A DNA stretch of 64,000 bases from an uncultured delta proteobacterium. GTDB lineage: Bacteria > Desulfobacterota > Binatia > JACPRU01. The notes beneath the pieces were generated by a model. That model worked only from the letters and a program-made list of their open reading frames with translations, was not told where the DNA came from and ran no database searches. This document shows, in pieces, positions 1 to 64,000 of the stretch. Location of the stretch: assembly GCA_963745025.1 (NCBI GenBank), contig CAVUWD010000010.1:32001-96000 (forward strand), read 5' to 3'. Each line of letters starts with the position of its first letter. The stretch's first letter is position 1. The position numbers were made by a program, and so were the translations under genes.

Positions 1-337
1 GGCGGTGGAGCTCCGTCACGCGCCGTTTGCGCTCTGGATCAACGATCTCTCCGCCCCCGACCGGCTGCCGCCGATCCCGACGCCGCCACTGGCCATCGTG
101 GCGGGCACGGAGGTGCGGATTCCGGTGCTCACGCTGCTCATGGGCGTCAGCATGCTCGTACAGCAGCGCATGACGCCGCAGGCGGGGGATCCCGCGCAGC
201 AGCGAATGATGATGCTCATGCCGATCGTGTTCACGGTCATGTTCATCAACTTTCCTTCCGGGCTGGCGCTGTATTGGCTCGTGAACAACATCCTGACGAT
301 CGCTCAGCAGATGCTGGTGCAGCGAACCGCGAGATGA
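1..337 (+). CDS. yidC: Membrane protein insertase YidC, C-terminal part (truncated by window start)
   Basis: [18 protein letters not shown] and [20 protein letters not shown] motifs; lies upstream of jag-mnmE. Confidence 0.95.
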
Positions 338-361
338 GCCTCGCGACGTGGAGGAGCGTCC

Positions 362-1075
362 GTGACGTCCAGTGTGAAATCTGTCGAAGCCGAAGGCGAG
401 ACGATCGACGAAGCGATCGCGAATGCGCTCGCGACGCTGGGCGTCCCGCGCGAGCGTGTGCAGGTAGAGATCCTGAACGACGCGCGACGCGGGCTGCTCG
501 GCTTTGGCGGCCAGAAGGCGCGGGTGCGCGTGTCGCCGCGCGAGGGCGCCCCTGCGGCATCCGCCGAGCCGACGGGTCGCGTCACGGTAGCAGTCGCCGA
601 AGAGGCCGAGCGCGTTCTTCGCGAGCTTCTCGCGCTCATGGACATTCCGGGCCACGTCGAGGCCGCTCCGGTAGAAGAAGCCGGATACGTCATGCTGCGC
701 ATCACGAGCGAAGCCGGAGGCCTGCTGATCGGCCGGCACGGGCAGACGCTCGACGCGCTCGAATATCTGATCAATCGAACCGTCGGCCGGCAGGACGAAC
801 AGGGCGGCCGCATCCTGGTCGATGCCGAAGGTTACCGGGAGCGGCGAAGCCAGGAGCTTCGCGAGACGGCGAGCCGGCTCGCCGCTCGGGTGCACCAGAC
901 GGCGCGCGCACAGAGCATGAATCCACTGAGTCCACGCGAGCGGCGAATCGTGCATATGGCATTGAGCGGCGATTCGACGGTGGTCACTCGAAGCGTCGGC
1001 GAAGGCCAACTGCGTCGCGTGGTGATCTATCCAGCGCGCGAGGCCCGCGGCCGGCAAGCGCCGAGTCGCGGCTAA
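362..1075 (+). CDS. khpB: Jag/EloR/KhpB RNA-binding protein (Jag_N, KH, R3H)
   Basis: N-terminal G.TIDEAI..AL..LG, KH LLIGRHGQTLDALEYL, R3H ERRIVHMAL; yidC-jag-mnmE synteny. Confidence 0.93.
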   Translation: MTSSVKSVEAEGETIDEAIANALATLGVPRERVQVEILNDARRGLLGFGGQKARVRVSPREGAPAASAEPTGRVTVAVAEEAERVLRELLALMDIPGHVEAAPVEEAGYVMLRITSEAGGLLIGRHGQTLDALEYLINRTVGRQDEQGGRILVDAEGYRERRSQELRETASRLAARVHQTARAQSMNPLSPRERRIVHMALSGDSTVVTRSVGEGQLRRVVIYPAREARGRQAPSRG

Positions 1076-1241
1076 CTTTGAAGCGAAGACAATTTCGCTC
1101 GAGAAGCGTGCCGAGCCCGCACCCGACTGGGACACGTCGCGTGCGCCAGATGAGCCGCGGGGCCGTCTTTGCGGGCGCGGGAGGCGACTAGGAAGAAGCT
1201 CGTGGCGGCCAAGTCGGGCGCGGGCTCTAGGCCCGTCGATA

Positions 1242-1454
1242 CGAAATTCGCCCGGGTCCTGTCGTCGGCGCAGCCCGCGCCGTGCTCGCTGGACGCCCCT
1301 CCTAGCCGCTCCGGGTCCTTCCGGTCACTCCTGTTGTCGGTGGCGACTCATCTCCCATCGGGGGGCATGCCGCTGAAGTAGCCCCAGGACTTCGCCCCGC
1401 ATTCGCTGCGCGCGGCGCGTGCGCCCAACGCCGACGCCACCCGGGCGAATTTCG
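1242..1454. repeat. Intergenic element bounded by a perfect 16-bp inverted repeat (MITE-like or structured RNA)
   Basis: CGAAATTCGCCCGGGT (1242-1257) / ACCCGGGCGAATTTCG (1439-1454), with further nested complementary arms (CGTCGGCG/CGCCGACG). Confidence 0.6.
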
Positions 1455-1513
1455 CTTCGAGGCGAACCGGCGCGGATTTACCCCCAGCCGAAGAATCGCT
1501 AACGTCCGCGTCA

Positions 1514-2884
1514 GTGTATTCGCGCGACACCATCGCTGCGATGTCGACGGCGAACGGCGCCGCCGCCGTCGCCATCGTGCGTGTCAGCGGGGCAGACGCC
1601 GTCGCCGTCGCTGCGCGCGTCTTCCGTGGTCCGCGTCCGGATCGATGGACATCGCACCGCCTCTATGCGGGACGCTTCGTCGACGCCGGAGAGCAAGTGC
1701 TCGATCACGGCTTGGGCGTCATCATGCGTGCGCCGCGGAGCTACACGGGAGAAGATGTCGTCGAGCTCCACGGCCACGGCGGCGTACTGCTCGCGCGGCG
1801 CCTGCTCGGTGCGGTGATCGCGGCTGGTGCTCGCCCCGCCGCGCCCGGAGAATTCACGCTGCGGGCGTTCCTCAACGGCAAGCTGGATCTCGCCCAGGCG
1901 GAATCCGTGGCCGAACTGATCGCGGCGCGCACGGACTCGGCTCTGCGAGTCGCTGTGCACCAGCTCGGGGGCTCGCTGTCGAGGGCGATTGAGGAATTGC
2001 GGGAACGAATCATCGGCATCGCAGCTCATCTCGAGGTGGCGATCGATTTTTCGGAAGAGGACGTCGGGGACCTCGATCGCGCCAAGTTCGCAGATGACGC
2101 GACTGGCGTGACCATGGCGCTACGCGAGCTGGCGGCGACCTATCGGCGCGGGCGCATCCTTCGCGAAGGGCTGCGGGTCGCGATCGTCGGCAAGCCGAAC
2201 GTCGGCAAGTCGAGCTTGCTCAATCGTTTGTTGGAGATCGAGCGAGCCATCGTCACACCGGTCCCGGGGACCACCCGAGACGTCATCGAGGAGATGCTGG
2301 AGATCGACGGGCTGGCGATTGTGCTCGCCGACACGGCCGGCATCCGCACGAGCCGCGAAGAGGTCGAGCAGCTCGGCATCGAGCGGACTCGCCAACAGAT
2401 CGCCGCTGCAGACTTGGCGATCATCGTGCTCGACAACAGCCGGGCATGGGGGCCGGAAGACGCCGAGGTTCTTGATGCGACGCGTCATAATCGATCTATC
2501 TTATTGATAAATAAGGTAGATCTACAATCTCACCTTGTGCTTCCCGAAGAATTGCGAGACGCCAACCCTATAGTCCATGTGTCCGCATTGACCGGCGTCG
2601 GTATGGATTCACTGCGTTCGGAACTGCTTCGTGCAGCTGACCTTCCCGCGCGGGGCGAACCAACGCCGACCATCACGATTACGCGGGAACGCCATCGACT
2701 GGCACTCGAGGCGGCTGCGAAGAGCGTCGAGCACGCGGTTGCTTCGCTGCTCGCTGGGAACCCGCCAGACGTGGTAGCGGTTGATGTTATGTCCGGGCTC
2801 GACCATCTCGAAGAGATCGTCGGCCGTACGTCGCCGGAAGCCGTGCTCGATCGTATCTTCGGCGAGTTCTGCATTGGCAAATAG
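1514..2884 (+). CDS. mnmE: tRNA modification GTPase MnmE
   Basis: DTIAA, SYTGEDVVELHGHGG, G1 GKPNVGKSS, GTTRD, DTAG, NKVD, C-terminal FCIGK. Confidence 0.98.
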   Translation: MYSRDTIAAMSTANGAAAVAIVRVSGADAVAVAARVFRGPRPDRWTSHRLYAGRFVDAGEQVLDHGLGVIMRAPRSYTGEDVVELHGHGGVLLARRLLGAVIAAGARPAAPGEFTLRAFLNGKLDLAQAESVAELIAARTDSALRVAVHQLGGSLSRAIEELRERIIGIAAHLEVAIDFSEEDVGDLDRAKFADDATGVTMALRELAATYRRGRILREGLRVAIVGKPNVGKSSLLNRLLEIERAIVTPVPGTTRDVIEEMLEIDGLAIVLADTAGIRTSREEVEQLGIERTRQQIAAADLAIIVLDNSRAWGPEDAEVLDATRHNRSILLINKVDLQSHLVLPEELRDANPIVHVSALTGVGMDSLRSELLRAADLPARGEPTPTITITRERHRLALEAAAKSVEHAVASLLAGNPPDVVAVDVMSGLDHLEEIVGRTSPEAVLDRIFGEFCIGK

Positions 2885-2889
2885 TGAAT

Positions 2890-2905
2890 TGTTCCACGTG
2901 GAACA
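2890..2905. other. parS centromere-like site
   Basis: Perfect palindrome TGTTCCACGTGGAACA matching the parS consensus TGTTNCACGTGNAACA. Confidence 0.9.
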
Positions 2906-2918
2906 CCGAGGATCAGGG

Positions 2919-4808
2919 ATGACAAGCAGATTTGACGTGATCGTAGTGGGTGCGGGACATGCCGGAATCGAAGCTGCGTTCGCCGCCGCACGGATGGGCC
3001 GACGAACGCTGATGCTCACCCTCAATCTCGATCACATCGGCCAGATGTCGTGCAATCCGGCGATTGGCGGTATCGGCAAAGGGCATCTCGTGAGGGAAAT
3101 CGACGCGCTCGGCGGAGAGATGGCTCGAGCGATCGATGAGACCGGAATCCAATTTCGGCGCCTTAATACCAAGAAGGGGCCGGCGGTACGCGCGACGCGT
3201 GCGCAGGCCGACAAAGCACTGTACCGAATGCGGATGAAATTGGCCCTCGAACGCGAGCCGAGGATCGCCTGCCGTCAGGGAAGCGTGGAACGATTGCTTG
3301 TCGAAGCGGGAGCGGTACGCGGTGTCGAGACCCAGATCGGTGAGATCTTCGAAGCCAAGACCGTCATTCTCACGACCGGCACCTTTCTGAAGGGCCTCAT
3401 CCACGTGGGAGATAAGAACTATCCTGCAGGACGAGCCGGGGACTTCGCGGCGATGAATTTGTCGAACCAGTTGCGGTCGCTCGGCCTTCGCGTCGGACGC
3501 CTCAAGACCGGCACTTGTCCGCGGCTCGATCGGCGAACGATCGACTTCAGCCGGCTCGAAGAGCAGACGGCCGACGAGCCGCCCCCGGCGTTCTCGTTCT
3601 CGACACGGAAGATCCGCCAGCGACAAGTGTCATGCCATCTCACTTATACGAATCCCGAGACCCACGTCCTGATCCGATCAGGACTCGACCGCTCGCCGCT
3701 CTACAACGGAACCATCCAAAGCCGCGGTCCGCGCTACTGCCCCTCGATCGAGGACAAAGTAGTTCGCTTCCGCGACAAGGAGAGGCACCAGATCTTCTTA
3801 GAGCCCGAGGGCTACGACACCGTCGAGATCTACCCAAACGGTCTCTCGACGAGCCTACCCGTCGACATCCAGATACGCATGGTGCGCTCGATCGCCGGCC
3901 TCGAGGAAGCGGAAATCATGCGACCTGGTTATGCCATCGAATACGACTACTGCGATCCGACACAGCTCGGTCCTTCCCTCGAGAGCAAACTGATGAATGG
4001 GCTCTTTCTGGCCGGTCAGATCAACGGCACGACCGGCTACGAAGAAGCCGCGGCACAGGGAATCATGGCCGGGATCAACGCAGCGCGGCGCTGCGAGGGG
4101 GAGCCGCCGATAGTTCTCGGGCGAGAGCAAGCCTATATCGGCGTACTCATCGACGACCTGGTGACGAAAGGAGTCGGCGGCGAACCCTACCGGATGTTCA
4201 CGTCCCGCGCGGAGCATCGGCTGCTTCTCCGCGAAGACAACGCCGATCTCCGCCTCGGTGAAATCGGCCGTGAAATAGGGCTTCTCGAAGCCGCAGCGCA
4301 CGAGCGGCTCACCCACAAGCAGAGATGGATCGATCGAGAGCTCGCCCGCCTCGAAGGCACGCTCCTAGCGCCGAACGCGAAGGTTCAGGCGCTCCTAGCC
4401 GAGCTCGGTACGACGCCGCTACGCGGCACGTGGAGCCTCGCTGTGCTGCTTCGCCGACCGGAGCTGGGCTACAGGGACATCGTCGCTTTGGAAGAAGCAG
4501 CGGGGGCGATGCAACCCGTCGACCAGTCGGCTGGGGACGATGCCCGCGCGCAAGTCGAGATCGAGATCAAGTACGGGGGCTACGTCGAGCGGCAGCGCGA
4601 GCTCGTCGAGCGCTCCCACCGGATGGAAGCGGTCGGTCTTCCCGCCGACCTGGATTACTCGAGGGTCTCGGGCCTTTCTCACGAGGTGCGCGAGAAGCTC
4701 TCCGTGATCCGTCCGCGCTCGCTCGGGCAGGCATCCCGAATCTCGGGCATCACGCCGGCGGCGCTTTCATTGCTCGCCGTCCACTTGCGTAAGACCGGGC
4801 TTGCCTAA
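2919..4808 (+). CDS. mnmG: tRNA uridine-5-carboxymethylaminomethyl(34) synthesis enzyme MnmG (GidA)
   Basis: FDVIVVGAGHAG, MSCNPAIGG, GPRYCPSIEDK, AGQINGTTGYEEAAAQG; ATG at 2919 chosen over the longer ORF. Confidence 0.98.
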   Translation: MTSRFDVIVVGAGHAGIEAAFAAARMGRRTLMLTLNLDHIGQMSCNPAIGGIGKGHLVREIDALGGEMARAIDETGIQFRRLNTKKGPAVRATRAQADKALYRMRMKLALEREPRIACRQGSVERLLVEAGAVRGVETQIGEIFEAKTVILTTGTFLKGLIHVGDKNYPAGRAGDFAAMNLSNQLRSLGLRVGRLKTGTCPRLDRRTIDFSRLEEQTADEPPPAFSFSTRKIRQRQVSCHLTYTNPETHVLIRSGLDRSPLYNGTIQSRGPRYCPSIEDKVVRFRDKERHQIFLEPEGYDTVEIYPNGLSTSLPVDIQIRMVRSIAGLEEAEIMRPGYAIEYDYCDPTQLGPSLESKLMNGLFLAGQINGTTGYEEAAAQGIMAGINAARRCEGEPPIVLGREQAYIGVLIDDLVTKGVGGEPYRMFTSRAEHRLLLREDNADLRLGEIGREIGLLEAAAHERLTHKQRWIDRELARLEGTLLAPNAKVQALLAELGTTPLRGTWSLAVLLRRPELGYRDIVALEEAAGAMQPVDQSAGDDARAQVEIEIKYGGYVERQRELVERSHRMEAVGLPADLDYSRVSGLSHEVREKLSVIRPRSLGQASRISGITPAALSLLAVHLRKTGLA

Positions 4809-4814
4809 GTGCGG

Positions 4815-4920
4815 GTGGGGACGTTCCTGACCTTCGTAACCTTCGTCGCACCTTTCTGCTTAGGGGATTTCCGAGCGCGAGGAACGCGATGAAGGTTACG
4901 AAGGTCAGGAACGTCCCCAC
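4815..4920. repeat. 35-bp near-perfect inverted repeat (REP/REPIN-like) between mnmG and rsmG
   Basis: GTGGGGACGTTCCTGACCTTCGTAACCTTCGTCGC (4815-4849) pairs with 4886-4920 with one G-U wobble. Confidence 0.75.
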
Positions 4921-5527
4921 GGAGCGCCTGCCGCAGCAAGCCAAGGAGCTATTCGGCATCGAGCCGAATAACTCAGAGTGCGAGCGGTTCGACCGCTTTC
5001 TCGATCTCCTCGGTATCTGGTCGAAACGCACGAACCTGATCTCCGCGCGCTCGCGCGGCGAGATCGTCGAGCGCCACGTACTCGATTCGATTGCTCCGCT
5101 GCGTTTCGTTCGCCAAGCCGCGGTCGTCGCTGATTTTGGGAGCGGCGCGGGATTTCCTGCAATACCCCTCGCGATCCTGGCGCCTGCCACGCGATTCCAT
5201 CTCGTAGAGTCAAGGCACAAGCGCGCGACATTTCTCCGCCATGTCGCGCGGGCTCTCGGTCTGACGAACGTTCGGGTGCGCGAGGAGCGTGGAGAAGAGT
5301 GGACTCCGGGTGAGGCGATCGAGGTGACGATCGGTCGGGCGATCCGGGCCGATCTCTTAGCGGCGCTGTCATTGCGGGTCCTGACCTCGAACGGGCGCCT
5401 CATCGTGATGCGGAAGCACACTGATGGCGAGCTCCGAATGACCGGCTTTGTCGAGTTCGAAAGGGCGCCCTATAGCCTGCCTGGTGGCGAACAACATGAG
5501 ATCGTCATCTTGCGCCGCGCCGATTGA
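4889..5527 (+). CDS. rsmG: 16S rRNA m7G527 methyltransferase RsmG (GidB); start uncertain
   Basis: TNLIS, RHVLDS, DFGSGAGFPAIPLAI, LVESRHKRATFL; lies between mnmG and parA. Confidence 0.95.
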   Translation: MKVTKVRNVPTERLPQQAKELFGIEPNNSECERFDRFLDLLGIWSKRTNLISARSRGEIVERHVLDSIAPLRFVRQAAVVADFGSGAGFPAIPLAILAPATRFHLVESRHKRATFLRHVARALGLTNVRVREERGEEWTPGEAIEVTIGRAIRADLLAALSLRVLTSNGRLIVMRKHTDGELRMTGFVEFERAPYSLPGGEQHEIVILRRAD

Positions 5528-5531
5528 CGAT

Positions 5532-5547
5532 TGTTTCACGTGAAACT
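5532..5547. other. parS centromere-like site
   Basis: TGTTTCACGTGAAACT, 15/16 match to consensus, directly upstream of parA. Confidence 0.88.
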
Positions 5548-5601
5548 TCCGGTCCCCCTGGCGTTGTGATAACCCATCGGCTGTTCCGAGGAGAGGCACC
5601 T

Positions 5602-6360
5602 TTGGCGAGGATCATCGCGATCACCAACCAAAAGGGGGGTGTGGGTAAGACCACGACGGCGGTCAACCTCGCTGCATCGCTGGGCAGCCTAGGAAAGAAC
5701 GTCTTGCTCGTGGATCTCGATCCCCAGAGCAATTCGACTAGTGGTGTGGGCGTAGTTCCGAGTGAGGTCACGCACTCGACGTACACGGTGCTCGCCGGCA
5801 GTTCTTCTCCCGGCGAGGCCGTTCTCGGAACCAAGGCTTCCGGCCTCTACGTATTGCCCGCCAACCGCGATTTGACTGGGGCAGAGATCGAACTAGTTTC
5901 CTTGGAAAATCGGGAGCTTGTGCTAAAGGAACGGATTGGCGAGATTATTTCCAAACATGATTTTATTATCGTTGACTGCCCTCCTTCGCTCGGTCTTCTC
6001 ACGGTAAATGCGCTGGCTGCCTGCGAGGGAGTCATCATACCGCTCCAATGCGAGTATTATGCGATGGAAGGTGTGAGCGCGCTGATCGAAACGCTAGATA
6101 TGGTTCGCGTCTCCCTGAATGCAGGCCTCGCTTTGGACGGCGTGCTGCTCACCATGTTCGATACGCGCAACTCGATCTGCCACCAGGTCGCCGAGCAGGC
6201 CCGGCAGTACTTCGGCGAGAAGGTCTTCCGTACGGTGATCCCCCGCAACGTGCGCCTCAGCGAGAGTCCGAGCTTCGGTGTTCCGATCCTCCTCTACGAT
6301 CCGGGCTCGCGCGGAGCCCAGAGCTATCTCGAGCTGGCTCGCGAGATGCTCGCCCGGTAG
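5602..6360 (+). CDS. parA: Chromosome partitioning ATPase ParA/Soj
   Basis: NQKGGVGKTTT deviant Walker A, DLDPQ, DCPPSLG, IPRNVRLSESPS; TTG start after GAGGAGAG. Confidence 0.96.
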   Translation: MARIIAITNQKGGVGKTTTAVNLAASLGSLGKNVLLVDLDPQSNSTSGVGVVPSEVTHSTYTVLAGSSSPGEAVLGTKASGLYVLPANRDLTGAEIELVSLENRELVLKERIGEIISKHDFIIVDCPPSLGLLTVNALAACEGVIIPLQCEYYAMEGVSALIETLDMVRVSLNAGLALDGVLLTMFDTRNSICHQVAEQARQYFGEKVFRTVIPRNVRLSESPSFGVPILLYDPGSRGAQSYLELAREMLAR

Positions 6361-6441
6361 CATGCTTGATCGGAGGCGGGGCCGCGACCAACGGGAGCGA
6401 ACCGTGACGCAGATTCGCTCGCCACGCTCCTCCGGGAGGCG

Positions 6442-7287
6442 ATGATGGATGCTCCGAAGCGTAAGGGTCTCGGCAGGGGCTTCGGCGCCCTGATTCCGCA
6501 GGCGCCGCCGCCCAAGGCCGTCGAGCGGACCCTGCCGCTCGACGAGATCACGCCCAATCCGTGGCAACCGCGGGTTCACTTCGACGAAGCCAAGATTCAC
6601 GAGATGGCCGAGTCCATCGGCGAGCACGGGATCATCGAGCCGCTCGTCGTTCGGCCGCACGAGGGCGGCTACGAGCTCATCGCCGGCGAACGTCGGCTGC
6701 GCGCCGCGCGCCTCGCCGGCCTCGAGTCCGTGCCGGTCGCGGTTCGCGAGATGAGCGATCGCGACGTCCTGGAGGTGACGCTGATCGAGAACCTCCAGCG
6801 CGAGGATCTCTCCGCGTTGGAAGAGGCCGCCGCGTACGTTCGGCTGATGGAGGAATTCGGTGCGACTCAGGACGAAGTTGCGCGACGAGTCGGGAAGAGC
6901 CGTCCAGCCGTCGCCAATACGATCCGTTTACTCCAGCTTCCCGAAGCCGTGCGTGACGAGATGCGAGCAGGACGGCTCTCGGCGGGGCATGCACGCGCAT
7001 TGCTCGCACTCGATTCGGCGGTCGAGCAGACGGCGCTCGCGCGCGATGCGATCCGGCTCGGCCTCTCCGTGCGTCAGCTCGAGGGGCGGATCCGACTGCG
7101 CCTGCAGCCCCCCGCTCGCAAACCGGCGAGCCGTGATCTGCATGTTGCGGATGTCGAAAAGCAGCTGATGCGCAGCCTCGGTACACGCGTTCGATTGCAA
7201 AGCCACGGCGGGCGTGGGCGGATCGTCATCGAGTTCTACTCGCCGGCCGAACTCCAGCGCCTCGTCGAGCGATTGCGGCATCCGTAG
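6442..7287 (+). CDS. parB: Chromosome partitioning protein ParB/Spo0J
   Basis: KGLGRG, PNPWQPR, IAGERRLRAA, IENLQREDL, HTH VGKSRPAVANTIRLL. Confidence 0.97.
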   Translation: MMDAPKRKGLGRGFGALIPQAPPPKAVERTLPLDEITPNPWQPRVHFDEAKIHEMAESIGEHGIIEPLVVRPHEGGYELIAGERRLRAARLAGLESVPVAVREMSDRDVLEVTLIENLQREDLSALEEAAAYVRLMEEFGATQDEVARRVGKSRPAVANTIRLLQLPEAVRDEMRAGRLSAGHARALLALDSAVEQTALARDAIRLGLSVRQLEGRIRLRLQPPARKPASRDLHVADVEKQLMRSLGTRVRLQSHGGRGRIVIEFYSPAELQRLVERLRHP

Positions 7288-7367
7288 AGGCGGCACTACT
7301 CCTGGACAAGGTGGGGGTGTGGTGGTAATGGCACCGCTTCGCGAGAAGGCCGTTGAAGGAGGCACCG

Positions 7368-8002
7368 ATGGGCTTGTTCGGCCGCGACGAGAAGGACCCG
7401 AAGGAACCGGCGAAGGATCCGTTGAAGGACTACCGGCCGACGGAGGTTCGACCCCAGCCGTTCGAGCCGAAGACGTCGCCCGCAGCGCTGCAGGTTCACT
7501 CGCAGCCGCGCCCCAGCCCGTGACTGGCTCGGCAAAGGAGCACACGGTGGTCGAGAAGGAGAAGACGGAAGGCGGGGAGTTCGGTGAGATCCACGCGTAC
7601 CTGGGCAAGGGCAGCCGTGTGAGCGGGGAGCTCAACTTCGACGGCACCGTTCGCGTCGACGGTCAGGTGGAGGGCGAGATTTCTGCCCAGGACACGCTGA
7701 TAGTCGGCGAGCGGGCAGTCGTGACGGCGCAGATTAGCGGCAACACGGTGGTCATCCGCGGCAAGGTGACCGGCGACATCAATGCACGCAAGCGCGTCGA
7801 GATCCGCGCCCCCGGAAAGCTCTTCGGCAACATCGTCACGCCGAGTCTAGTGATTCACGAGGGAGTGATCTTCGAGGGACACTGCTCGATGGGAAGCGGC
7901 CTCGAGTCCCGCACTGCCGAATCCAAGATCACCCCCGTCGCCAAGGAAGAGAAGGGAGGCAATGGTGTCCTCACTCGCCTGTCGAGCGAAGGGACCAAGT
8001 AG
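7368..8002 (+). CDS. Bactofilin (polymer-forming cytoskeletal protein); N-terminal segment 7368-7523 is out of frame with the bactofilin domain (alternative GTG start 7547)
   Basis: AYLGKGSRVSGELNFDGTVRVDGQVEGEI...GNIVTPSLVIHEGVIFEGHCSM; parB-bactofilin-atp order; AAGGAGG RBS before ATG 7368 (MGLFGRDEK). Confidence 0.85.
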
Positions 8003-8126
8003 CTCCAGCCTCTCGCGTATTTCCACAGAGCCGTCTGGCTTCTGAGCCTGCTGATTTTCCTCGACGCCCGGCTCGGGCGAGGGGCGCGCCGCGATTAATC
8101 GGTCGCGCGAAGAACGACAAGGTCCC

Positions 8127-8552
8127 ATGGAGTTCAGCCTAGAGACGATCGTCTACCAAGCCGCCCTGTTCGTCGCGCTCTATTTCGTTCTGAAGAAACT
8201 CGTCTTCGAGCGCTTCTTAGCGAACCTGGACGCGCGCCAAGACCGTACGCGCGGCGCCCTGGAGGAAGCGACGAGGCTCCGCGAGGAAGCCGCTCGACTG
8301 CAGGCCGACTACGCGAGCCAAATGGGCGAGATCCGTCGGCGAGCCGCCGCGGAGCGGGAAGAGAGCCGCAGGCAGGCGGAAGAGGAGGAGCGCAAGTTTG
8401 TGGAATCGGCCCGCCAAGAGGCGGCGCGCGCGCTCATGGCGGCGCGCGTCAAGATTGCCGCGGAGGCCGAGGCGACCCGTGCCGCGCTCGCCGGCGAGAT
8501 CGCCCCGCTTTCCGAGGAAATCCTCGCAAGCCTCCTCGGGCGACGGTCATGA
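8127..8552 (+). CDS. F0F1 ATP synthase subunit b'
   Basis: N-terminal TM helix then Ala/Glu/Arg coiled coil; first of two b-type genes before atpH. Confidence 0.85.
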   Translation: MEFSLETIVYQAALFVALYFVLKKLVFERFLANLDARQDRTRGALEEATRLREEAARLQADYASQMGEIRRRAAAEREESRRQAEEEERKFVESARQEAARALMAARVKIAAEAEATRAALAGEIAPLSEEILASLLGRRS

Positions 8553-9142
8553 AGCGAAGACTCATCCACCGCCTCTCCTCGCTCTCGACCGCAACGATTC
8601 TGCTTGCAGGCGACCTTGCCCTCGCCGCCGAAGCACACGGCGGGCCCGAGGGACCGTCGTTGACGACTAGCCTGTTTCTACCCCTCTTCAACTTCGCGGC
8701 ATTCGTTTTTCTACTCTACTGGTTCGCTTGGCCCGTGCTCCTCAGCGCACTTACCGAGCGGCGCCGCTCGATCGAGAACGAGATCTCCGAGGCCGACCGC
8801 GCGCAGCGTGAGGCGGCGAGGATGCACGCCGAGGTCGAGGCTCGGCGGGCGCACCTCGCGGAGGAAGGAGAACGTCTCATGCGCGAGCTGCGCGGGGAGG
8901 CGGAAGCAGATCGGCGACGGCTCCTCGAAGCCGCTCGCCAAAGCGCCGAACGCATTCGAGCCGACGCACGCTTGCTCGCGGAACAGGAGAGCGCTCGCGC
9001 CGGACGGCAGATCCGGGAGCAGGTCGCCGAGCAAGTCATCGCACGCGTCACGGCTGCCCTCCGCGAGCGGCTGACGAGGGAAGACGAGGAGCGCTTCGTC
9101 AGAGCGTTCGTCTCGGGCGTCGAGACGGGGGATTTCCAGTGA
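8549..9142 (+). CDS. atpF: F0F1 ATP synthase subunit b
   Basis: FNFAAFVFLLYWFAWPV TM segment plus coiled coil; overlaps atpH start. Confidence 0.88.
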   Translation: MKRRLIHRLSSLSTATILLAGDLALAAEAHGGPEGPSLTTSLFLPLFNFAAFVFLLYWFAWPVLLSALTERRRSIENEISEADRAQREAARMHAEVEARRAHLAEEGERLMRELRGEAEADRRRLLEAARQSAERIRADARLLAEQESARAGRQIREQVAEQVIARVTAALRERLTREDEERFVRAFVSGVETGDFQ

Positions 9143-9669
9143 GCGCGGTCGCCAAGCGATACGCGAAGGCGCTCCTGGCACTCGGAGCGGAATCGGGCGA
9201 AGGCGAATCCGTCGGTCGCGAGCTCGACCGCGTGGCGCAGGTGTTCGCGACGGGTCCGCTCCAGGCGTTCGCCGGCGACACGACGCTCCACCGTAACACG
9301 CGAAGGGCGGTCGTCGCCCGCGTCTCGGAAGCGCTCGGTGTCTCGCGGCTGCTCCGCAACTTTCTCGGCCTGCTCGCCGAGAACAACCGCCTGCGGGATC
9401 TGTCCGCGATCCGCTCGCAATACCAGCGGCTGGAAGACCGCTCGCTCGGGCGGGTGCGCGCGCGTGTACTCTCGGCTCAGCCGCTTTCCGAGGAGAGCCG
9501 TTCCCGGATCCACGAGATTTTCGAGCGCCAGGTGGGCAAACGCGTCATCGCCGAGACCGCCATCGCACCGGAGCTCCTCGGCGGCGCGGTCGTGGCGCTC
9601 GAAGGCCGGGTGTTCGACGGTAGTCTGCGAACGCGGCTCGAGCATCTGAGACGATCGCTTTCGGGGTAG
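9139..9669 (+). CDS. atpH: F0F1 ATP synthase subunit delta
   Basis: VAKRYAKAL, NFLGLLAENNRL, LLGGAVV...VFDGSLRTRL. Confidence 0.95.
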   Translation: MSAVAKRYAKALLALGAESGEGESVGRELDRVAQVFATGPLQAFAGDTTLHRNTRRAVVARVSEALGVSRLLRNFLGLLAENNRLRDLSAIRSQYQRLEDRSLGRVRARVLSAQPLSEESRSRIHEIFERQVGKRVIAETAIAPELLGGAVVALEGRVFDGSLRTRLEHLRRSLSG

Positions 9670-9720
9670 GAACGGCGGCCGGTTCAAGAACCGTCGAAAC
9701 CAGACGAGGCAGGGTCAGTG

Positions 9721-11232
9721 ATGGCGATTCGAGCATCCGAGATCAGCGAAATCTTGAAGCAGCAGATCAAGGACTTCGACAGTCGAGTCGAAGTCCGGGA
9801 GACCGGGACCGTGCTCTCGACGGGCGACGGAATCGCACGCATCCACGGGCTCGACGGCGCCGCGGCGGGGGAGCTCCTGCAGTTTCCGCACGATCTCTAC
9901 GGCCTGGTGCTGAACCTCGAGGAGGACAACGTCGGAGCGGCGATCTTCGGTGAGGCCCAACTCGTTGCCGAAGGCGACGAAGTACGCCGCACCGGCAGAA
10001 TCGCCGAAGTGCCGGTCGGCGCCGAGATGCGCGGGCGCGTCGTGAACGCGCTCGGGCAGCCGATCGACGGCAAGGGCCCGGTCGCGTCGAAGGAGGCGCG
10101 CCGCATCGAGCTGAAAGCGCCGGGAATCGTCGCTCGGCTGCCGGTCAAACAGGCGCTGCAAACCGGCCTCAAGGCGATCGATGCCATGATCCCGATCGGT
10201 CGCGGCCAGCGCGAGCTCATCATCGGCGACCGGCAGACCGGAAAAACGGCGGTCGGCATCGATACGATCATCAATCAGAAGGGGGGCGACGTCACCTGCA
10301 TCTACGTCGCGATCGGCCAGAAACGCTCGACGGTGGCGCAGGTGGTCGACAGACTCACCCGGCAAGGCGCCATGGACTACACGATCGTGGTTGCGGCGAC
10401 GGCCTCCGAATCGGCGCCGCTGCAGTACATCGCGCCCTACACCGGATGCACCATCGGCGAGTATTTCCGCGACAATGGGCAGCACGCGCTCGTCATCTAT
10501 GATGATCTCTCGAAGCATGCGGTCGCCTACCGTCAGCTCTCGCTGCTCCTGCGCCGGCCGCCGGGACGCGAGGCATTCCCCGGCGACGTCTTCTATCTTC
10601 ACTCGCGCCTCCTCGAGCGCGCGGCGAAGATGAGCGACGCGCGCGGCGGCGGCTCGCTCACCGCGCTACCCATCATCGAGACGCAAGCCGGCGACGTATC
10701 CGCGTACATTCCGACCAACGTGATCTCGATCACCGATGGACAGATCTACCTCGAGACCGACCTCTTCTACTCCGGGGTGCGTCCCGCGGTGAACGTCGGC
10801 CTGTCGGTTTCGCGGGTTGGCGGGTCGGCGCAGGTCAAGGCGATGCGCCAGGTCGCCGGCTCGATGCGGCTGGACCTCGCGCAATTTCGCGAGATGGCCG
10901 CCTTCGCCCAGTTCGGCTCCGACCTCGATGCGACGACGCAAAAGATGCTGGCGCGCGGCTCGCGGCTCGTCGAGGTGCTGAAGCAGGGGCAGTACCGGCC
11001 GGTGCCGGTGGAGCGGCAGGTCGTCATCCTCTATGCGGCGACCAACGGCTACGTCGATCCGCTGCCGGTCGAGGCGGTCACCCGCTACGAGCGCGAGCTC
11101 GAGAGCTTCATGGAGAGCCAGCATCCGGAGATTTACCAAACGATCCTCGAGAAGCGCGAGCTCACCGACGAGCTGAAGCAGCAGCTGAACGCTGCGCTCG
11201 ACGAGTTCAAAGGCCGGTTCTCGGTCGAGTGA
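9721..11232 (+). CDS. atpA: F0F1 ATP synthase subunit alpha
   Basis: [39 protein letters not shown]. Confidence 0.99.
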
Positions 11233-11253
11233 GCCAACTGCCCCCTGCCGCCC

Positions 11254-12117
11254 ATGCCGAGCCTCAAGGTCATACGCAAGCGCATTGCCTCGGTGCGCAA
11301 CACCCAGCAGATCACCAAGGCGATGAAGATGGTGTCCGCGGCAAAGCTCCGCCGTGCGCAGGAAGCCGCGGTCTCCACGCGTCCCTACGCCCAGAAGCTG
11401 ACCGAGTTGCTGCGAGGCGTGACCGGTGAGGTCACGGACGAGGCGCATCCACTGCTGCGCGCGGTCGAGTCGGAGGCGCGGGTCCATCTCGTGCTCATCA
11501 CCTCCGACCGGGGCCTCTGCGGCGCTTACAACGCGGCGTTGCTCCGCCAGGCGGAGGCTTACATCCGCCGCCAGGCGGGACGCGAAGTTTCACTGACGAT
11601 CATCGGCCGCAAGGGGGTGGAGTACTTCCGTCGCCGCTCCGTGCCGATTGCCGATCGCCACGTTCAGATCCCCGGGCCGTCGATCGGTCTCGCTCGCGAG
11701 ATCGCGGCGAAGGTCTCGGCCGAGTTTGCCGAGGGCCGTGCAGATCGGGTGGATCTACTCTATAGCGCCTTCCGCTCGGCGCTATCGCAGGTACCGACCC
11801 TCGAGACGCTGCTGCCGATTGCGATCGAGGCGAGGGCCCAGGACGCGCCGCCTGCGCTCGAGCACCTCATAGAGCCCGACCGCGCGTCGCTTCTCCATCG
11901 ACTGCTGCCGCAGTTCTTGGAGGTGCGAATCTACCGCGCCCTGCTCGAGGCGGCGGCGAGCGAGCTTGCCGCACGCGTGACCGCCATGGACAGCGCGACG
12001 AACAACGCCGAGAAGATGATCTTCAGCTTGACGCTCGTCATGAACCGGGCGCGGCAGGCGGCGATCACCAAGGAGCTCATGGAGATCGTGTCGGGCGCGG
12101 AGGCCCTGAAAGGATGA
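11254..12117 (+). CDS. atpG: F0F1 ATP synthase subunit gamma
   Basis: QQITKAMKMVSAAKL, TSDRGLCG, RARQAAITKELMEIVSGAEAL. Confidence 0.99.
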   Translation: MPSLKVIRKRIASVRNTQQITKAMKMVSAAKLRRAQEAAVSTRPYAQKLTELLRGVTGEVTDEAHPLLRAVESEARVHLVLITSDRGLCGAYNAALLRQAEAYIRRQAGREVSLTIIGRKGVEYFRRRSVPIADRHVQIPGPSIGLAREIAAKVSAEFAEGRADRVDLLYSAFRSALSQVPTLETLLPIAIEARAQDAPPALEHLIEPDRASLLHRLLPQFLEVRIYRALLEAAASELAARVTAMDSATNNAEKMIFSLTLVMNRARQAAITKELMEIVSGAEALKG

Positions 12118-12224
12118 GGACCTCGTGAGCGCCCGCCGCGTCGATTTCGTGCGTAAGGACGGTGGCGACGATGACGTCGCGCACGTGCATCGGAAGGGCG
12201 TAAATCTCGAAGGGGCGGCGCTGA

Positions 12225-13667
<1,443 letters not shown>

Positions 13668-13692
13668 GCGGTTTTTCGGGCGGAGAAGTGTC

Positions 13693-14100
13693 ATGGCCGA
13701 TACCCTCGAACTTCACCTGCTGACACCGCAGCGTGAGATCTGCGACGAGACGGTCTCGCAGGTCACTGCGCAGGGCGCGCTCGGGCAGTTCGGCGTGCTC
13801 CCCGACCACATCACGTTCCTGACCGCGCTGGAGCCTGGCCCGCTGACGTTCCAGAGAACCGCCGGCGGCGCAGAGACCCTGGCCGTCAAGGGCGGTTACG
13901 CCGAGGTTCGTGACAATGTCATGACCGTGCTTGCCGACGAAGCTCTTCCGCTCGAGCGGATCGACGCGGCTTCGGCGCAGGCCGATCTCGAGCGCGCGGA
14001 AGCCGAGCTCGAGGCGGCGCCGTTCGGTCATCCCGATCACGAGCGGCTGCGTCGGGAAGCTCGCTGGGCCGCCGTGCGGCTGGAGCTGGCGCGCCGTTAA
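13693..14100 (+). CDS. atpC: F0F1 ATP synthase subunit epsilon
   Basis: LLTP, GQFGVLPDH, AVKGGYAEV; follows atpD. Confidence 0.96.
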   Translation: MADTLELHLLTPQREICDETVSQVTAQGALGQFGVLPDHITFLTALEPGPLTFQRTAGGAETLAVKGGYAEVRDNVMTVLADEALPLERIDAASAQADLERAEAELEAAPFGHPDHERLRREARWAAVRLELARR

Positions 14101-14239
14101 GTGATCGGGCGAAAGGAGTCTTTTTTGCTGCCGCCCGGGATGTCCGTGCGAGACAGCGCGAGACAGCCGTCAGCTCCATCCGCACTACGCGAGCGGCCAC
14201 CTTGTTTGCCCGAGGCCAACCTGCTTAGCTCTGACCCCG

Positions 14240-15616
14240 ATGTTACGTCTGCGTCATTGGTTGGGTGTCTTGGCGGTGACTGAAATGCTGATGGTTCCAA
14301 ATCCAGTCGCGGGCGACGCGCAGTCGATCGTCGAGCGCGTTCGCGAGGCCACACTCGAGAACGGCCTGAAAGTGCTCGTGCTGCCGATCACCAAGGCGCC
14401 GGTCGTCACCTTGCAGATCTGGTATCGCGTCGGATCGCGCAACGAGAAGCTCGGCACCACCGGGCTTTCGCATCTTCTCGAGCACCTGATGTTCAAGGAG
14501 ACCGACAAGCTGAAACCCGAGGAATTCTCCAAGATCATCCAGGCAAACGGGGGTGAGCTCAACGCGTTCACCACGGCAGACTACACGACCTACTTCGAGA
14601 CGCTCTCGTCCGATCGCCTGGCGATCGCGTTAGATCTCGAGGCCGATCGCATGTTGAACCTGAAGCTCCGCGAGGAAACGACCGAGCCGGAGAAACGCGT
14701 CGTGATGGAAGAGCGACGACTACGCAGCGTCGACAACCCTTGGGGAGCGCTCTATGAGGAGACCAACGCCGCGGCGTTTCATGCCCATCCGTACATGTGG
14801 CCGGTGATCGGCTGGATGCACGACATCCAGGAGACGACGCTCGCCGACATTCGCGCCCATTACGAGACCTATTACCGCCCGAACAACGCGATCGCGGTTG
14901 TTGTCGGCAACGTCGACCCCGATCGTGCGATCGAGCAAGTGCGCCAGGCCTTCGGCCCCAACCGACCGGGCGCTGCTCCTCCAGTGGTGACCGAGGTCGA
15001 GCCGCCGCAGCTCGGAGAGCGGCGCGTGATCGTCAAGAAAGAAGCGAACCTGCCCGCGTTCGTGTGGGCGTACAAGGTGCCGAACGTAAAGAACCCCGAT
15101 AGCGCCGCGCTCGAGGTGTTGGCGGCGATCCTGTCCGAGGGAGAGAGCTCCAGGCTCTACCGGCGGCTGGTGATCGAGAAGCGACTGCTACTCGATGTCA
15201 ACGCCGACAATCCGTTGCTGTCTCTCGATCCGAACCTGTTCACGGTCTCGGGGCAATTGCTTCCGGACAAAAAGGTCGAGCAGGTCGAGGCGGCGGTCGA
15301 GAAGGAGATCTCGGCGATCGCGACGGAGCCCGTGTCCGTGCACGAGATCAGCAAGGCGAAGAACCAGATCGAAGCGCAGTTCGTGTTCGCCCAGGATTCG
15401 AACTTCTACCAGGCGATGTTGCTCGCACGCTTCGAGCTGATCGGCGACTGGCGCGGACTCGACGCGTACTTGCCGGCCGTTCGTAAGGTGACCGCCGAGG
15501 ACGTCCAACGCGTGGCGCGCCTGTATCTGGCGCCGGATCATCGCACCGCAGGGATTCTCGTTCCCACGGGGCCGGCGAAGCACGCCGCGGCGCCGCCCCC
15601 CGAGATGCTCCACTGA
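14240..15616 (+). CDS. M16 family zinc metallopeptidase, catalytic subunit
   Basis: Inverted zincin HLLEH, NAFTTADYT, VVMEERRLR. Confidence 0.93.
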   Translation: MLRLRHWLGVLAVTEMLMVPNPVAGDAQSIVERVREATLENGLKVLVLPITKAPVVTLQIWYRVGSRNEKLGTTGLSHLLEHLMFKETDKLKPEEFSKIIQANGGELNAFTTADYTTYFETLSSDRLAIALDLEADRMLNLKLREETTEPEKRVVMEERRLRSVDNPWGALYEETNAAAFHAHPYMWPVIGWMHDIQETTLADIRAHYETYYRPNNAIAVVVGNVDPDRAIEQVRQAFGPNRPGAAPPVVTEVEPPQLGERRVIVKKEANLPAFVWAYKVPNVKNPDSAALEVLAAILSEGESSRLYRRLVIEKRLLLDVNADNPLLSLDPNLFTVSGQLLPDKKVEQVEAAVEKEISAIATEPVSVHEISKAKNQIEAQFVFAQDSNFYQAMLLARFELIGDWRGLDAYLPAVRKVTAEDVQRVARLYLAPDHRTAGILVPTGPAKHAAAPPPEMLH

Positions 15617-15620
15617 CCCA

Positions 15621-16964
15621 ATGCGCCGGACTCTCCTGATGGGCGCCACGCTTTTCTACGGAACGCTCTCGTTGGCCGAGCCGATTCCCGCTCGCGGCGC
15701 GAGCACGCCGCCGGTTGAGCGCGCCGTGCTGCCGAACGGGCTTCGCATCTTGGTCATCCGCCAGCCGCATCTCCCCCTGGTGGTTGTGAGCGCGCTGGTC
15801 GACGCGGGCGGCCGGTTCGACCCCGTCGGTAAGGAAGGTCTCGCCAGCTTGACCGCCAATCTCCTGACCGAGGGCACGGGGAAGCGGTCGGCGGCGGGGA
15901 TCCACGATGAGATCGATTTTCTCGGTGCCAAGCTGTCGGCCTCCGCCGGAGACGACTACGGGAGCGTTTCGCTGACCGTCCTGAAGAAGGATCTCGCCGA
16001 AGCCTTCGATCTGTTCAGCGACGTGCTGCTCCATCCCAAGTTCGCGAAGCCCGAGTTTGCGCGTAAGCGCCAGGAGGCGCTCGCCGAGCTCGAGGCCGCG
16101 GAGCAAAGTCCAGGTTCTGTCGCCGAGCGCGCGTTCCGCAAGGCGCTCTTCGGGGCCGGGCCATACCGCAGCGAACCGAGCGGGTGGAAGGAATCCGTCG
16201 CCAAGCTCGCCATCGGCGACGTCAAGGCGTTCTTCCAAGCCGCATATCAGCCGCAGCGCACGATCCTCGTCGCTTCGGGCGACGTGACGCTCGCCGAGAT
16301 GCGCGATTTGACCGATCGGCTACTCGGCGGATGGAAGGGCAGCGCGGCCGAGGCGAAGCTTCCCGAGGGTAGCTCGAAGACAACGGCAGATCTGATCCGC
16401 ATCAATCGCGACCTCACGCAAGCGAACGTCGTCTTTGGCCACCTCGGCACGACGCGGGACGATCCCGACTGGTACGCGATCCAGGTCATGAATTACATCC
16501 TCGGCGGCGGCGGCTTCTCGTCGCGTATGATGAACTCCATCCGCATCGAAGCGGGCCTCGTTTACTCGGTCTTCAGCTACTTCGTGCCGGGCAAGCTGCC
16601 GGGCTCCTTCGAAGTCGTGCTGCAGACCAAGAGCGCGACGACCGCCGAAGCGCTGCGGCGCGTGCGCGAGGAGATCGAGCGCATGCGCTCGCGCCCCGTC
16701 TCGGACGAGGAGCTCGCGTCGGCGAAGAAGTACCTGACGGGGAGCTTCCCCTTGCGCTTCGATTCCGACGCCGAGATGGTCGGCTTCTACTCGCAGGTCG
16801 AATACTACGGCCTCGGCCTCGATTACCCCGATCGCTACGACGGACTCATCAACGCGATCACCAAGGACGACATCTTGCGCGTCGCCAAGAAGTATCTTCA
16901 CCCCGATGAAGCGATCGTCGTGATCGTCGGCAAGCAAGCCGACATCCAGTTGCCCGAGAAGTAA
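15621..16964 (+). CDS. M16 family peptidase, non-catalytic partner subunit
   Basis: M16 fold motifs (LPNGL, NYILGGGGFSSRMM...GLVYSV) without HxxEH; signal peptide. Confidence 0.9.
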   Translation: MRRTLLMGATLFYGTLSLAEPIPARGASTPPVERAVLPNGLRILVIRQPHLPLVVVSALVDAGGRFDPVGKEGLASLTANLLTEGTGKRSAAGIHDEIDFLGAKLSASAGDDYGSVSLTVLKKDLAEAFDLFSDVLLHPKFAKPEFARKRQEALAELEAAEQSPGSVAERAFRKALFGAGPYRSEPSGWKESVAKLAIGDVKAFFQAAYQPQRTILVASGDVTLAEMRDLTDRLLGGWKGSAAEAKLPEGSSKTTADLIRINRDLTQANVVFGHLGTTRDDPDWYAIQVMNYILGGGGFSSRMMNSIRIEAGLVYSVFSYFVPGKLPGSFEVVLQTKSATTAEALRRVREEIERMRSRPVSDEELASAKKYLTGSFPLRFDSDAEMVGFYSQVEYYGLGLDYPDRYDGLINAITKDDILRVAKKYLHPDEAIVVIVGKQADIQLPEK

Positions 16965-17068
16965 CCCCGGCTGAGCTGCGCACCCCTCTGACGGCAATCG
17001 ACGGGCAGAACGAACCCTTCGCGACGAGTCTATTTCTCACCTCTCCGGCTCTGCCTATAATCGGGCGC

Positions 17069-18073
17069 GTGATCAAGGAGGGTACGTTAACCGTGAACAG
17101 GCCGCCACGCCGGATCCACGTCGTGAGCCATGGCCCGCATTGTCTCGACGGCGTGGCCGCGGCGGTGGCGATCGCCCGGTACCATTCCGGAACCGACGTG
17201 CGATCGCATTTTTCCGGCAACCCGAAGATCAACGAGGTGATCCGAGGCCTGGAGATCGACGACCCACTCGACGATCAGGAGCTTTGGATCACCGACATCT
17301 CGTGGACTTCGCCCGAGACCGATGCGTTCCTGCGGCGACTGGCGAGCCGAGGGCTCAAGATCTTCTGGATCGACCATCACCGCACGGCGATCGAGCGTGT
17401 CAAGGACGGGACGATCGACGTTCCGTTCGCTCACCAGATCGTCGACGATCGCTTTGCCGCGTCGCGGCTCGTGTTCGACTACCTGAGCGAGCGGCTGCGC
17501 GCCGAAGGGCGAAGGAACCCCGCTTTCGAGCGCTTCGCGCACGTCGTGCGCATGGCTGACGACAACGACCGCTGGCTGCACGAGGTGCCCGGCTCCTGGG
17601 AGCTCGCGCTCACGCTTCGCTCGATGAACGGCCCCGAGGCGTTCGAGGACCTGCTGACGATCGACGAGCGCGCCACCTACACGCCGCGGATGGCGGCGGC
17701 GCACGAACGGGTCGCCGCCGAGATCAAGCGGAGCTTCGAGATCGCCGAAGGGAGCCGCACGTTCGCCGCGCTCTCGAGCGGCGTCCAGGTCGTTGCTGCG
17801 GTCTGCGACGGCTATCCGAGCGAGATCGCGGACCGCTGGGGGCGCCAAACGGCAAACGCGGTCTTCGTGCTCTTCGACTTGAAGAGCGGCGCGATCAGCT
17901 ATCGACGCTCCCCCGATTGCGCGATCGATCTTTCCGCGGTAGCCGCCGCATTCGGCGGCGGCGGCCATCCGGCGGCCGCGGGATGCGAGATCCCGGAGCT
18001 TCTCACGCTCCTCTCCCGCGCCGCCGGCGAGCGCGTCGCGGAAGTCGTCAAGCGGCTCGGCGCCAAGGGCTAG
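17069..18073 (+). CDS. DHH/DHHA1 family phosphoesterase (nanoRNase-like)
   Basis: HGPHCLDG, ITDIS, IDHH, GGGHPAAAG. Confidence 0.85.
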   Translation: MIKEGTLTVNRPPRRIHVVSHGPHCLDGVAAAVAIARYHSGTDVRSHFSGNPKINEVIRGLEIDDPLDDQELWITDISWTSPETDAFLRRLASRGLKIFWIDHHRTAIERVKDGTIDVPFAHQIVDDRFAASRLVFDYLSERLRAEGRRNPAFERFAHVVRMADDNDRWLHEVPGSWELALTLRSMNGPEAFEDLLTIDERATYTPRMAAAHERVAAEIKRSFEIAEGSRTFAALSSGVQVVAAVCDGYPSEIADRWGRQTANAVFVLFDLKSGAISYRRSPDCAIDLSAVAAAFGGGGHPAAAGCEIPELLTLLSRAAGERVAEVVKRLGAKG

Positions 18074-18082
18074 TACGGTAGA

Positions 18083-20326
18083 ATGCGCGGCCGGAGACGG
18101 GATCGCGACCAACGGGAGCGATCCGAGACGTACGCTTCCCCGTTGTCGCGCGCCGGACTCCGCCCCGAGCTCGCTCTGGCGGTCGTCTTTCTCGCGCTGT
18201 GGATCCTTCCCCCGTTTTGGGGGATCGTTACGCTCAGGGCGGTCAACGTCCAGGACGACATCTTCGCCAGCGATCTCTGGAACGATCGTCTGCCGGCGCG
18301 CGCCTTCGTTGGCGCGAGCCTCGGGCGCGGTGAGAGCCCCGCGTGGATGCCCGGCATCTATACCGGCTTTCCGAGCCTCGCTCAGGTCGAAGTCGGGACG
18401 CTCTATCCGTCGAACCTGCTGCTCTTCGGTTTGCTTCCGCCCTATGCCGCGATTGCCTGGGCGCAGATTCTGCCGCTGGCGATCGCCGGGATCGGCATGT
18501 TTCTGCTCGCGACCGAGCTCGGCTTGCCGCTCGAGGCCCGCTTGCTCACGGCCGGGGCCTTCTCGCTGTCGGGATTCTTGGTTGCGCATCTGCGCCAGCT
18601 CAACATGGTCGACGCGTCTGCGTGGATTCCGTTCGTTCTCCTCGCTGCCGAGCGAATTGCCACGCGGCGGCCGGGACGAGTGCTCGTCTGGCTCTCCGCC
18701 GTGTGGGCGCTCGAGCTTCTCGCGGGTCACCCGCAGATCGCCTACTTCACGGGCTTCGTCACCGCCGCCTACTTCGCCGTGCGCTGGTGGCAGGAGCGGC
18801 CGAGAGCTCGATGGTCGAGCTGGGCCGGCCTCGTGGTGGCGATCGGTCTCGGCACGCTCATCGCCGCCGCCCAGATCGTTCCGGCCATCGAGCTTTCCCG
18901 GCTCACCTATCGCGAGGGGGGGTTGCGGTTCGAGGAGGCGGCAAGATACGCGGTCTCTCCGCTGAACGTGTGGACCTTCTTCGTCCCGGGTCTGTTCGGC
19001 GACGCGCGGGACGACAGCTTCCGCCTATCGGGACTCTACTGGGAGCAGTACGGTTACGTAGGGTTCTTACCGGCGGTGCTCGCGGTCGTGGGGCTGGTGG
19101 TCAAACGGCGGAGCCCGCACGTCCCTCTGATCGGCGCGATCACTGCCCTCAGCTACCTGCTCGTGCTCGGCAAGAACACGCCGGTCTTTGCATGGGTGTT
19201 CGCCATCGTTCCGGGCATGGGCTATTTCCGGTTTCCCACGCGCTTCCTCGTCTTCGTCGAGATCGGCATTTGCCTGCTCGCGGGATTCGGCCTCGCCGCA
19301 TGCCTCGAGGCGTTCGCGGGGCTGCGGCGGTCGCTCGCGGCGGCGGTGGTGATCGCCGTCACCGCCGCTGATCTCTGGACGCATCAGATGCGCCAGGTTC
19401 CGCAGATCGAATGGCGGCGATGGCTCGCGCCGATCGATACCGTACGCATTCTCACCGACGCGCGGCGCGTGACCCCCGAGCCCTGGCGCTACTACGCGCT
19501 GGACGCCTCCCTCGTCCACGCGGAGATGTATCACGCGGCGCACGGATGGAGCGGCGACCTCACTCCCTACCTGCAGCTCCGGGCGCTCCTTCAGCCGAGC
19601 TTCAACCTCCTCTTCGGATTGGAAGCGCCGGATGGGTACGCAAACCTCGTCCCGCGCGACTACGAAGCGATCTGGGGGTCTGAGAAGAAGACCGGCATCC
19701 GCTCGACGCGGCATCTCGAGACCGGCGAGCTCGAGCCCGAGATCGCGAAGATGCTTCGCCTCTTCAACGTGCGCTACGTGCTGTCGATCATGCCGCTGCG
19801 CTCGGCCGCACTGCGGAGCATCGGACGGTCTGCCGAAGGAGTGGAGGTCTACGAGGTCCGCGATCCGCAACCGAGAGCCTTCGTGGTGGGAGCGGCGGTG
19901 TACGCGGCGACCGACGCAGAAGTACTGCGCCTGCTGACGGCACCGGACTTCGACACCGAGCGGCAGGCCGTCGTCGAAGTGGCCGGTCTTCGCCTGCCGG
20001 CAGACGCAGGTTCGTCGACGAACGTCCAGGTTGTCGATCGGGGGAACACGGAGCTCATTCTTCACGCCTTGCTCGCGCGGCCTGGCCTGCTGGTCGTCTC
20101 CGAGGGCTACTATCCGGGCTGGCAAGCGGAGGTCGACGGCGTCGCCACGCCGATCGTACCGACCAACGGGATGATGCGCGGCGTGGTTGTCCCCGCAGGG
20201 GAGCACCAAATCGTCTTTCGGTTCCGCTCGCGGCCGATCGCAGCGGGGTTCCTGGTGTCGGGTCTCGCCATCGTCGTGACGATCGCCGCTCGGCGCCGGC
20301 TGACGATCACACGAACATTTTCTTGA
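18083..20326 (+). CDS. YfhO-family multi-pass membrane protein (GT-C-like)
   Basis: PAWMP...GFP, LYP.NLL, AGHPQ, FRFPTRF, C-terminal LVVSEGYYPGWQAEVDG...GEHQIVFRF. Confidence 0.8.
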   Translation: MRGRRRDRDQRERSETYASPLSRAGLRPELALAVVFLALWILPPFWGIVTLRAVNVQDDIFASDLWNDRLPARAFVGASLGRGESPAWMPGIYTGFPSLAQVEVGTLYPSNLLLFGLLPPYAAIAWAQILPLAIAGIGMFLLATELGLPLEARLLTAGAFSLSGFLVAHLRQLNMVDASAWIPFVLLAAERIATRRPGRVLVWLSAVWALELLAGHPQIAYFTGFVTAAYFAVRWWQERPRARWSSWAGLVVAIGLGTLIAAAQIVPAIELSRLTYREGGLRFEEAARYAVSPLNVWTFFVPGLFGDARDDSFRLSGLYWEQYGYVGFLPAVLAVVGLVVKRRSPHVPLIGAITALSYLLVLGKNTPVFAWVFAIVPGMGYFRFPTRFLVFVEIGICLLAGFGLAACLEAFAGLRRSLAAAVVIAVTAADLWTHQMRQVPQIEWRRWLAPIDTVRILTDARRVTPEPWRYYALDASLVHAEMYHAAHGWSGDLTPYLQLRALLQPSFNLLFGLEAPDGYANLVPRDYEAIWGSEKKTGIRSTRHLETGELEPEIAKMLRLFNVRYVLSIMPLRSAALRSIGRSAEGVEVYEVRDPQPRAFVVGAAVYAATDAEVLRLLTAPDFDTERQAVVEVAGLRLPADAGSSTNVQVVDRGNTELILHALLARPGLLVVSEGYYPGWQAEVDGVATPIVPTNGMMRGVVVPAGEHQIVFRFRSRPIAAGFLVSGLAIVVTIAARRRLTITRTFS

Positions 20327-22151
20327 TCGCCTCGATCTCCCGCGCGAGAAACGGCACTGCGACGGACCATTCCGCGACGAGCCCGAAGTCGGATTGCTGG
20401 AAGATCGGCGCCTTCGGGTTCTTGTTGATGGCCACGATCGTTCCCGCCTTGCGCAGGCCGACCATGTGCTCGAACGCTCCGCGGACGCCGATTGCGACGT
20501 AGAGCCGAGGCGAGATCGCTCGTCCCGTGAGACCGACCTGGTGTTGCCTCGGCAGCCAGCCGGCGTCGGCGACGTCGCGGGTGGCGGCGATTGCGGCTCC
20601 GCCCAGGGCTGCAGCGAGCGGTTCGAGTTGCTCGAGATTCTCGACCCCTCCGAGCCCCATGCCGACGCCGATCGCCGTCTCACACTCATCCAAAGCGGCG
20701 GCTCGCTCGACGCCCGGCGCGATCCGGGACTCGGTCACCAGCGTACGGATCGCCGGGGCCTCGGTGATGCGGAGCTCCTCGACGATCGGCGTGCGCCCCG
20801 GGTCTCGGGGGATCGGCTCCAGCATGCCGGGGCGCACGGTCGCCATCTCCGGCAGCGTGCTCGACAGGATCGGTGCAACGATGTTTCCCCCGAAGGCAGG
20901 CTTCCACTGAACGAGGCGGCCCTCGTCGTCGAGCGACAAGTCGACCGCATCTCCGGTGAGGCCGAGACCGAGCCGGGCGGCGATGCGAGGGGCGAAGTCT
21001 CGCCCGAGCGCGGTCGAGGGCACGAGCACCGAGCGCGGCTGCCGTTCGCGGATCGCCCGGGCGAGCACGGCGGCGTAGGCATCGGTGGAATAGTCTGCGA
21101 GCAGCGGATCATCACAAACGATGATGCTCTCGGCTCCGTGTTCAGCGAGCTCCCGGGCGTGCGCACGGACGCCGTGGCCGAGCAGCAGCGCCGACACACG
21201 GCCGCCGCTTTTCGCGGAAAGCGCGACCGCCTTGCCGAGGAGCTCGAGGCTGACTCGCCGCAGCCGCCCGTCGAGCACCTCGGCGACTACCCAGATCGAT
21301 CTCGAGGAATCCGTGGTCCCCTTGGGCGCTCGCGCAGCACCTGCCGCATTCCCCATGGCGCGCGGCCGAAAAACTCCCCGCTCGGCCAAGGCGGCGACCA
21401 CGCTCCGCACGGCCTCGGCGACGTCGCCTTCGCATAGCCGCGCCTCGCGCTTTACCTCGACCGACTGGAGGCCTTCGACCCGCGTCGGCGAGCCGGCGAC
21501 TCCGAAAAGCTGCCGGTCCTCGGAGAGGTCCCGGGCGGCCAGCTCCGTGATCGGTTTGGTCTTCGCCGCTTCCTTCTCGGCGCGCTTCGGGAAGCGTTCG
21601 GGGGCGATGTCCTCGGTGACGCTTACCAGCGCCGGCAGTTGACATTCGACCGCCTCGAATCCCGCGTCGGTTTCACGCTCGGCCTTCACTCGCCCGCGGC
21701 TGGCGTCCAGATCGAGCCGGCGGACGGCCGTCACCTGCGGCAGGTCGAGGATCTCCGCGATCTCGGGTCCGACCTGGCCGGTTTCGGCGTCCACGCTCGA
21801 CTTGCCGCAGAGCACCAGATCGAATCCCTCGCGACGGAGGGCGAGCGCGAGCGCACGGGCGGTTGCGAGAGTGTCCGATCCGGCAAACGCGGGATCGACG
21901 AGGTGAACCCCGCGGTCGGCGCCGAGCGCCAGGCAGTGAACGAGCGCCTCGCGCGCCTGCGGCGGGCCCATCGTCAGCACCACCACTTCTCCGCGGGTCA
22001 GCGCACGAAGCTCCAGAGCGCGCAGAAGCGCACGGACGTCGAACGAGCTGACTTCGAGACGCACCCCCTCACGACGCAGGCGGCGGGTCTCCGGGTCGAA
22101 CTGCATCTGCGAAACGTCGGGAACCTGCTTGATCAAGACGGCATACTTCAT
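20307..22151 (-). CDS. Fused electron transfer flavoprotein beta/alpha
   Basis: N-terminal VLIKQVPD...TMGPP...GSDTLATA...DAETGQVG (EtfB); C-terminal QVGLTG...YVAIGVRGAFEH...AINKNPKAPIF (EtfA). Confidence 0.92.
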   Translation of the reverse strand: MKYAVLIKQVPDVSQMQFDPETRRLRREGVRLEVSSFDVRALLRALELRALTRGEVVVLTMGPPQAREALVHCLALGADRGVHLVDPAFAGSDTLATARALALALRREGFDLVLCGKSSVDAETGQVGPEIAEILDLPQVTAVRRLDLDASRGRVKAERETDAGFEAVECQLPALVSVTEDIAPERFPKRAEKEAAKTKPITELAARDLSEDRQLFGVAGSPTRVEGLQSVEVKREARLCEGDVAEAVRSVVAALAERGVFRPRAMGNAAGAARAPKGTTDSSRSIWVVAEVLDGRLRRVSLELLGKAVALSAKSGGRVSALLLGHGVRAHARELAEHGAESIIVCDDPLLADYSTDAYAAVLARAIRERQPRSVLVPSTALGRDFAPRIAARLGLGLTGDAVDLSLDDEGRLVQWKPAFGGNIVAPILSSTLPEMATVRPGMLEPIPRDPGRTPIVEELRITEAPAIRTLVTESRIAPGVERAAALDECETAIGVGMGLGGVENLEQLEPLAAALGGAAIAATRDVADAGWLPRQHQVGLTGRAISPRLYVAIGVRGAFEHMVGLRKAGTIVAINKNPKAPIFQQSDFGLVAEWSVAVPFLAREIEAIKKMFV

Positions 22152-22235
22152 GGCTTTCCGCCTCCTATGCGAAGCCGCCGGTGTGGGCAAGATTCCGCCT
22201 CGACCGGCGGCGCCATCGCTGCTAGACGACGGATC

Positions 22236-22889
22236 GTGTCTCGGAGCCCGAGTGGCCGGCCGATCCTGGTCTACGCCGTGGTAATCCTCGCGCTGGGCTG
22301 CCGCTCCGCGCTTGGGCTTAGCGATCAGAGTCGAAGGGCGGAGGCGCAGCAGCTCGCGGATGCGGCCTTCGCCGAGCGCCGAAAGGCCGATCGTCTCGAG
22401 AGCGATTGGGAAGCGACTTACGATAGCGGTATCGAGCTCGCCAAGCGGGCGATCGCGATCGATCCGAGCTTGGCGGAGGGCTACTTCGCCCTGTTCGTCA
22501 ATCTGGGAAGAAAGTCCGAGCGCGCGAGTGTCGCGGCGCAGGCGACGCACATCTCGGAGCTGAAGGAACTCTTGGAGAAAACGCTCGAGCTCGATCCCGA
22601 GCACGCCCATGCCTGGGAAGCCAAAGGAGAGATGCTGATGCGTTTGCCGCGGCTCTTCGGAGGCTCCGAGAAGCAAGGCGAGCAGGCGCTGCGGCGCTCC
22701 GCGGAGCTGGATCGCAAGTGGGCGAAGCCAGTGTTGCGGCTTGCCCAGTATGATTGGAAGAAGGGCCGCCGCGCCGAGGCACGCGCGGAGGCCGAACATG
22801 CCCGCGAGCTCGCCCGCGCGGCGGGTGATGAGGATCTTACGAAGGCGGCCAACGATCTACTGAGGGAGATCGATCTGACGGCTCCCTGA
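22236..22889 (+). CDS. TPR-like exported protein or lipoprotein; start uncertain (22167 or 22236)
   Basis: Hydrophobic leader with LALGC lipobox-like sequence; helical repeats LELDPEHAHAW, LPRLFGGS. Confidence 0.6.
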   Translation: MSRSPSGRPILVYAVVILALGCRSALGLSDQSRRAEAQQLADAAFAERRKADRLESDWEATYDSGIELAKRAIAIDPSLAEGYFALFVNLGRKSERASVAAQATHISELKELLEKTLELDPEHAHAWEAKGEMLMRLPRLFGGSEKQGEQALRRSAELDRKWAKPVLRLAQYDWKKGRRAEARAEAEHARELARAAGDEDLTKAANDLLREIDLTAP

Positions 22890-23371
22890 AGATCGCGCGC
22901 AGCGCCCTCAGCGCCGCGGTCCGGAACGCCCCCAATAGAAAGGCGAGCGGCACTAGCCCGAGCAAGACCGCAGGCTGCAGAAGTACCGCCACGAGACGCC
23001 AGGGCCCCGTCCAGCCTTGCTCCCAATACAAGACGCCGGCGGTCGCTGCCACAAGCCCAGGCCACGGTCCTCGCACCTGCTTGGAAGACCCCGGCGGGCT
23101 CGGTTCGGTAGCCGGGAAGGCGGTTTGGCGAGCTAGGAACGATGCAATCGAGGCAAAGAGCTGCCGCCGAGCCCGTTTCGATCGACAAAAGCCAGCAGCG
23201 GTCGCACACCCGGGCTGCGCACGCGCTGCAGGTGACCGAGGCGACTCCGCCGCACCGGAGGCAGCCCGACGCACGACGCTTCCGATAACGGCGTAGAGCG
23301 ACCGTCGATCGCTGGACTAGCCTCGTCAGCGGCGCCGTCAAAGAACTATCACGTCGAGGAAGTGCCGCCAT
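22837..23371 (-). CDS. Cys-rich (B-box-like zinc finger) membrane protein, split by an apparent +1 frameshift near 23060
   Basis: CxxC-x7-CxxC-x4-CxxC...CxxC in one frame; two TM helices in the adjacent frame. Confidence 0.5.
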
Positions 23372-23556
23372 GTTTCAGAGTATCAAATTTTGCTCATCGT
23401 TTCCGTTTAGCCTGAAACATCATTTCCAAGTCGCCCTTCTTAACACCCCAATTTTCCTAGTGCTTTGTGGCTAATCCCGCCTCAGCAGAGATTGGCGCGC
23501 ATTTCGCTACGCAGATCAGTGCGGAGGGGCTGGACCCGGAAAGAGGGAGAACGAGA

Positions 23557-23922
23557 ATGTCTGGCGTTATTTTTGGCATTGATTGGGATCCCAACTCATT
23601 ACTTGATGCGGACTTCATTCTGCCAGAGCAGCTTGAGGGCGGTAGCGTCGCAAATCGGACGGGCGAGTTCGGCCTACTCTGGGCAGTCTTCACGGATGGG
23701 GTTCAAGCCTACTGCCGCGAGATCCTGAGCGGCTCCACCACGAGCCTCACTTACCGGGAGGTCGAGCGTTGGATCTTCCGCCCGAACTCGGACGCCATCA
23801 CCTCGTTCTCGAGCCTCTGCGAGCTGTTCGGTATCGACGCGCGCCGCATGCGACGGGCGCTGATCTGTTTCCGCGAGCATCCGAGCGAAGGGATTTTCAA
23901 CCTACTCACGATCAACGCGTGA
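23557..23922 (+). CDS. Conserved hypothetical protein (ILPEQ...LLWAV...WIF...SF..LCELFGID family)
   Basis: Coding-like ORF with GAGGGAG RBS; resembles a family I recall as multicopy in Binatia-like genomes. Confidence 0.65.
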   Translation: MSGVIFGIDWDPNSLLDADFILPEQLEGGSVANRTGEFGLLWAVFTDGVQAYCREILSGSTTSLTYREVERWIFRPNSDAITSFSSLCELFGIDARRMRRALICFREHPSEGIFNLLTINA

Positions 23923-24348
23923 GGGAGTGGCTGTCCCCAGCGCCTGGCCGAAGGAGAACTCCACCGAGTTTCCGTCCGGGTCGCGGAGCATGCAGAAATA
24001 GCCGACGATCGGACCGGCGTCCCGCGGCTCGAGCTCCAAGACGCCGTCGGCCCGCGCGACGGCCGCGCGCTCGTCGACGTCTTTCCGGCTCGCGCACGAG
24101 AACCCGAAGTGCGCGAACGAGTTCGGCGCCGAGTGCTCGACGGGACGCCGGATCAGGACGATCACGAAGCGGGAAGGGTCTTTCGTCTCCCCGACCCACA
24201 CCACCCGTCCGCCGTCCGGCTCGACGCGATCGTGGATTACGTCGAGGCTGCAGTACTTGCGATAGAAGGCGACCGTGCGTTCGATGTCCGACGTCCAGAG
24301 CGCGACGTGAGTGAGATGCGGGCGCACTTCGTGAGCGATGCGAGCCAT
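23902..24348 (-). CDS. VOC/glyoxalase family protein
   Basis: LTHVAL..SDIERTVAFY, AHFGFSC, LRDPDGNSVEFS. Confidence 0.88.
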   Translation of the reverse strand: MARIAHEVRPHLTHVALWTSDIERTVAFYRKYCSLDVIHDRVEPDGGRVVWVGETKDPSRFVIVLIRRPVEHSAPNSFAHFGFSCASRKDVDERAAVARADGVLELEPRDAGPIVGYFCMLRDPDGNSVEFSFGQALGTATPSRVDRE

Positions 24349-24447
24349 CGGTAGTCGAGTAGCAAATCCGCGGCGCCCCGACCATTGATTTCATGGTCAG
24401 ACAGAAGCATAAGTTCTCGACGGAAGCGGAAGCAGCTGGCTGGTCAT

Positions 24448-24519
<72 letters not shown>

Positions 24520-24527
24520 CTCACGAG

Positions 24528-24557
24528 AACCCCCGAGATGATCGGGGGTTTTCTTTT
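24528..24557 (+). terminator. Rho-independent terminator after tRNA-Gly
   Basis: AACCCCCGA/TCGGGGGTT stem followed by TTCTTTT. Confidence 0.75.
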
Positions 24558-24599
24558 GCGCGGCGACTGCGTCGTCTTCGTCGCTGGGCAGGGTGCCCG

Positions 24600-24750
24600 G
24601 TAGGTTCTTGGTTTTGTGGCGCCGTCGTCGTTGATCAGCTCATCAAGCTCATCAGCGATGCCGCTCGCCTTCGCATAGTGCTTCTCGATCGCGCGATGCC
24701 AGCAGGTCCGAGGAGGGCCGCAGGTCCACGGGCAACTCGCAGACGGCAAG
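24600..24750 (-). pseudogene. Possible relic of a tyrosine integrase C-terminus
   Basis: Frames read VDLRPSSDLL and (H)RAIEKHYAK, resembling box II LLGH...MIEKHY; adjacent to and pointing at the tRNA. Confidence 0.35.
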
Positions 24751-24769
24751 CTTCACCGGACCTCCTCCT

Positions 24770-25040
24770 TCAGACGATCACCGGCTCGTCGGGCAGCTTG
24801 TTTGCCTGTGTGCCCCGTCGCGGGAACGCCGCCGTCGGATGCTGGCCGACCGCGTGAATACCGCGCACCACGCCGCTCTCGAACTCGTCCCGGCGGAACG
24901 CTCCCTCCATCTGACGGCAGATCGTCTCCCAGGATTCCGTTCCGGCGCGCGCGTGAATGCCGCGGTCGGCGACGATCTCCACGTCGCGGTCCGCGAGTAG
25001 CACGTAGATGAGGACACCATTGTTGTGCTCGGTCTCTCGC
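24770..25040 (-). pseudogene. C-terminal fragment of a TPM-domain protein
   Basis: TEHNNGVLIYVLLADRDVEIVADRGI...NKLPDEPVIV; N-terminus absent. Confidence 0.7.
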
Positions 25041-25900
25041 CGTTTCAGGGGCGTCGCTTCCGACGGCCACGCGAGCCTCATCGGGCTTGGTGTCAGTTAT
25101 GGTGTCACTTGGCAGTGCGTTCAAACGCTGCACCACTTCGAGCTGGTCGTGTTTCGCTGGGGGACTAGAACGCCTCTGTCGTCCTCGCGTTGATCGTCGC
25201 CGTTGCCAGAGTCAACGGTCGCGGCGCTGACATCGATCGCGAGCCGAAGGACCGTGATGGTCTGTGGCATGCGCCGCAGTCGGTGGCCGCCAACGGCGCA
25301 TCGATCTGGATTTCGGTATTACGCGGAGAAGCTGGTCCAAACGCTTGTATCATCGGCATTTTCTCAACGTTTCCGAGGCGATGTAGAAAAGGGATTCCGA
25401 TGCTTCGAAGCTGGACGTCGCCGGTTCGCACCCCAGTCGCGCCTCAGAGCCGCTAGATCAGGCTCGCTGTTTCAGGAGCGTCGCTCCCGACGGCCATGCG
25501 AGCCTCATGGGCTTGGGCAGTCAAGGCGAGACGACAGAGCGTCGCGGCCGTCTCGTCATCCGCCGCCGCATGCCGCAAAAATCTTCATGGTCGAACCTCC
25601 CCCTGTGCCGCGGCGACTACCCCGGCCACCGCGAGCAGAGCCAAGAACGACAATGCACTCCATCCCGGGGTCGGTGGCGTGGCGTCGCAGTCGGTGGCCG
25701 CCAGCGGCGCATGGATCTGGATTTCGGTTTTGGCCGTCTCGCCATCCGCCGCCGCATGCCGCGCGGGCCAGGCGGCAAGGGCGAGGATTAGGGCGCTGAG
25801 CATTATAAGAATCCTCATGGTCGAACCTCTCGCCGTGCCGCGGCGACTACCCCGGCCACTGCGGGCAGAGCCAAAAACGGCAATACGCTCATCCGTCCCG
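25037..25900. repeat. Mosaic of diverged duplicated segments, including a decayed secreted-protein gene on the - strand (start 25818)
   Basis: Repeat pairs ~25037-25090/25463-25516, ~25276-25318/25687-25728, ~25547-25660/25733-25890; MRILIMLSALILALAAW...EIQIHAPLAATDC and a second EIQIDAPLAATDC. Confidence 0.7.
25402..25445 (+). repeat. Degenerate direct repeat of the tRNA-Gly 3' half (att-like site)
   Basis: AAGCTGGACGTCGCCGGTTCG identical to tRNA 24483-24503, followed by diverged CACCCCAGTCGC. Confidence 0.8.
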
Positions 25901-26258
25901 GTCTTCTTCATTCGATCTCCTCCTCGACCGGCAGTCGAAACGACGCCGGTCGTGAGGTTAGGTTGGAGCAAACGTTGGACCATCGATGGAAGGGCGGAAT
26001 ATCCGCGATATTTCAGGGCTCGACGTACGAAAGCGATAATTGTCGCCCCATTCGAGCGTCATAAGATGGACGTCTACAAATAATCGCGCCGTTTGAGATT
26101 AACGACATTACCGCCACGGCAACCAGCTTGTGCTACGAACCCGCTGCGATAGCGATTAGCGGAGTTTTCCAACAGGAAGGGGACAAGCCTACAGTTTGGC
26201 CAGCTCTTCAGGGCGCCGGGGTGGTGTCAGTCGACCGCCGAGCTCGGCGGCATCGTGA

Positions 26259-27341
<1,083 letters not shown>

Positions 27342-27350
27342 AGGCCCCGT

Positions 27351-29210
27351 TTACCCCGCCGTCCAGCCGACCTCACGCAGGAGATACGAGAGGCGGCGCG
27401 GATCGTCGTTCAAACCTTCGCGCTGCGGCACGAAATAGCGAGACGCCTCCAGGTCGATCCGGACGACACCGCCCGCGGCCGGCTCGGCGAGCGGCACCAC
27501 CTGTTCGAAGTCGCCAGGCGGCAGCGGCGCATCCGCGATCAATCGCCCATTGCAGCGCACGCGCAGCGACTGCCCGCGTAGCGAGGCAAACACCTCCGGC
27601 AACGAGCCGCGGATGACGATGTGCTTGCCCGTGCGAGGCAACAACAGGCGTACCGTGGTCGTGGCCCAATCGTCGGCGTACCAGCCTTCCCAACGCACGA
27701 GTGTGCGGAGAACGAACCACTTCCAGATGGGAAACAGCAGGGTGGCCCTGCGGCTGAGGCGCTTCCACATCCACTCTGGAAATCGCCTGCGCAGCACGTT
27801 GAAGAATGTGTCGATGCCGTAGCATAAGTACGCGGGCGGATAGCGCAGTGTCCCGTGACGGCGCATGATACCGACGAGCTCACGAAAACGCGCCAGCCCC
27901 CCACTCGCGGTCTTCGTCGAATCGTACTCCCGCTGAATGGCCATCTCTGCCGGCACGTACGCCAGGTCATACCGCTTGGCGATGCGAATGAATAAGTCCC
28001 AGTCCATTCCCCACTCGAGGCTCTCGTCGAGAAGGCCCACGTCGTCGAGCACGCTGCGCCGCACGTAGACCGTCGGTTGTAGGAGGTAGTCGGAGTAATA
28101 GATGAACTTCCACAGATTGAAGCGGCCCGCCTTCGGAAACGCCCCCTTGATCGAGCCGTCCTCCTCGGCGAGATAGCCGTCCCCGTACACGGCGCCGACT
28201 TGTGGTTGGCGAGCGAAGGCATCGACGGCCATCGATACCGCTCGCGGCATCAGCAGGTCGTCCGAGTTCACCCAACACACGATGTCGCCCCTCGCGCGCT
28301 GAAACCCCTTGTTGATCGCGTGCGATTGGCCGCGGTCGCGCTCGCAGGCCCATACCAACCGGTCGCCGTACTCGGCGACGACGTCGGCGGTCTCGTCGGT
28401 CGAGCCGCCGTCGATGATGAGGTGCTCGATGTGCGGGTAGTCTTGATGGAGCACGCTCTCGATCGTATCGCGGATGAAGCGACCTTGATTGAACGACGGA
28501 GTGACCACCGTGACGAGCGGTCCGTCCACCTCCCGCTTGCGGTTCGCGTAGCCGAAGCGGCGCATCGCGCCGCCGTGTCGAGCCCAGAACAGATCTTCCA
28601 GCTCGGCTGACATTTGGCCGCGGTGACCGCCGATTCGTCCTTCGCGGAAGCCGCCGGGCGACCATCGACGCAAATCCGTGAACGAGGGAACCACCCCACC
28701 GATCGACGGCATGCGAATGCCGAGGGCTTGCAACGCCTCGTTCAAGACCGGGATAGGATCGGCGATGAGGTCCTCGAAGCGGATGTGAGCCGTCGGCGCC
28801 TTGCGCCGACCCCAAACGAGCGCGTGCCGGCCCCACCCGCCGAAGTAGGCGTCGGTGCAAACGAGCTCCCGGAGGACGCTCGCGAAGAGGTCCGGCGACG
28901 ATGGATCGACGTGCTTCTTCTCGTACTCTAGAACGAAACGCGCGTAGGAGACGAGCGAATCGCGACCGTCGCGCACGACGTGGATCGCTCGATGGTCGTC
29001 CTGCCCAGGGAGCTCATGGGTCTTGACGAGGAACAGTTCGGGAGACGGTGCCATCTCGGCGAGACGCCGCGGGCTCGCGAGCCCCGCGTTGATCTCCTTG
29101 TCCGCGGTCTCCTCGTAGATCGAATAGGTCGCGCGCCCGAACAGCCTGCCGAACAGAACGCGGAGAAAGGTATTCCCGGAGCGCGGGTACGACGCCAACC
29201 AGAGAATCAA
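27351..29210 (-). CDS. Sulfotransferase-glycosyltransferase family 2 fusion protein
   Basis: 5'-PSB LASYPRSGNT, KTHE, 3'-PB VRDGRDSLVS; GT2 VTVVTPSFNQ...IIDGGSTD...WVNSDD. Confidence 0.88.
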   Translation of the reverse strand: MILWLASYPRSGNTFLRVLFGRLFGRATYSIYEETADKEINAGLASPRRLAEMAPSPELFLVKTHELPGQDDHRAIHVVRDGRDSLVSYARFVLEYEKKHVDPSSPDLFASVLRELVCTDAYFGGWGRHALVWGRRKAPTAHIRFEDLIADPIPVLNEALQALGIRMPSIGGVVPSFTDLRRWSPGGFREGRIGGHRGQMSAELEDLFWARHGGAMRRFGYANRKREVDGPLVTVVTPSFNQGRFIRDTIESVLHQDYPHIEHLIIDGGSTDETADVVAEYGDRLVWACERDRGQSHAINKGFQRARGDIVCWVNSDDLLMPRAVSMAVDAFARQPQVGAVYGDGYLAEEDGSIKGAFPKAGRFNLWKFIYYSDYLLQPTVYVRRSVLDDVGLLDESLEWGMDWDLFIRIAKRYDLAYVPAEMAIQREYDSTKTASGGLARFRELVGIMRRHGTLRYPPAYLCYGIDTFFNVLRRRFPEWMWKRLSRRATLLFPIWKWFVLRTLVRWEGWYADDWATTTVRLLLPRTGKHIVIRGSLPEVFASLRGQSLRVRCNGRLIADAPLPPGDFEQVVPLAEPAAGGVVRIDLEASRYFVPQREGLNDDPRRLSYLLREVGWTAG

Positions 29211-29265
29211 GTCGACATTTCTCCAGGGAGCTCCATATCGGAATCGCCGACCGCGCGAAACAGAC

Positions 29266-29460
29266 TCAGTTGACGCCCGCCGAGGACGTCACGCGCAGCA
29301 CTTCCTCGATCGTCGTCCACCCTTGCCGGACCTTCTCGAGGCCGCCGCGGCGAAGCGTCGTCATACCGAGGGCGATCGCGCGCTTGCGCAGCTCGTCCGT
29401 CGTGGCCAGCGCCATCACCAAGCTCCGCATCTCCTCGGCCATGGCGAGCACCTCGTTAGA
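29266..29460 (-). pseudogene. C-terminal fragment of a GspE/PilB secretion ATPase
   Basis: GMTTLRRGGLEKVRQGWTTIEEVLRVT C-terminal signature; rest of gene absent. Confidence 0.75.
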
Positions 29461-29561
29461 AGGCGAGCCCGAGGGCTGATAGAGCACTAGCCGAACGCTA
29501 GCAGGAAGCACCTCGTCAGGAGGATTGTCCCAAGCTCTCTCTTTTTGTGAGACACTAGACG

Positions 29562-30302
29562 ATGCGTACCGTCTGCATGCTGAACTCTGGAGAAGTCCAC
29601 GTCTGGTGCGCCCGCCCCGAAGAGGTTGGGGGCGAGGCTGACGGTCGTCGGCTGCTTGCCGCCGACGAGCTCGAACGCTCGGCCCGCTATCGCTTCGAGT
29701 GTGACAAGCGCATGGCCGTGGCCACCCGAGTGCTCTTGCGGACGGTGCTGTCGCGGTACGAGGCGGTCGCACCATCCGACTGGCGCTTCTTCGTCGAGGG
29801 GTACGGTCGTCCGGTTATCGCCGACGGCCGTAGCTCGCTTCGCTTCAGTCTGTCGAAGACGGAGGGGCTCATTGCCTGTGCCGTGGCGCGCACGGTGGAT
29901 CTGGGCGTCGATGTCGAGTGCCTGAGACGAAGGGCGCCGCTGGAAGTGGCCGACCGCTTCTTTGCCCCGGCCGAGGTAGCGGCGCTCCGCGCTCTGCCCG
30001 AGCCGGTGCGGCAGGGCCGCTTTTTCGACTACTGGACCCTCAAGGAGAGCTACGTCAAGGCACGCGGCCTGGGCCTGACGCTGCCGCTTCAGAAGTTCTC
30101 GATTGTTCTCGACGAGGGATCGCCGCGCATCGAGATCGATCCGTCGCTCGGCGACGACGGCGCCCTTTGGCAGCTCGTGCAACTGAGGCCGACGCAAGAG
30201 CACGTCCTGTCGCTTTGCGTGCGCAGGCGGGGAAGGCAAGATGTGAAGGTCGTGCTGCGATGGCATCCGGACACCGCGCTTCCTGCCGAAGCGCGCCCGT
30301 GA
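29562..30302 (+). CDS. Sfp-type 4'-phosphopantetheinyl transferase
   Basis: LRFSLSKT, LGVDVE, YWTLKESYVKARGLGL. Confidence 0.93.
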   Translation: MRTVCMLNSGEVHVWCARPEEVGGEADGRRLLAADELERSARYRFECDKRMAVATRVLLRTVLSRYEAVAPSDWRFFVEGYGRPVIADGRSSLRFSLSKTEGLIACAVARTVDLGVDVECLRRRAPLEVADRFFAPAEVAALRALPEPVRQGRFFDYWTLKESYVKARGLGLTLPLQKFSIVLDEGSPRIEIDPSLGDDGALWQLVQLRPTQEHVLSLCVRRRGRQDVKVVLRWHPDTALPAEARP

Positions 30303-30370
30303 ACAGCTGAGTGGGTCCGCAGCGGCGCGCTCGAGCGCCACTCTCGTTGGTCTCGCCGCGAGTGCAATCG

Positions 30371-33300
30371 ATGGACGACAGGATCAATCTCTTCTACGAA
30401 CAGACGCGGCTTCTCAACGGACGTGAGATCGTCGAGCGACCGCACTGGAACACGCTTGCTTCGGTAGATGCGATCCGGCATTTCGCCTACGGAACCAGCG
30501 ACGACAATCCGCTCTGGCTAGACGAAGCCTACGCCGCAGCCACCCCGCACGGGGGACTCCTGGCGCCTCCGGCCTTCGTCTGCTCGGTTCTCTATCCCTT
30601 CCTGCACGGGGCCGCCGTGGACGCGCCATTGGTAAGCCTCATCGGCGAGATCTCGGTCGATTGGTTTCGTACCATCCGAGCGGGCGACCGCTTACGGGCG
30701 ACTTCGCGGCAGACCGACGTCACGGAAGCGTTGGATCGCCGCGGGCGGCGCATCTTCTTCGTCCTCGCGGAGACGACGTACTGGAACCAGGACGATGCAG
30801 TGGCCGCGACGGCCAAGGGCACGATGGTCCGGATCGCGCGTGAGGAGAACGACCTGCTGTTGGATCGGGAGATGAGCCGCTACTCCGAGGGGGAGCGGGA
30901 TGCCCTGCGGCGGGCGATCGAGGACGAGTCGCGCGCCGGGCCGGCATCGCCCACCGGCTCGGACGTGTGGGTAGGTATGCCGCTGCCCGTGATGATGCGC
31001 GGTCCGCTCACCATCGGCGATCTCGTTTGCTGGCAGGCAGCGATCGGGCCGTCCTACCGGGCGGGAAGCCTCGGCTATCTCGATGCGGTGAAGGCGCCGC
31101 ATACCGCGGCGGTGAACCCGGTCACCGGCTGGCCGGTCAAGTATTCCCAGCAGCACGAAGACTTCCTCCTCGCGGCGCAGCGGGGCATGCCGGCGCCATT
31201 CGACAACAGTCTCATGCGGTTCGCCTGGATCGCTCCCTTGCTGACGGACTGGATGGGGAACGAAGGCTTCCTGAAACGGCTCAGCGTGCAGACCGGGGCT
31301 CCGCTGATTTACGGGGACGTGACCTGGTATCGCGGCGTCGTCGTTGAAAAGCGCCCGGCAACGACGGGCGATGCGGTCGACGTGCGCATCCGCATCGTCG
31401 GTGTCAATCAACTCGGGGCCACCACGACCACCGGTGAGGCCGTCGTCACGCTTCCAGCTCGACGGCTGGGCCTGCGCCCCCGGCGATCGCCGACACGCGT
31501 CGTCCAACGACGGGAACAACGACGAAACGGAGAAACGCTGCTCGATCGATTTGCCGCGGCCGCGCAGGCGCATGGCGACAAAGCCGCGCTCATCGGACGG
31601 CGGGAGTCGGTCTCTTTCGCCGAGCTGGATGCGCGGTCCGATCGGGTGGCGGCGCGGCTGGCCGCGATGGGTTGCGGGCCCGGCACGGTCGTCGGACTGT
31701 CGTTCCCGCGCGTGCCGGATTTGCTCGTGGCGATGCTCGGTGTGCTCAAAGCGGGGGCCGCGTATCTGCCGCTCGAGTGGGAAGCGGCCGCGGAGCGCAC
31801 ACGGGCCGTTGTCGATGCGGTTGGGCCGGCCGTCGTCATCCACGCGGGGGATGGCGCGCCGGGCGGCGCGGCTTCGGCGGCACGCGACTACGGAGGCAGG
31901 GCGGCGGCGTGGCGGGAGCTCGATGCGCATGACGCGCGCGCGGTTCCGTGGCAACGGAGGAATCCCGAAGAGCGGGATGTGGCCTACGTGATGCCGACTT
32001 CCGGAACTCTGGGGGCGCCGCGCTGTGTCGCGGTGTCTCACGGCAGCCTAACGAGCTACCTCGCGGCGCTCCTGCCGGTATTGGGCCATCGAGCTGACGA
32101 CGTCTGCCTGCAGTCGGCGGCCTTCCATTTCTCCGCTTCCGTTCGGCAGCTCTTTGCCGGCCTGTGCGAGGGTGCCACGCTGGTCATGCTCGACGAGGAG
32201 CAGCGCAAGGATCCGCGCGAGATCATGCGCGCAATCAAGGAGCACGGCGTGACCGTCTGGGATACGGTACCTTCGGTGTGGCAGGCGTGCATCGACACGC
32301 TCCTGCTCATGCCGCCGACGGAGCGAGCAGAGCTGCTCGACAACCGCCTGCGGATCGTCCTGACGACAGGCGAACGGCTCGGCTGGCTTGCTCCGAGGGC
32401 GTGGCGCGACCGGCTGGGCCAGACCAGCCGCATGGTGAACCTCTATTCCCAGACGGAAACCGCTGGCACCACCTGCGCCTTCGAGATCACTCGGATCGAG
32501 GGGGCGGACGACGAGGTCGTGCCGCTGGGCCAATCCCTTGCGGATATCGCCGTCCACGTCATGGATGAAGCGAGGAAGCCGGTTCCCGCCGGAGAGGTCG
32601 GCGAGATCTGCGTGAGTGGCCTGCGGCTCGCCATGGGCTATGTCGGGCAACCGGAACTGACCGCGGAGCGGTTCCCGATCGTGCCTTTCCGGCACGAGGG
32701 CTTCTGTCGCACCGGTGATCTCGGCCGCCTCGACGAGCGAGGTCGTCTCCTGTTCGTCGGGCGGAGTGATCTACGAGTGAAAATCCGCGGGCAGACGGTG
32801 GAGATCGAGGAAGTCGAGCGCGCGCTCGAGACATGCCCTGGGATCGACGGCGCCGTGGTGGTCTGCCGGGACACCGCTGCGCACGCAGCCTCCTTGCTGG
32901 CGTATGTGGTTCCCGAGCAGCGTGAGGAACCACCGGGCACGCACTCGATCCTCGCCCATCTGCGCGGTATCCTCTCCGACGCTGCGCTGCCTTCGGCCAT
33001 CGTCTTCCTCGACGAGTTGCCGAGGAATGCGGCGGGCAAGCTAGACCGTTCCGCGCTTCCGTTGCCGCCAGCTGGGTTGCCCGACTCCGTGGACGAGGCT
33101 GACGATCCGGTCATCGGCGCGGTGCGGCGGCTCTTCCTCGAGGCACTCGAGACGCGGCAACTCGACAACCAGCAGAATTTCTTCGACGCAGGGGGGAACT
33201 CGCTGATGGCGACGCGCGTCGTCGCGCGCCTGCGCCAGCAGTTCGACATCGATCTTCCCCTCAGGCGCTTCTTCGATGCTCCGAGCGTTGCGGGGGTATC

Positions 33301-33379
33301 GAGGGTCGTAGAGGAATTGCTGATCCGCCAGATCGACGCGTTGAGCGAAGACGAGGCGGCAAGACTGCTGAAGGAATGA
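30371..33379 (+). CDS. NRPS-like starter protein: double MaoC/hotdog dehydratase - adenylation - thiolation
   Basis: DAIRHFAYGTSDDNPLW..AYA and second hotdog GPLT...GMPAPFD...LTDWMG...GDVTW; A domain LKAGAAYLPL, TSGTLGAPR, RTGD, NAAGKLDR; T domain FFDAGGNSL. Confidence 0.9.
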   Translation: MDDRINLFYEQTRLLNGREIVERPHWNTLASVDAIRHFAYGTSDDNPLWLDEAYAAATPHGGLLAPPAFVCSVLYPFLHGAAVDAPLVSLIGEISVDWFRTIRAGDRLRATSRQTDVTEALDRRGRRIFFVLAETTYWNQDDAVAATAKGTMVRIAREENDLLLDREMSRYSEGERDALRRAIEDESRAGPASPTGSDVWVGMPLPVMMRGPLTIGDLVCWQAAIGPSYRAGSLGYLDAVKAPHTAAVNPVTGWPVKYSQQHEDFLLAAQRGMPAPFDNSLMRFAWIAPLLTDWMGNEGFLKRLSVQTGAPLIYGDVTWYRGVVVEKRPATTGDAVDVRIRIVGVNQLGATTTTGEAVVTLPARRLGLRPRRSPTRVVQRREQRRNGETLLDRFAAAAQAHGDKAALIGRRESVSFAELDARSDRVAARLAAMGCGPGTVVGLSFPRVPDLLVAMLGVLKAGAAYLPLEWEAAAERTRAVVDAVGPAVVIHAGDGAPGGAASAARDYGGRAAAWRELDAHDARAVPWQRRNPEERDVAYVMPTSGTLGAPRCVAVSHGSLTSYLAALLPVLGHRADDVCLQSAAFHFSASVRQLFAGLCEGATLVMLDEEQRKDPREIMRAIKEHGVTVWDTVPSVWQACIDTLLLMPPTERAELLDNRLRIVLTTGERLGWLAPRAWRDRLGQTSRMVNLYSQTETAGTTCAFEITRIEGADDEVVPLGQSLADIAVHVMDEARKPVPAGEVGEICVSGLRLAMGYVGQPELTAERFPIVPFRHEGFCRTGDLGRLDERGRLLFVGRSDLRVKIRGQTVEIEEVERALETCPGIDGAVVVCRDTAAHAASLLAYVVPEQREEPPGTHSILAHLRGILSDAALPSAIVFLDELPRNAAGKLDRSALPLPPAGLPDSVDEADDPVIGAVRRLFLEALETRQLDNQQNFFDAGGNSLMATRVVARLRQQFDIDLPLRRFFDAPSVAGVSRVVEELLIRQIDALSEDEAARLLKE

Positions 33380-33388
33380 CGAGAGGAG

Positions 33389-36300
33389 GTGATCGAGCTG
33401 CAAGGATCGGATTCGGGCGACCGCTCGGCCAGGCTTTCTCCGACGAAGCGGGCGTTGTTGCGGAAGAGAATCGCTTCCGCGCTGGAGGTGACCCCGCCGG
33501 ACCGGGGGCGCATTCCCCGTTGCGCGCGTGACGGAACGATCCCCGCGTCGTTCTCTCAGGAGAGGATGTGGCTCATCCACCAGGTCCATCCGGGCATCAT
33601 CGCCTACAACTCCCAGGTGGCCCTGCATTTCACCGGGCCGCTCGACACGGATGCGCTGCGCCGGAGCCTCGACGACATCGTCAGGCGGCACGAGATCTAC
33701 CGGACGTCGCTGGCGGAAGAGGGAGGACGGATCGTCCAACGCATTCACGGCGTCGCGCCGGCCGGCCTGACGGTGATCGATCTGGAGACCAGCACGGAGG
33801 GACCGTCCGAGGCCGCCTTGCGCGCGACGATCGAGAAGGAGATCGCTCGGCCGTTCCGTCTCGATCAGTCGCCGCTCGTGCGGTGGGTCTTGATCCGTCT
33901 CGGTGCGGAAAGACACACCCTTCTCTGCATGGACCACCACGCGGTGGGCGACGGATGGTCTCGCCACGTCGTGCTCGGCGAGTTGATGACGCTCTACCGC
34001 CACCACCACGCGGGGACGGGCGCGATGCCCTTGCCGCCGCCCATCCAGTTCGCGGACTTCGCGGCTTGGCAGCACACGTGGATTCACAGCGAGGAGGCTC
34101 GCGCCCAGATCGCTTTCTGGAAGAACCGCCTCGAGGGAATCGCACCGGTGCTCGACCTGCCCCTGGACCGACCTCGCCCGATGCGGCCGTCCTTTCGCGG
34201 CGGTCACGAGCTGATGACATTCGAGGAGGCGGAGATGGCGCCGCTCCGTAAGCTCGCCGAGCAGGAGCAGGCCACGATGTACATGCTCTTTCTCGCCGGA
34301 TTTCTCGCGGTGTTGGGGCGGCATTGCCGGACGGAAGACATCCCGATCGGGTCCGGCATCGCCAACCGCCGCATGCCGGAGACCGACGGGCTCGTCGGCA
34401 TGCTCATCAACACGGTGGTGATGCGCGCAAACATGTCCGGCAATCCGACCTTCCTCGAGTGGCTTCGTCGCGTGCGCGCGATGACCCTGGAGGCCTACGC
34501 TCATCAGGAGGCGCCCTTCGAGAAGGTCGTCGAAGCGGTCGCGCCGCCGCGCGATCCCAAGATCAACCCGCTCCACCAGGTGACTTTCAATCTCCAGAAC
34601 AACCCCATCCCGGCCATGGATTTTCCGGGGCTCGAGGCGGAGCTCGAGCGGCCGTTGTTCAACGGCTCGGCCAAATTCGACCTCTATGTGGCCGGATGGC
34701 CGCGATCGCGCGAGCGATTCGGCGGTTGGCAACGCGACGATCATGCCCTGCTACTCTCTTGGGAATACAACGCGGACGTTTTCGACGCGGCTACGATCCG
34801 GGTGCTGCAAGACCACCTGCGACGGGCGTTGGCGCGGGCTGCATCGGATCCGGGCGTGCGTCTCGGCGATCTTCTCGAGGGGGTGGAGGTAACGGGATCC
34901 GATCGGGTGCCGCAACGAAGCGATGTTCGGGATTCCGCGATCCACCGGCTCTTCGAGGAGCAAGCCGCGATCCGTCCCGAAGCGGTCGCGGTCGAATACG
35001 GGGACCGTCGACTCAGCTATGCCGAGCTCAGCCGGCGCGCGGACGCTTTGGCCCGGCGTCTGCGCGCGGTCGGTGTGGGGCGCGACATGCCGGTGGGGTT
35101 GCTCGCCCGAAGGTCGGTCGAAATGGTGATCGGTCTGCTCGGCATCCTGAAAGCGGGAGGGTGCTACGTTCCCGTCGATACCGGGTTTCCGGCCAAGAGG
35201 CTGGCCTTCATGGCGGCGAAGGTCGGGCTCGAGCTGGTCGTCGGTCCACAAGCGGAGTTCACGTCGCTCGAGGGTGCGCTGCCGGGATGTCGCCATATCC
35301 ACTCCGATGCGGATGAACCGTCCGGCGCCTCGGATGGTCCCGAGCCATCCGATGAAGCAGTCGACGGCGAAAGCTTGGCGTATGTCCTGTTCACCTCCGG
35401 CTCTACCGGTGAGCCACGGGCGGTGGCCGTTCCCCATCGCGCGGTGGCGAGGCTGGTCAAGGGGCAGGATTTTGCCGTCATGGATGAGAAGCAGGCGTGG
35501 CTGCATCATTCGCCGCTCTCGTTCGACGCGTCCACACTCGAGATCTGGGCGGCGCTGTGCAACGGGGGCCGTTTGGTCGTTCTGCCTTGCGGGCCGGCAT
35601 CGCTCGACGAGATCGCGCGGGTCGTCCGGGAATCGGCGGTCACGTCGCTGTGGCTGACGTCCGGGCTGTTCCGGCTCATGGCGGCGGAGCGCGGCGCAGG
35701 ACTGGCGGGGCTTTCCCAGCTGCTGACGGGCGGAGACGTGGTGTTGTTGGAATCCGCGCGCCGCGTGCGCGAGATGCATCCCGAGCTCCGCCTCGTGAAT
35801 GGATACGGCCCGACGGAGAACACCACGTTCACCTGCTGCCAAGAAATCGGGATCGAGGACTTGAGGCGGCGTTCCATCCCGATCGGCCGGCCCATCCAGG
35901 GCACCAGCGTGTGGATCCTCGACGGGGAAGGACGCGCGTGTCCGATCGGAATCGCCGGCGAGCTGTGCACAGGTGGTTCAGGCCTTGCGCGCGGGTATTG
36001 GCGCGACGAGGCCGCAACCGCGGAACGGTTCATCGAGCACCCGCGGTTCGGCCGCCTCTATCGCACGGGAGACCTCTGCCGGATGCTGCCTGACGGGCGC
36101 ATCGAGTTTCTCGGACGGCTGGACAGGCAGACCAAGGTGCACGGCGTGCGCATCGAGCCCGCTGAAGTCGAGTCGGCGCTCGTGCGATGCGAGGGCGTCG
36201 CCGGCTCGGCGGTGGTGGCCGTCGAGGACGCCGCCGGAGAGCGGATCCTCATGGCCTATGTCGTGCCCTCCAATTCTTCCGAGCGGTTGTCGGTCGACCT

Positions 36301-37390
36301 CTTGCGCCGTCGATTGAAGGAACACTTGCCGGATCTCCTGCTGCCGTCCCGCTTCGTGATGGTGGAAGGCTTGCCGATCACGGCAAACGGCAAAGTGGAC
36401 TACGGGGCCTTGCCGGCGGCGGAACCGTGGACCGCCCCCGGTGCGTCGGAAGACGCCGGTTTTTCGGAAGGGGAGGCAGCCGTTGCCGCCATCTGGGAGG
36501 AGGTCCTTGGGGTCGGCGTGCGTAGCAAGCAGGACGACTTCTTCACGCTCGGTGGCCATTCGCTGGCCGTTCTACGGGTGCTTTCCCTGCTGCGCGACCG
36601 TGCGGGGGTGGAATTGCACGCACGGCAGTTCTTCGACGATCCCACGGTCCGGGGGATGGCGCGCGCCGTCGAGCAGGCGGGACTGGTCTCACGTGACAAG
36701 CAGGGCAGCGAAATTCTGATGCCCATCGGAGGAGGAGAAGGCCCGGCAATCGTGTTCATACCCGGGGGTTGGGGCGAAGAGAATGAGATTCTGGTGTTTG
36801 CGGCATTGTTACGGCGAATGCAGACGAGGCGGCCCTGTTATGCAGCTCGCTCTGGAGTCCTGGACGAAGATGTGTCGCTGCCGAGCGGCCTCGACGAGCA
36901 GGTCGACCGCGTGGTGGCGGCCATCCGGGCGAAACGCGTGAAGGGGCCGCTGGCCATGGTGGGCGAGTGCGCCGCCAGTACCCTGGCCCTGGCGGTTACG
37001 CGGAAGCTGCACGCACTCGGGGAGCCGCCGGAGTCACTGACCCTGCTGGATCCCGGTCCGCTTTCTCACCTAGAGTCGCTGCGGGAACGGCTGCGTGCCG
37101 CCGCGCCTGCCGAAGGTTCGGGCACCTCCACGCTGCCGACGCGCGTCGAGCACTACTACGGAATGCTCGGGGATGTGAGCACGACTCCGGTCAATTGCCC
37201 GCTCCATGTCATTCTTTCCTCGCGTTTCCCCGACACAGAAGCCGTGCGTGCGAGCTGGATGCCGATGGCCGGGCGCTCGTTGCGCGTGCACCGGGTGCCC
37301 GGCGACCATCACTCCTACATCCGGGACATGGCGCAGGACACGGCCCGAGTGCTCGACGGGATCGTGTCGCCCGCGGAAGAGGAGCGTTAG
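33389..37390 (+). CDS. NRPS termination module C-A-T-TE (A-domain code read as Val-like)
   Basis: C domain SFSQERMW, HHAVGDGWS; A domain FTSGSTG, FDAS, NGYGPTE, NGKVD; T domain GGHSL; TE GECAA...GDH. Confidence 0.93.
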   Translation: MIELQGSDSGDRSARLSPTKRALLRKRIASALEVTPPDRGRIPRCARDGTIPASFSQERMWLIHQVHPGIIAYNSQVALHFTGPLDTDALRRSLDDIVRRHEIYRTSLAEEGGRIVQRIHGVAPAGLTVIDLETSTEGPSEAALRATIEKEIARPFRLDQSPLVRWVLIRLGAERHTLLCMDHHAVGDGWSRHVVLGELMTLYRHHHAGTGAMPLPPPIQFADFAAWQHTWIHSEEARAQIAFWKNRLEGIAPVLDLPLDRPRPMRPSFRGGHELMTFEEAEMAPLRKLAEQEQATMYMLFLAGFLAVLGRHCRTEDIPIGSGIANRRMPETDGLVGMLINTVVMRANMSGNPTFLEWLRRVRAMTLEAYAHQEAPFEKVVEAVAPPRDPKINPLHQVTFNLQNNPIPAMDFPGLEAELERPLFNGSAKFDLYVAGWPRSRERFGGWQRDDHALLLSWEYNADVFDAATIRVLQDHLRRALARAASDPGVRLGDLLEGVEVTGSDRVPQRSDVRDSAIHRLFEEQAAIRPEAVAVEYGDRRLSYAELSRRADALARRLRAVGVGRDMPVGLLARRSVEMVIGLLGILKAGGCYVPVDTGFPAKRLAFMAAKVGLELVVGPQAEFTSLEGALPGCRHIHSDADEPSGASDGPEPSDEAVDGESLAYVLFTSGSTGEPRAVAVPHRAVARLVKGQDFAVMDEKQAWLHHSPLSFDASTLEIWAALCNGGRLVVLPCGPASLDEIARVVRESAVTSLWLTSGLFRLMAAERGAGLAGLSQLLTGGDVVLLESARRVREMHPELRLVNGYGPTENTTFTCCQEIGIEDLRRRSIPIGRPIQGTSVWILDGEGRACPIGIAGELCTGGSGLARGYWRDEAATAERFIEHPRFGRLYRTGDLCRMLPDGRIEFLGRLDRQTKVHGVRIEPAEVESALVRCEGVAGSAVVAVEDAAGERILMAYVVPSNSSERLSVDLLRRRLKEHLPDLLLPSRFVMVEGLPITANGKVDYGALPAAEPWTAPGASEDAGFSEGEAAVAAIWEEVLGVGVRSKQDDFFTLGGHSLAVLRVLSLLRDRAGVELHARQFFDDPTVRGMARAVEQAGLVSRDKQGSEILMPIGGGEGPAIVFIPGGWGEENEILVFAALLRRMQTRRPCYAARSGVLDEDVSLPSGLDEQVDRVVAAIRAKRVKGPLAMVGECAASTLALAVTRKLHALGEPPESLTLLDPGPLSHLESLRERLRAAAPAEGSGTSTLPTRVEHYYGMLGDVSTTPVNCPLHVILSSRFPDTEAVRASWMPMAGRSLRVHRVPGDHHSYIRDMAQDTARVLDGIVSPAEEER

Positions 37391-37463
37391 CCGGCAAGAC
37401 GGGAAGCTTGTCGAGGGGCGTCGGCCTGTTGCGTCGCCTTCAAGCAAAATTGGGAAGGAAGGG

Positions 37464-37940
37464 ATGGATACCAACCTCGCAACTCGATGCCTCGCTTCGT
37501 TACTTTTCGTGTGGGTGTTGTTGCCGCGGAGCTTGGCTGCCGAGTCGCTCGCGGCCGTTCCACGCCCCTTCGCTGATTCAGCCTCGTACCTCGCCTGGGG
37601 TAAGGAACTCTTCGGCATTTACTGCGCCTCCTGTCACGGAGTCGATGGAACAGGAAACGGTCCGGCGTCAGCCTCGCTCAAGACCGGCCCGCCCGATCTC
37701 ACGCAAATCAGCAAGAAGCACGACGGCAAGTTTCCGCGGATGGAGGTTGTCGGCTTCATCGACGGCGAGACTCCACTCGCCGCTCACGGATCGCGCGAGA
37801 TGCCCGTCTGGGGACGAGTCTTCAGGCCCCCGCGTCGCGGCTCGTCTTTGGGTAGCCCCGAGATTTACGCCATGACCGACTACCTCGAGTCGATTCAGAA
37901 GAAGACGGCGCAAGAGCTTGGGGTAGGAAAGAAGCCCTGA
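37464..37940 (+). CDS. Periplasmic monoheme c-type cytochrome
   Basis: Signal peptide, CASCHG, HGSREMPVWG. Confidence 0.88.
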   Translation: MDTNLATRCLASLLFVWVLLPRSLAAESLAAVPRPFADSASYLAWGKELFGIYCASCHGVDGTGNGPASASLKTGPPDLTQISKKHDGKFPRMEVVGFIDGETPLAAHGSREMPVWGRVFRPPRRGSSLGSPEIYAMTDYLESIQKKTAQELGVGKKP

Positions 37941-38011
37941 CGTCGATGTCTTACTCGCTGTTGCCTCCCGGGTTCGCTTCTTGATCCTGCGTGCTCGGAG
38001 AAAGGGTAATT

Positions 38012-38542
38012 GTGCGCATCAAGCGAATCCTCGTGCCCACGGATCTCTCCGAGGCTTCAATGCCCGCGCTCAAGCTGGCGGAAAACCTCGGACGGATCTT
38101 CAAAGCTGACCTCGCTCTGCTCTTTGTCGTGGAGCCGCTCGATATGAGCGGAGACATTCTGAGCGGAGGAGCGGTGGCTTCCGCGATCGAAGCGCAAGAG
38201 AAAACCGCCCGTGCCCAGCTCGCTCGCGCGGCAACGCGACTACGAAGGCGAGGACTACGTGTGCGCATTCTCGTCGGCACCGGCAAGGCCGCCTCGGTCA
38301 TCGTCGACACCGCGCGGCAGGGCTCTACCGATTTGATTGTCATCGGCACGCACGGCCGGAGCGGCCTTGCGCATGTCTTGATGGGCAGCGTTGCCGAAAG
38401 GGTAGTACGGACAGCTGGCTGTCCAGTGGTCACCGTGCCGCCTCATCCGAAGCAGACGACTCGGAGGGCTGCGAGTAAGCGCCGAGGGCTACGCGGTGCG
38501 GCGAACGGACTCCGGCGAGTCTCAACTGCAACGCTGATATAG
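38012..38542 (+). CDS. Universal stress protein
   Basis: KRILVPTDLS, DLIVIGTHGRSG...MGSVAERVVRTAGCPV. Confidence 0.92.
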   Translation: MRIKRILVPTDLSEASMPALKLAENLGRIFKADLALLFVVEPLDMSGDILSGGAVASAIEAQEKTARAQLARAATRLRRRGLRVRILVGTGKAASVIVDTARQGSTDLIVIGTHGRSGLAHVLMGSVAERVVRTAGCPVVTVPPHPKQTTRRAASKRRGLRGAANGLRRVSTATLI

Positions 38543-38659
38543 AACCAGGTAGCCGAGCTGGCCCCGGTGGCGACCGGACGTCCATCGCGCATTCATAGCG
38601 TGCGCCGATCGCACTTCATTCGAAATGCGGCACGGTTCACACCGTCTTCGGATGCACTC

Positions 38660-38743
38660 CGACCAAGAGATAGTTCTTGCGCGCCAGTAGGCGTCCATCT
38701 TACGAAGAATCTCCGAGGAGAAAGCCGTTGCTATCGGGCACAC
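38660..38743 (-). pseudogene. N-terminal relic of phosphoketolase (xfp)
   Basis: LRKMDAYWRA then out-of-frame NYL.VG, matching the phosphoketolase N-terminus; immediately downstream of glgP. Confidence 0.6.
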
Positions 38744-38766
38744 CTCCTCGGCAGGTCGAGCCCGAA

Positions 38767-41298
38767 TCAGCGCTGCCAGAGGATTTCGCTTGCCTCGAGC
38801 GGCACCGCGGCGTCTTGATGATACGGTACGAGTCGCGGTGTGTAATCGCCGGCGCTCCGCGAAGTTGGTATCCGCGCCGTGTAGAGGTAAGCGTTTCCCC
38901 GAGCTTCCAGGTTCCGGCCGCGGGCCATAGGCTGGCGGGAAGGCCCCTCGGCATCGCCGATCGGGTTTGCAAAGAGCTCGACGCGGACGGCCTGAGGATC
39001 TAGGCCACCCAGGTAGATCTCGACCGTGAATTGGTAGTCGCCCGCCTCCGTCGTCACCTGAACTTCGCCGAAGCGGGCCTCGTGCCAGTGCCGCGTGACG
39101 GCGCGCCTCCAGGCGAGGAGCTCCTTACCCACCGCTCCCTTTTTCGCCGCACGCTTTCGGTAGCCCGCGGCCGCAGGGAGGTAGTACTTTTCGGTGTACT
39201 CGCGGACGACTCGATTGGCCGAGAACCGCGGCGTCAGCTGCGCCATGCTCTCGCGGATCTTCGCGATCCACGTCGTGGGGATGCCACGTGCGTCACGCTC
39301 GTAGAATGAGGGCGCGACGTCGTGCTCGAGCAGTGTGTACAGGGCGTCGGCTTCCACGGCATCCCAGGCAGGATCGTCACCATGCTCGCGGCCGTCTCCG
39401 AGCGCCCAGCCCACCTCCGCCGAATAGGCCTCGGCCCACCAGCCGTCGAGCTCGGAGAGGTTCAGGCCTCCGTTGACGAGAACCTTCATTCCGCTCGTTC
39501 CGCTTGCTTCCCACGGCCGGCGCGGCGTGTTGATCCAGAGGTCGACGCCCTGCACGAGCCGCTCGGCCAGTAGCAGGTCGTAGTCGGGAATGAAGAGGAC
39601 ACGCCGTCGCGCGTCCGGGTGACGAAGAAACTGAAACCACTCCTTGATCATTGCCTGCCCAGCTTGATCCGCTGGATGTGCCTTGCCGGCGATGATGAGC
39701 TGCGCCGGGCGCTCTCTGTTGCTCAGGATGCGCAGCAGCCGTCCCGGATCGTGGAGAAGCAGATTGGGTCGCTTGTACACGGCGAACCGGCGTGCGAACC
39801 CGAGGGTGAGAGTGTCGGCCGGGAAGGATTCGCGCACGCGGGCGATTTCTTCGGGGGCCGCAGCTCTCGATGCTAGGTCGCGCGCTACGCGATCTCGTGC
39901 GTAGTCGAGAAGGGCCTTGCGGCCCGCTGTGCGGAGCCCCCAAAGCTCCCCGTCGGACACGCAGCGGAAATCGCGCTCGACCGTCTCCATCGTGCCGCGC
40001 CAGCGCTCTCCGCCGCAGGTCTTCGTCCAGAGCGCGTCGGCCTCGGGGGAGTCCCAACTGGGCACGTGGACGCCGTTGGTCACGTGTCCGATCGGAACCT
40101 CGCCTTCGGGCCAGCGAGGAAAGAGATTTTGGAAGAGACGCCGGCTGACGGAGCCGTGGAGCCGGCTCACGCCATTGACCGCCGCGCTACCGCGGATCGC
40201 GAGATAAGCCATGTTGAAAGGCTCGCTCGGATCATTCGGGTTCTCTCGGCCGAGGGCGAGGAGGTCGAGGAGGCCGATGTGGAGATCCGATTCGGCATAG
40301 CCCCGCAGGTACTGATCGATCAACGCTGGCGAGAAGCGATCGAAACCCGCGGAAACCGGCGTGTGTGTCGTAAAGAGGTTTGCCGCCCGTGTTACGGTCA
40401 ACGCCAGCTCGAACGGCTGTCCGCTGTCTTCCATGAAGGCACGGGCGCGCTCGAGCACGGCGAGAGCCGCGTGGCCCTCGTTTAGGTGGCAGATCTCCGG
40501 CTCGAGGTGGAGGGCCCGCAGCAGTCGCCAGCCGCCGATGCCCAGGATCATCTCCTGTCGGAGGCGGAGCTCTGGGCCCCCCCCGTAGAGCTCGCTCGTG
40601 ATACCCCGAAGGGCCGGCGGATTGGCCGGGTCGTTGCTATCGAGCAGATAGAGCATCAGGCGCCCGACCTGCACCTGCCAGGCGCGAAGCCAGATCTTGT
40701 AACCCGGCAGCTGAAATGGGATCCGGAGCCGCTCTCCGGTTCCGTCGCGTGCCGCTGTCACCGGCAACTGGCCAGGGTCATTATAGGGATAGAGAACCTC
40801 CTGGCGACCATCGGCGGCGATCGCCTGGCGGAAGTATCCCTGCTCGTAGAGGAGCCCGACCCCGACTACCGGTACGCCGAGATCACTCGCGGCCTTGAGC
40901 TGATCGCCGGCCACGTTGCCGAGCCCGCCCGAGTAGATCGGCAGCGCCTCGCTGAGGGCAAACTCCATGCTGAAGTAGGCGACGCTGTGCAGAGAATTCT
41001 GCCCGTGGATCGTCGCAAACCATGCCGCAGAAGCGACGTACTCACGCCTCCGCTCGAGTAGTGCCTCCACCCGCGCTCGATATTCGGGTTGCGCCAGAAG
41101 ATCGCGTAACCTGCTCCGCGATACCGTCTGCAGCACGACCCACGGGTTGTGGGTTTCCGCCCAAAGCTCCGGCTCGAGCTCGGCCCAGAGCTCATCGGTG
41201 CCGTGGTGCCACGACCAGCGGAGATCGAGGGCAAGCTCGGTCAGCAACTCGATCCCGGCCGAGCGCATCGACGTGGAAGAGCAGTCCGAGCTCGCCAT
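38767..41298 (-). CDS. glgP: Alpha-glucan (glycogen/starch) phosphorylase
   Basis: AYFSMEF, YSGGLG, HLNEGH, ARRFAVYKR, PLP site EASGTSGMK. Confidence 0.96.
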   Translation of the reverse strand: MASSDCSSTSMRSAGIELLTELALDLRWSWHHGTDELWAELEPELWAETHNPWVVLQTVSRSRLRDLLAQPEYRARVEALLERRREYVASAAWFATIHGQNSLHSVAYFSMEFALSEALPIYSGGLGNVAGDQLKAASDLGVPVVGVGLLYEQGYFRQAIAADGRQEVLYPYNDPGQLPVTAARDGTGERLRIPFQLPGYKIWLRAWQVQVGRLMLYLLDSNDPANPPALRGITSELYGGGPELRLRQEMILGIGGWRLLRALHLEPEICHLNEGHAALAVLERARAFMEDSGQPFELALTVTRAANLFTTHTPVSAGFDRFSPALIDQYLRGYAESDLHIGLLDLLALGRENPNDPSEPFNMAYLAIRGSAAVNGVSRLHGSVSRRLFQNLFPRWPEGEVPIGHVTNGVHVPSWDSPEADALWTKTCGGERWRGTMETVERDFRCVSDGELWGLRTAGRKALLDYARDRVARDLASRAAAPEEIARVRESFPADTLTLGFARRFAVYKRPNLLLHDPGRLLRILSNRERPAQLIIAGKAHPADQAGQAMIKEWFQFLRHPDARRRVLFIPDYDLLLAERLVQGVDLWINTPRRPWEASGTSGMKVLVNGGLNLSELDGWWAEAYSAEVGWALGDGREHGDDPAWDAVEADALYTLLEHDVAPSFYERDARGIPTTWIAKIRESMAQLTPRFSANRVVREYTEKYYLPAAAGYRKRAAKKGAVGKELLAWRRAVTRHWHEARFGEVQVTTEAGDYQFTVEIYLGGLDPQAVRVELFANPIGDAEGPSRQPMARGRNLEARGNAYLYTARIPTSRSAGDYTPRLVPYHQDAAVPLEASEILWQR

Positions 41299-41437
41299 GT
41301 GATTCCTCGTGAGCTGTGGTGGCGTCAGCGCCCGCTCGTCTCGAGCGCCTTCTGAATCGCGGTCCGCGCTTCCTCCTGAATCCTCTCCAGGTGCTCGCGG
41401 GGGTGCTCCGACGGGTCGGAAGAAAGACGCAGCCCGG

Positions 41438-43426
41438 CTATCTCCCGACGGCCTGGGCGCGTGAAGACGTTTCGGTCATGCCAGTGAGCTCTCGAATCTC
41501 CTTCTCATTCAGGGACTCCGCTTCCAACAGCGCATGGGCGAGACGGTCGAGCTTGTCGCGGTGGTCCGCCAACAGGCGGTCGGCTTCAACGTGAGACTCC
41601 TCGACGATGCGGCGGACCTCGGCGTCGATCAGCTCCGAAGTCGCCTCGCTGTACGGCTGCTGCTGGAAGGCCGGCGGCAAGCCCTCGTTCCGCGGCGCGA
41701 CGAAGCTGATCGGCCCGAGCTTGTCGCTCATCCCCCAGCGCAGGACCATGTCACGGGCAATCTCGGTGACCAGCTGTAGATCGTTCTCGGCACCCGTCGT
41801 CACCACTCCATAGACGAGCTTCTCGGCCGCCCGCCCGCCGAGCGCGCTGGTGATCCGTGCCCGCAGATAGTCTTCTGCGTAGCTGGTACGATCGTCGACC
41901 GGGAGCTGCCACGTCGCACCGAGCGACATCCCGCGCGGCACGATCGAGACGCGGTGAACGGGGTCGCTGCCCGGTACCAGCAGCGCGACCAACGCGTGAC
42001 CCGCCTCGTGGTACGCGGTGCGCTCGCGATCGGCCGGATTGAGCAGAAGGTTACGCGCGGGGCCGAGGGTGATCTTCTCCATCGCCTCCGCGAAGTCCTG
42101 GGCGCGGACCGCGCTCGCGTCCTTGCGCGCCGCCAGCAGAGCTGCCTCGTTCACCAGGTTGCGCAGCTCGGCGCCGACCAGGCCGGGCGTTTCGGCGGCG
42201 ATCGTCTCGAGGGAGACGTCCGGCGCGAGGGGAACGCTCTTGGTGTGAACCTTGAGGATCGCGGCGCGGCCGGCGCGGTCGGGACGCTGGACCACGACGC
42301 GTCGGTCGAAGCGGCCCGGTCGGAGCAGCGCCTGGTCGAGCACGTCGGCACGATTCGTGGCGGCCAGCACGATGACTCCTTCCCGAGAATCGAAACCGTC
42401 CATCTCGGTCAGGATCTGATTCAATGTCTGCTCGCGCTCGTCGTGGCCACCGAGCTGCGCGCCGCTGCCACGCGTGCGGCCGATGGCGTCGAGCTCGTCG
42501 ATGAAGATGATCGAGGGTGCCGCCTCCCGAGCCTGCCGGAACAGATCTCGCACGCGCGACGCGCCGACGCCGACGATCATCTCGACGAACTCGGAGGCGC
42601 TCAAGCTGAAGAACGGCACGCCCGCCTGACCGGCAACCGCCCGTGCCAGCAGCGTCTTGCCGGTACCCGGCGCACCGACCAGCAGCACTCCTTTCGGCAC
42701 CGTTCCGCCGAGCCGCTGATACTTGGCGGGGTTCTTCAAGAAGTCGACGACCTCGACGAGCTCGTTCTCGGCCTCATCGATGCCGGCGACGTCTTCGAAG
42801 GTGACCTTCGGCTGCTGCTCGCTGTAGCGCTTGGCCCGGCTGCGGCCGAGGCCGAAGAGCCCGCCACCCGACGCGGCAGCGCGGCGACTCAGCCACACGA
42901 AGGCGCCGATCAGCAGCAGGGTCGGACCGAAGCCGATCAGCACCTTGAACCAGGATGAAGCGTTCTCATCCACCGCCTCGATGACCACGCCCTTTTCCTC
43001 GAGCAACCTCTCGAGGCCTGGGTCGGCGAAAGCCGGCCGCTGCGTCTTGAACCGAATCGCGGTACGCGGCTTCAGCTCCTCAGAGAGGGGTGATGTTGGT
43101 GTCGCGGCACTCGGAGCTTTCGACTTCTCGGACGGATAGCGGACTTCCCTTTTGAAGCTGCCCGCGATCGAGTCGCCCACGCTCGTGACGTTCTCCACGT
43201 TGCCCGCCTCGATCTGCTCCTTGAAGAACGTATAAGGGATCGTGATCGAGGAGGGTTCCGGGAAGAACACTCGCATCAGTAGGTAGTTGGCCCCCAAGAT
43301 GACCAAGAAGACCACCCACCACGGCTGCGGCCGCGTGCTTCGCTGGCGGGAAGCCGCGTCCTTCGAGCCGTCGGGTCGCCCGCCCGGGGGTGTCGCGGCA
43401 TTGTCGGTTGCTCGGTTCAACACCAT
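41438..43426 (-). CDS. ftsH: ATP-dependent zinc metalloprotease FtsH (accessory paralog)
   Basis: Two TM segments, [44 protein letters not shown]. Confidence 0.96.
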
Positions 43427-43665
43427 TTGTACTCACGCCCGCTTCTTCCTTTTTTACGTCCGAATCGATTCGTAGACTAGAGGCCGAGTACGGCCGCAGC
43501 GAGGGAGCTGGACTCGGCCATCTGCAAGAGTGCGGCGTGGATTCAGGTATTCTCTCGTCTCATCCAAGGACGATCGAAATCAGGACAAACCCCCATCCGG
43601 TGGATTCGTAGAGAGGATCAGGACGTGCGCGTTCAAACACCGGTGTAGAGTCGATTGCTCAGAGC

Positions 43666-43885
43666 TTCGGTCAGGCCGGTGACCTCTCGAATCTCCTTCT
43701 AATTCAGGGATTCCGCTTTCAGCAGCGCATGGGCGAGACCTTCGAGCTTGTCTCGGTGGTCCGCCAACAGGCGGTCGGCTTCGACGTGAGACGAACGCAA
43801 GACTCTTCGACGATGCGGCGGACGTCGGCGGCGAATCAGCTTCGAGGTCGCCTCGCTGTATGGCTACTGCTGGAAGGCCAGCGGC
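43666..43885 (-). pseudogene. Diverged duplicate of the ftsH 3' end
   Basis: Aligns by eye with 41471-41678, with substitutions, a small insertion and an in-frame stop. Confidence 0.85.
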
Positions 43886-43924
43886 CGCTCCGGCGATGCC
43901 GGCGTCCCTCTTTGGCGACCCCGC

Positions 43925-46168
43925 TCAAATCCGAGCCTCCTCGAGCGCGGCATTCAGCAGCCGGTGCACGGACAGCCCATCGTCTTCCCCGAGTGCCTCA
44001 TCGAGGAGCTCCCGTGCCCGCTTGGCCGTGAAAGTTCGGATCACGAGCTTCACGCGTGAAAGGCTCGCAGGGCTCATGCTCAGCGCATCGATTCCCATGC
44101 CGAGGAGTACGAGAGCGCCGGCGGGATCACCTGCCATTTCGCCGCACACGGTCACGGGCGTGCTTCGTTCGTGCGCGTCGTGGATCACTTTCACGACCGC
44201 ATCGAGGACGGCGGGATGAAGACTGTCGTACGGAGTCGCCACCTGGGCGTTATTTCTATCCGCTGCGAGCATGTACTGGGTGAGATCGTTCGTGCCGACG
44301 GAGAGATAGTCCACGCGTTCGGCCAACGACTTGGTCAGAAAGACGGCGGAGGGCACCTCGATCAGCGCCCCGACTCGCGGCTTCGCGCTCACCTGGCCTT
44401 CTTCCAGCAGCTCCCGGTGAGCGCGCTCCAGTAGCTCAAGGGCTTCATCCAGCTCACCGAGCCTGGCAATCATCGGAAAGAGCAGCTGCAGGTTTTCGAG
44501 GCCCGCGTTGGCTCGCAACAGAGCCCGCAGTTGAATCAGGAAGATCTCCGGGTGCTCGAGGGAGAAGCGGATTCCGCGACAGCCCAGAAATGGGTTGTCT
44601 TCCTCCACGGGAAAATATCGCAGGATCTTGTCGCCGCCTACGTCGAGAGTGCGCACGGTCACGGGCTTGGGTGCGAAGGCTTCCAATAGCTGGCGATAGA
44701 TCTGGTACTGCTCATCTTCGACCGGGAAGGATTCGCGTAATAGAAACAGGTATTCCGTGCGGTAGAGGCCGACGCCTTCGGCGCCGCTCTGCCGAGCGGT
44801 TTCGATGTCGGACACCAATCCGATATTCGCGTACAGCGGCAACCGAACACCATCCAGAGTTTCCGCCGGCAGATCGCGGAGCCCGATCAGCCGCCCAGAA
44901 ATCGCCTTCTGTTCGGCAGACGCGTCGTTCGAACGCCTCGAGCGTGGAGTGCGGTGGGTGCACGTAGATGCGACCCTGGTCGCCGTCGACTATGATCGTG
45001 CGGCCCTCGAGATGGCTGATGGGCAGCGACAAGAGACTCACGACGGCGGGAATTCCCAGGGCACGCGCCAGCACGGTGGCGTGAGACAGCGCCGAGCCGT
45101 GCGTGCACACGATGCCGGCAAGTCGCTCGACGGGCACCGCGGCGATCTCCGTTACGGTGACCGTCTCTGCCACGAGAATACAACGTTCCGGATACGTTCT
45201 TGACTCTTTGACCTTCGACTGGAGATGGACGAGAACGCTTCGGCCAATCGAGCGAATATCTTCCGCGCGTGCGCGCAAATACGGATCGTCCATTTGATCG
45301 AAGATCCTCGCGCGGTCGACGATGGTGTCACGCCATGCTCCGGCGGCCCAGTTTCCCCCGCGGATCCGTTGGATGGTGTCTGAGAGCAGGCTGTCACTGC
45401 CGAGCAACATCACGTACGCCTCGAAGCAACTCCCGCATCTCGCTGGGGAGATCACCAGTCAGGCGCTTGCTACCCAAGTCGAGCTCCTGGCGAGCGGCAG
45501 CCACAGCGGTTCGGAATAGCGGTCTCTTCGCTGGCGATGTCCTGGATGCGGCGATCCGGTACGGACTCCAGCTTTCCCAACGGGTCGAGCAGTGCAGCGG
45601 TGCCGATGGCAATACCGGCGGCCGCCTGAACGCCCTGAATGAATGCCTTCTCCTGTGCCTCGCCGCGCAGCAGCCTGGTCACTTCGTCGGCTGCCGCAGC
45701 TTCATGGATGAGCTTCGCCAGCTGCGCTGCGATCGTGACGAAGAACGTCACTTCATCCTTGTCGAATTGCGCGTGTCCCTTTTTCCAGGCTGCCAGCACG
45801 CCGAGGACGTGGTGATAATGGATCAGCGGTATGCCGAGAAAGGTGTCGTAATGTTCCTCCGCTGTTTCGGGAGAAGGGCGGTAACGCGGGTGTGCCGTCG
45901 CATCCTTCAGAACGACAAGCTCTCGGCGTTCTCCGACCAAGCCCAGCAAGCCGCTGTGCCGATCTGCGCGGACCCGTCCGACCGATGCGGAGCGAAGTCC
46001 ACTCGATGCCATCAGGACATACTCGTCGGTCTCGACATCGGTCAGGTAGACCGCGATGGCATCGACCGGCAGAGAGCGTTTGATCCGGCGAACGATGACG
46101 GCCAGAGCCTCATCCAGATTCGACGCGGTACGGACCTCCCGTACGATGTCTTGGACCTCAGCAAGCAT
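43925..46168 (-). pseudogene. ptsP: GAF-domain PTS enzyme I-Ntr PtsP, full length but with three apparent +1 frameshifts (~45515, ~45425, ~44920), possibly sequencing errors
   Basis: N-terminal GAF, phospho-His SHATVLARALGIP, GVGLYRTE, RTLDVGGDK, SVGTNDLTQY, CGEMAG. Confidence 0.88.
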
Positions 46169-46180
46169 TGAGAAACACTT

Positions 46181-49100
46181 TCACGATCTGGATCCGAGCA
46201 CGACCCGCACCCGATGTGTGGCTCCGTCATCGACGAGCGGCAACTCTGCTCGTGCGGCGACCGTGCCCTCGCGGAGCGGGACGATTCGAGTGCCGTCTAG
46301 CTCTACGCTCGCGACTCCGCGCGTCGCCCCGTGCGGGTTTTCGACGACGATGGCGTAACGGGAAGAACGGTAGCGGAAGGTCATCTCGTATCCGGGCCAC
46401 GCGCGCGGGATGCAGGGGTCGATCCGGAGCGTCTCGCCGCGCAGGCGAAGCCCGAGGATCCATTCGATCCCCGCCCGATAGAGCCATCCGGCCGAGCCCG
46501 TGTACCAGGTCCAGCCGCCGCGACCGACGTGCGGCGGAGATGCGTAGACATCGGCGGCGAGCACATAAGGCTCGACCTTGTAGCGGCGGACACCGATACG
46601 TGTGTTCGCGTGATGAATCGGGTTCAAGAGCCCGAAGAGCTCGTGGGCCTTGTCGCCCTCGCCCATCTCCGCGAAGGCGACGACCACCCATGCCGCGGCA
46701 TGGGTGTACTGGCCGCCGTTCTCGCGGACGCCGGGCACGTACCCTTTGATGTACCCCGGATCGGGAAGCGAGCGGTCGAAGGGCGGTGCGAAGAGAGCGA
46801 CGAGGCCATCGTCGCGCCGCACTAGGTGCTCTTCAACCGCCGCCATCGCTCGTTTCGCGCGCGCCGGGTCCGCGGCCCCCGAGATGACCGCCCAGGACTG
46901 CGCGATCGAGTCGATACGGCATTCCGTGTTTTCCGCAGACCCGAGGGGCGTTCCGTCGTCGAAGTAGCCGCGACGATACCACTCGCCGTCCCACGCCTCG
47001 CGCTCGATCGCGGTCTCGAGGGCACCCGCGTGGCGACGCCAGCGCTCGGCACGCTCTTCATCTTTGCGGAGATCCGCGAAGCGGGCGAATCCCGAGAGTG
47101 TGGCGTGGAGGAACCAGCCGAGCCACACGCTCTCGCCTTTCCCCTCCGAGCCAACGCGGTTCATGCCGTCGTTCCAGTCTCCCGAGCCGATGAGCGGCAG
47201 GCCGTGGCTGCCGACCGCGAGGCTCCGGTCGAGCGTGCGCGCGCAGTGCTCGAAGAGCGTCGCCGATTCGCGCGATGGTGCGGGCTGGAAGTACGCGTCG
47301 TCGTGGCCGGGCTCGAGCTTCGGCCCGTCGAGAAAGGGCACGCGCTCGTCGAGCACGGCGAGATCGCCCGTCACTTCGAGGTAATGCGTGACTGCGTAAG
47401 GTAACCACAGGAGGTCGTCCGAGATCCGGGTTCGGACGCCACGGCCCGAGGGGGGGTGCCACCAATGCTGGACGTCGCCTTCGACGAACTGCCGTGCAGC
47501 AGCCCGGAGAAGCTGCTCGCGGGCCAGACCGGGCGCCGCGACAGCGAGGGCCATCCCGTCCTGAAGCTGATCGCGAAAGCCGTATGCGCCGCCCGCTTGA
47601 TAGAGCGCCGCCCGTGCCCAGAAGCGACACGCGAGCGTCTGATAGAGGAGCCAGCCGTTCAAGAGAACGTCCATCGAGCGGTCAGGCGTCTTCACCTGGA
47701 CGGCTCCTAGGACGTCCTCCCATCGCGAGGTCACGGTCCTCCACAAGACGTCGACGTCGGCCGCGCGGTAGCGCTCGATCAACGAGCGTGCTTCGGCGGC
47801 GTTCGCCCCCTGCCCGAGAAGGAAGGAGAGCTCGGTCCGCTCACCCGCGTCGAGATCGACCGTCAGCTGGAGCGCGGCGCACGGATCGATGCCCGCGCCC
47901 GCGGCTCCGGCGAGCGGCCGGCCCTCCTCCTCGAGTGCAGCCGGATGATCGAGCGTGCCGTTTCGCCCGAGAAACTCCGTACGGTCCGCCGTCCAGGACG
48001 TCTGTCGGCCCGCGAGGTCCGCGAACGCGACACGGTCCGCGAACTCGGCATTCCAGAAGTTGCGGGCGAAGAGCGCCCCGGTTCCCTCGTCGAGGTGGGT
48101 CACGATGAATGGCGCAGACGAGCTCCGGCCGGCGCCGAGCGCCCACTCGACGTAGGCGGTGACGGAGAGGCGACGCCGCCGTCCCGAGCGGTTCTCGATC
48201 GCAAGGCGCGAGACTTTGATCGGGTCTTCCGGTGGCACGAGCTGAAGCAGCTCGAGCGCGATCCCGTGGGAGGTATGCTCGAAGCGGCTGTAACCTGGAC
48301 CGTGGGTCGCGACGTACGGCGAGGTGTCCTCGCGGATCGGCAACGCCGTCGGCCCCCAGAGCTCGCCGCTCTCCTCGTCCCGGATGTACAGCGCCTCGCC
48401 GGGCGCATCGCTCACGGGGTCGTTCGACCATGGCGTCAGCTGATTCTCCCGGCTGTTCGTCGACCAGGTGTAGCCCGCGCCCGATTCCGACACCTGAAAG
48501 CCGAACGACGGATTCGCGATCACGTTGATCCACGGCGCGGGCGTCCACTGCCCTTCGCCGAGGATCGTGCGGTACTCTCGCCCTCCCGCGGCGAAACCGC
48601 CGAGGCCATTGAAAAACTCGAGATCCCCGGAGGCCGGCCTCTCTTCGATCGGCGGTGCGAGTCGGCGCCGCCGCTCGCCGGCGGAGTGTGCGACCTCGGG
48701 ATGGGGTAGCCGTTCGACCTGCTCGGCGAGCGTGCCCCGCCGACTGAGTAGCACGGCACGTGCGGCACTCTGCAAGAGGATGCGATCCGCGGGCGGGATG
48801 CGGTCCGCGCGCAGAATGAAGATCCCTCCTCGGCTTTCGAATCCGTCGTGCTGCTGGTGCTTTGCCTTACTCGTCCGCAGCAGCTCCTCCAGCGACGCCT
48901 GGAGGTCCTGCGCATAGGACGTGCCCTTTTCGTTGAGGATGACGAGGTCGACGGCGAGCCGCTTCGTGCGCCAGTACTCGTGCGCGCGAAGACACTGGCG
49001 CACGATCTCGCGATCTTCCGGCTCGTCGATGCGCACCAGTACGATCGGCAAATCGCCGGAGATGCCGTACGGCCAGAGCGCCACCTGGCCGAGCGTGTTC

Positions 49101-52100
49101 CGCGCGAGGACATCGGGCGGCGGCCGGAGGGTCGGATCGGAGTAGATGACGCGATTGGCGAGGCGCTGGAAGAGATGCGCCTCGTCGGTCCCCACACCGA
49201 GGTGGTGCAGCTGCACCTGAGCCTGCGTCCAAGCGAGCGTGACCACACGCTCGAACGCCGACGGGGCGGAGTACTTGTCGGCGAGGTCGAGGGCCTCGTC
49301 GCGCGTCGAGGCGACCACGGTCGAGAAGGTGACCCGAACGGCAACCCCGGATGGAATCCGGACGCGGCGCCGAAGGCTCACGATCGGGTCGAGGATCGAG
49401 CCAACCGTCCCGGACAATGGCCGTCCGTCGATCACGGACATCGGGGTCCGGATCCCACGCCCGTGCCCGAGAAAGCCTGCTCGGTCGGTTTCGAACTCGA
49501 CCTCCCCGACCGTCTCCCCCTCGACGGCCAGGACATGCGCGGCCCAAATCGGGGCTTCGCCTGCGAGGCGGGACCGGCGGGTCGCGAGAAGCGCCTTCGG
49601 CGAGGCGGCAAACTCCGTCTGGACGAAGAGATTCGAGAAGGCCGGATGAGCGGCGTCGGCGGCGGGCGGCGCGAGAACGATCTCGGCATAAGACGTGAGC
49701 TCGATCTCGCGCGTTCTGAGGCCGCTGTTCGTCAGCGATACGCGGCGCAGCTCCGCATCGTCCTCCGGGGAGACCACGACCTCGAGAGTGGACGTGATCG
49801 CGCCGTCGCGTCGGACGATCTGCGCGCGATCCTCGGAGTAGGCGACTTCATAGGACGTGGGCTCGGCCCCGCTCGGCTGGTATCCCGCGGACCAGACCTC
49901 GCCGCTCGCCACGTCGCGGAGGAAGACGTAGGTGCCCCAGCAGTCGCGCGTGACGTCCTCGCGCCAGCGCGTGACGGCGAGATCCCGCCAGCGGCTATAG
50001 CCCGAGCCCGCCGCCGTGATCATCACGGCGTAGCGCCCGTTCGAGAGGAGATGCGTGCGAGGCGTCGGGTCGTGCGGCGAGTGGAAGCGCCGCACGACCG
50101 GAGGGCCGACGTCGCTCACGCGACTCGCCGCTTCGACCTCCTCGGCGCGCGGTCGGGCGACGAGGGCATCGCGCGGCGTACGCTCCTGCAGCAGGAGCTC
50201 CGTCGCACGGACGATCGGCTCGGCGTGAAAGCGCGCCTGCATGACGGCGCCGGTGAGCACGTTCGCGAGCGCGACGAGCGTCATGCCCTGGTGGTGCGCC
50301 ATGTACGCGCGCACCACGGCCACGGAGGCTCCTTCGGGAACCCGGGTGGCGGTGTAATCGAGCGCCTCGTAGAAGCCGTACCGGCCGCTCCCGCCCGCCG
50401 CCTCGAGGCGCGCGAAGTTTTTCGCTGCGGCCTCCGGGTCGACCATCGCAGCCAGCGCCGTCGCATAGGGTGCGATGACGACGTCCTCGCTGAGACCGCG
50501 CTTCAGCCCGAGTCCCGGGACGCCGAAGCTCGAGTACTGATACGTTTGCTCGAGGTCGCGGGCATTGAAGGCGGACTCCGAGACCCCCCACGCCACTCCC
50601 CGCTTCCGCCCGTACTCGATCTGCCGCCGCACCACGAGCCGGCACGTGAGGTCGAAGAGGCTCGACGGCGGCGAGGAGAGCACGAGGCTCGGCATCAGGT
50701 ACTCGAACATCGAGCCCGACCACGAGACGAGCGCCGATCCCCGACCCACCGGCGTCAGTGCGCGGCCGAGCCGGAACCAGTGTGTGGACGGAACGTCGCC
50801 CTTGGCGATCGCGATGAAGCTCGTGAGCCGGGCCTCGGACGCTAGGAGATCGTAGCAGTTGGGATCGAGGCTGCCGTCGCTCACGCTGTAGCCGATCGCG
50901 AAGAGCTTTCGCGCCGGATCGAAGAGAAAACCGAACTCCATGCCGCGGAAGAGATCGTCGGCGAGCCGGGCGAGCGTCGAGAGGCGCCGGACGAGCGCGC
51001 CGGCCGCACGTTCGGGATCGCCGACCGGCGGCTCGGCCGCACCTGCAATCGCGGCCTCGCAGCGCTCGGCCATCGCGCCGAGGCTCGACATCGATCCCCC
51101 GGTCACGTCGGTCGCGCGCCACGCGGACGCGGATACGAGTTCGAGATCGCGCGCGTGGCTCGCGACGCAGGCGCGCGCGGCCTCCGCCCAGGCAAGGAGC
51201 TCGCGATCGGCCGTGTCGGCGCCGTCCCCGAGGAGAGCACGCGCGACATCGACCACAGTGTCCGCGCTCGCCTGGAGCTCTACCAAGCGAGCGGACCACT
51301 GGACAGGTGTCGGCGGAACGGACTCGAGCCCGGCAGCGAATGCGGTCAGCGCATCGTCCAGGTGCTTTCGGCTCACGAGCTCCGAACGACGCTGGTCGCC
51401 GAGCGCTTCGACCGAGGCCCGAGCGAGGAGCACTGCGTCGAGGATTCCCGCCAGCACCCGGGCGTCGAGGAGCGGCCGGTCGATCAGCTCGCGACACGCG
51501 TTCGACAACGCGAGCAGGTGCCCGGCGAGATTGCCGCTGTCGACCGACGAGACGTACTTCGGCTCGAGCGGGCGAAGATCGCGCGTCCCGTACCAGTTGT
51601 AAAAATGGCCTCGGAAACGCTCGAGGCGGGACATCGTGCCGAGCGTCGCCTCGAGCCGCTCGACCATGTCGACGGTCCCGATCCAGCCAAGATCGCGAGC
51701 GGTGACGGTGGACAGGAGAGCCATGCCGAGGTTCGTGGGCGAGGTACGGTGGGCAACGACCGGATTCGGCTCCTCCTGGAAATTGTCGGGAGGAAGCGCG
51801 TGATCTTCCGCACCGACGAAGGTCTCGAAGAAGCGCCATGTCCGACGCGCAATCAGCCGCAGGGTCCGCGCGTCTTCGGCCGAGAGCCACGGCGCACCCG
51901 CGCCGCGCGGCGGCGAGCTCAGCCAGAGCGCGACCGCGGGCGAAAGTGCCCAGAGAAACAGGAACGGCGTCGCGACGCCGGCGGCCGCGGGGCGTGCTCG
52001 AAGCACGATCACTGCCGCGATCCCTGCGAGCACCGGGGCGCTCGCGAGGCGCACGTACAGGCCTTTCAGCGTGAGATCGACACCGGATCGCGACCGCGCC

Positions 52101-54863
52101 GCCGGTACCCACTCGAGAAGCCGCCGGCGCGTCACGTAGAGCCGAGACGAGGCTCCGCACGACGGCATCGATCATCAACCACGCCTGGTGGGCGAGCATG
52201 GTGACGGCGACCGCGACGTGCGAGACGGCGAGGACGAGGTCCATCGCAACGGCGCGAGCGTGCATCCGCTTCGCGATACCGCGCCGGCGCGGCACGATCC
52301 CGAGGAAGAAGGGCAGAAGGGCCGGGATCGCGATGCTCGCGAGCACGAAGCTCGTCCAGAAGACGGGCAAAGCTCCGGGGAGCGTCCATCCGACGAGGAG
52401 TGTGAGGAAGGCCGCCGGGGCCGACAAGGAACGGCGCAGGTTGTCGAGAATCTTCCACATGCCGATCGACGGGATGCGGGTCCGCACGAGGCGGCCCTCT
52501 CCGTCGCGCGCGTGCCCGAGAACCCATGGCAGAAGCTGCCAGTCGCCACGCGCCCAGCGGTGCTGCCGCACCGCTGCGACCTCGTAGTGCGACGGAAACT
52601 CCTCGAAGAGCTCGACGTCGGTCACGAGGCCCGCTCGCGCGAAGATTCCTTCGAAGAGATCGTGACTGAGGAGCGCATTCTCCGGCACGCGGCCGGCGAG
52701 CGCGGACTCGAACGCGTCGACGTCGTAGATGCCCTTTCCCGTGTACGATCCTTCGTCAAAGAGATCTTGGTACACGTCGGAGACCGTCGACGCGTAGGGA
52801 TCGATGCCCGAGGGACCCGAGAAGATTCTCTGGAATAGCGACCCTTCGCTTCGCGTTGGCAGCGACGACGTCACTCGTGGCTGCAAGAGCCCGTAGCCCT
52901 CGATGACGCGCGACTCGACGGGATCGAACCGCGGGCGATTCAGCGGATGCGCCATCGTTCCGACGAGGCGAACGGCGGTGCCGCGCGTGAGGCGCGTGTC
53001 GGCGTCGAGCGTGACGACGTAGCGGACGTCAGGAGGCACCGCCGGCCCGCCATCGGCGAATGGCACGAACGTCGTGTCCGCTCCGCCGCGGAGAAGCCGG
53101 TTCAGCTCCTGGAGCTTGCCGCGCTTGCGCTCCCAACCCATCCACTTTCGCTCGCTCTCGTTCCAGACGCGGCGTCGGTGGAGAAGAAAGAATCGCCGTC
53201 CGCCCCCCGGGACTGCACCATGGCGGGCGTTCAACCGCGCGATCCCCGCTGTCGCCGCGGCGAGGAGGTCGTCATCGCCGGGCGCATGCTCGACGCTTGA
53301 GTCCGTCCAGTCGGAAAGCAGCCCGAAGTGCAGCGCGCCGTCCGGATTGGCGAGATAGTGCACCTCGAGTCGGTCGATCAGCTCGTGGATCTCATCCTCG
53401 CTCGTGAGAAGGGACGGCATGACGACGATTGTCCGGAGGTTCGCTGGGACGCCGTCCCGAAGCTCGAGCTTCGGCAGCGAGCGAGGGCCGATGAACTCGG
53501 TCACCGCGCGGTTCACGAGCGCCACGGCGAGGTCGGACGCCGGAAAGAGGAGGAGGAGTGCGAGGGGGATTGCCCACGCCAAGCCGATGCCCGCCGCACC
53601 GAGTTGCCAGAGCGGAAACGCGACCAGCACGCCGCTCGCGACGGCGAGGGTGAGCACATAGCCGGGGTTCGCCGTGGTGACGTACGCGCGAAGCAGCCGG
53701 CGCACCGGAGAGATGCGGCAGCCGAGATCCGCCTCGAAGCCGGTCCTCCCCTCCGCGATCAGGTAGTAGCCGGGGTCGCCCTTACGATTTTCCGGGGCGC
53801 CGTCGGCGCCTCGACCCGGCCGCTGGGCGCGCCGCACGGCCTCCGCGCTCACCTCGAGCTCCGAGCGCCCGGACCCCCGCGCGAGCTCCTCGATCGCGTG
53901 GCGGTAGCGGTCGCGCGTCTGGAAGTCCATCGCGGAGAACTCCGCGCCACCGCGCAGGGTCTCGTCGACTAGGCTGACGCTTTCGAAGAAGCTCTCCCAG
54001 TCGAACACCGACATGAACCGCATGCTGGTGATGACGTTTCGCACGGTGACGTTCGCCGCCCCCTGGCTTTGCAGCTCGAGGTCCACGAGCTTGTCCACGG
54101 TCGTCCCCTGCTCCGCGAGGCGGTCGTCGAGCCACCGCAGCGCCGGTATCACTGCGGGATCCTGCTCGCGGAGCCGTTGCGCAAGTTGAACCGCGAACGC
54201 GCGTGTGAGCGGGATACCCTCGAAGCGCCGAAGAGCGGTGGCGGGCGAGAGCTGAGTGCTTCCAGGCGCACCGAGCAGACCGTCCGCGAGCGCGTCGGCC
54301 TCTTCGCGGGCGGCTCGAGACCGAACGATCCGGTCCGCGAGGCGCCGCAGGTTTTCGACCAGGACGATACGGAGCGCGATCGCGATTGCCCAGAGCTCCC
54401 CGATCGTCAGCGGCGCGACCCGCTGGTACGCGCGGACGAAGCGGCGGAGCATCTCAGGATCGAAGCGGCTATCGGTGTGGGCCACGAACGCCCACGCGAT
54501 TCCGAGAACGCGCGGGAATCCCTCCAGATGTCCTTCGGAGAGCTTCGGCAGCTCTCGGTAGAAGCTCGGCGGCAAGTCGTCGTGGATCTCGCGAATCTGC
54601 TCCTCGACGATGTGAAAGTTGTCGACGAGCCATTCGGCGGCCGGCGTGATCGCTCGTTCTTCGCGGATCGCGTGGGCGATGGCCCGGTACGACTCGAAGA
54701 GGACGCGGGCGTTTTCGTCGACCCGTGGCGCGACCCTCCGACCGCGTCGGCGGCCGGTGGCGACCCGCTGCGCCACGGCAAGGCTTTCCGCGTGCTGCTC
54801 GAGACGCTCGATACTGAAGAGCTCTGCTCGGATGGCTTCTTCGCGGTCGGCGAGCACACTCAT
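46181..54863 (-). CDS. ndvB: Cyclic beta-1,2-glucan synthase/phosphorylase (Cgs/NdvB/ChvB, ~2890 aa), one apparent +1 frameshift near 52145
   Basis: [95 protein letters not shown]. Confidence 0.93.
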
Positions 54864-54990
54864 CGACGACGGACCACCGGACACGGATCGCCAGAATGCG
54901 CTCGCGGAACATCGCACCTCAACCGTTGCTGCGTATACGGACGGACATCTCGGGCAGTGTAGGGAGTTTCAAAAAGTAAAGTTGTCTCGA

Positions 54991-55203
54991 TTACGCGATG
55001 AGCCGGTGTTCGCGCGCAGACTCGCGCTGGATGACAAGCGTAGCAATGTCTCCCGGCTCTAACGGGGAACACGGGCTTTGCATCCACATGAACGGGATCA
55101 AAATCTTCCGGCCTCGGATGACGGCCAATGCGCCCAGATCGGTGACGGGTCGGATCTGTATTTTCTCGATCGGGACCACGTCGTCGAGATGGCTCTCATG
55201 CAT
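54991..55203 (-). CDS. Small hypothetical protein (~70 aa)
   Basis: Compact ORF MHESHLDDVVPIEKIQIRPVTDLG... with globular composition, divergent from the RRM gene. Confidence 0.45.
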   Translation of the reverse strand: MHESHLDDVVPIEKIQIRPVTDLGALAVIRGRKILIPFMWMQSPCSPLEPGDIATLVIQRESAREHRLIA

Positions 55204-55469
55204 CGCGCCCCCCCTGGTCAAGGGTCCGCGAAGCGAGTTCCCGTGGACAGGCAGAAAGGCTTGTGAACGAGTGATCCCGCTGAACGGGCCGGTAAAAAGC
55301 CTATCGTACTCCCGTTATGTTGGAGTTGATAGCGTCACGTCACTTGGGCATCTTCCCGGACGCCCACATACGTAAGCAAAACTGAACCGCCGGTAGCGGC
55401 TCCGAGCGGGAAGCTTGTGTCGTTCGGTCAGCGAGCTCGCAAGTCATGATTGCGTTCGGGAGCAAAGGA

Positions 55470-55485
55470 TGGCACGGTAATGGCA
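55470..55485 (+). promoter_or_regulatory. Putative sigma54 (-24/-12) promoter
   Basis: TGGCACGGTAATGGCA: GG-N10-GC spacing with an exact TGGCACG -24 element. Confidence 0.65.
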
Positions 55486-55597
55486 CTAAGCCTGACTGTC
55501 CGGCGCGAGAAACCCTCCGGTTGTACCGGTTCACGCAAATCCTCCCGCTCGTCACTCTCAGGAAGTCTCGGCAACGACAGCAGGTGTCGGTTGCCGC
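55486..55597 (+). ncRNA. Candidate structured cis-regulatory leader RNA, copy A (5' of RRM gene)
   Basis: Three blocks shared with 60426-60533; 3' hairpin CGGCAAC-GACA-GCAGG-TGTC-G-GTTGCCG. Confidence 0.5.
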
Positions 55598-55651
55598 TCG
55601 CCAACTTACCTGAGGCCCGCCGCCAAGGCGGGTTACGAGGAGATCAGCATC

Positions 55652-55942
55652 GTGGGAAAGAAACTCTACATCGGCAATCTCGGCTACGAAGTCACATCCA
55701 AGGATCTGGAGGCGCTGTTCGCCCAGGCTGGCGCTTGCCAATCCGCGACGGTCATCATGGACCGCGATAGCGGCCAGTCTCGGGGGTTCGGCTTCGTGGA
55801 AATGAGCTCCGACGCCGACGCTCAGAAGGCGATCCAGCAGTTCAACGGTCAGGATCTCAAAGGCCGCGCCCTCAAGGTGAACGAGGCGATCGATCGCGGA
55901 AACAATCGCGGTGGAGGCGGGTATTCCGGGAATCGCCGCTAG
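55652..55942 (+). CDS. RRM (RNP-1) RNA-binding protein with Gly-rich tail
   Basis: RNP2 LYIGNL, RNP1 RGFGFVEM, GRALKVNEA; GAGGAG RBS. Confidence 0.95.
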   Translation: MGKKLYIGNLGYEVTSKDLEALFAQAGACQSATVIMDRDSGQSRGFGFVEMSSDADAQKAIQQFNGQDLKGRALKVNEAIDRGNNRGGGGYSGNRR

Positions 55943-56011
55943 GGCGGGCTTGCCCTGTGAGGCGACTGCGATCGTCGCAGGGATGGTCGTCGCCAACGAA
56001 CGGAGGTAACC

Positions 56012-56152
56012 ATGGGCGACAAATCACCCAAGTCGAAACAGCGCAGCCAACGGCAGAAGAACGCCGCCAAAGCGCAAGGCGCGGCCACGGCGAAGTCCAA
56101 GCAAGACAGCCATAGCCACGCTCTTCCGATTTCGGCGCAGGGCAGGAGGTAG
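56012..56152 (+). CDS. 46-aa small basic protein (not in ORF track)
   Basis: GGAGG RBS then MGDKSPKSKQRSQRQKNAAKAQGAATAKSKQDSHSHALPISAQGRR. Confidence 0.7.
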   Translation: MGDKSPKSKQRSQRQKNAAKAQGAATAKSKQDSHSHALPISAQGRR

Positions 56153-56203
56153 CTCTCGGGATTCGATGCTGCCGCGGCGCCTCGGCCATGACGAGAGGCA
56201 GCG

Positions 56204-56473
56204 ATGAAGACCATCAGCAACAAGACCCAAAGACCCCTCAGTGTCCCATTGCCGCGCGGCAAGACCTTGCATCTCGGTCCCGGAAAGACCGGACAGATCG
56301 CCTCGAACGCCGCCGATCATCCGGAACTCAAGAAGCTAGTCGAAGCAGGCAAAATCGAGATCCTCGGCGAGGGTTCTGGATCCGCCGAGGGAGCCGGGAG
56401 CGACAAGGCGCGGGGAACCTGGATGCCCGGCCACGCTTCGGGCGGCCGTAGTCGCCGCAGCGGCGACCGCTAG
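56204..56473 (+). CDS. Small conserved-looking hypothetical protein
   Basis: GAGAGG RBS; MKTISNKTQRPLSVPLPRGKTLHLGPGKTGQI...LKKLVEAGKIEI. Confidence 0.7.
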   Translation: MKTISNKTQRPLSVPLPRGKTLHLGPGKTGQIASNAADHPELKKLVEAGKIEILGEGSGSAEGAGSDKARGTWMPGHASGGRSRRSGDR

Positions 56474-56729
56474 TTCCTACGGTTCTGGGGCCTCACTTTG
56501 CTCCGAACTGACACAGAAGGAGCTGCGCCTGCACCGGTGCGCGCGACTTCGTCGATTTTCTTCTCGATGGCCCGGTTGTGCTGAAGAGGCGCCGGCAGCG
56601 GTAGGCGGCGCTTCACCTGCTCGGCGACACGCGCCCAGGGGTCGCGCCCAAGGGTCGCTTGACGGGCGTGGGTGACCCCGGTCTAGTCTCTGGACCGAAG
56701 AGGCGCGGTTGCTCTCGCTCCGCGGAACG

Positions 56730-58049
56730 ATGATTCGATCCGAGCTCGCGATCATTTTGGGCCTGATCCTGCTGAACGGGCTCTTCGCCGGCGCGGAGAT
56801 CGCGCTGCTGACGCTCCGAAAGACGCGGCTTCAGCTGCTCCTCGAGCGGCGGTCGGCAGCGGCACGGGCGGTCGAAGCGCTGCGCAACGAGCCCGAGCGG
56901 TTTCTCGCCACGGTGCAGATCGGGATCACGGTCATCGGGGCCAGCACCGCCGCTTTCGGGGGCGCCTCGCTCGGCCGCGATCTCGGCGAGAGGCTCTCCA
57001 ACCTGCCCGTGATCGGCCCCTTCGGCCACGACATCGCGCTCGCCTGCGTAATCGTTCTGGTGTCCTATTTCTCACTCGTGCTCGGCGAGCTCGTCCCGAA
57101 GTCGATCGCTTTGCGCCATCCGGAGCGTTACGCGCTGATCGCGGGCCGTCCGATCCTCTGGATCTCTTTCGTCGCAAAGCCGCTCGTGTGGTTCTTGACG
57201 GGGAGCTCGAACCTCGTGCTGCGCCCGTTCGGCGACCAGACGTCGTTCGGCGAGTCGCGCCTTTCGCGCGAAGAGCTCCGGCAGCTCGTCGAGGAGGCGG
57301 CAAAGGCGGGAGCCCTCGACCCGCGGAGCGGTGAAATCGCTTCCCGTGCGTTGGAGTTCGGGCAGCTCGCGGCCCGCGACATCATGGTGCCGAGAAGCCA
57401 GATCGATGCGGTCGCGCGCAACGCCTCGCCGGAAGAGGTGAAGACGCTGCTGCTCGAGAGCGGACACTCGCGGATGCCGGTCTACGAGGCAACGCTCGAC
57501 AACATCGTCGGCTACATCAGCGCCAAGGACTTCCTCGCGCTTGCCTGGGAGAGGCAGCTGATCGTGCTGGAGGATCTGATTCGGCCGACCCATTTCGTTC
57601 CCGACAGCGTATCCGCTCCACAACTGCTGAAGGAGCTGCAAAGTCGCCATGCCTCGCTCGCCATCATCGTCAACGAGCACGGGGGAATCGTCGGGCTGGT
57701 GACGCTCGAGGACCTGATCGAGGAGCTCGTCGGCGAGATCTTCACCGAGCACGAGGTTCCCGAGGAGCTCGTGCGGCGCGAGCCCGACGGCAGCGCGCTC
57801 ATCCGCGGCAACGCCCGGATCCGGGAAGTGAACCGCGAGCTGTCGCTCGACCTGCCCGAGGGCGACAGCTCGACGATCGCGGGCCTCTGCACGGACATCG
57901 CGGGTCGGATCCCGCAGCGCGGCACGCGCCTCGAGGTCGCGGACGGCTGTTGGATCGAGGTCGTCGAGGCGTCGCCCCGCCTCGTTCGGCTCGTGCGCCT
58001 GATGCCGGGCCGTGACCGCACGGCGTCCCCCGAGAGCCCGGCGTCTTAG
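56730..58049 (+). CDS. Hemolysin-family CNNM/CBS/CorC transporter-associated protein
   Basis: NGLFAGAEIAL, FLATVQIGIT, GELVPKSIA, GHSRMPVY, GLVTLEDLIEELVGEI. Confidence 0.92.
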   Translation: MIRSELAIILGLILLNGLFAGAEIALLTLRKTRLQLLLERRSAAARAVEALRNEPERFLATVQIGITVIGASTAAFGGASLGRDLGERLSNLPVIGPFGHDIALACVIVLVSYFSLVLGELVPKSIALRHPERYALIAGRPILWISFVAKPLVWFLTGSSNLVLRPFGDQTSFGESRLSREELRQLVEEAAKAGALDPRSGEIASRALEFGQLAARDIMVPRSQIDAVARNASPEEVKTLLLESGHSRMPVYEATLDNIVGYISAKDFLALAWERQLIVLEDLIRPTHFVPDSVSAPQLLKELQSRHASLAIIVNEHGGIVGLVTLEDLIEELVGEIFTEHEVPEELVRREPDGSALIRGNARIREVNRELSLDLPEGDSSTIAGLCTDIAGRIPQRGTRLEVADGCWIEVVEASPRLVRLVRLMPGRDRTASPESPAS

Positions 58050-58078
58050 AATCGGCCGGTCGTTCGACCGGCCGATTC
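58049..58078. terminator. 13-bp hairpin directly after the stop codon (possible terminator, no U-tract)
   Basis: GAATCGGCCGGTC-GTTC-GACCGGCCGATTC. Confidence 0.45.
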
Positions 58079-58440
58079 GGTGAGCGCCGTCGACTCGCCC
58101 CCGATCCGGATTCCTTCACGCCGCGAGATCGCGTGGCGGATCCGGGGGCCCGCGGGGTTCGTCGAGTGTCTGTGGTCGACACCGCACGGCGGGTGGACAA
58201 GTAAGTCGTGGTCGCCAACGGAGAGGTCGGAGCCGTGCGACGCCGCTCGATCGCGAGTTTCGTCTCGTTGTTTTTCGCGCCCGCGGAAAGCCCGATCGAT
58301 CCCGCGGCAGGCGTCCGGGAGCATCGAAGTCGAATCCGACGCGCGCACGCTCATCGTCCTCGGCTGGATCGTCATCCTTCTCGTCGTCTTCGACCGTGGT
58401 AGCGTTGGCACCGCGCAAACGTGCCGGTGTAGAGTAGCCC

Positions 58441-59892
58441 ATGCCCCGGATCGCCGTACTCGGCCTCGACTCTGCTCCGCCGTCGTTCTTCTTCCACCGC
58501 TATCGGAAGGAGATGCCGAACCTGGAGCGACTGATGCGGACCGGCCTGGTCGCCCACCTGGAGTCGACGAACCCGCCGATCACCGTGCCCGCTTGGACCT
58601 CGATGATGTCGAGCAAGGATCCGGGGCAGCTCGGCTTCTACGGGTTCCGCAACCGCAAGGACCACTCTTACGACGGCTACCGGTTCGCCAACGGTTCGCT
58701 GATTCGCGAGCCTCTGGTGTGGGACATCCTCGGACGGCACGGCAAGCGCTCGATCCTGCTCGGCGTGCCGCAGACCTATCCGCCGCGTCCGATCGAGGGC
58801 GAGATGGTCACCTGCTTCCTCACGCCGTCGACCGAGAGTCAGTATACGTACCCCACCTCCCTCAAGGCGGAGGTCGAGCGGGTGACCGGCGGGTACGTCC
58901 TCGACGTTGACGATTTCCGCACGCCCGACAAGGGCGCGCTACTCGGCCGCATCTACGAAAAGACCCGCAAGCACTGGACCCTCGCCAAGCACATGCTCCG
59001 TACCCGGCCGTGGGACTTCTTCATGATCGTGGAGATGGGCGTCGATCGGATTCATCATGGGTTCTGGAGCTACTGCGATCCCGAGCATCACAAGTACGTT
59101 CCCGGCAATCCGTGGGAGCACGCGCTGCGCGACTACTACCGCTACCTCGACGGGGAAATCGGGGAGGTGTTGGAGCTGCTCGGAAAAGACACGATCGTCC
59201 TGGTGGTCTCCGACCACGGATCGAAGAAGATGGACGGGGGTATCTGTATCAACGAATGGCTGATCAACGGCGGCTATCTCAATCTGCTCGAGCGCCCGGC
59301 CGGGCCGACGCCGATCGGCAAGGCGAAGATCGACTGGAAGCACACCCGGGCCTGGGGCGACGGCGGCTATTACGGAAGGCTCTTCATGAACGTCCGTGGG
59401 CGTGAGCCCGAAGGGACGATCGACCCCGCGGACTACGAGCAGGTGAGACGCGAGATCGCAGCCGGAATCGAGGCGATCGCAGATCCGTCCGGACGCAACA
59501 TCGGGTCGAAGGCCTATCGGCCCGAGGACATCTATCGCGCGACCCGTGGTGTGCCGCCCGATCTGATCGTCTATTTCGGAGACCTCGACTGGCGCTCGGT
59601 CGGCTCGGTCGGCATGGGCTCGATCCACACGTTCGAGAACGACACAGGCCCGGACGAATCGAACCACGACTGGCACGGGATCTTCGTGATGAACGACCCG
59701 CGCCACCCCCGACCCGAGCCGGACTTGGACGATCTCCCGGTCTTCCGGATCTACGACGTGGCGCCGACCGTGTTGGCGGCCTTTGGGCTATCCGTGCCCG
59801 AAGACATGATCGGTCGCCCGCGTGTCGAGCCGCCCCGACCGCAGTCGCGCCCCGGCTTCTGGAAGCGGATCCTGCCGTTCGGTGATCCTTGA
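58441..59892 (+). CDS. Alkaline phosphatase superfamily protein (type I phosphodiesterase/nucleotide pyrophosphatase-like)
   Basis: VLGLDSA, PPITVPAWTSM, DRIHHGFW, VVSDHG, NHDWHGIF. Confidence 0.88.
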   Translation: MPRIAVLGLDSAPPSFFFHRYRKEMPNLERLMRTGLVAHLESTNPPITVPAWTSMMSSKDPGQLGFYGFRNRKDHSYDGYRFANGSLIREPLVWDILGRHGKRSILLGVPQTYPPRPIEGEMVTCFLTPSTESQYTYPTSLKAEVERVTGGYVLDVDDFRTPDKGALLGRIYEKTRKHWTLAKHMLRTRPWDFFMIVEMGVDRIHHGFWSYCDPEHHKYVPGNPWEHALRDYYRYLDGEIGEVLELLGKDTIVLVVSDHGSKKMDGGICINEWLINGGYLNLLERPAGPTPIGKAKIDWKHTRAWGDGGYYGRLFMNVRGREPEGTIDPADYEQVRREIAAGIEAIADPSGRNIGSKAYRPEDIYRATRGVPPDLIVYFGDLDWRSVGSVGMGSIHTFENDTGPDESNHDWHGIFVMNDPRHPRPEPDLDDLPVFRIYDVAPTVLAAFGLSVPEDMIGRPRVEPPRPQSRPGFWKRILPFGDP

Positions 59893-59975
59893 TCTTTAGG
59901 GGCGTTGGAGAACAGCGGTTTTGAATCGCACCCGAACCGAGGCGCGGTGGACCCGCGGGCAGGCGGGCGTTCGAA

Positions 59976-60269
59976 TTACTTGGCGTGCTTGCTCTTCGCT
60001 GCGGCCTTTTCGGCTCGGCAGTCTTTGACGGTGACCGCGTCCACGGTCACGCCGGAGACCGTTTGGCCGTTGATGATCGGTTTCACGCAGTCATGGCCGA
60101 GTCGTTTGCCCTGTGTGTGCTCGCCCTTTACGAAGCCTGCGGCCTTGCAAGCGTCCTCGATTTTGCGGCACGCAGTGGCATCCCCACTCGCCGCGGTTGC
60201 GAGATCTACAACCGCAACTCCCACCAATCCGCTCAAACCGAAAGCAAGAGCAGCCAGTCTCGTTCTCAT
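59976..60269 (-). CDS. Small secreted protein with four Cys
   Basis: Signal peptide; ACRKIEDACKAAGF...DCVKPII...VKDC; AAGGGAG RBS. Confidence 0.7.
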   Translation of the reverse strand: MRTRLAALAFGLSGLVGVAVVDLATAASGDATACRKIEDACKAAGFVKGEHTQGKRLGHDCVKPIINGQTVSGVTVDAVTVKDCRAEKAAAKSKHAK

Positions 60270-60296
60270 AGATCGTCTCCCTTGACTCAAAACACA

Positions 60297-60360
60297 TGAC
60301 CGATGACATCGTCGCGATCCAGCAGTTGCTCTATCGGTATTGCACCGCCGTGGACAGGCA
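60297..60360 (+). pseudogene. N-terminal relic of a SnoaL/NTF2-like gene
   Basis: MTDDIVAIQQLLYRYCTAVDR, then similarity is lost. Confidence 0.45.
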
Positions 60361-60425
60361 TGTGCTCGCCACCACCCGTTCTACCAAGATTGCCCCCAAA
60401 CGTGATCAGTGATAGACGTAGTTCG

Positions 60426-60533
60426 CTAATCCTGACTGTCCGGCGCGAGAACCACGCTCTGCGACTCCGGTAGTCACTTTCCCGCACCCTACTCTCAGGA
60501 AGTCTCGGCAACGGTAACAGGTGTCGTTGCCGC
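60426..60533 (+). ncRNA. Candidate structured leader RNA, copy B
   Basis: CCTGACTGTCCGGCGCGAGAA and ACTCTCAGGAAGTCTCGGCAACG identical to copy A; hairpin retained through G-U pairs. Confidence 0.5.
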
Positions 60534-60708
60534 AAGGGCCTAGCCTGTAGGCGGTCGTTTCAGCGATCGCTGAAAGGGGGCGCCGTAGGCAGGATAGGCC
60601 TTCGGATGGAGAACCAGGCGGGGCGCTTTTCCCGTAGAAGCGCCACGTCGAGCGAGCAGTAGTTCTCACCATCCGGGAGTCGAGCCAGCTCGGAGCTCAG
60701 GAGATTCG

Positions 60709-61248
60709 ATGCCTTTTCCGCAGGGACCTGTTTCGAAGTTGCGAGCCACTCGAGCAGCACCCGCACAGGCGCGTCACGGTGGTCCTGTCTTCGGCGTCGG
60801 TATGCGCGCGTTCGTGAGCGACGCCGGGAGCCTCAAGGGGCTGGTGGCGCTGAACGATGCCAGCGGCAAGGTGGCTGTGGGTCATCTGGCCGACGGCGCC
60901 GAAGTGGAGATTCTCGCTTGGATACCGCGAAGGGCGGCGACCGTTTATTGCGTTCAGTCTACCGAGAACCATCTCGCAGGCTGGCTCGGGGTCGCGAATC
61001 TCCGAGCGGGCCCAGGCCCGGCGATCATCGGCAGCCCAATGCCGGCGCCGACGCCGCCGGCCTGGATCTCTCTCCTGGCGCCGAGCGCCAAACCGCCGCC
61101 GGCGCATCCGCGGAAAGCGCTCGGGGGGTCTCATTCGGAGGGTCTAACCGGCGCGCAGCGAAGAAGCGAGGAACCGTCGGATGCATTACACCCTGCTCGG
61201 GACGAGGATTCCGGCAAGAGGCCGTACGGAGGACGGGCACACTCATGA
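60709..61248 (+). CDS. Hypothetical protein, possibly SH3-like beta domain plus Pro-rich tail
   Basis: CAGGAG RBS; HLADGAEVEILAW...YCVQS...GWLGVANLR. Confidence 0.6.
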   Translation: MPFPQGPVSKLRATRAAPAQARHGGPVFGVGMRAFVSDAGSLKGLVALNDASGKVAVGHLADGAEVEILAWIPRRAATVYCVQSTENHLAGWLGVANLRAGPGPAIIGSPMPAPTPPAWISLLAPSAKPPPAHPRKALGGSHSEGLTGAQRRSEEPSDALHPARDEDSGKRPYGGRAHS

Positions 61249-61367
61249 CCCCCTTTCTCTGGACGTTCTGGCGCCTTCGATTCTCCCGGCACGAACACTA
61301 CGCGATTCAGTACCACCGGCATCTCTTCTGGCGCTTCTGGTGGAGCGTTCCTCAGTGGCAATGGTAG
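61245..61367 (+). CDS. 40-aa Trp/Phe/Arg-rich peptide
   Basis: ATGA overlap with upstream stop, GGAGG upstream; MTPFLWTFWRLRFSRHEHYAIQYHRHLFWRFWWSVPQWQW. Confidence 0.5.
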   Translation: MTPFLWTFWRLRFSRHEHYAIQYHRHLFWRFWWSVPQWQW

Positions 61368-61420
61368 CAATCGGAGACGGCTCGGCACGCTCATTGGCCG
61401 AGATTATTTTCGCTTCAAGG

Positions 61421-62389
61421 CTAGGGAACCAGCAGCAGCTTGCCGGTCGAGCGCCGCGATGCGAGGAAGCGCAGCGCGGCGGCTGCTTCGGCGAGCGGAA
61501 ATTTCCCGCCGATCGGGACGGTGAGCTTGCCCTCGCTCGCGAGGCGGAAGACGGCTTCGAGGCCGCGCCGGTGGATCTCGCGCATGCCGTAGACCATCGG
61601 CACGACGAACCCGCTCACCTTCAGCGATTTGCCGAAGAGGCGCATCGGATCGATGGGATCCGCAGCGCCGCCCGCGCTGCCGTAGACGACGAGATGCCCG
61701 AACGGCGCGAGGCAGCCGAGCCCCTTCGCGACGGTCGGCTTGCCGACGGCATCGAGGATGAGATCGACGCCGCGCCCATCCGTCAGCCGCAGCGCTTCCT
61801 CGGCGAAATCGCGCGACGCGTACTCGATCACGTGGTCCGCTCCGAAGCGTCGCACGAGCTCGACCTTGTCGCTGCTCGAGACCGTGCCGATCACCCGCGC
61901 CCCGGCTGCCTTGGCGATCTGAACGGCGGCGATGCCGACCCCGCCGGCCGCCGAATGCACGAGCACCCATTGTCCCGCAGCGGTGCGATGGCAGCTGTGC
62001 AGTAGATGCCACGCGGTAAGCACGGCGATCGGGAATGCCGCGCCCTGCTCGAACCCCATGTCGTCCGGCAGCGGGATCACGCGCGAGCGGCGGATGCGGG
62101 CGTACTCCGCGAACGCGCCCATACCGATGTAGGCGACGCGCATCCCGGGCTTCAGACCCACGACGTCCGTAGCGACAGCGTCGACGACGCCTGCGGCCTC
62201 CATTCCCGGAACGTCGGGGAACACCGGCTTCACGAGATATTCGCCGCGGATGAAGAAGAGGTCGCCGAAGTTGACCGCGATCACCTCGTTCCGAACGATC
62301 ACCGTCCCCGGATCTAGGTTCGGGCGGGGAACTTCGCGCAAATCGAGGACCTCGGGGCCGCCGAGTCTGTCGAACTGAATGGCTCTCAC
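61421..62389 (-). CDS. NADPH:quinone oxidoreductase (zeta-crystallin/MDR family)
   Basis: GGPEVL, VNFGD, PGMEAAG, HSAAGGVG, STGKLLL. Confidence 0.92.
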   Translation of the reverse strand: MRAIQFDRLGGPEVLDLREVPRPNLDPGTVIVRNEVIAVNFGDLFFIRGEYLVKPVFPDVPGMEAAGVVDAVATDVVGLKPGMRVAYIGMGAFAEYARIRRSRVIPLPDDMGFEQGAAFPIAVLTAWHLLHSCHRTAAGQWVLVHSAAGGVGIAAVQIAKAAGARVIGTVSSSDKVELVRRFGADHVIEYASRDFAEEALRLTDGRGVDLILDAVGKPTVAKGLGCLAPFGHLVVYGSAGGAADPIDPMRLFGKSLKVSGFVVPMVYGMREIHRRGLEAVFRLASEGKLTVPIGGKFPLAEAAAALRFLASRRSTGKLLLVP

Positions 62390-62522
62390 ACGGCGCCCCG
62401 ATCCCGAACAACCTCGCGCGACGAGTAGCGCGCTTCGAGCAGGATCTCCTCGATCCGCTGAATTCCTTCGGTTCGTCTACTCGTCTCAATCGAGCCCGCG
62501 ACTGCGACCCTCCCTCAGATTC

Positions 62523-62861
62523 TCACCCGCGCTCGCCCGACAACAGCTCTTCCGCGCGCATGTCGAGCTCCGCCTTTGCCAGCAGGGCCTTGTCGAGCAA
62601 GAGCGTCTCCAATGCGGCGAGCCACTGCCGGTAGTAGATCGTGGCCGGGCTCGCGGACGGGTCGTTGGGAGGTGCGGCCACCGCCTCGATCAGGCGGTCG
62701 CGGAATTCGTCCCAGTGAAAGAGCCCCTTCTGGTGGAGCCCGACCACCATGCCGAAGGCACGGCTCTGCCAGGGCGCGTCGAACACGAGCTCGCCGTTCT
62801 TGCGGGGCACCGCGGCGGCGCCGCTCAAGTCCGGTGGTTGAACCGCGGCATCGGTCGACAT
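62523..62861 (-). CDS. Nitrile hydratase accessory (activator) protein
   Basis: PRKNGELVFDAPWQSRAFG, WDEFRDRLI, YYRQWLAALE. Confidence 0.9.
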   Translation of the reverse strand: MSTDAAVQPPDLSGAAAVPRKNGELVFDAPWQSRAFGMVVGLHQKGLFHWDEFRDRLIEAVAAPPNDPSASPATIYYRQWLAALETLLLDKALLAKAELDMRAEELLSGERG

Positions 62862-62870
62862 CGGACGAAC

Positions 62871-63485
62871 CTACCGCGGCGCCTCGATGGTGCCCACGCC
62901 GATCATCGAGTCGCGCGTGACGAGGCTTGCGAGCTCCTCCTCGGTCATCCCCTCGGTGCCCTTCGGCCGCTGCGGCAATACGAGGTAGCGGATCTCCGAG
63001 CTCGAGTCCCAGACGCGAACCTCGACCGACGGATCGAGCACCACGCCGAACTCGGCGAGCACGGTGCGGGGCTCCTTCACCACGCGTGAGCGGTAGGGCA
63101 GGCTCTTGTACCAGGCCGGAGGCAGCCCGAGCACCGGCCACGGGTAGCAGGAGCAGAGCGTGCACACCACCACGTTATGAATCTTCGGCGTGTTCTCGAC
63201 GGCCACCATGTGCTCGCCCTGAAGCCCGCCGATGCCGAGCTCGCCGAGCGCCGCCGTCGCGTTCTCGAGGAGCCGCTTCTTGAAATCCGGGTCCGTCCAA
63301 GCGCGCGCCACGGCCTTCGCGCCGTTGAGCGGTCCGATGTCCTTCTCATAAGCCGCCGCGACCTGATCGATCGCGTCGGAGGAGACCAACCCCTTCTCGA
63401 TCAGCAGCGATTCGATGGCGCGGGCCCGCGCCTCGACTGGCGAAAGCGGCTCGGGGTGATGACCGCCGTCATGTTCTCCGCTCAT
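62871..63485 (-). CDS. nthA: Cobalt-type nitrile hydratase alpha subunit
   Basis: Metal-binding VCTLCSCY (Thr/Tyr variant = Co type), [15 protein letters not shown]. Confidence 0.96.
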
Positions 63486-64000
63486 CGCTTCCTCCTCGGA
63501 CGGCGCGTTACCGCTTTGCGGCGCCGGGTCTCGCCGCGGCTCCGCGCGGCGCGCTTCGGCGCGCGAGCGGCGGGCTCGAGATAGCTCTCCCAGAGGTCGA
63601 CGTAGACCTTGCCCCTGCCCTCCGCGTCAGGTCCCCAGAGATCCGCTGCTTCGAAGCCGACGGTGTAGAGAACCCTTGGGCTTTCGCCGCCCCCGTGGGC
63701 ATGGGCGTCGGGGAACACGAATCGCTCGTGAACCTGCTCGATCGTGCCCGTCGCGCCACGCACGTAACGGGGACAACGGGTGTGACCGTGCGGGTTCATG
63801 CGGCGCACGAGAACGCGTGCCCCGCTCGCAAAGCGAGCGCGCCCCTTGCCGCGTGAGGTTGGCGCGCCCGTGCGAATCGCCTGGGCGAGACGCTGCGCGA
63901 GCGCCGGATCGGAGCGTTCGGGAACCGCGGGCGGCGCGGCGGACGCGAACTCGCGTACCTTTGCCTCGATCTCGGCTGCGGACAGCCGGCCCTTTTCGAC
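63482..64000 (-). CDS. nthB: Nitrile hydratase beta subunit, 3' part (truncated by window end)
   Basis: [25 protein letters not shown]...[13 protein letters not shown]. Confidence 0.93.

Follow-up and report, generated by a model that had tools for sequence, protein, structure and literature searches.

Nonribosomal peptide synthetases (NRPSs) are known in which the initiation module carries a tailoring domain in cis, as with the formylation domain of LgrA and the A-KR-T modules for keto acids; in these, the starter is loaded on a thiolation (T) domain, modified on that carrier, and handed to the first condensation (C) domain. Thioesterases (TEs) with a cysteine nucleophile are known from NRPSs as well, for example in ObiF1 (obafluorin) and SulM (sulfazecin), which form strained rings at a C-terminal residue of the beta-hydroxy or beta-amino type. 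Outside NRPSs, pseudo-dimeric double hotdogs of about 350 residues make up the CoA-ester hydratases, including mesaconyl-CoA hydratase (8hgn, 4e3e), itaconyl-CoA hydratase PaIch/RipB, mycobacterial MSMEG_6754 (4v12), and 5i7n, all of which take thioester substrates and sit with CoA-transferases and dicarboxylate-type ligases. HadAB, the fused HadA-HadB, and ChsH1-ChsH2 pair a non-catalytic-like first half with a His-bearing second half, and their substrates are long or steroid acyl chains, bound to a carrier protein in the case of HadAB.

The window analyzed here, a stretch of 64,000 nucleotides from an uncultured delta proteobacterium, contains a self-contained three-gene NRPS operon of about 7.8 kb with its own PPTase (Table 1). 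The logic of its initiation module is that of LgrA and the A-KR-T modules, whereas its tailoring domain has a hotdog fold and its adenylation (A) domain, A1, lacks Asp235. The hotdog shares its fold with the CoA-ester hydratases (Foldseek E 1e-17 to 1e-11) and its stand-alone relatives share their genomic company; it is, however, only 10-20% identical to them, the Asp and the His of its catalytic dyad lie in different halves, and it is fused to an A and a T domain, so that the proposed substrate would be bound to a carrier and not to CoA. HadAB, HadA-HadB, and ChsH1-ChsH2 are its best sequence-level matches and have the same layout of halves, although the scores lie far under the cut-offs and no A-T fusion occurs there. 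Lastly, the TE of the window has Cys where the GxSxG elbow normally has Ser, as do those of ObiF1 and SulM, but no specific relationship to these is detectable (ObiF1 TE, E 0.54) and the C-terminal residue in the window would be Val-like.

Table 1. Features of the operon and of its divergent neighbor (window positions)
Feature	Position	Strand	Basis and remarks
Sulfotransferase-GT2 fusion, possible partner	27351..29210	-	Pfam Sulfotransfer_1 and Glycos_transf_2; divergent from operon
ORF1, PPTase, Sfp/HetI-type (246 aa)	29562..30302	+	ORF call, Pfam ACPS
ORF2, initiation protein, double hotdog-A-T	30371..33379	+	ORF and Pfam; 1002 aa from the likely ATG start
MaoC/HadAB-like double hotdog	30371..31465	+	Residues 21-385 (numbered from 30311); PF13452, AlphaFold, Foldseek
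Adenylation domain 1 (A1)	31550..33040	+	Pfam AMP-binding, TIGR01733
Thiolation domain 1 (T1), Ser964 (33200-33202) in GGNSL	33122..33304	+	PP-binding, E 2.8e-14
ORF3, elongation/termination protein, C-A-T-TE (1333 aa)	33389..37390	+	ORF and Pfam
Condensation domain, HHAVGDG (from 33935)	33533..34870	+	Pfam, E 2.5e-92
Adenylation domain 2 (A2), code DALWLGGTFK	34952..36394	+	Pfam, E 2.4e-78
Thiolation domain 2 (T2), Ser1058 (36560-36562)	36479..36670	+	PP-binding, E 4.1e-13
Thioesterase, Cys1194 (36968-36970, GECAA) and His1307 in GDHH	36794..37330	+	Pfam Thioesterase

The first-pass annotation had described a PPTase, a hotdog-hotdog-A-T protein, and a C-A-T-TE protein, co-oriented and separated by gaps of 9-68 bp, and the open reading frames and Pfam calls reproduce this layout, with 68 bp between ORF1 and ORF2 (counted from ATG 30371) and 9 bp between ORF2 and ORF3. 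The frame of ORF2 is open from the first GTG, at 30311, to 33379 (1022 aa); the ATG at 30371 is the likely start because the closest homologues start at the equivalent residue. A stop codon between the hotdog and the A domain, which had been named as an observation that would speak against a genuine fusion, is absent from the window, and close homologues of ORF2 (83-54% identity) are likewise open through this junction. GC3 is 0.79-0.80 across all three frames, and a scan of 29100-38100 was uninformative, with no promoter-like sites and four terminator-like ones where chance alone predicts 4.6. By its sequence matches, the PPTase appears to be a member of the ACPS superfamily (PF01648, 65.9 bits against a cut-off of 25, E 4e-18) outside the named equivalog, scoring 129 bits against NCBIfam HetI, for which the equivalog cut-off is 370. 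The gene set recurs at two other loci: L015 carries a PPTase 75% identical to that of the window in the same position, L002 has the hotdog-A-T gene and its partner followed by a PPTase, and ORF3 is identical over its full length to the respective partner proteins at 71% (L015) and 50% (L002).

A system peculiar to the window, one outcome that had been allowed for, is not what the comparison returned. The hotdog-A-T fusion is present in 108/121 compared sequences, and also in approximately 27 genomes at species level, which span ten or more phyla, with Nitrospirales, Thermodesulfobacteriota, cyanobacteria, Planctomycetota, and Verrucomicrobiales among the lineages represented and with uncultured ones commonly so. 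The A1 specificity code SARD-x-TL-xx-K is likewise found in 108 of these 121 sequences (the query and its 120 listed matches), the others being 11 unrelated C-containing NRPS matches with Asp235 codes, one fragment, and one all-gap row. When the comparison is restricted to the 115 proteins that reach 800 aa in length and 40% in identity, 108 have the hotdog at the N-terminus, six at the C-terminus, and one internally, and none has a C domain directly upstream of it; the module thus occupies a starter position. Two permuted A-T-TE-hotdog proteins (P0093 and P0099) retain the SARD-x-TL-xx-K code, and the pattern as a whole indicates, at the level of sequence, that this A-domain type and the hotdog are obligately coupled across the family. 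Variation is found around the module: P0374 has a C-A-T fused directly onto hotdog-A-T, and of the 22 fused loci scanned with Pfam, five (L006, L013, L018, L019, and L021) hold an extra stand-alone A-T gene, four encode a separate TE within the same polypeptide, and seven are without an NRPS partner within approximately 4 kb. Stand-alone relatives of the hotdog fill 186 clusters at 50% identity (E up to 1e-30). In a tree of 320 hotdog domains, from which rows with fewer than 330 aligned residues were left out, fused and stand-alone sequences (>40% identity) are mixed on a backbone that is weakly supported (0.2-0.8), and a single clade (support 0.99) unites 111 stand-alone sequences; as to a single origin of the fusion, the tree does not allow a direction of evolution to be stated. 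A full-text literature search found no description of a hotdog fusion in an NRPS, in agreement with the earlier remark that no characterized NRPS is known to have this architecture; the module type thus appears to be spread over many bacterial phyla yet unstudied.

The N-terminal ~365 residues of ORF2 are a MaoC/HadAB-like double hotdog and not a C domain, and the MaoC-like assignment first made by eye (for ~360 residues) is upheld by Pfam, a sequence search of the PDB, AlphaFold, and Foldseek. FAS1_DH_region (PF13452) is called at residues 51-167 with 50.7 bits (cut-off 22), MaoC_dehydratas remains at 24.1 bits, under its cut-off of 27, and the NCBIfam model for fused HadA/HadB (NF040620) gives E 1.3e-9 with 38 bits, short of its cut-off of 350; ChsH1/ChsH2 and HadA are retrieved from the PDB by sequence at E ~0.01-0.05. 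The second half (approximately residues 225-385) has no Pfam call in the window protein and is visible in the AlphaFold model (pLDDT 85.3, pTM 0.86) and in the Foldseek matches to double-hotdog MaoC-like dehydratases such as 5i7n (E 1.3e-17, TM 0.58/0.68). An ESM Atlas look-up returned generic "FAS1-like dehydratase" clusters only, without a functional lead.

The active site of this domain is unusual. In the hydratase-2 motif, one hotdog supplies both catalytic residues, an Asp and a His with a spacing of five residues. The first half of the window domain reads D-D-N-P-L-W, with D64 (30500-30502) present and a Trp (W69) where His is expected, and in the second half H282 (31154-31156) follows a 10-residue insertion, the Asp being missing from its usual place; the canonical dyad is therefore complete in neither half and split between the two, from which it follows that the chemistry may differ from simple (de)hydration. 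An incomplete dyad might also indicate an inactive appendage with a structural or docking role, a reading to which we assign a very low probability: conservation of the hotdog exceeds that of the A domain in 27/27 homologues (median identity 55% vs 38%) and is the highest in the protein, the hotdog is retained through domain permutation, and free-standing enzymes encoded in metabolic gene clusters match it at 47-66% identity. Approximately 65 columns are invariant in one homologue alignment, including D64, H282, E283, D284, and several Arg, and many of the invariant residues are charged; W69, R291, and D298 are also family-invariant.

Many thioesterases have hotdog folds, and double-hotdog ones (ACOT12, 3bbj, and 2own) are among the Foldseek matches, so that, with its incomplete hydratase dyad, the domain could instead be a thioesterase, editing, or acyl-transfer domain that clears a mis-loaded T1 or shuttles acyl groups between CoA and T1. 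This is improbable in our estimation, as these matches are much the weaker ones (TM 0.29-0.51, with double-hotdog enzymes such as ACOT12 reaching no more than 0.29-0.40, against target-normalized TM of 0.54-0.68 for 5i7n, 4v12, 4e3e, 8hgn, and PaIch, all double-hotdog CoA-ester (de)hydratases) and the sequence families matched are PF13452, MaoC, and HadA/HadB rather than 4HBT or acyl-ACP thioesterase. Nor would co-variation with one single A-domain code be expected of an editing domain, and 4/22 fused loci carry a separate TE on the same protein. The reading that the hotdog dehydrates, hydrates, or isomerizes a carrier-bound substrate is an inference.

As for the substrate, A1 is a clear AMP-binding domain (PF00501 at residues 414-777, E 1e-72, 245 bits against a cut-off of 29.9; TIGR01733, 332 bits, over its cut-off of 317; AMP-binding_C also called), has LgrA A domains among its closest solved relatives, and is followed by a PP-binding domain above cut-off at residues 938-998. 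Its specificity positions, taken from an alignment with LgrA and carried to the homologues by MAFFT, are S235, A236, R239, D278, L299, T301, L322, T330, C331, and K517 (SARDLTLTCK), with S608 of the protein at 32132-32134, R612 at 32144-32146, and D651 at 32261-32263; the A5 motif region reads YSQTE. In A domains, Asp235 binds the alpha-amino group, and Arg239 is typical of those whose substrate carries a distal carboxylate. A1 has Ser in place of Asp235, in contrast to module 2, and thus does not bear the mark of an alpha-amino-acid domain; Ser235 together with Arg239 and Asp278 makes an ordinary alpha-amino acid an unlikely substrate for module 1, and the earlier suggestion of a non-amino-acid substrate gains from the presence of this combination in all 108 sequences with the code. 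A search of the PDB with the A1 pocket gave 8xjz, ApnA A1, and PchE as best matches, all Asp235-type pockets that are uninformative about the substrate. The JGI name "aspartate racemase" of two cyanobacterial homologues was given no weight, their listed domains including no racemase.

The same pocket admits a different substrate. With basic R239 and acidic D278 invariant in the 108/121 sequences, A1 could load an amino-dicarboxylate (aspartate, methylaspartate) via the side-chain carboxyl, its amino group held by Asp278, and the hotdog could be a thioester-dependent ammonia-lyase or C-N lyase that yields a fumaryl-type enoyl-S-T, or that adds an amine in the reverse direction. Arg239 is found in A domains for iso-linked Asp or Glu, there are ammonia-lyases of hotdog fold that use beta-aminoacyl-CoA, the non-canonical dyad allows chemistry besides hydration, and the extra A-T genes of the five loci or the C-A-T fusion of P0374 could supply an amine donor. 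We nevertheless regard this as distinctly unlikely: the window has no extra A-T, an obvious amino-acid enzyme is absent from the 16 stand-alone loci bar the class III aminotransferase of L059, and the comparisons with known codes and lyases are all general background, not computed ones.

Gene neighborhoods suggest, indirectly, that the substrate is probably a dicarboxylate. Across the 16 loci of stand-alone relatives scanned (47-60% identity), a family III CoA-transferase adjoins the relative in seven, TctA or TctC (tricarboxylate-type) transporters are found at five, and a SucCD-like ADP-forming ligase at three. The CoA-transferase of L042 scores best against models for formyl-CoA, succinate-glutarate, and succinyl-CoA:mesaconate transferases, all below cut-off, and one stand-alone relative weakly matches itaconyl-CoA hydratase RipB/Ich. 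The preferred substrate class is deduced from these neighbors of relatives no more than 47-60% identical and from the Arg239 rule. Sulfur-related neighbors, namely ComA (L019), TauE (L021), TauD (L011), rhodanese (L015), and sulfotransferase (the window and L001), mean that a sulfonated acid could be an alternative substrate. At L008, a 3-hydroxyacyl-CoA and an acyl-CoA dehydrogenase were considered as beta-oxidation-like partners and dropped because of the HAD-like gene beside them; the set presumably resembles an FkbH/K/I cassette for glycerate-derived units.

The C domain of module 2 (PF00668, 310 bits) has the HHxxxDG motif, as HHAVGDG from residue 183 of ORF3, and its closest solved relatives (5u89, Txo1/Txo2, the fuscachelin PCP-C didomain, and TycC) are ordinary peptide-elongating domains, by which an acyl donor is neither proven nor excluded. 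A2 scores 264 bits with PF00501 (cut-off 29.9) and 397 bits with TIGR01733 (cut-off 317), AMP-binding_C is called, and the Ser1058 of T2 lies within GGHSL. Its code, first read by eye, was returned unchanged by computation and is taken to be a Val code; it is shared by the partners in L002 and L015, with DAFWLGGTFK in L006, and other partners have DAQDLGVVDK (L009), DLTKFGEVGK (L016), and DLYNLSLIWK (L061), such that the same hotdog-A-T module, judging from these predicted specificities, works with different partner modules. The TE passes the PF00975 cut-off (31.3 bits against 26.4). Its Cys1194 aligns with the Ser of GHSAG in the PKS TE 9cel, so that Ser-in-GxSxG is replaced, and Cys occupies the nucleophile column in 8/27 related TEs; the window protein is, on this alignment, best described as a TE-family member with a putative variant (Cys) nucleophile. 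The first-pass annotation was silent on this Cys and on the recurring sulfotransferase-GT2 neighbor.

That neighbor raises the prospect that the acyl or acyl-Val group ends up on a sugar or polysaccharide that the sulfotransferase-GT2 protein builds and sulfates, giving a decorated glycoconjugate. The fusion gene adjoins the system in the window, and at L001 a counterpart (35-40% identity) lies directly downstream of a hotdog-A-T-TE gene and precedes an ABC-2/Wzt-type exporter; the TEs of these two loci have in common an unusual nucleophile motif, GEC, and glycosyltransferases also occur at L004, L011, and L014, for a total of 4/22 fused loci and the window. On the other hand, the closest gene sets, L015 and L002, have no such neighbor within the scanned stretch, and the gene in the window is divergent and lies ~350 bp from the operon with a gene remnant between. 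On balance, a glycoconjugate product is considered unlikely.

The preferred mechanism, to which we give about an even chance of being right, is that A1 loads a small polar acid, the hotdog modifies it on T1, module 2 adds a Val-like residue, and the Cys-TE releases the product. The PPTase would prime both carrier domains, and the carboxylic acid that A1 adenylates and loads on T1 would be small and polar, a C4-C6 dicarboxylate of the fumarate, malate, mesaconate, or itaconate type being the likeliest. The hotdog may then work in cis, using the acyl-S-T1 thioester where its stand-alone relatives presumably use acyl-CoA, and add water, or some other small nucleophile, across the alpha,beta bond or remove it; the A-T pair would thereby take the part played for the free-standing enzyme by its CoA-ligase or CoA-transferase. 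The C domain would join the modified acyl group to the Val-like residue on T2, and the Cys-nucleophile TE would free an N-acyl-valine-type product, hydrolyzed or cyclized; the first-pass annotation had likewise proposed a small enoyl- or acyl-amino acid. Substrate class, reaction and direction, and product are the parts of this scheme that we infer. A bolder extension, which we put forward as a speculation with a low chance of being true, is that the module defines a new class of initiation module in which the split-site hotdog adds an amine, thiol, or sulfite to an enoyl-dicarboxylate, or makes a beta-hydroxy acid that the Cys-TE cyclizes; more than ten phyla would then produce small reactive or chelating acyl-amino acids, some of them on sulfated glycans.

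A hotdog tailoring domain on a loading A-T with one unusual code would be a new starter-unit type, and as such would extend the catalogue of NRPS domains and the rules of genome mining. One solved member would annotate more than 100 gene clusters together, and the operon of the window, being near the minimal size for such a system, is practical for heterologous expression. In addition, the function of one module would provide a handle on the large unannotated family of stand-alone "acyl dehydratases".

ORF calls bore out the three co-oriented genes of the first-pass annotation (see table), with NCBIfam domain calls concordant with Pfam, GC at third positions of 0.79-0.80 in the three frames, and the functional motifs in place (both carrier serines, HHxxxDG, and the TE Cys/His). 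Because the closest ORF2 homologues begin at the residue encoded by ATG 30371, the true length of ORF2 is probably 1002 aa, a start that reproduces the intergenic gaps of 68 and 9 bp described earlier. A stop between the hotdog and A domains, against which that annotation had cautioned, occurs neither in the window nor in any retrieved homologue.

Features of the window and of homologous loci (L numbers); residues of ORF2 are counted from GTG 30311
Locus	Feature	Position	Strand	Remarks
Window	gidA, gidB, parA, parB, bactofilin, and F-type ATP synthase genes in a row	2781-13667		
Window	849-aa frame combining ETF alpha with ETF beta-like domains (ETF in two stretches, and ETF_alpha)	20307-22856	-	Possibly one fused electron-transfer flavoprotein, possibly read-through across two genes
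Window	Sulfotransferase-GT2 fusion	27351-29210	-	Upstream of operon, divergent
Window	Short frame between sulfotransferase-GT2 and PPTase genes, like last 50 or so residues of type II/IV secretion ATPase	29266-29442	-	PF00437 17.6-19.6 bits (sub-threshold); possible remnant of a gene, marking an old insertion point
Window	PPTase, 246 aa	29562-30302	+	Pfam ACPS, E 4e-18
Window	ORF2 open frame	30311-33379	+	Pfam FAS1_DH_region (residues 51-167), AMP-binding, AMP-binding_C, PP-binding
Window	ORF3	33389-37390	+	Pfam Condensation, AMP-binding, AMP-binding_C, PP-binding, Thioesterase
Window	ORF3 TE nucleophile position, Cys1194 (GECAA)	36968-36970		
Window	Split PEP-utilising enzyme domains	43925-45455		Downstream of GH94 gene, as is a GAF protein
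Window	1995-aa GH94/glycoamylase-domain protein	46181-52168	-	Resembles cyclic beta-1,2-glucan synthases
Window	Nitrile hydratase alpha and beta subunit genes, at window end	61421-64000	-	Zn-dependent dehydrogenase gene downstream
L001	Two-domain sulfotransferase-GT2 protein	4862-6706		Directly after hotdog-A-T-TE gene
L015	Hotdog-A-T gene in two overlapping frames	10158-12739		Probably a MAG assembly frameshift, no real split
L006	Additional stand-alone A-T protein	8062-9942		
L013	Additional stand-alone A-T protein	14449-16332	-	
L018	Additional stand-alone A-T protein	5744-7567	-	TPP enzyme at locus
L019	Additional stand-alone A-T protein	6532-8349	-	TPP enzyme and phosphosulfolactate synthase (ComA) at locus
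L021	Additional stand-alone A-T protein	13025-14845		TauE exporter at locus

Sequence matches of the hotdog domain to ChsH1/ChsH2, HadA, and two MaoC-like double-hotdog dehydratases are weak (E about 0.01), and the NCBIfam fused HadA/HadB model scores far below its cut-off (E 1.3e-9). A confident AlphaFold model built from 36 homologues (pLDDT 85.3, pTM 0.86) comprises two hotdog halves, each helix-plus-four-strand, and its top Foldseek ranks in the PDB are double-hotdog CoA-ester (de)hydratases, namely 5i7n, MSMEG_6754 (4v12), the Chloroflexus MaoC protein 4e3e, mesaconyl-CoA hydratase 8hgn, Rv0216, and itaconyl-CoA hydratase PaIch (target-normalised TM 0.54-0.68, sequence identity 10-20%), in agreement with the MaoC-like N-terminus originally proposed. 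A thioesterase or editing domain is the alternative here; double-hotdog thioesterases score TM 0.29-0.40 only in the same comparison. The hydratase-2 motif consists of an Asp and a His five residues apart within one hotdog. In ORF2 it is incomplete in both halves, the first keeping the Asp with Trp in place of the His and the second keeping the His behind a 10-residue insertion, without the Asp. The fold and lineage of the modelled domain are clear; its chemistry may, given these breaks, differ from simple (de)hydration. A catalytically dead domain is a further alternative, to be set beside the conservation observed: about 65 hotdog columns are invariant in a 28-sequence alignment (including D64, N66, P67, W69, H282, E283, D284, R291, and D298), and the hotdog is better conserved than the A domain in 27/27 homologues (median identity 55% vs 38%).

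The A domain of module 1 (A1) was aligned to LgrA A domains and its specificity positions transferred by MAFFT, giving S-A-R-D-L-T-L-T-C-K; its A5 region reads YSQTE. In ordinary A domains, Asp235 binds the alpha-amino group; A1 has Ser at position 235, Arg at 239, and Asp at 278. The pattern SARD-x-TL-xx-K is found in 108 of 121 sequences (the query plus the 120 matches listed), the 13 exceptions being 11 unrelated C-containing NRPSs with Asp235 codes, one fragment, and one all-gap row. At the sequence level, the A1 code is shown to be invariant and of a non-amino-acid type, and, because so many sequences share it, A1-type A domains and this hotdog domain are seen to travel together as an obligate pair, even in permuted A-T-TE-hotdog proteins (P0093, P0099, and others). 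The additional A-T proteins at five fused loci (about 605-627 aa) likewise have H, S, or T instead of Asp235. As an alternative, A1 may load an amino-dicarboxylate via its side chain, with the hotdog eliminating ammonia.

The substrate class is approached through free-standing relatives of the hotdog domain, which are abundant (about 370 aa, 53-66% identity): 264 of 8000 candidates matched at E 0.001 or better, and 186 clusters (50% identity) did so at E 1e-30 or better. In 16 such loci surveyed for neighbours (47-60% identity), a family III CoA-transferase adjoins the relative in 7, a TctA or TctC transporter occurs in 5, and a SucCD-like ADP-forming ligase in 3, other neighbours being Zn-dependent reductases, enolase-superfamily enzymes, fumarate-reductase-like flavoproteins, and D-2-hydroxyacid dehydrogenases. 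The sole CoA-transferase tested (L042) resembles formyl-CoA, succinate-glutarate, and succinyl-CoA:mesaconate transferase models, below cut-off. These neighbours and the transferase type suggest that the substrates of the hotdog domain may be small di- or tricarboxylic acids in thioester linkage, the NRPS A-T pair taking the place of a CoA-activating enzyme. The stand-alone relatives nearest the NRPS form (L017, L051, and L054; 56-59% identity) are accompanied by a SucCD-like ligase scoring below succinate-CoA ligase cut-offs and, at L017 and L054, by a D-2-hydroxyacid dehydrogenase; in these MAGs (Binatia, NC10, and Thermodesulfobacteriota), the set looks like an unassigned organic-acid pathway.

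Of 8000 candidates scored in the ORF2 homologue search, 532 proteins reached E 0.001 or better; PF13452, AMP-binding, and PP-binding co-occur in about 100 of the 120 matches listed, the closest of which is metagenomic (83% identity). Variants of about 1225 aa with an added TE occur in cyanobacteria; others carry an FkbM-type methyltransferase within the A domain (Thermodesulfobacteriota, Solibacteraceae, and Cyclobacteriaceae), or a C domain plus further modules. The possibility that no other genome has the fusion fails, as a GTDB scan (one genome per species) found 79 loci, about 27 of them fused, in Desulfobulbales, Hydrogenophilales, Solirubrobacterales, Caldilineaceae, Nitrospirales, several cyanobacteria, Solibacteraceae, Methylococcaceae, Planctomycetota, Verrucomicrobiales, Cyclobacteriaceae, and others. 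Since the best match (L015, an uncultured deltaproteobacterial MAG) reaches 74%, the genome of the window does not belong to that set. Of the 115 proteins that reach 800 aa and 40% identity, 108 carry the hotdog at the N-terminus and 6 at the C-terminus; in the remaining one (P0374, C-A-T-hotdog-A-T-C-A-T) it is internal. Predicted domain order shows hotdog-A-T in the starter position; with no C domain immediately upstream of the hotdog in any of the 115, a starter that receives no acyl group itself would fit.

Across 22 fused loci scanned with Pfam, the PPTase, hotdog-A-T, and C-A-T-TE trio recurs in L002 and L015 (ORF3 identity 50% and 71%); L006 has an extra A-T gene, L009 holds the whole system in a single 2332-aa protein, further, different modules follow in L016 and L061, the TE is fused directly in L001, L007, L011, and L014, and 7 of the 22 have no NRPS partner within about 4 kb. 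The partners' A codes are DALWLGGTFK (window, L002, L015), DAFWLGGTFK (L006), DAQDLGVVDK (L009), DLTKFGEVGK (L016), and DLYNLSLIWK, plus an oxidase domain (L061); the predicted starter is constant and the predicted second residue variable. In ORF3, the C domain bears the motif HHAVGDG and has ordinary elongation C domains as its nearest solved relatives, and the TE meets the Pfam cut-off. At the TE nucleophile position, Cys1194 aligns with the GHSAG Ser of a PKS TE; of 27 related TEs, 8 have Cys in this column, among them the L001 protein and all four partners of Val type (window, L002, L015, and L006). Cys-type TEs are associated with strained-ring formation; no specific relationship to Cys-type ring-forming TEs was detectable (ObiF1 E 0.54).

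Given the row of genes from gidA to the ATP synthase operon, the window is probably chromosomal and near the replication origin. A NAD-dependent sugar epimerase lies beyond the sulfotransferase-GT2 gene, and the product may, alternatively, be passed to a sulfated glycan: at L001, whose hotdog-module locus is only 54% related to that of the window, the corresponding protein (35-40% identity to the window fusion) is followed by an ABC-2/Wzt-type exporter, and glycosyltransferases flank L004, L011, and L014. Because the closest trios, L015 and L002, have no such neighbour, the connection should be read as a pointer rather than a result.

With domain order and hotdog fold established, we infer the substrate class, hotdog reaction, Val coupling, and release as follows: A1 would load a small polar acid, likely dicarboxylic, onto the carrier; the hotdog would then add or remove water, or another nucleophile, on the carrier-bound unit; the C domain would join the modified unit to a Val-like residue; and the TE would set the product free. 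Of the scheme first proposed, the architecture stands (Pfam), the A1 code fits its non-amino-acid substrate, and its on-carrier (de)hydration or isomerisation step is conjectural. Full-text searches of non-subscription literature found no description of NRPS A-T pairs bearing a fused MaoC/hotdog domain; a published member may exist elsewhere. Judging from the homologues retrieved, the hotdog-A-T system is widespread and not unique to the window, and it is rated as ordinary NRPS logic combined with an in-cis tailoring domain and a specificity code that, within the literature searched, are apparently undescribed.

Follow-up and report, generated by a model that had tools for sequence, protein, structure and literature searches.

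The 64,000-nucleotide stretch of DNA from an uncultured member of the Binatia that was analysed here (the window) carries a similar sequence of somewhat over 100 nt ahead of two unrelated genes, which raises the question whether the two are copies of one regulatory RNA and what such an RNA would do. Both copies, reported in an initial annotation, proved real: copy A lies at 55491-55613 and copy B at 60431-60547, both on the plus strand. As described there, they share an identical 21-mer, CCTGACTGTCCGGCGCGAGAA (A 55491-55511; B 60431-60451), and an identical 23-mer, ACTCTCAGGAAGTCTCGGCAACG (A 55554-55576; B 60491-60513), each occurring twice in the window and in none of 100 dinucleotide shuffles. 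The 23-mer is followed alike in both copies by CAGGTGTCG(G)TTGCCGC, and the spacer between the blocks (42 nt in A, 39 nt in B) is barely alignable. The 3' hairpin (A 55569-55596; B 60506-60532) is preserved through G-U wobbles. A covariance model returned copy A with an E value of 1e-34 and copy B with 5e-38, the next best match in the window having an E value of 0.003. The conserved unit is longer than first noted, extending 5' to a promoter-like TTGnnn-N17-TGnTA element (55450-55478; 60390-60418) and 3' to a CCUG(A) box (55609-55613; 60544-60547).

At locus A, where all features are on the plus strand, the promoter-like element consists of a -35 box TTGCGT (55450-55455), a 17-nt spacer and an extended -10 box TGgCAcggT (55470-55478) with C in place of T at -10 position 1. 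The RNA is predicted to start at about 55485. The core domain (55491-55562) is supported by the covariance model, by RNAalifold on two alignments and by pair counts. In this domain CCUGA (55491-55495) forms P1 with UCAGG (55558-55562), and the invariant strands GGCGCGAGA (55502-55510) and UCCCGC (55543-55548) enclose a variable hairpin, CCGGU..ACCGG. Next come the P4 hairpin CGGCAACGACA-GCAGG-UGUCGGUUGCCG (55569-55596) with its conserved CAGG loop and the CCUGA box (55609-55613), which could pair either with UCAGG, in place of P1, or with CAGG in the P4 loop. The remaining leader (55616-55651), assigned from sequence and fold, contains the hairpin CCCGCC-GCCAA-GGCGGG (55616-55632) and the Shine-Dalgarno sequence GAGGAG (55637-55642). 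The gene that follows (55652-55942, GTG start) encodes a 96-aa RRM-type RNA-binding protein matching Pfam RRM_1 (E 7.6e-22) and NCBIfam NF058537, 'RNA-binding regulator' (103.9 bits, cut-off 100).

Locus B, also on the plus strand, has the same arrangement. A -35 box TTGCCC (60390-60395), a 17-nt spacer and an extended -10 box TGaTAgacg (60410-60418) precede a predicted RNA start at about 60425. The core domain (60431-60499) is closed by P1, formed by CCUGA (60431-60435) and UCAGG (60495-60499), and is followed by the P4 hairpin CGGCAACGGUA-ACAGG-UGUCGUUGCCG (60506-60532) and the CCUG box (60544-60547). The downstream gene (60709-61248) encodes a protein of 179 aa (MPFPQG...GGPVFGVGMRAFV...) with no family match in Pfam or NCBIfam.

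Further homologues are plentiful, both in genomes and in metagenomes. The source genome holds 4 copies, and R1/R2 matches with E values of 1e-19 to 1e-38 were found in 6 of 8 genomes of the source family. A class-wide scan located the motif in 17 of 151 genomes at E < 1e-6 and in 24 at E <= 1e-3, and it was absent from all 146 genomes searched in other classes of the phylum. Soil and sediment metagenomes added about 60 genuine copies among 68 loci. Chance pattern matches (L087, L113, L123, L125, L144, L145, L150, L157, L159) were dropped by eye and by the model, as were weak model matches in coding DNA (G092, G150, G126). Homologue counts given below refer to 88 distinct copies, and promoter and spacer counts to 86 distinct regions. 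Relatives of the copy-B gene have the same motif upstream in 6 distinct loci, and since at least that many loci of this gene family carry it, copy B is not the debris that the initial annotation had allowed for.

Several copies per genome before unrelated genes could also point to a MITE-like mobile or repeated element or a chance duplication with no regulatory role, and the minus-strand open frames that cover both copies could point to a small protein encoded on either strand. We find this scarcely credible, because there are only 2-5 copies per genome, in fixed orientation and at a fixed distance to promoter and gene, with none in coding regions, because orthologous positions are retained across families, and because conservation is block-wise around a free spacer. 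A MITE would have inverted repeats at its ends, duplicated target sites and many copies scattered over the genome, and the element departs from this pattern in copy number and orthologous placement. Spacer lengths are spread over all three modulo-3 classes (32, 16 and 38 of the 86), which leaves no common frame across the two blocks and rules out coding on either strand; at this G+C content the open frames carry no information, since 82-85 of the 86 regions are open in some frame.

A conserved TTGYRC-N17-TGnTA promoter ends 12-13 nt before the motif. In the alignment of the 86 upstream regions TTG is present in all, the 17-nt spacer in 83 and TG in 83, and the first two -10 positions are T in 85 and A in 86. 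A strict sigma-70 scan found no promoter. In the genome at large the promoter pattern of the motif is uncommon, its strict form giving 1 match versus 2.5 expected and a looser form 3 matches versus 14.7 expected. The element has the placement of a 5' leader in general: it sits after the promoter, ahead of the start codon and on the strand of the gene. A recognised same-strand gene follows in 80 of the 88 copies, and leader lengths are 125-213 nt. Contigs from four RNA libraries of four studies (55498-55863, 55500-55674, 55504-55737 and 55508-55780) run from leader A into the RRM coding sequence; DNA carry-over being possible, they give a weak hint of cotranscription. They begin 13-23 nt after the predicted start of leader A, and contigs cannot prove a start. 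RNA contigs leave 55250-55487 and 55896-55997 uncovered, gaps that were not counted as evidence.

The core is an imperfect long hairpin composed of P1 (CUGA:UCAG) and a helix of the invariant strands GGCGCGAGA and UCCCGCACC, usually with P4 next. From a model-free MAFFT alignment of 36 sequences, RNAalifold recovered P1, the central helix and P4, with a compensatory double change in 9 of 19 pairs; those in the core include U-A to C-G, A-U to G-C and C-G to G-C. Across the 88 distinct sequences, double changes occur in 13 of 23 pairs versus 7.1 in shuffles (0 of 500 reached 13), 91.8% of cells are paired versus 31-42% with the partners slid, and 9 of 10 P4 pairs have changes on both sides. An extra P1 change is CGGA:UCCG. 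Covariation is thus present in P1, the central helix and P4, and the element has the conserved secondary structure with compensatory changes that is generally expected of a leader RNA. The pairing of CGAGA with TCTCG proposed earlier found no support, as UCUCG is limited to the close family and its changes (UGUCG, UCCG) are uncompensated.

In the invariant strands covariation is impossible; these strands were also fixed by the search patterns, and alignment A3 was fitted to the model. Substitutions within them sit at the predicted mismatch positions C3, A7 and A100, and two copies have G98 changed to U with no compensation. The first central-helix register given by RNAalifold was replaced by that from the diverse alignment; because the columns are invariant, pair counts cannot tell the two registers apart. 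The folding energy of leader A is unremarkable (z -0.69; copy B, z -1.68).

These data also bear on a function at the level of DNA. The invariant blocks form an imperfect inverted repeat that always accompanies the promoter, and they could be the half-sites of a transcription factor at an operator or promoter-proximal site. Such a role appears very improbable, since the inter-block spacing of 4 to 39 nt is ill-suited to a dimeric DNA binder, the G-U/U-G wobbles and compensatory changes are strand-specific RNA features, and P4 covaries strongly.

The RNA matches no known family. A search of the window against Rfam 15 (4227 models, cmscan, gathering score) yielded a tRNA only, in line with the novelty claimed at the outset. 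At E <= 10 the region 55000-61000 gave 7 weak matches, none overlapping copy A or B, and at E <= 1 the loci of five relatives gave no Rfam match on the motif; a known Rfam family is thereby ruled out at gathering and permissive thresholds. The motif is undescribed in the literature searched on Binatia/Binatota RNA and on RRM RNA motifs, a search that lay outside most subscription journals. We propose that copies A and B belong to a family of structured 5' leader RNAs of Binatia that is new and so far undescribed, a candidate new Rfam family; taken jointly with the cis-acting cold-shock-like regulon and the RRM-docking mechanism discussed below, this proposal has about an even chance of being right.

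The genes after the 88 distinct copies include 58 for RRM proteins, 9 for B12-radical-SAM proteins, 6 for a 63-aa protein and 6 of the copy-B family. A DEAD domain identifies a DEAD-box helicase in one motif-bearing locus (L094), NdvB-like genes lie downstream of the motif in two families, and in L185 a motif-bearing RRM gene stands directly before cspA. This agrees with the small regulon centred on the RRM gene that had been suspected, the motif preceding RRM genes and several unrelated ones. RRM genes occur in 146 of the 151 class genomes, with 1-8 in each, and most of them, including 2 of the 3 paralogues in the source genome, have no motif, so the motif is not a general RRM autoregulatory site. 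Of nine genomes in which other genes carry the motif, eight carry it on an RRM gene as well; in G003 (74% complete) two other genes have it and the sole detected RRM gene does not. The leader probably co-regulates a cold-shock-like gene set, a context suggested by gene content. The initial reading as a new cis-regulatory RNA, with regulation in cis as its presumptive part, is supported by the lack of an Rfam match, by homologues with compensatory changes and by a copy B that is not debris.

The closest known systems are leaders of RNA-chaperone and RRM genes. In Enterobacteria, the leaders of cspA and several other cold-shock genes have a 5' element, the cold box, in common. The cspA 5' UTR (RF01766) resembles the Binatia leader as a long (about 160 nt) leader of a small RNA-chaperone gene with a structured element at its extreme 5' end, and the cold box does so as an element common to several cold-shock genes, with a strong promoter and post-transcriptional control, which for the Binatia motif is presumed. 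The cspA leader serves a cold-shock-domain protein whereas the Binatia leader serves an RRM protein, and temperature-dependent refolding is a feature of cspA whereas the predicted Shine-Dalgarno accessibility of the Binatia leaders has no temperature trend. RF01766 did not match the motif by sequence or structure in the window or at the loci of the five relatives; the model works in the same setting, scoring 87.4 bits (gathering score 78) on the cspA of L185. Cyanobacterial rbp genes are cold-regulated RRM genes, and the 5' UTR of rbpA1 takes part in regulation; they resemble the Binatia case in being RRM genes with a 5' leader. We know of no Rfam model for these leaders.

In Bacteroides, RRM-1 proteins are described as cold-shock proteins whose 5' UTRs measure 122-155 nt and mediate feedback, in a preprint that defines no RNA motif (PMC13370968). 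The genes concerned, rbpA/B/C, resemble the Binatia gene in encoding single-RRM proteins of the same NCBIfam type behind long leaders, whereas the Binatia element, in another phylum, is a defined covarying structure found also on non-RRM genes. The Chlorobi-RRM motif (RF01697) is a candidate cis-regulatory RNA obtained by comparative genomics upstream of RRM genes in one lineage (Weinberg et al. 2010; PMC2864571). Its lineage is a different one, and in Binatia the motif is found before unrelated genes as well; RF01697 gave no cmscan match to the motif, even at E <= 10.

The conservation, position, strand, structure and gene association of the motif are established by these comparisons, and we suggest the following mechanism. 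Transcription from the conserved promoter with its extended -10 box would begin about 5-6 nt before the motif. The initial ~70 nt would form an imperfect long hairpin that runs through P1 (CUGA:UCAG), a short GU:AC step and then GG:CC, GCG:CGC and GA:UC, with conserved C.A and A.C mismatches between these three, and that ends in a variable tip. In most lineages P4, whose loop is NRGG, would follow as a second hairpin. The element would act in cis and post-transcriptionally on a cold-shock-like regulon of one RRM RNA-chaperone paralogue, a DEAD-box helicase, a B12-radical-SAM enzyme, NdvB-like glucan synthases and small proteins. In the preferred mechanism a trans-acting factor would dock on the 5'-proximal hairpin as on a site of 'cold-box' type; the RRM protein itself would be the simplest candidate for this factor, giving feedback and a regulon. 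In the family of the window, P1 may compete with an alternative pairing of UCAGG with the CCUGA box beside the ribosome-binding site, and binding or temperature would set translation or mRNA stability. The reading of the motif as a new leader that regulates a cold-shock-like regulon in cis, perhaps as a target of the RRM protein and with a presumptive switch, is in our judgement evenly poised. A more specific version is tentative and rather doubtful: that the core hairpin of ~70 nt, marked by the invariant GGCGCGAGA/UCCCGCACC strands and two conserved A.C mismatches, is the specific operator of one RRM-1 protein. This protein would use the P1/alternative-P1 switch to repress or activate its own mRNA and a post-transcriptional cold-shock regulon of helicase, lipid and glucan enzymes and small proteins.

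The 3' CCUG box is present in 25 of the 88 copies, so the switch would rest on invariant boxes in this subset; the minimum-energy fold of the whole leader A adopts the alternative UCAGG:CCUGA pairing. The P4 loop CAGG is conserved in 24 distinct copies with no CCUG tail, so that the tail cannot explain the loop through a pseudoknot. An RNA thermometer of the ROSE or fourU type would melt a hairpin around the ribosome-binding site as the temperature rises. In partition-function predictions for 55 leaders, the mean unpaired fraction of the Shine-Dalgarno window was 0.36, 0.36, 0.37 and 0.38 at 5, 15, 25 and 37 °C; this purely thermodynamic prediction gave no temperature trend in accessibility. 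A rival pairing for the 3' strand of P1 in one lineage would also suit a riboswitch, in which invariant internal-loop nucleotides form a pocket for a stress-signalling small molecule or ion and P1 formation controls a downstream platform. The build is indeed aptamer-like, with a covarying closing P1, invariant junction nucleotides and a variable or dispensable tip. However, the genes concerned (RRM, DEAD-box, B12-radical-SAM, NdvB-like and small unknown proteins) have no common pathway or transporter, no intrinsic terminator follows the motif, and the distance and sequence between core and ribosome-binding site vary between lineages; we regard a riboswitch as improbable.

Somewhat less improbable, though still unlikely, is that a ribonuclease recognises the element as a signal for processing or stability, be it RNase III, acting on the imperfect duplex of ~20 positions, or RNase E/5'-end sensing. 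The half-life of the mRNA would then be controlled in the manner of the pnp, rnc and rne leaders, with no part for the RRM protein. Such a role would fit a long imperfect duplex that lies a few nt from the 5' end and has conserved mismatches inside it, as well as the abundance of RNA-metabolism genes in the regulon and the many RRM genes that have no motif. On the other hand, the data indicate no cleavage site, the RNA contigs are unbroken across the 3' half of the hairpin and P4, and the conserved mismatch identities suit a sequence-specific binder equally well.

Bacterial single-RRM proteins are widespread, and their RNA targets and own regulation are barely known. If the core hairpin were indeed the operator of one RRM-1 protein, it would be the first RNA target of a bacterial RRM protein to be defined structurally and to span a regulon. 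The comparative data supply an RNA element of ~70-140 nt whose fold can be tested, linked to one RRM paralogue and common to a DEAD-box helicase gene and others in an uncultured soil and sediment lineage (Binatia). Both the RNA and the 96-aa protein are open to in vitro synthesis, which makes binding, temperature dependence and switching testable without culture. The element also flags unknown small proteins as probable members of a stress regulon. The neighbours of the copy-B protein in a protein atlas include SH3 clusters (score 0.92), no more than a lead towards a bacterial SH3-like domain.

The initial annotation had described a leader motif of about 110 nt that occurs twice in the window (bases 32001-96000 of contig C10), and this was confirmed. 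Copies A and B share an identical 21-mer (55491-55511 and 60431-60451, + strand) and an identical 23-mer (55554-55576 and 60491-60513, + strand), with CAGGTGTCG(G)TTGCCGC common to both on the 3' side of the latter. The spacer between the blocks (A, 42 nt; B, 39 nt) aligns poorly. Each block gave two matches in the window, also when two mismatches were tolerated, versus none in 100 dinucleotide shuffles. Copy A lies 5' of a gene for a 96-aa RRM protein (55652-55942; Pfam RRM_1, E 7.6e-22; 103.9 bits against the NCBIfam model 'RNA-binding regulator', cut-off 100), and copy B 5' of a gene whose 179-aa product belongs to no known family (60709-61248). The genome contains four copies, the others being located on contig C18 and, in divergent form, on contig C11.

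The structure was derived with RNAalifold from 36 diverse copies that were aligned with MAFFT and fitted to no model. The fold comprises the P1 helix (CUGA:UCAG), a GU:AC step, the pairings GG:CC, GCG:CGC and GA:UC, which are set apart by the single mismatches C.A and A.C, a variable tip, and a second hairpin, P4. At least one compensatory double change was present in 9 of the 19 pairs. Within the core, the first ~70 nt, these changes were U-A to C-G, A-U to G-C and C-G to G-C, and genome G106 carries an additional P1 variant, CGGA:UCCG. In A3, a model-fitted alignment of 88 distinct rows that is biased towards the structure to which it was fitted, double changes occurred in 13 of 23 pairs versus 7.1 in shuffles (reached by 0 of 500), 91.8% of the cells were paired versus 31-42% with the partners slid, and P4 carried most of the covariation signal, with double changes in nine of its ten pairs.

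The strands GGCGCGAGA and UCCCGCACC were almost invariant, in part because the search patterns fixed both of them. The central helix can adopt two registers, each pairing at 99%. The RNAalifold register of the MAFFT alignment is preferred because rare substitutions hit its mismatches (C3 to A or G, A7 to C, and A100 to U, C or G) and because in one copy a C-G pair of this register is swapped to G-C; a G-to-U change without compensation was found in two copies. The tip can be deleted, leaving a spacer of 4 nt in two copies, and one lineage is without P4. Tip and P4 are therefore dispensable and the ~70-nt core is the universal part. Spacer lengths fall in all three classes modulo 3, and the reading of the motif as a repeat or coding sequence was rejected on this ground. 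A rival reading takes the conserved element as a DNA operator. What is observed is a covarying, conserved and strand-specific RNA structure, which occupies the 5' end of leaders belonging to a recurring set of genes. We are confident that the motif is a conserved cis-acting structured leader.

The initial annotation had also suggested a switch or thermometer. A CCUG(A) box occurs 3' of P4 in 25 of the 88 distinct copies, in the family of the window and close metagenome relatives, and its potential partners are the P1 3' strand UCAGG and the P4 loop CAGG. In leader A the minimum-energy fold contains the UCAGG:CCUGA alternative, extended by AAGU:ACUU. In some copies the box adjoins the Shine-Dalgarno sequence or overlaps with it, as in CCUGAGAGGA of genome G004, and in one copy a matching change was seen, CUUUCAGG with CCUGAAG. 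Conservation of the CAGG loop extends to 24 copies that do not have the box, and the boxes forming P1 or the alternative are invariant. P1 and the UCAGG:CCUGA alternative may thus form a switch, for which these pairings are suggestive only. A further rival would make the motif a riboswitch. For a thermometer, a thermodynamic folding test, as a prediction only, gave no clear signal.

A conserved promoter-like element precedes the motif. Among 86 distinct upstream regions, with counts somewhat favoured by taking the best-scoring candidate per sequence, the -35 element had TTG in all 86, 83 had a promoter spacer of 17 nt and 83 a TG extension, the -10 box began with T in 85 and had A as its second position in 86, and the distance from the end of the -10 box to CUGA was 12-13 nt in 50. 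A scan with the strict sigma-70 consensus did not show a promoter. The pattern is uncommon elsewhere in the same genome, and promoter and leader travel together as one module. From this placement, the RNA is expected to start 5-6 nt before P1, at ~55485 for copy A and ~60425 for copy B. Measured from the predicted start, 5' UTR lengths range over 125-213 nt among 55 RRM leaders, with 167 nt for leader A. The region 55430-55950 was partly present in 20 RNA-library runs from 16 studies, and contigs from four of these runs (four studies) span leader A into the RRM coding sequence (55498-55863, 55500-55674, 55504-55737 and 55508-55780, with 1-5 differing letters each). They start 13-23 nt past the predicted RNA start and have no loose ends at their starts. 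These contigs are a weak hint that leader A is part of the RRM mRNA; they cannot show the true start, and DNA carry-over is possible. A loose end in X4 resembles a motif copy of another lineage.

RNA-library contigs from three runs also match 56011-56044, at the start of a very basic 46-aa ORF (MGDKSPKSKQRSQRQK...; 56012-56152, + strand) just past the RRM gene. The start of this ORF recurs in the relative G007, where a partial motif consisting of the 3' half with P4 only lies ~250 nt upstream of it (locus L063, G007:C246:2282-2373, E 4e-6) and may be a decayed copy.

At gathering scores, cmscan with Rfam 15 over the whole window matched tRNA alone. At E<=10, seven weak matches were obtained over 55000-61000, none of them overlapping copy A or B, and a scan of the loci of five relatives at E<=1 left the motif unmatched. 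At one of these loci the cspA thermoregulator model did score, with 87.4 bits (gathering score 78), on the cspA gene that comes right after the RRM gene bearing the motif. The claim of a new RNA therefore stands as regards Rfam. A description of the motif was not found in the literature covered, most subscription journals lying outside that coverage. This structured leader motif is real and new, and a candidate for an Rfam family of its own.

Further homologues were readily found. Covariance model R1, built from 15 copies (alignment A2), detected copies at E 1e-19 to 1e-36 in six of the eight genomes of the window's family, which is the whole of its order, with 2-3 strong copies each, and had matches in 17 of 151 genomes of the class sample. 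Model R2, built from 98 matches, gave 24 of these 151 at E<=1e-3, of which 17 were below E 1e-6. Of the seven weak matches, at least three (G122, G083 and G050) are considered real because they lie directly upstream of RRM genes, so that the prevalence in the class is underestimated. The distribution over families was patchy, with matches in 5/7 (f1), 2/2 (f18), 1/2 (f19), 1/3 (f5), 6/17 (f10) and 4/8 (f11) genomes and none in f7 (0/18) and f9 (0/17). The class tallies include one unpublished genome, G086, which has no motif match and on which no claim rests. None of 146 sampled genomes from other classes of the phylum matched; within the genomes searched the motif is limited to part of the Binatia, which NCBI places in Candidatus Binatota.

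Scanning the genome collection for an exact pattern returned 16 loci, 15 of which were judged genuine. Their records are titled 'Candidatus Binatia bacterium', 'Deltaproteobacteria bacterium' or similar, apart from one Margulisiibacteriota. The contig of this MAG carries a full motif and an RRM gene near-identical to other Binatia copies (L089), and its title may reflect an error in binning or in labelling. With a second pattern, 68 loci were obtained from metagenomes; eight of them were rejected as chance matches (P1 and promoter absent, coding context).

Downstream genes were tallied for the 88 distinct copies. An RRM protein was encoded after 58 copies, a B12-binding radical-SAM enzyme after nine (Pfam Radical_SAM 9e-23, B12-binding 3e-20; the nearest NCBIfam models, BchE and HpnJ, were both below cut-off), a 63-67-aa protein of no family starting MVSxSEL after six, and a zinc-ribbon protein after one. 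The family of the gene after copy B accounted for six, so copy B is not debris, which the initial annotation had named as a possible refutation. The other or unresolved eight comprise two copies before a gene whose product in locus L094 has a DEAD domain (3.7e-20), two before NdvB-like genes in G004, one before a gene of unknown family and three on cut-off loci. Beyond the 88, additional copies were located before RRM genes and, in a second family, before NdvB-like genes (G067, G131). RRM_1 genes are present in 146 of the 151 class genomes at 1-8 each; in the window's genome one of three bears the motif, which therefore belongs to one paralogue. In eight of the nine genomes with the motif on other genes it was also found on an RRM gene, the exception (G003) being 74% complete.

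The classic cold-shock RNA-remodelling set consists of RRM-1 proteins, DEAD-box helicases and CspA, and long structured leaders control cspA-type genes. The motif would be of this kind, the leaders of cold-shock RNA-chaperone genes. One study describes Bacteroides RRM-1 proteins as cold-shock proteins with leaders of 122-155 nt through which feedback occurs (PMC13370968). The Binatia core could be a docking site of the cold-box type, with the RRM protein as its simplest candidate binder, and translation or stability would be set by P1 versus the alternative pairing. The main competing view is that the motif is a ribonuclease determinant. Overall, we give the reading by cold shock and RRM feedback an even chance.

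Two further loci concern such genes. In L185 (G106:C3, 652-1005) cspA, together with its Rfam cspA thermoregulator (87.4 bits), immediately follows an RRM gene bearing the motif, which makes this a compact cold-shock locus. In L167 (G123:C4) an ORF begins ~190 nt past the motif-bearing RRM gene; as read by eye, it contains helicase motif I (AxxGxGKT) and its start resembles a Q motif, and the arrangement looks like an RRM and DEAD-box operon.

The B12-radical-SAM gene behind the fourth copy (L064, C11 ~570220-571700) is split into 102 aa and then 490 aa in two frames, either by an assembly indel or as a broken gene; its relatives are single ORFs of ~490 aa. Divergent from copy A, the window has an NdvB-like gene without a motif of its own (49995-54917, - strand), whose 1640-aa ORF reads as normal protein for approximately the first 880 residues and then as Arg/Pro/Gly-rich, wrong-frame-like text, so that a frameshift or assembly indel near its middle is likely. 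Two other families have relatives of this gene that do bear the motif. Three repeat blocks of 88-91% identity, ~2.2 kb apart, at 41471-43885 (41471/43666, 41588/43794 and 41628/43835) are probably paralogous genes, and direct repeats with 84-nt and 50-nt units (87-92% identity) occur at 25271-25890. Two adjacent ORFs of 112 and 204 aa at 62523-63485 (- strand) presumably resemble the beta and alpha subunits of nitrile hydratase.
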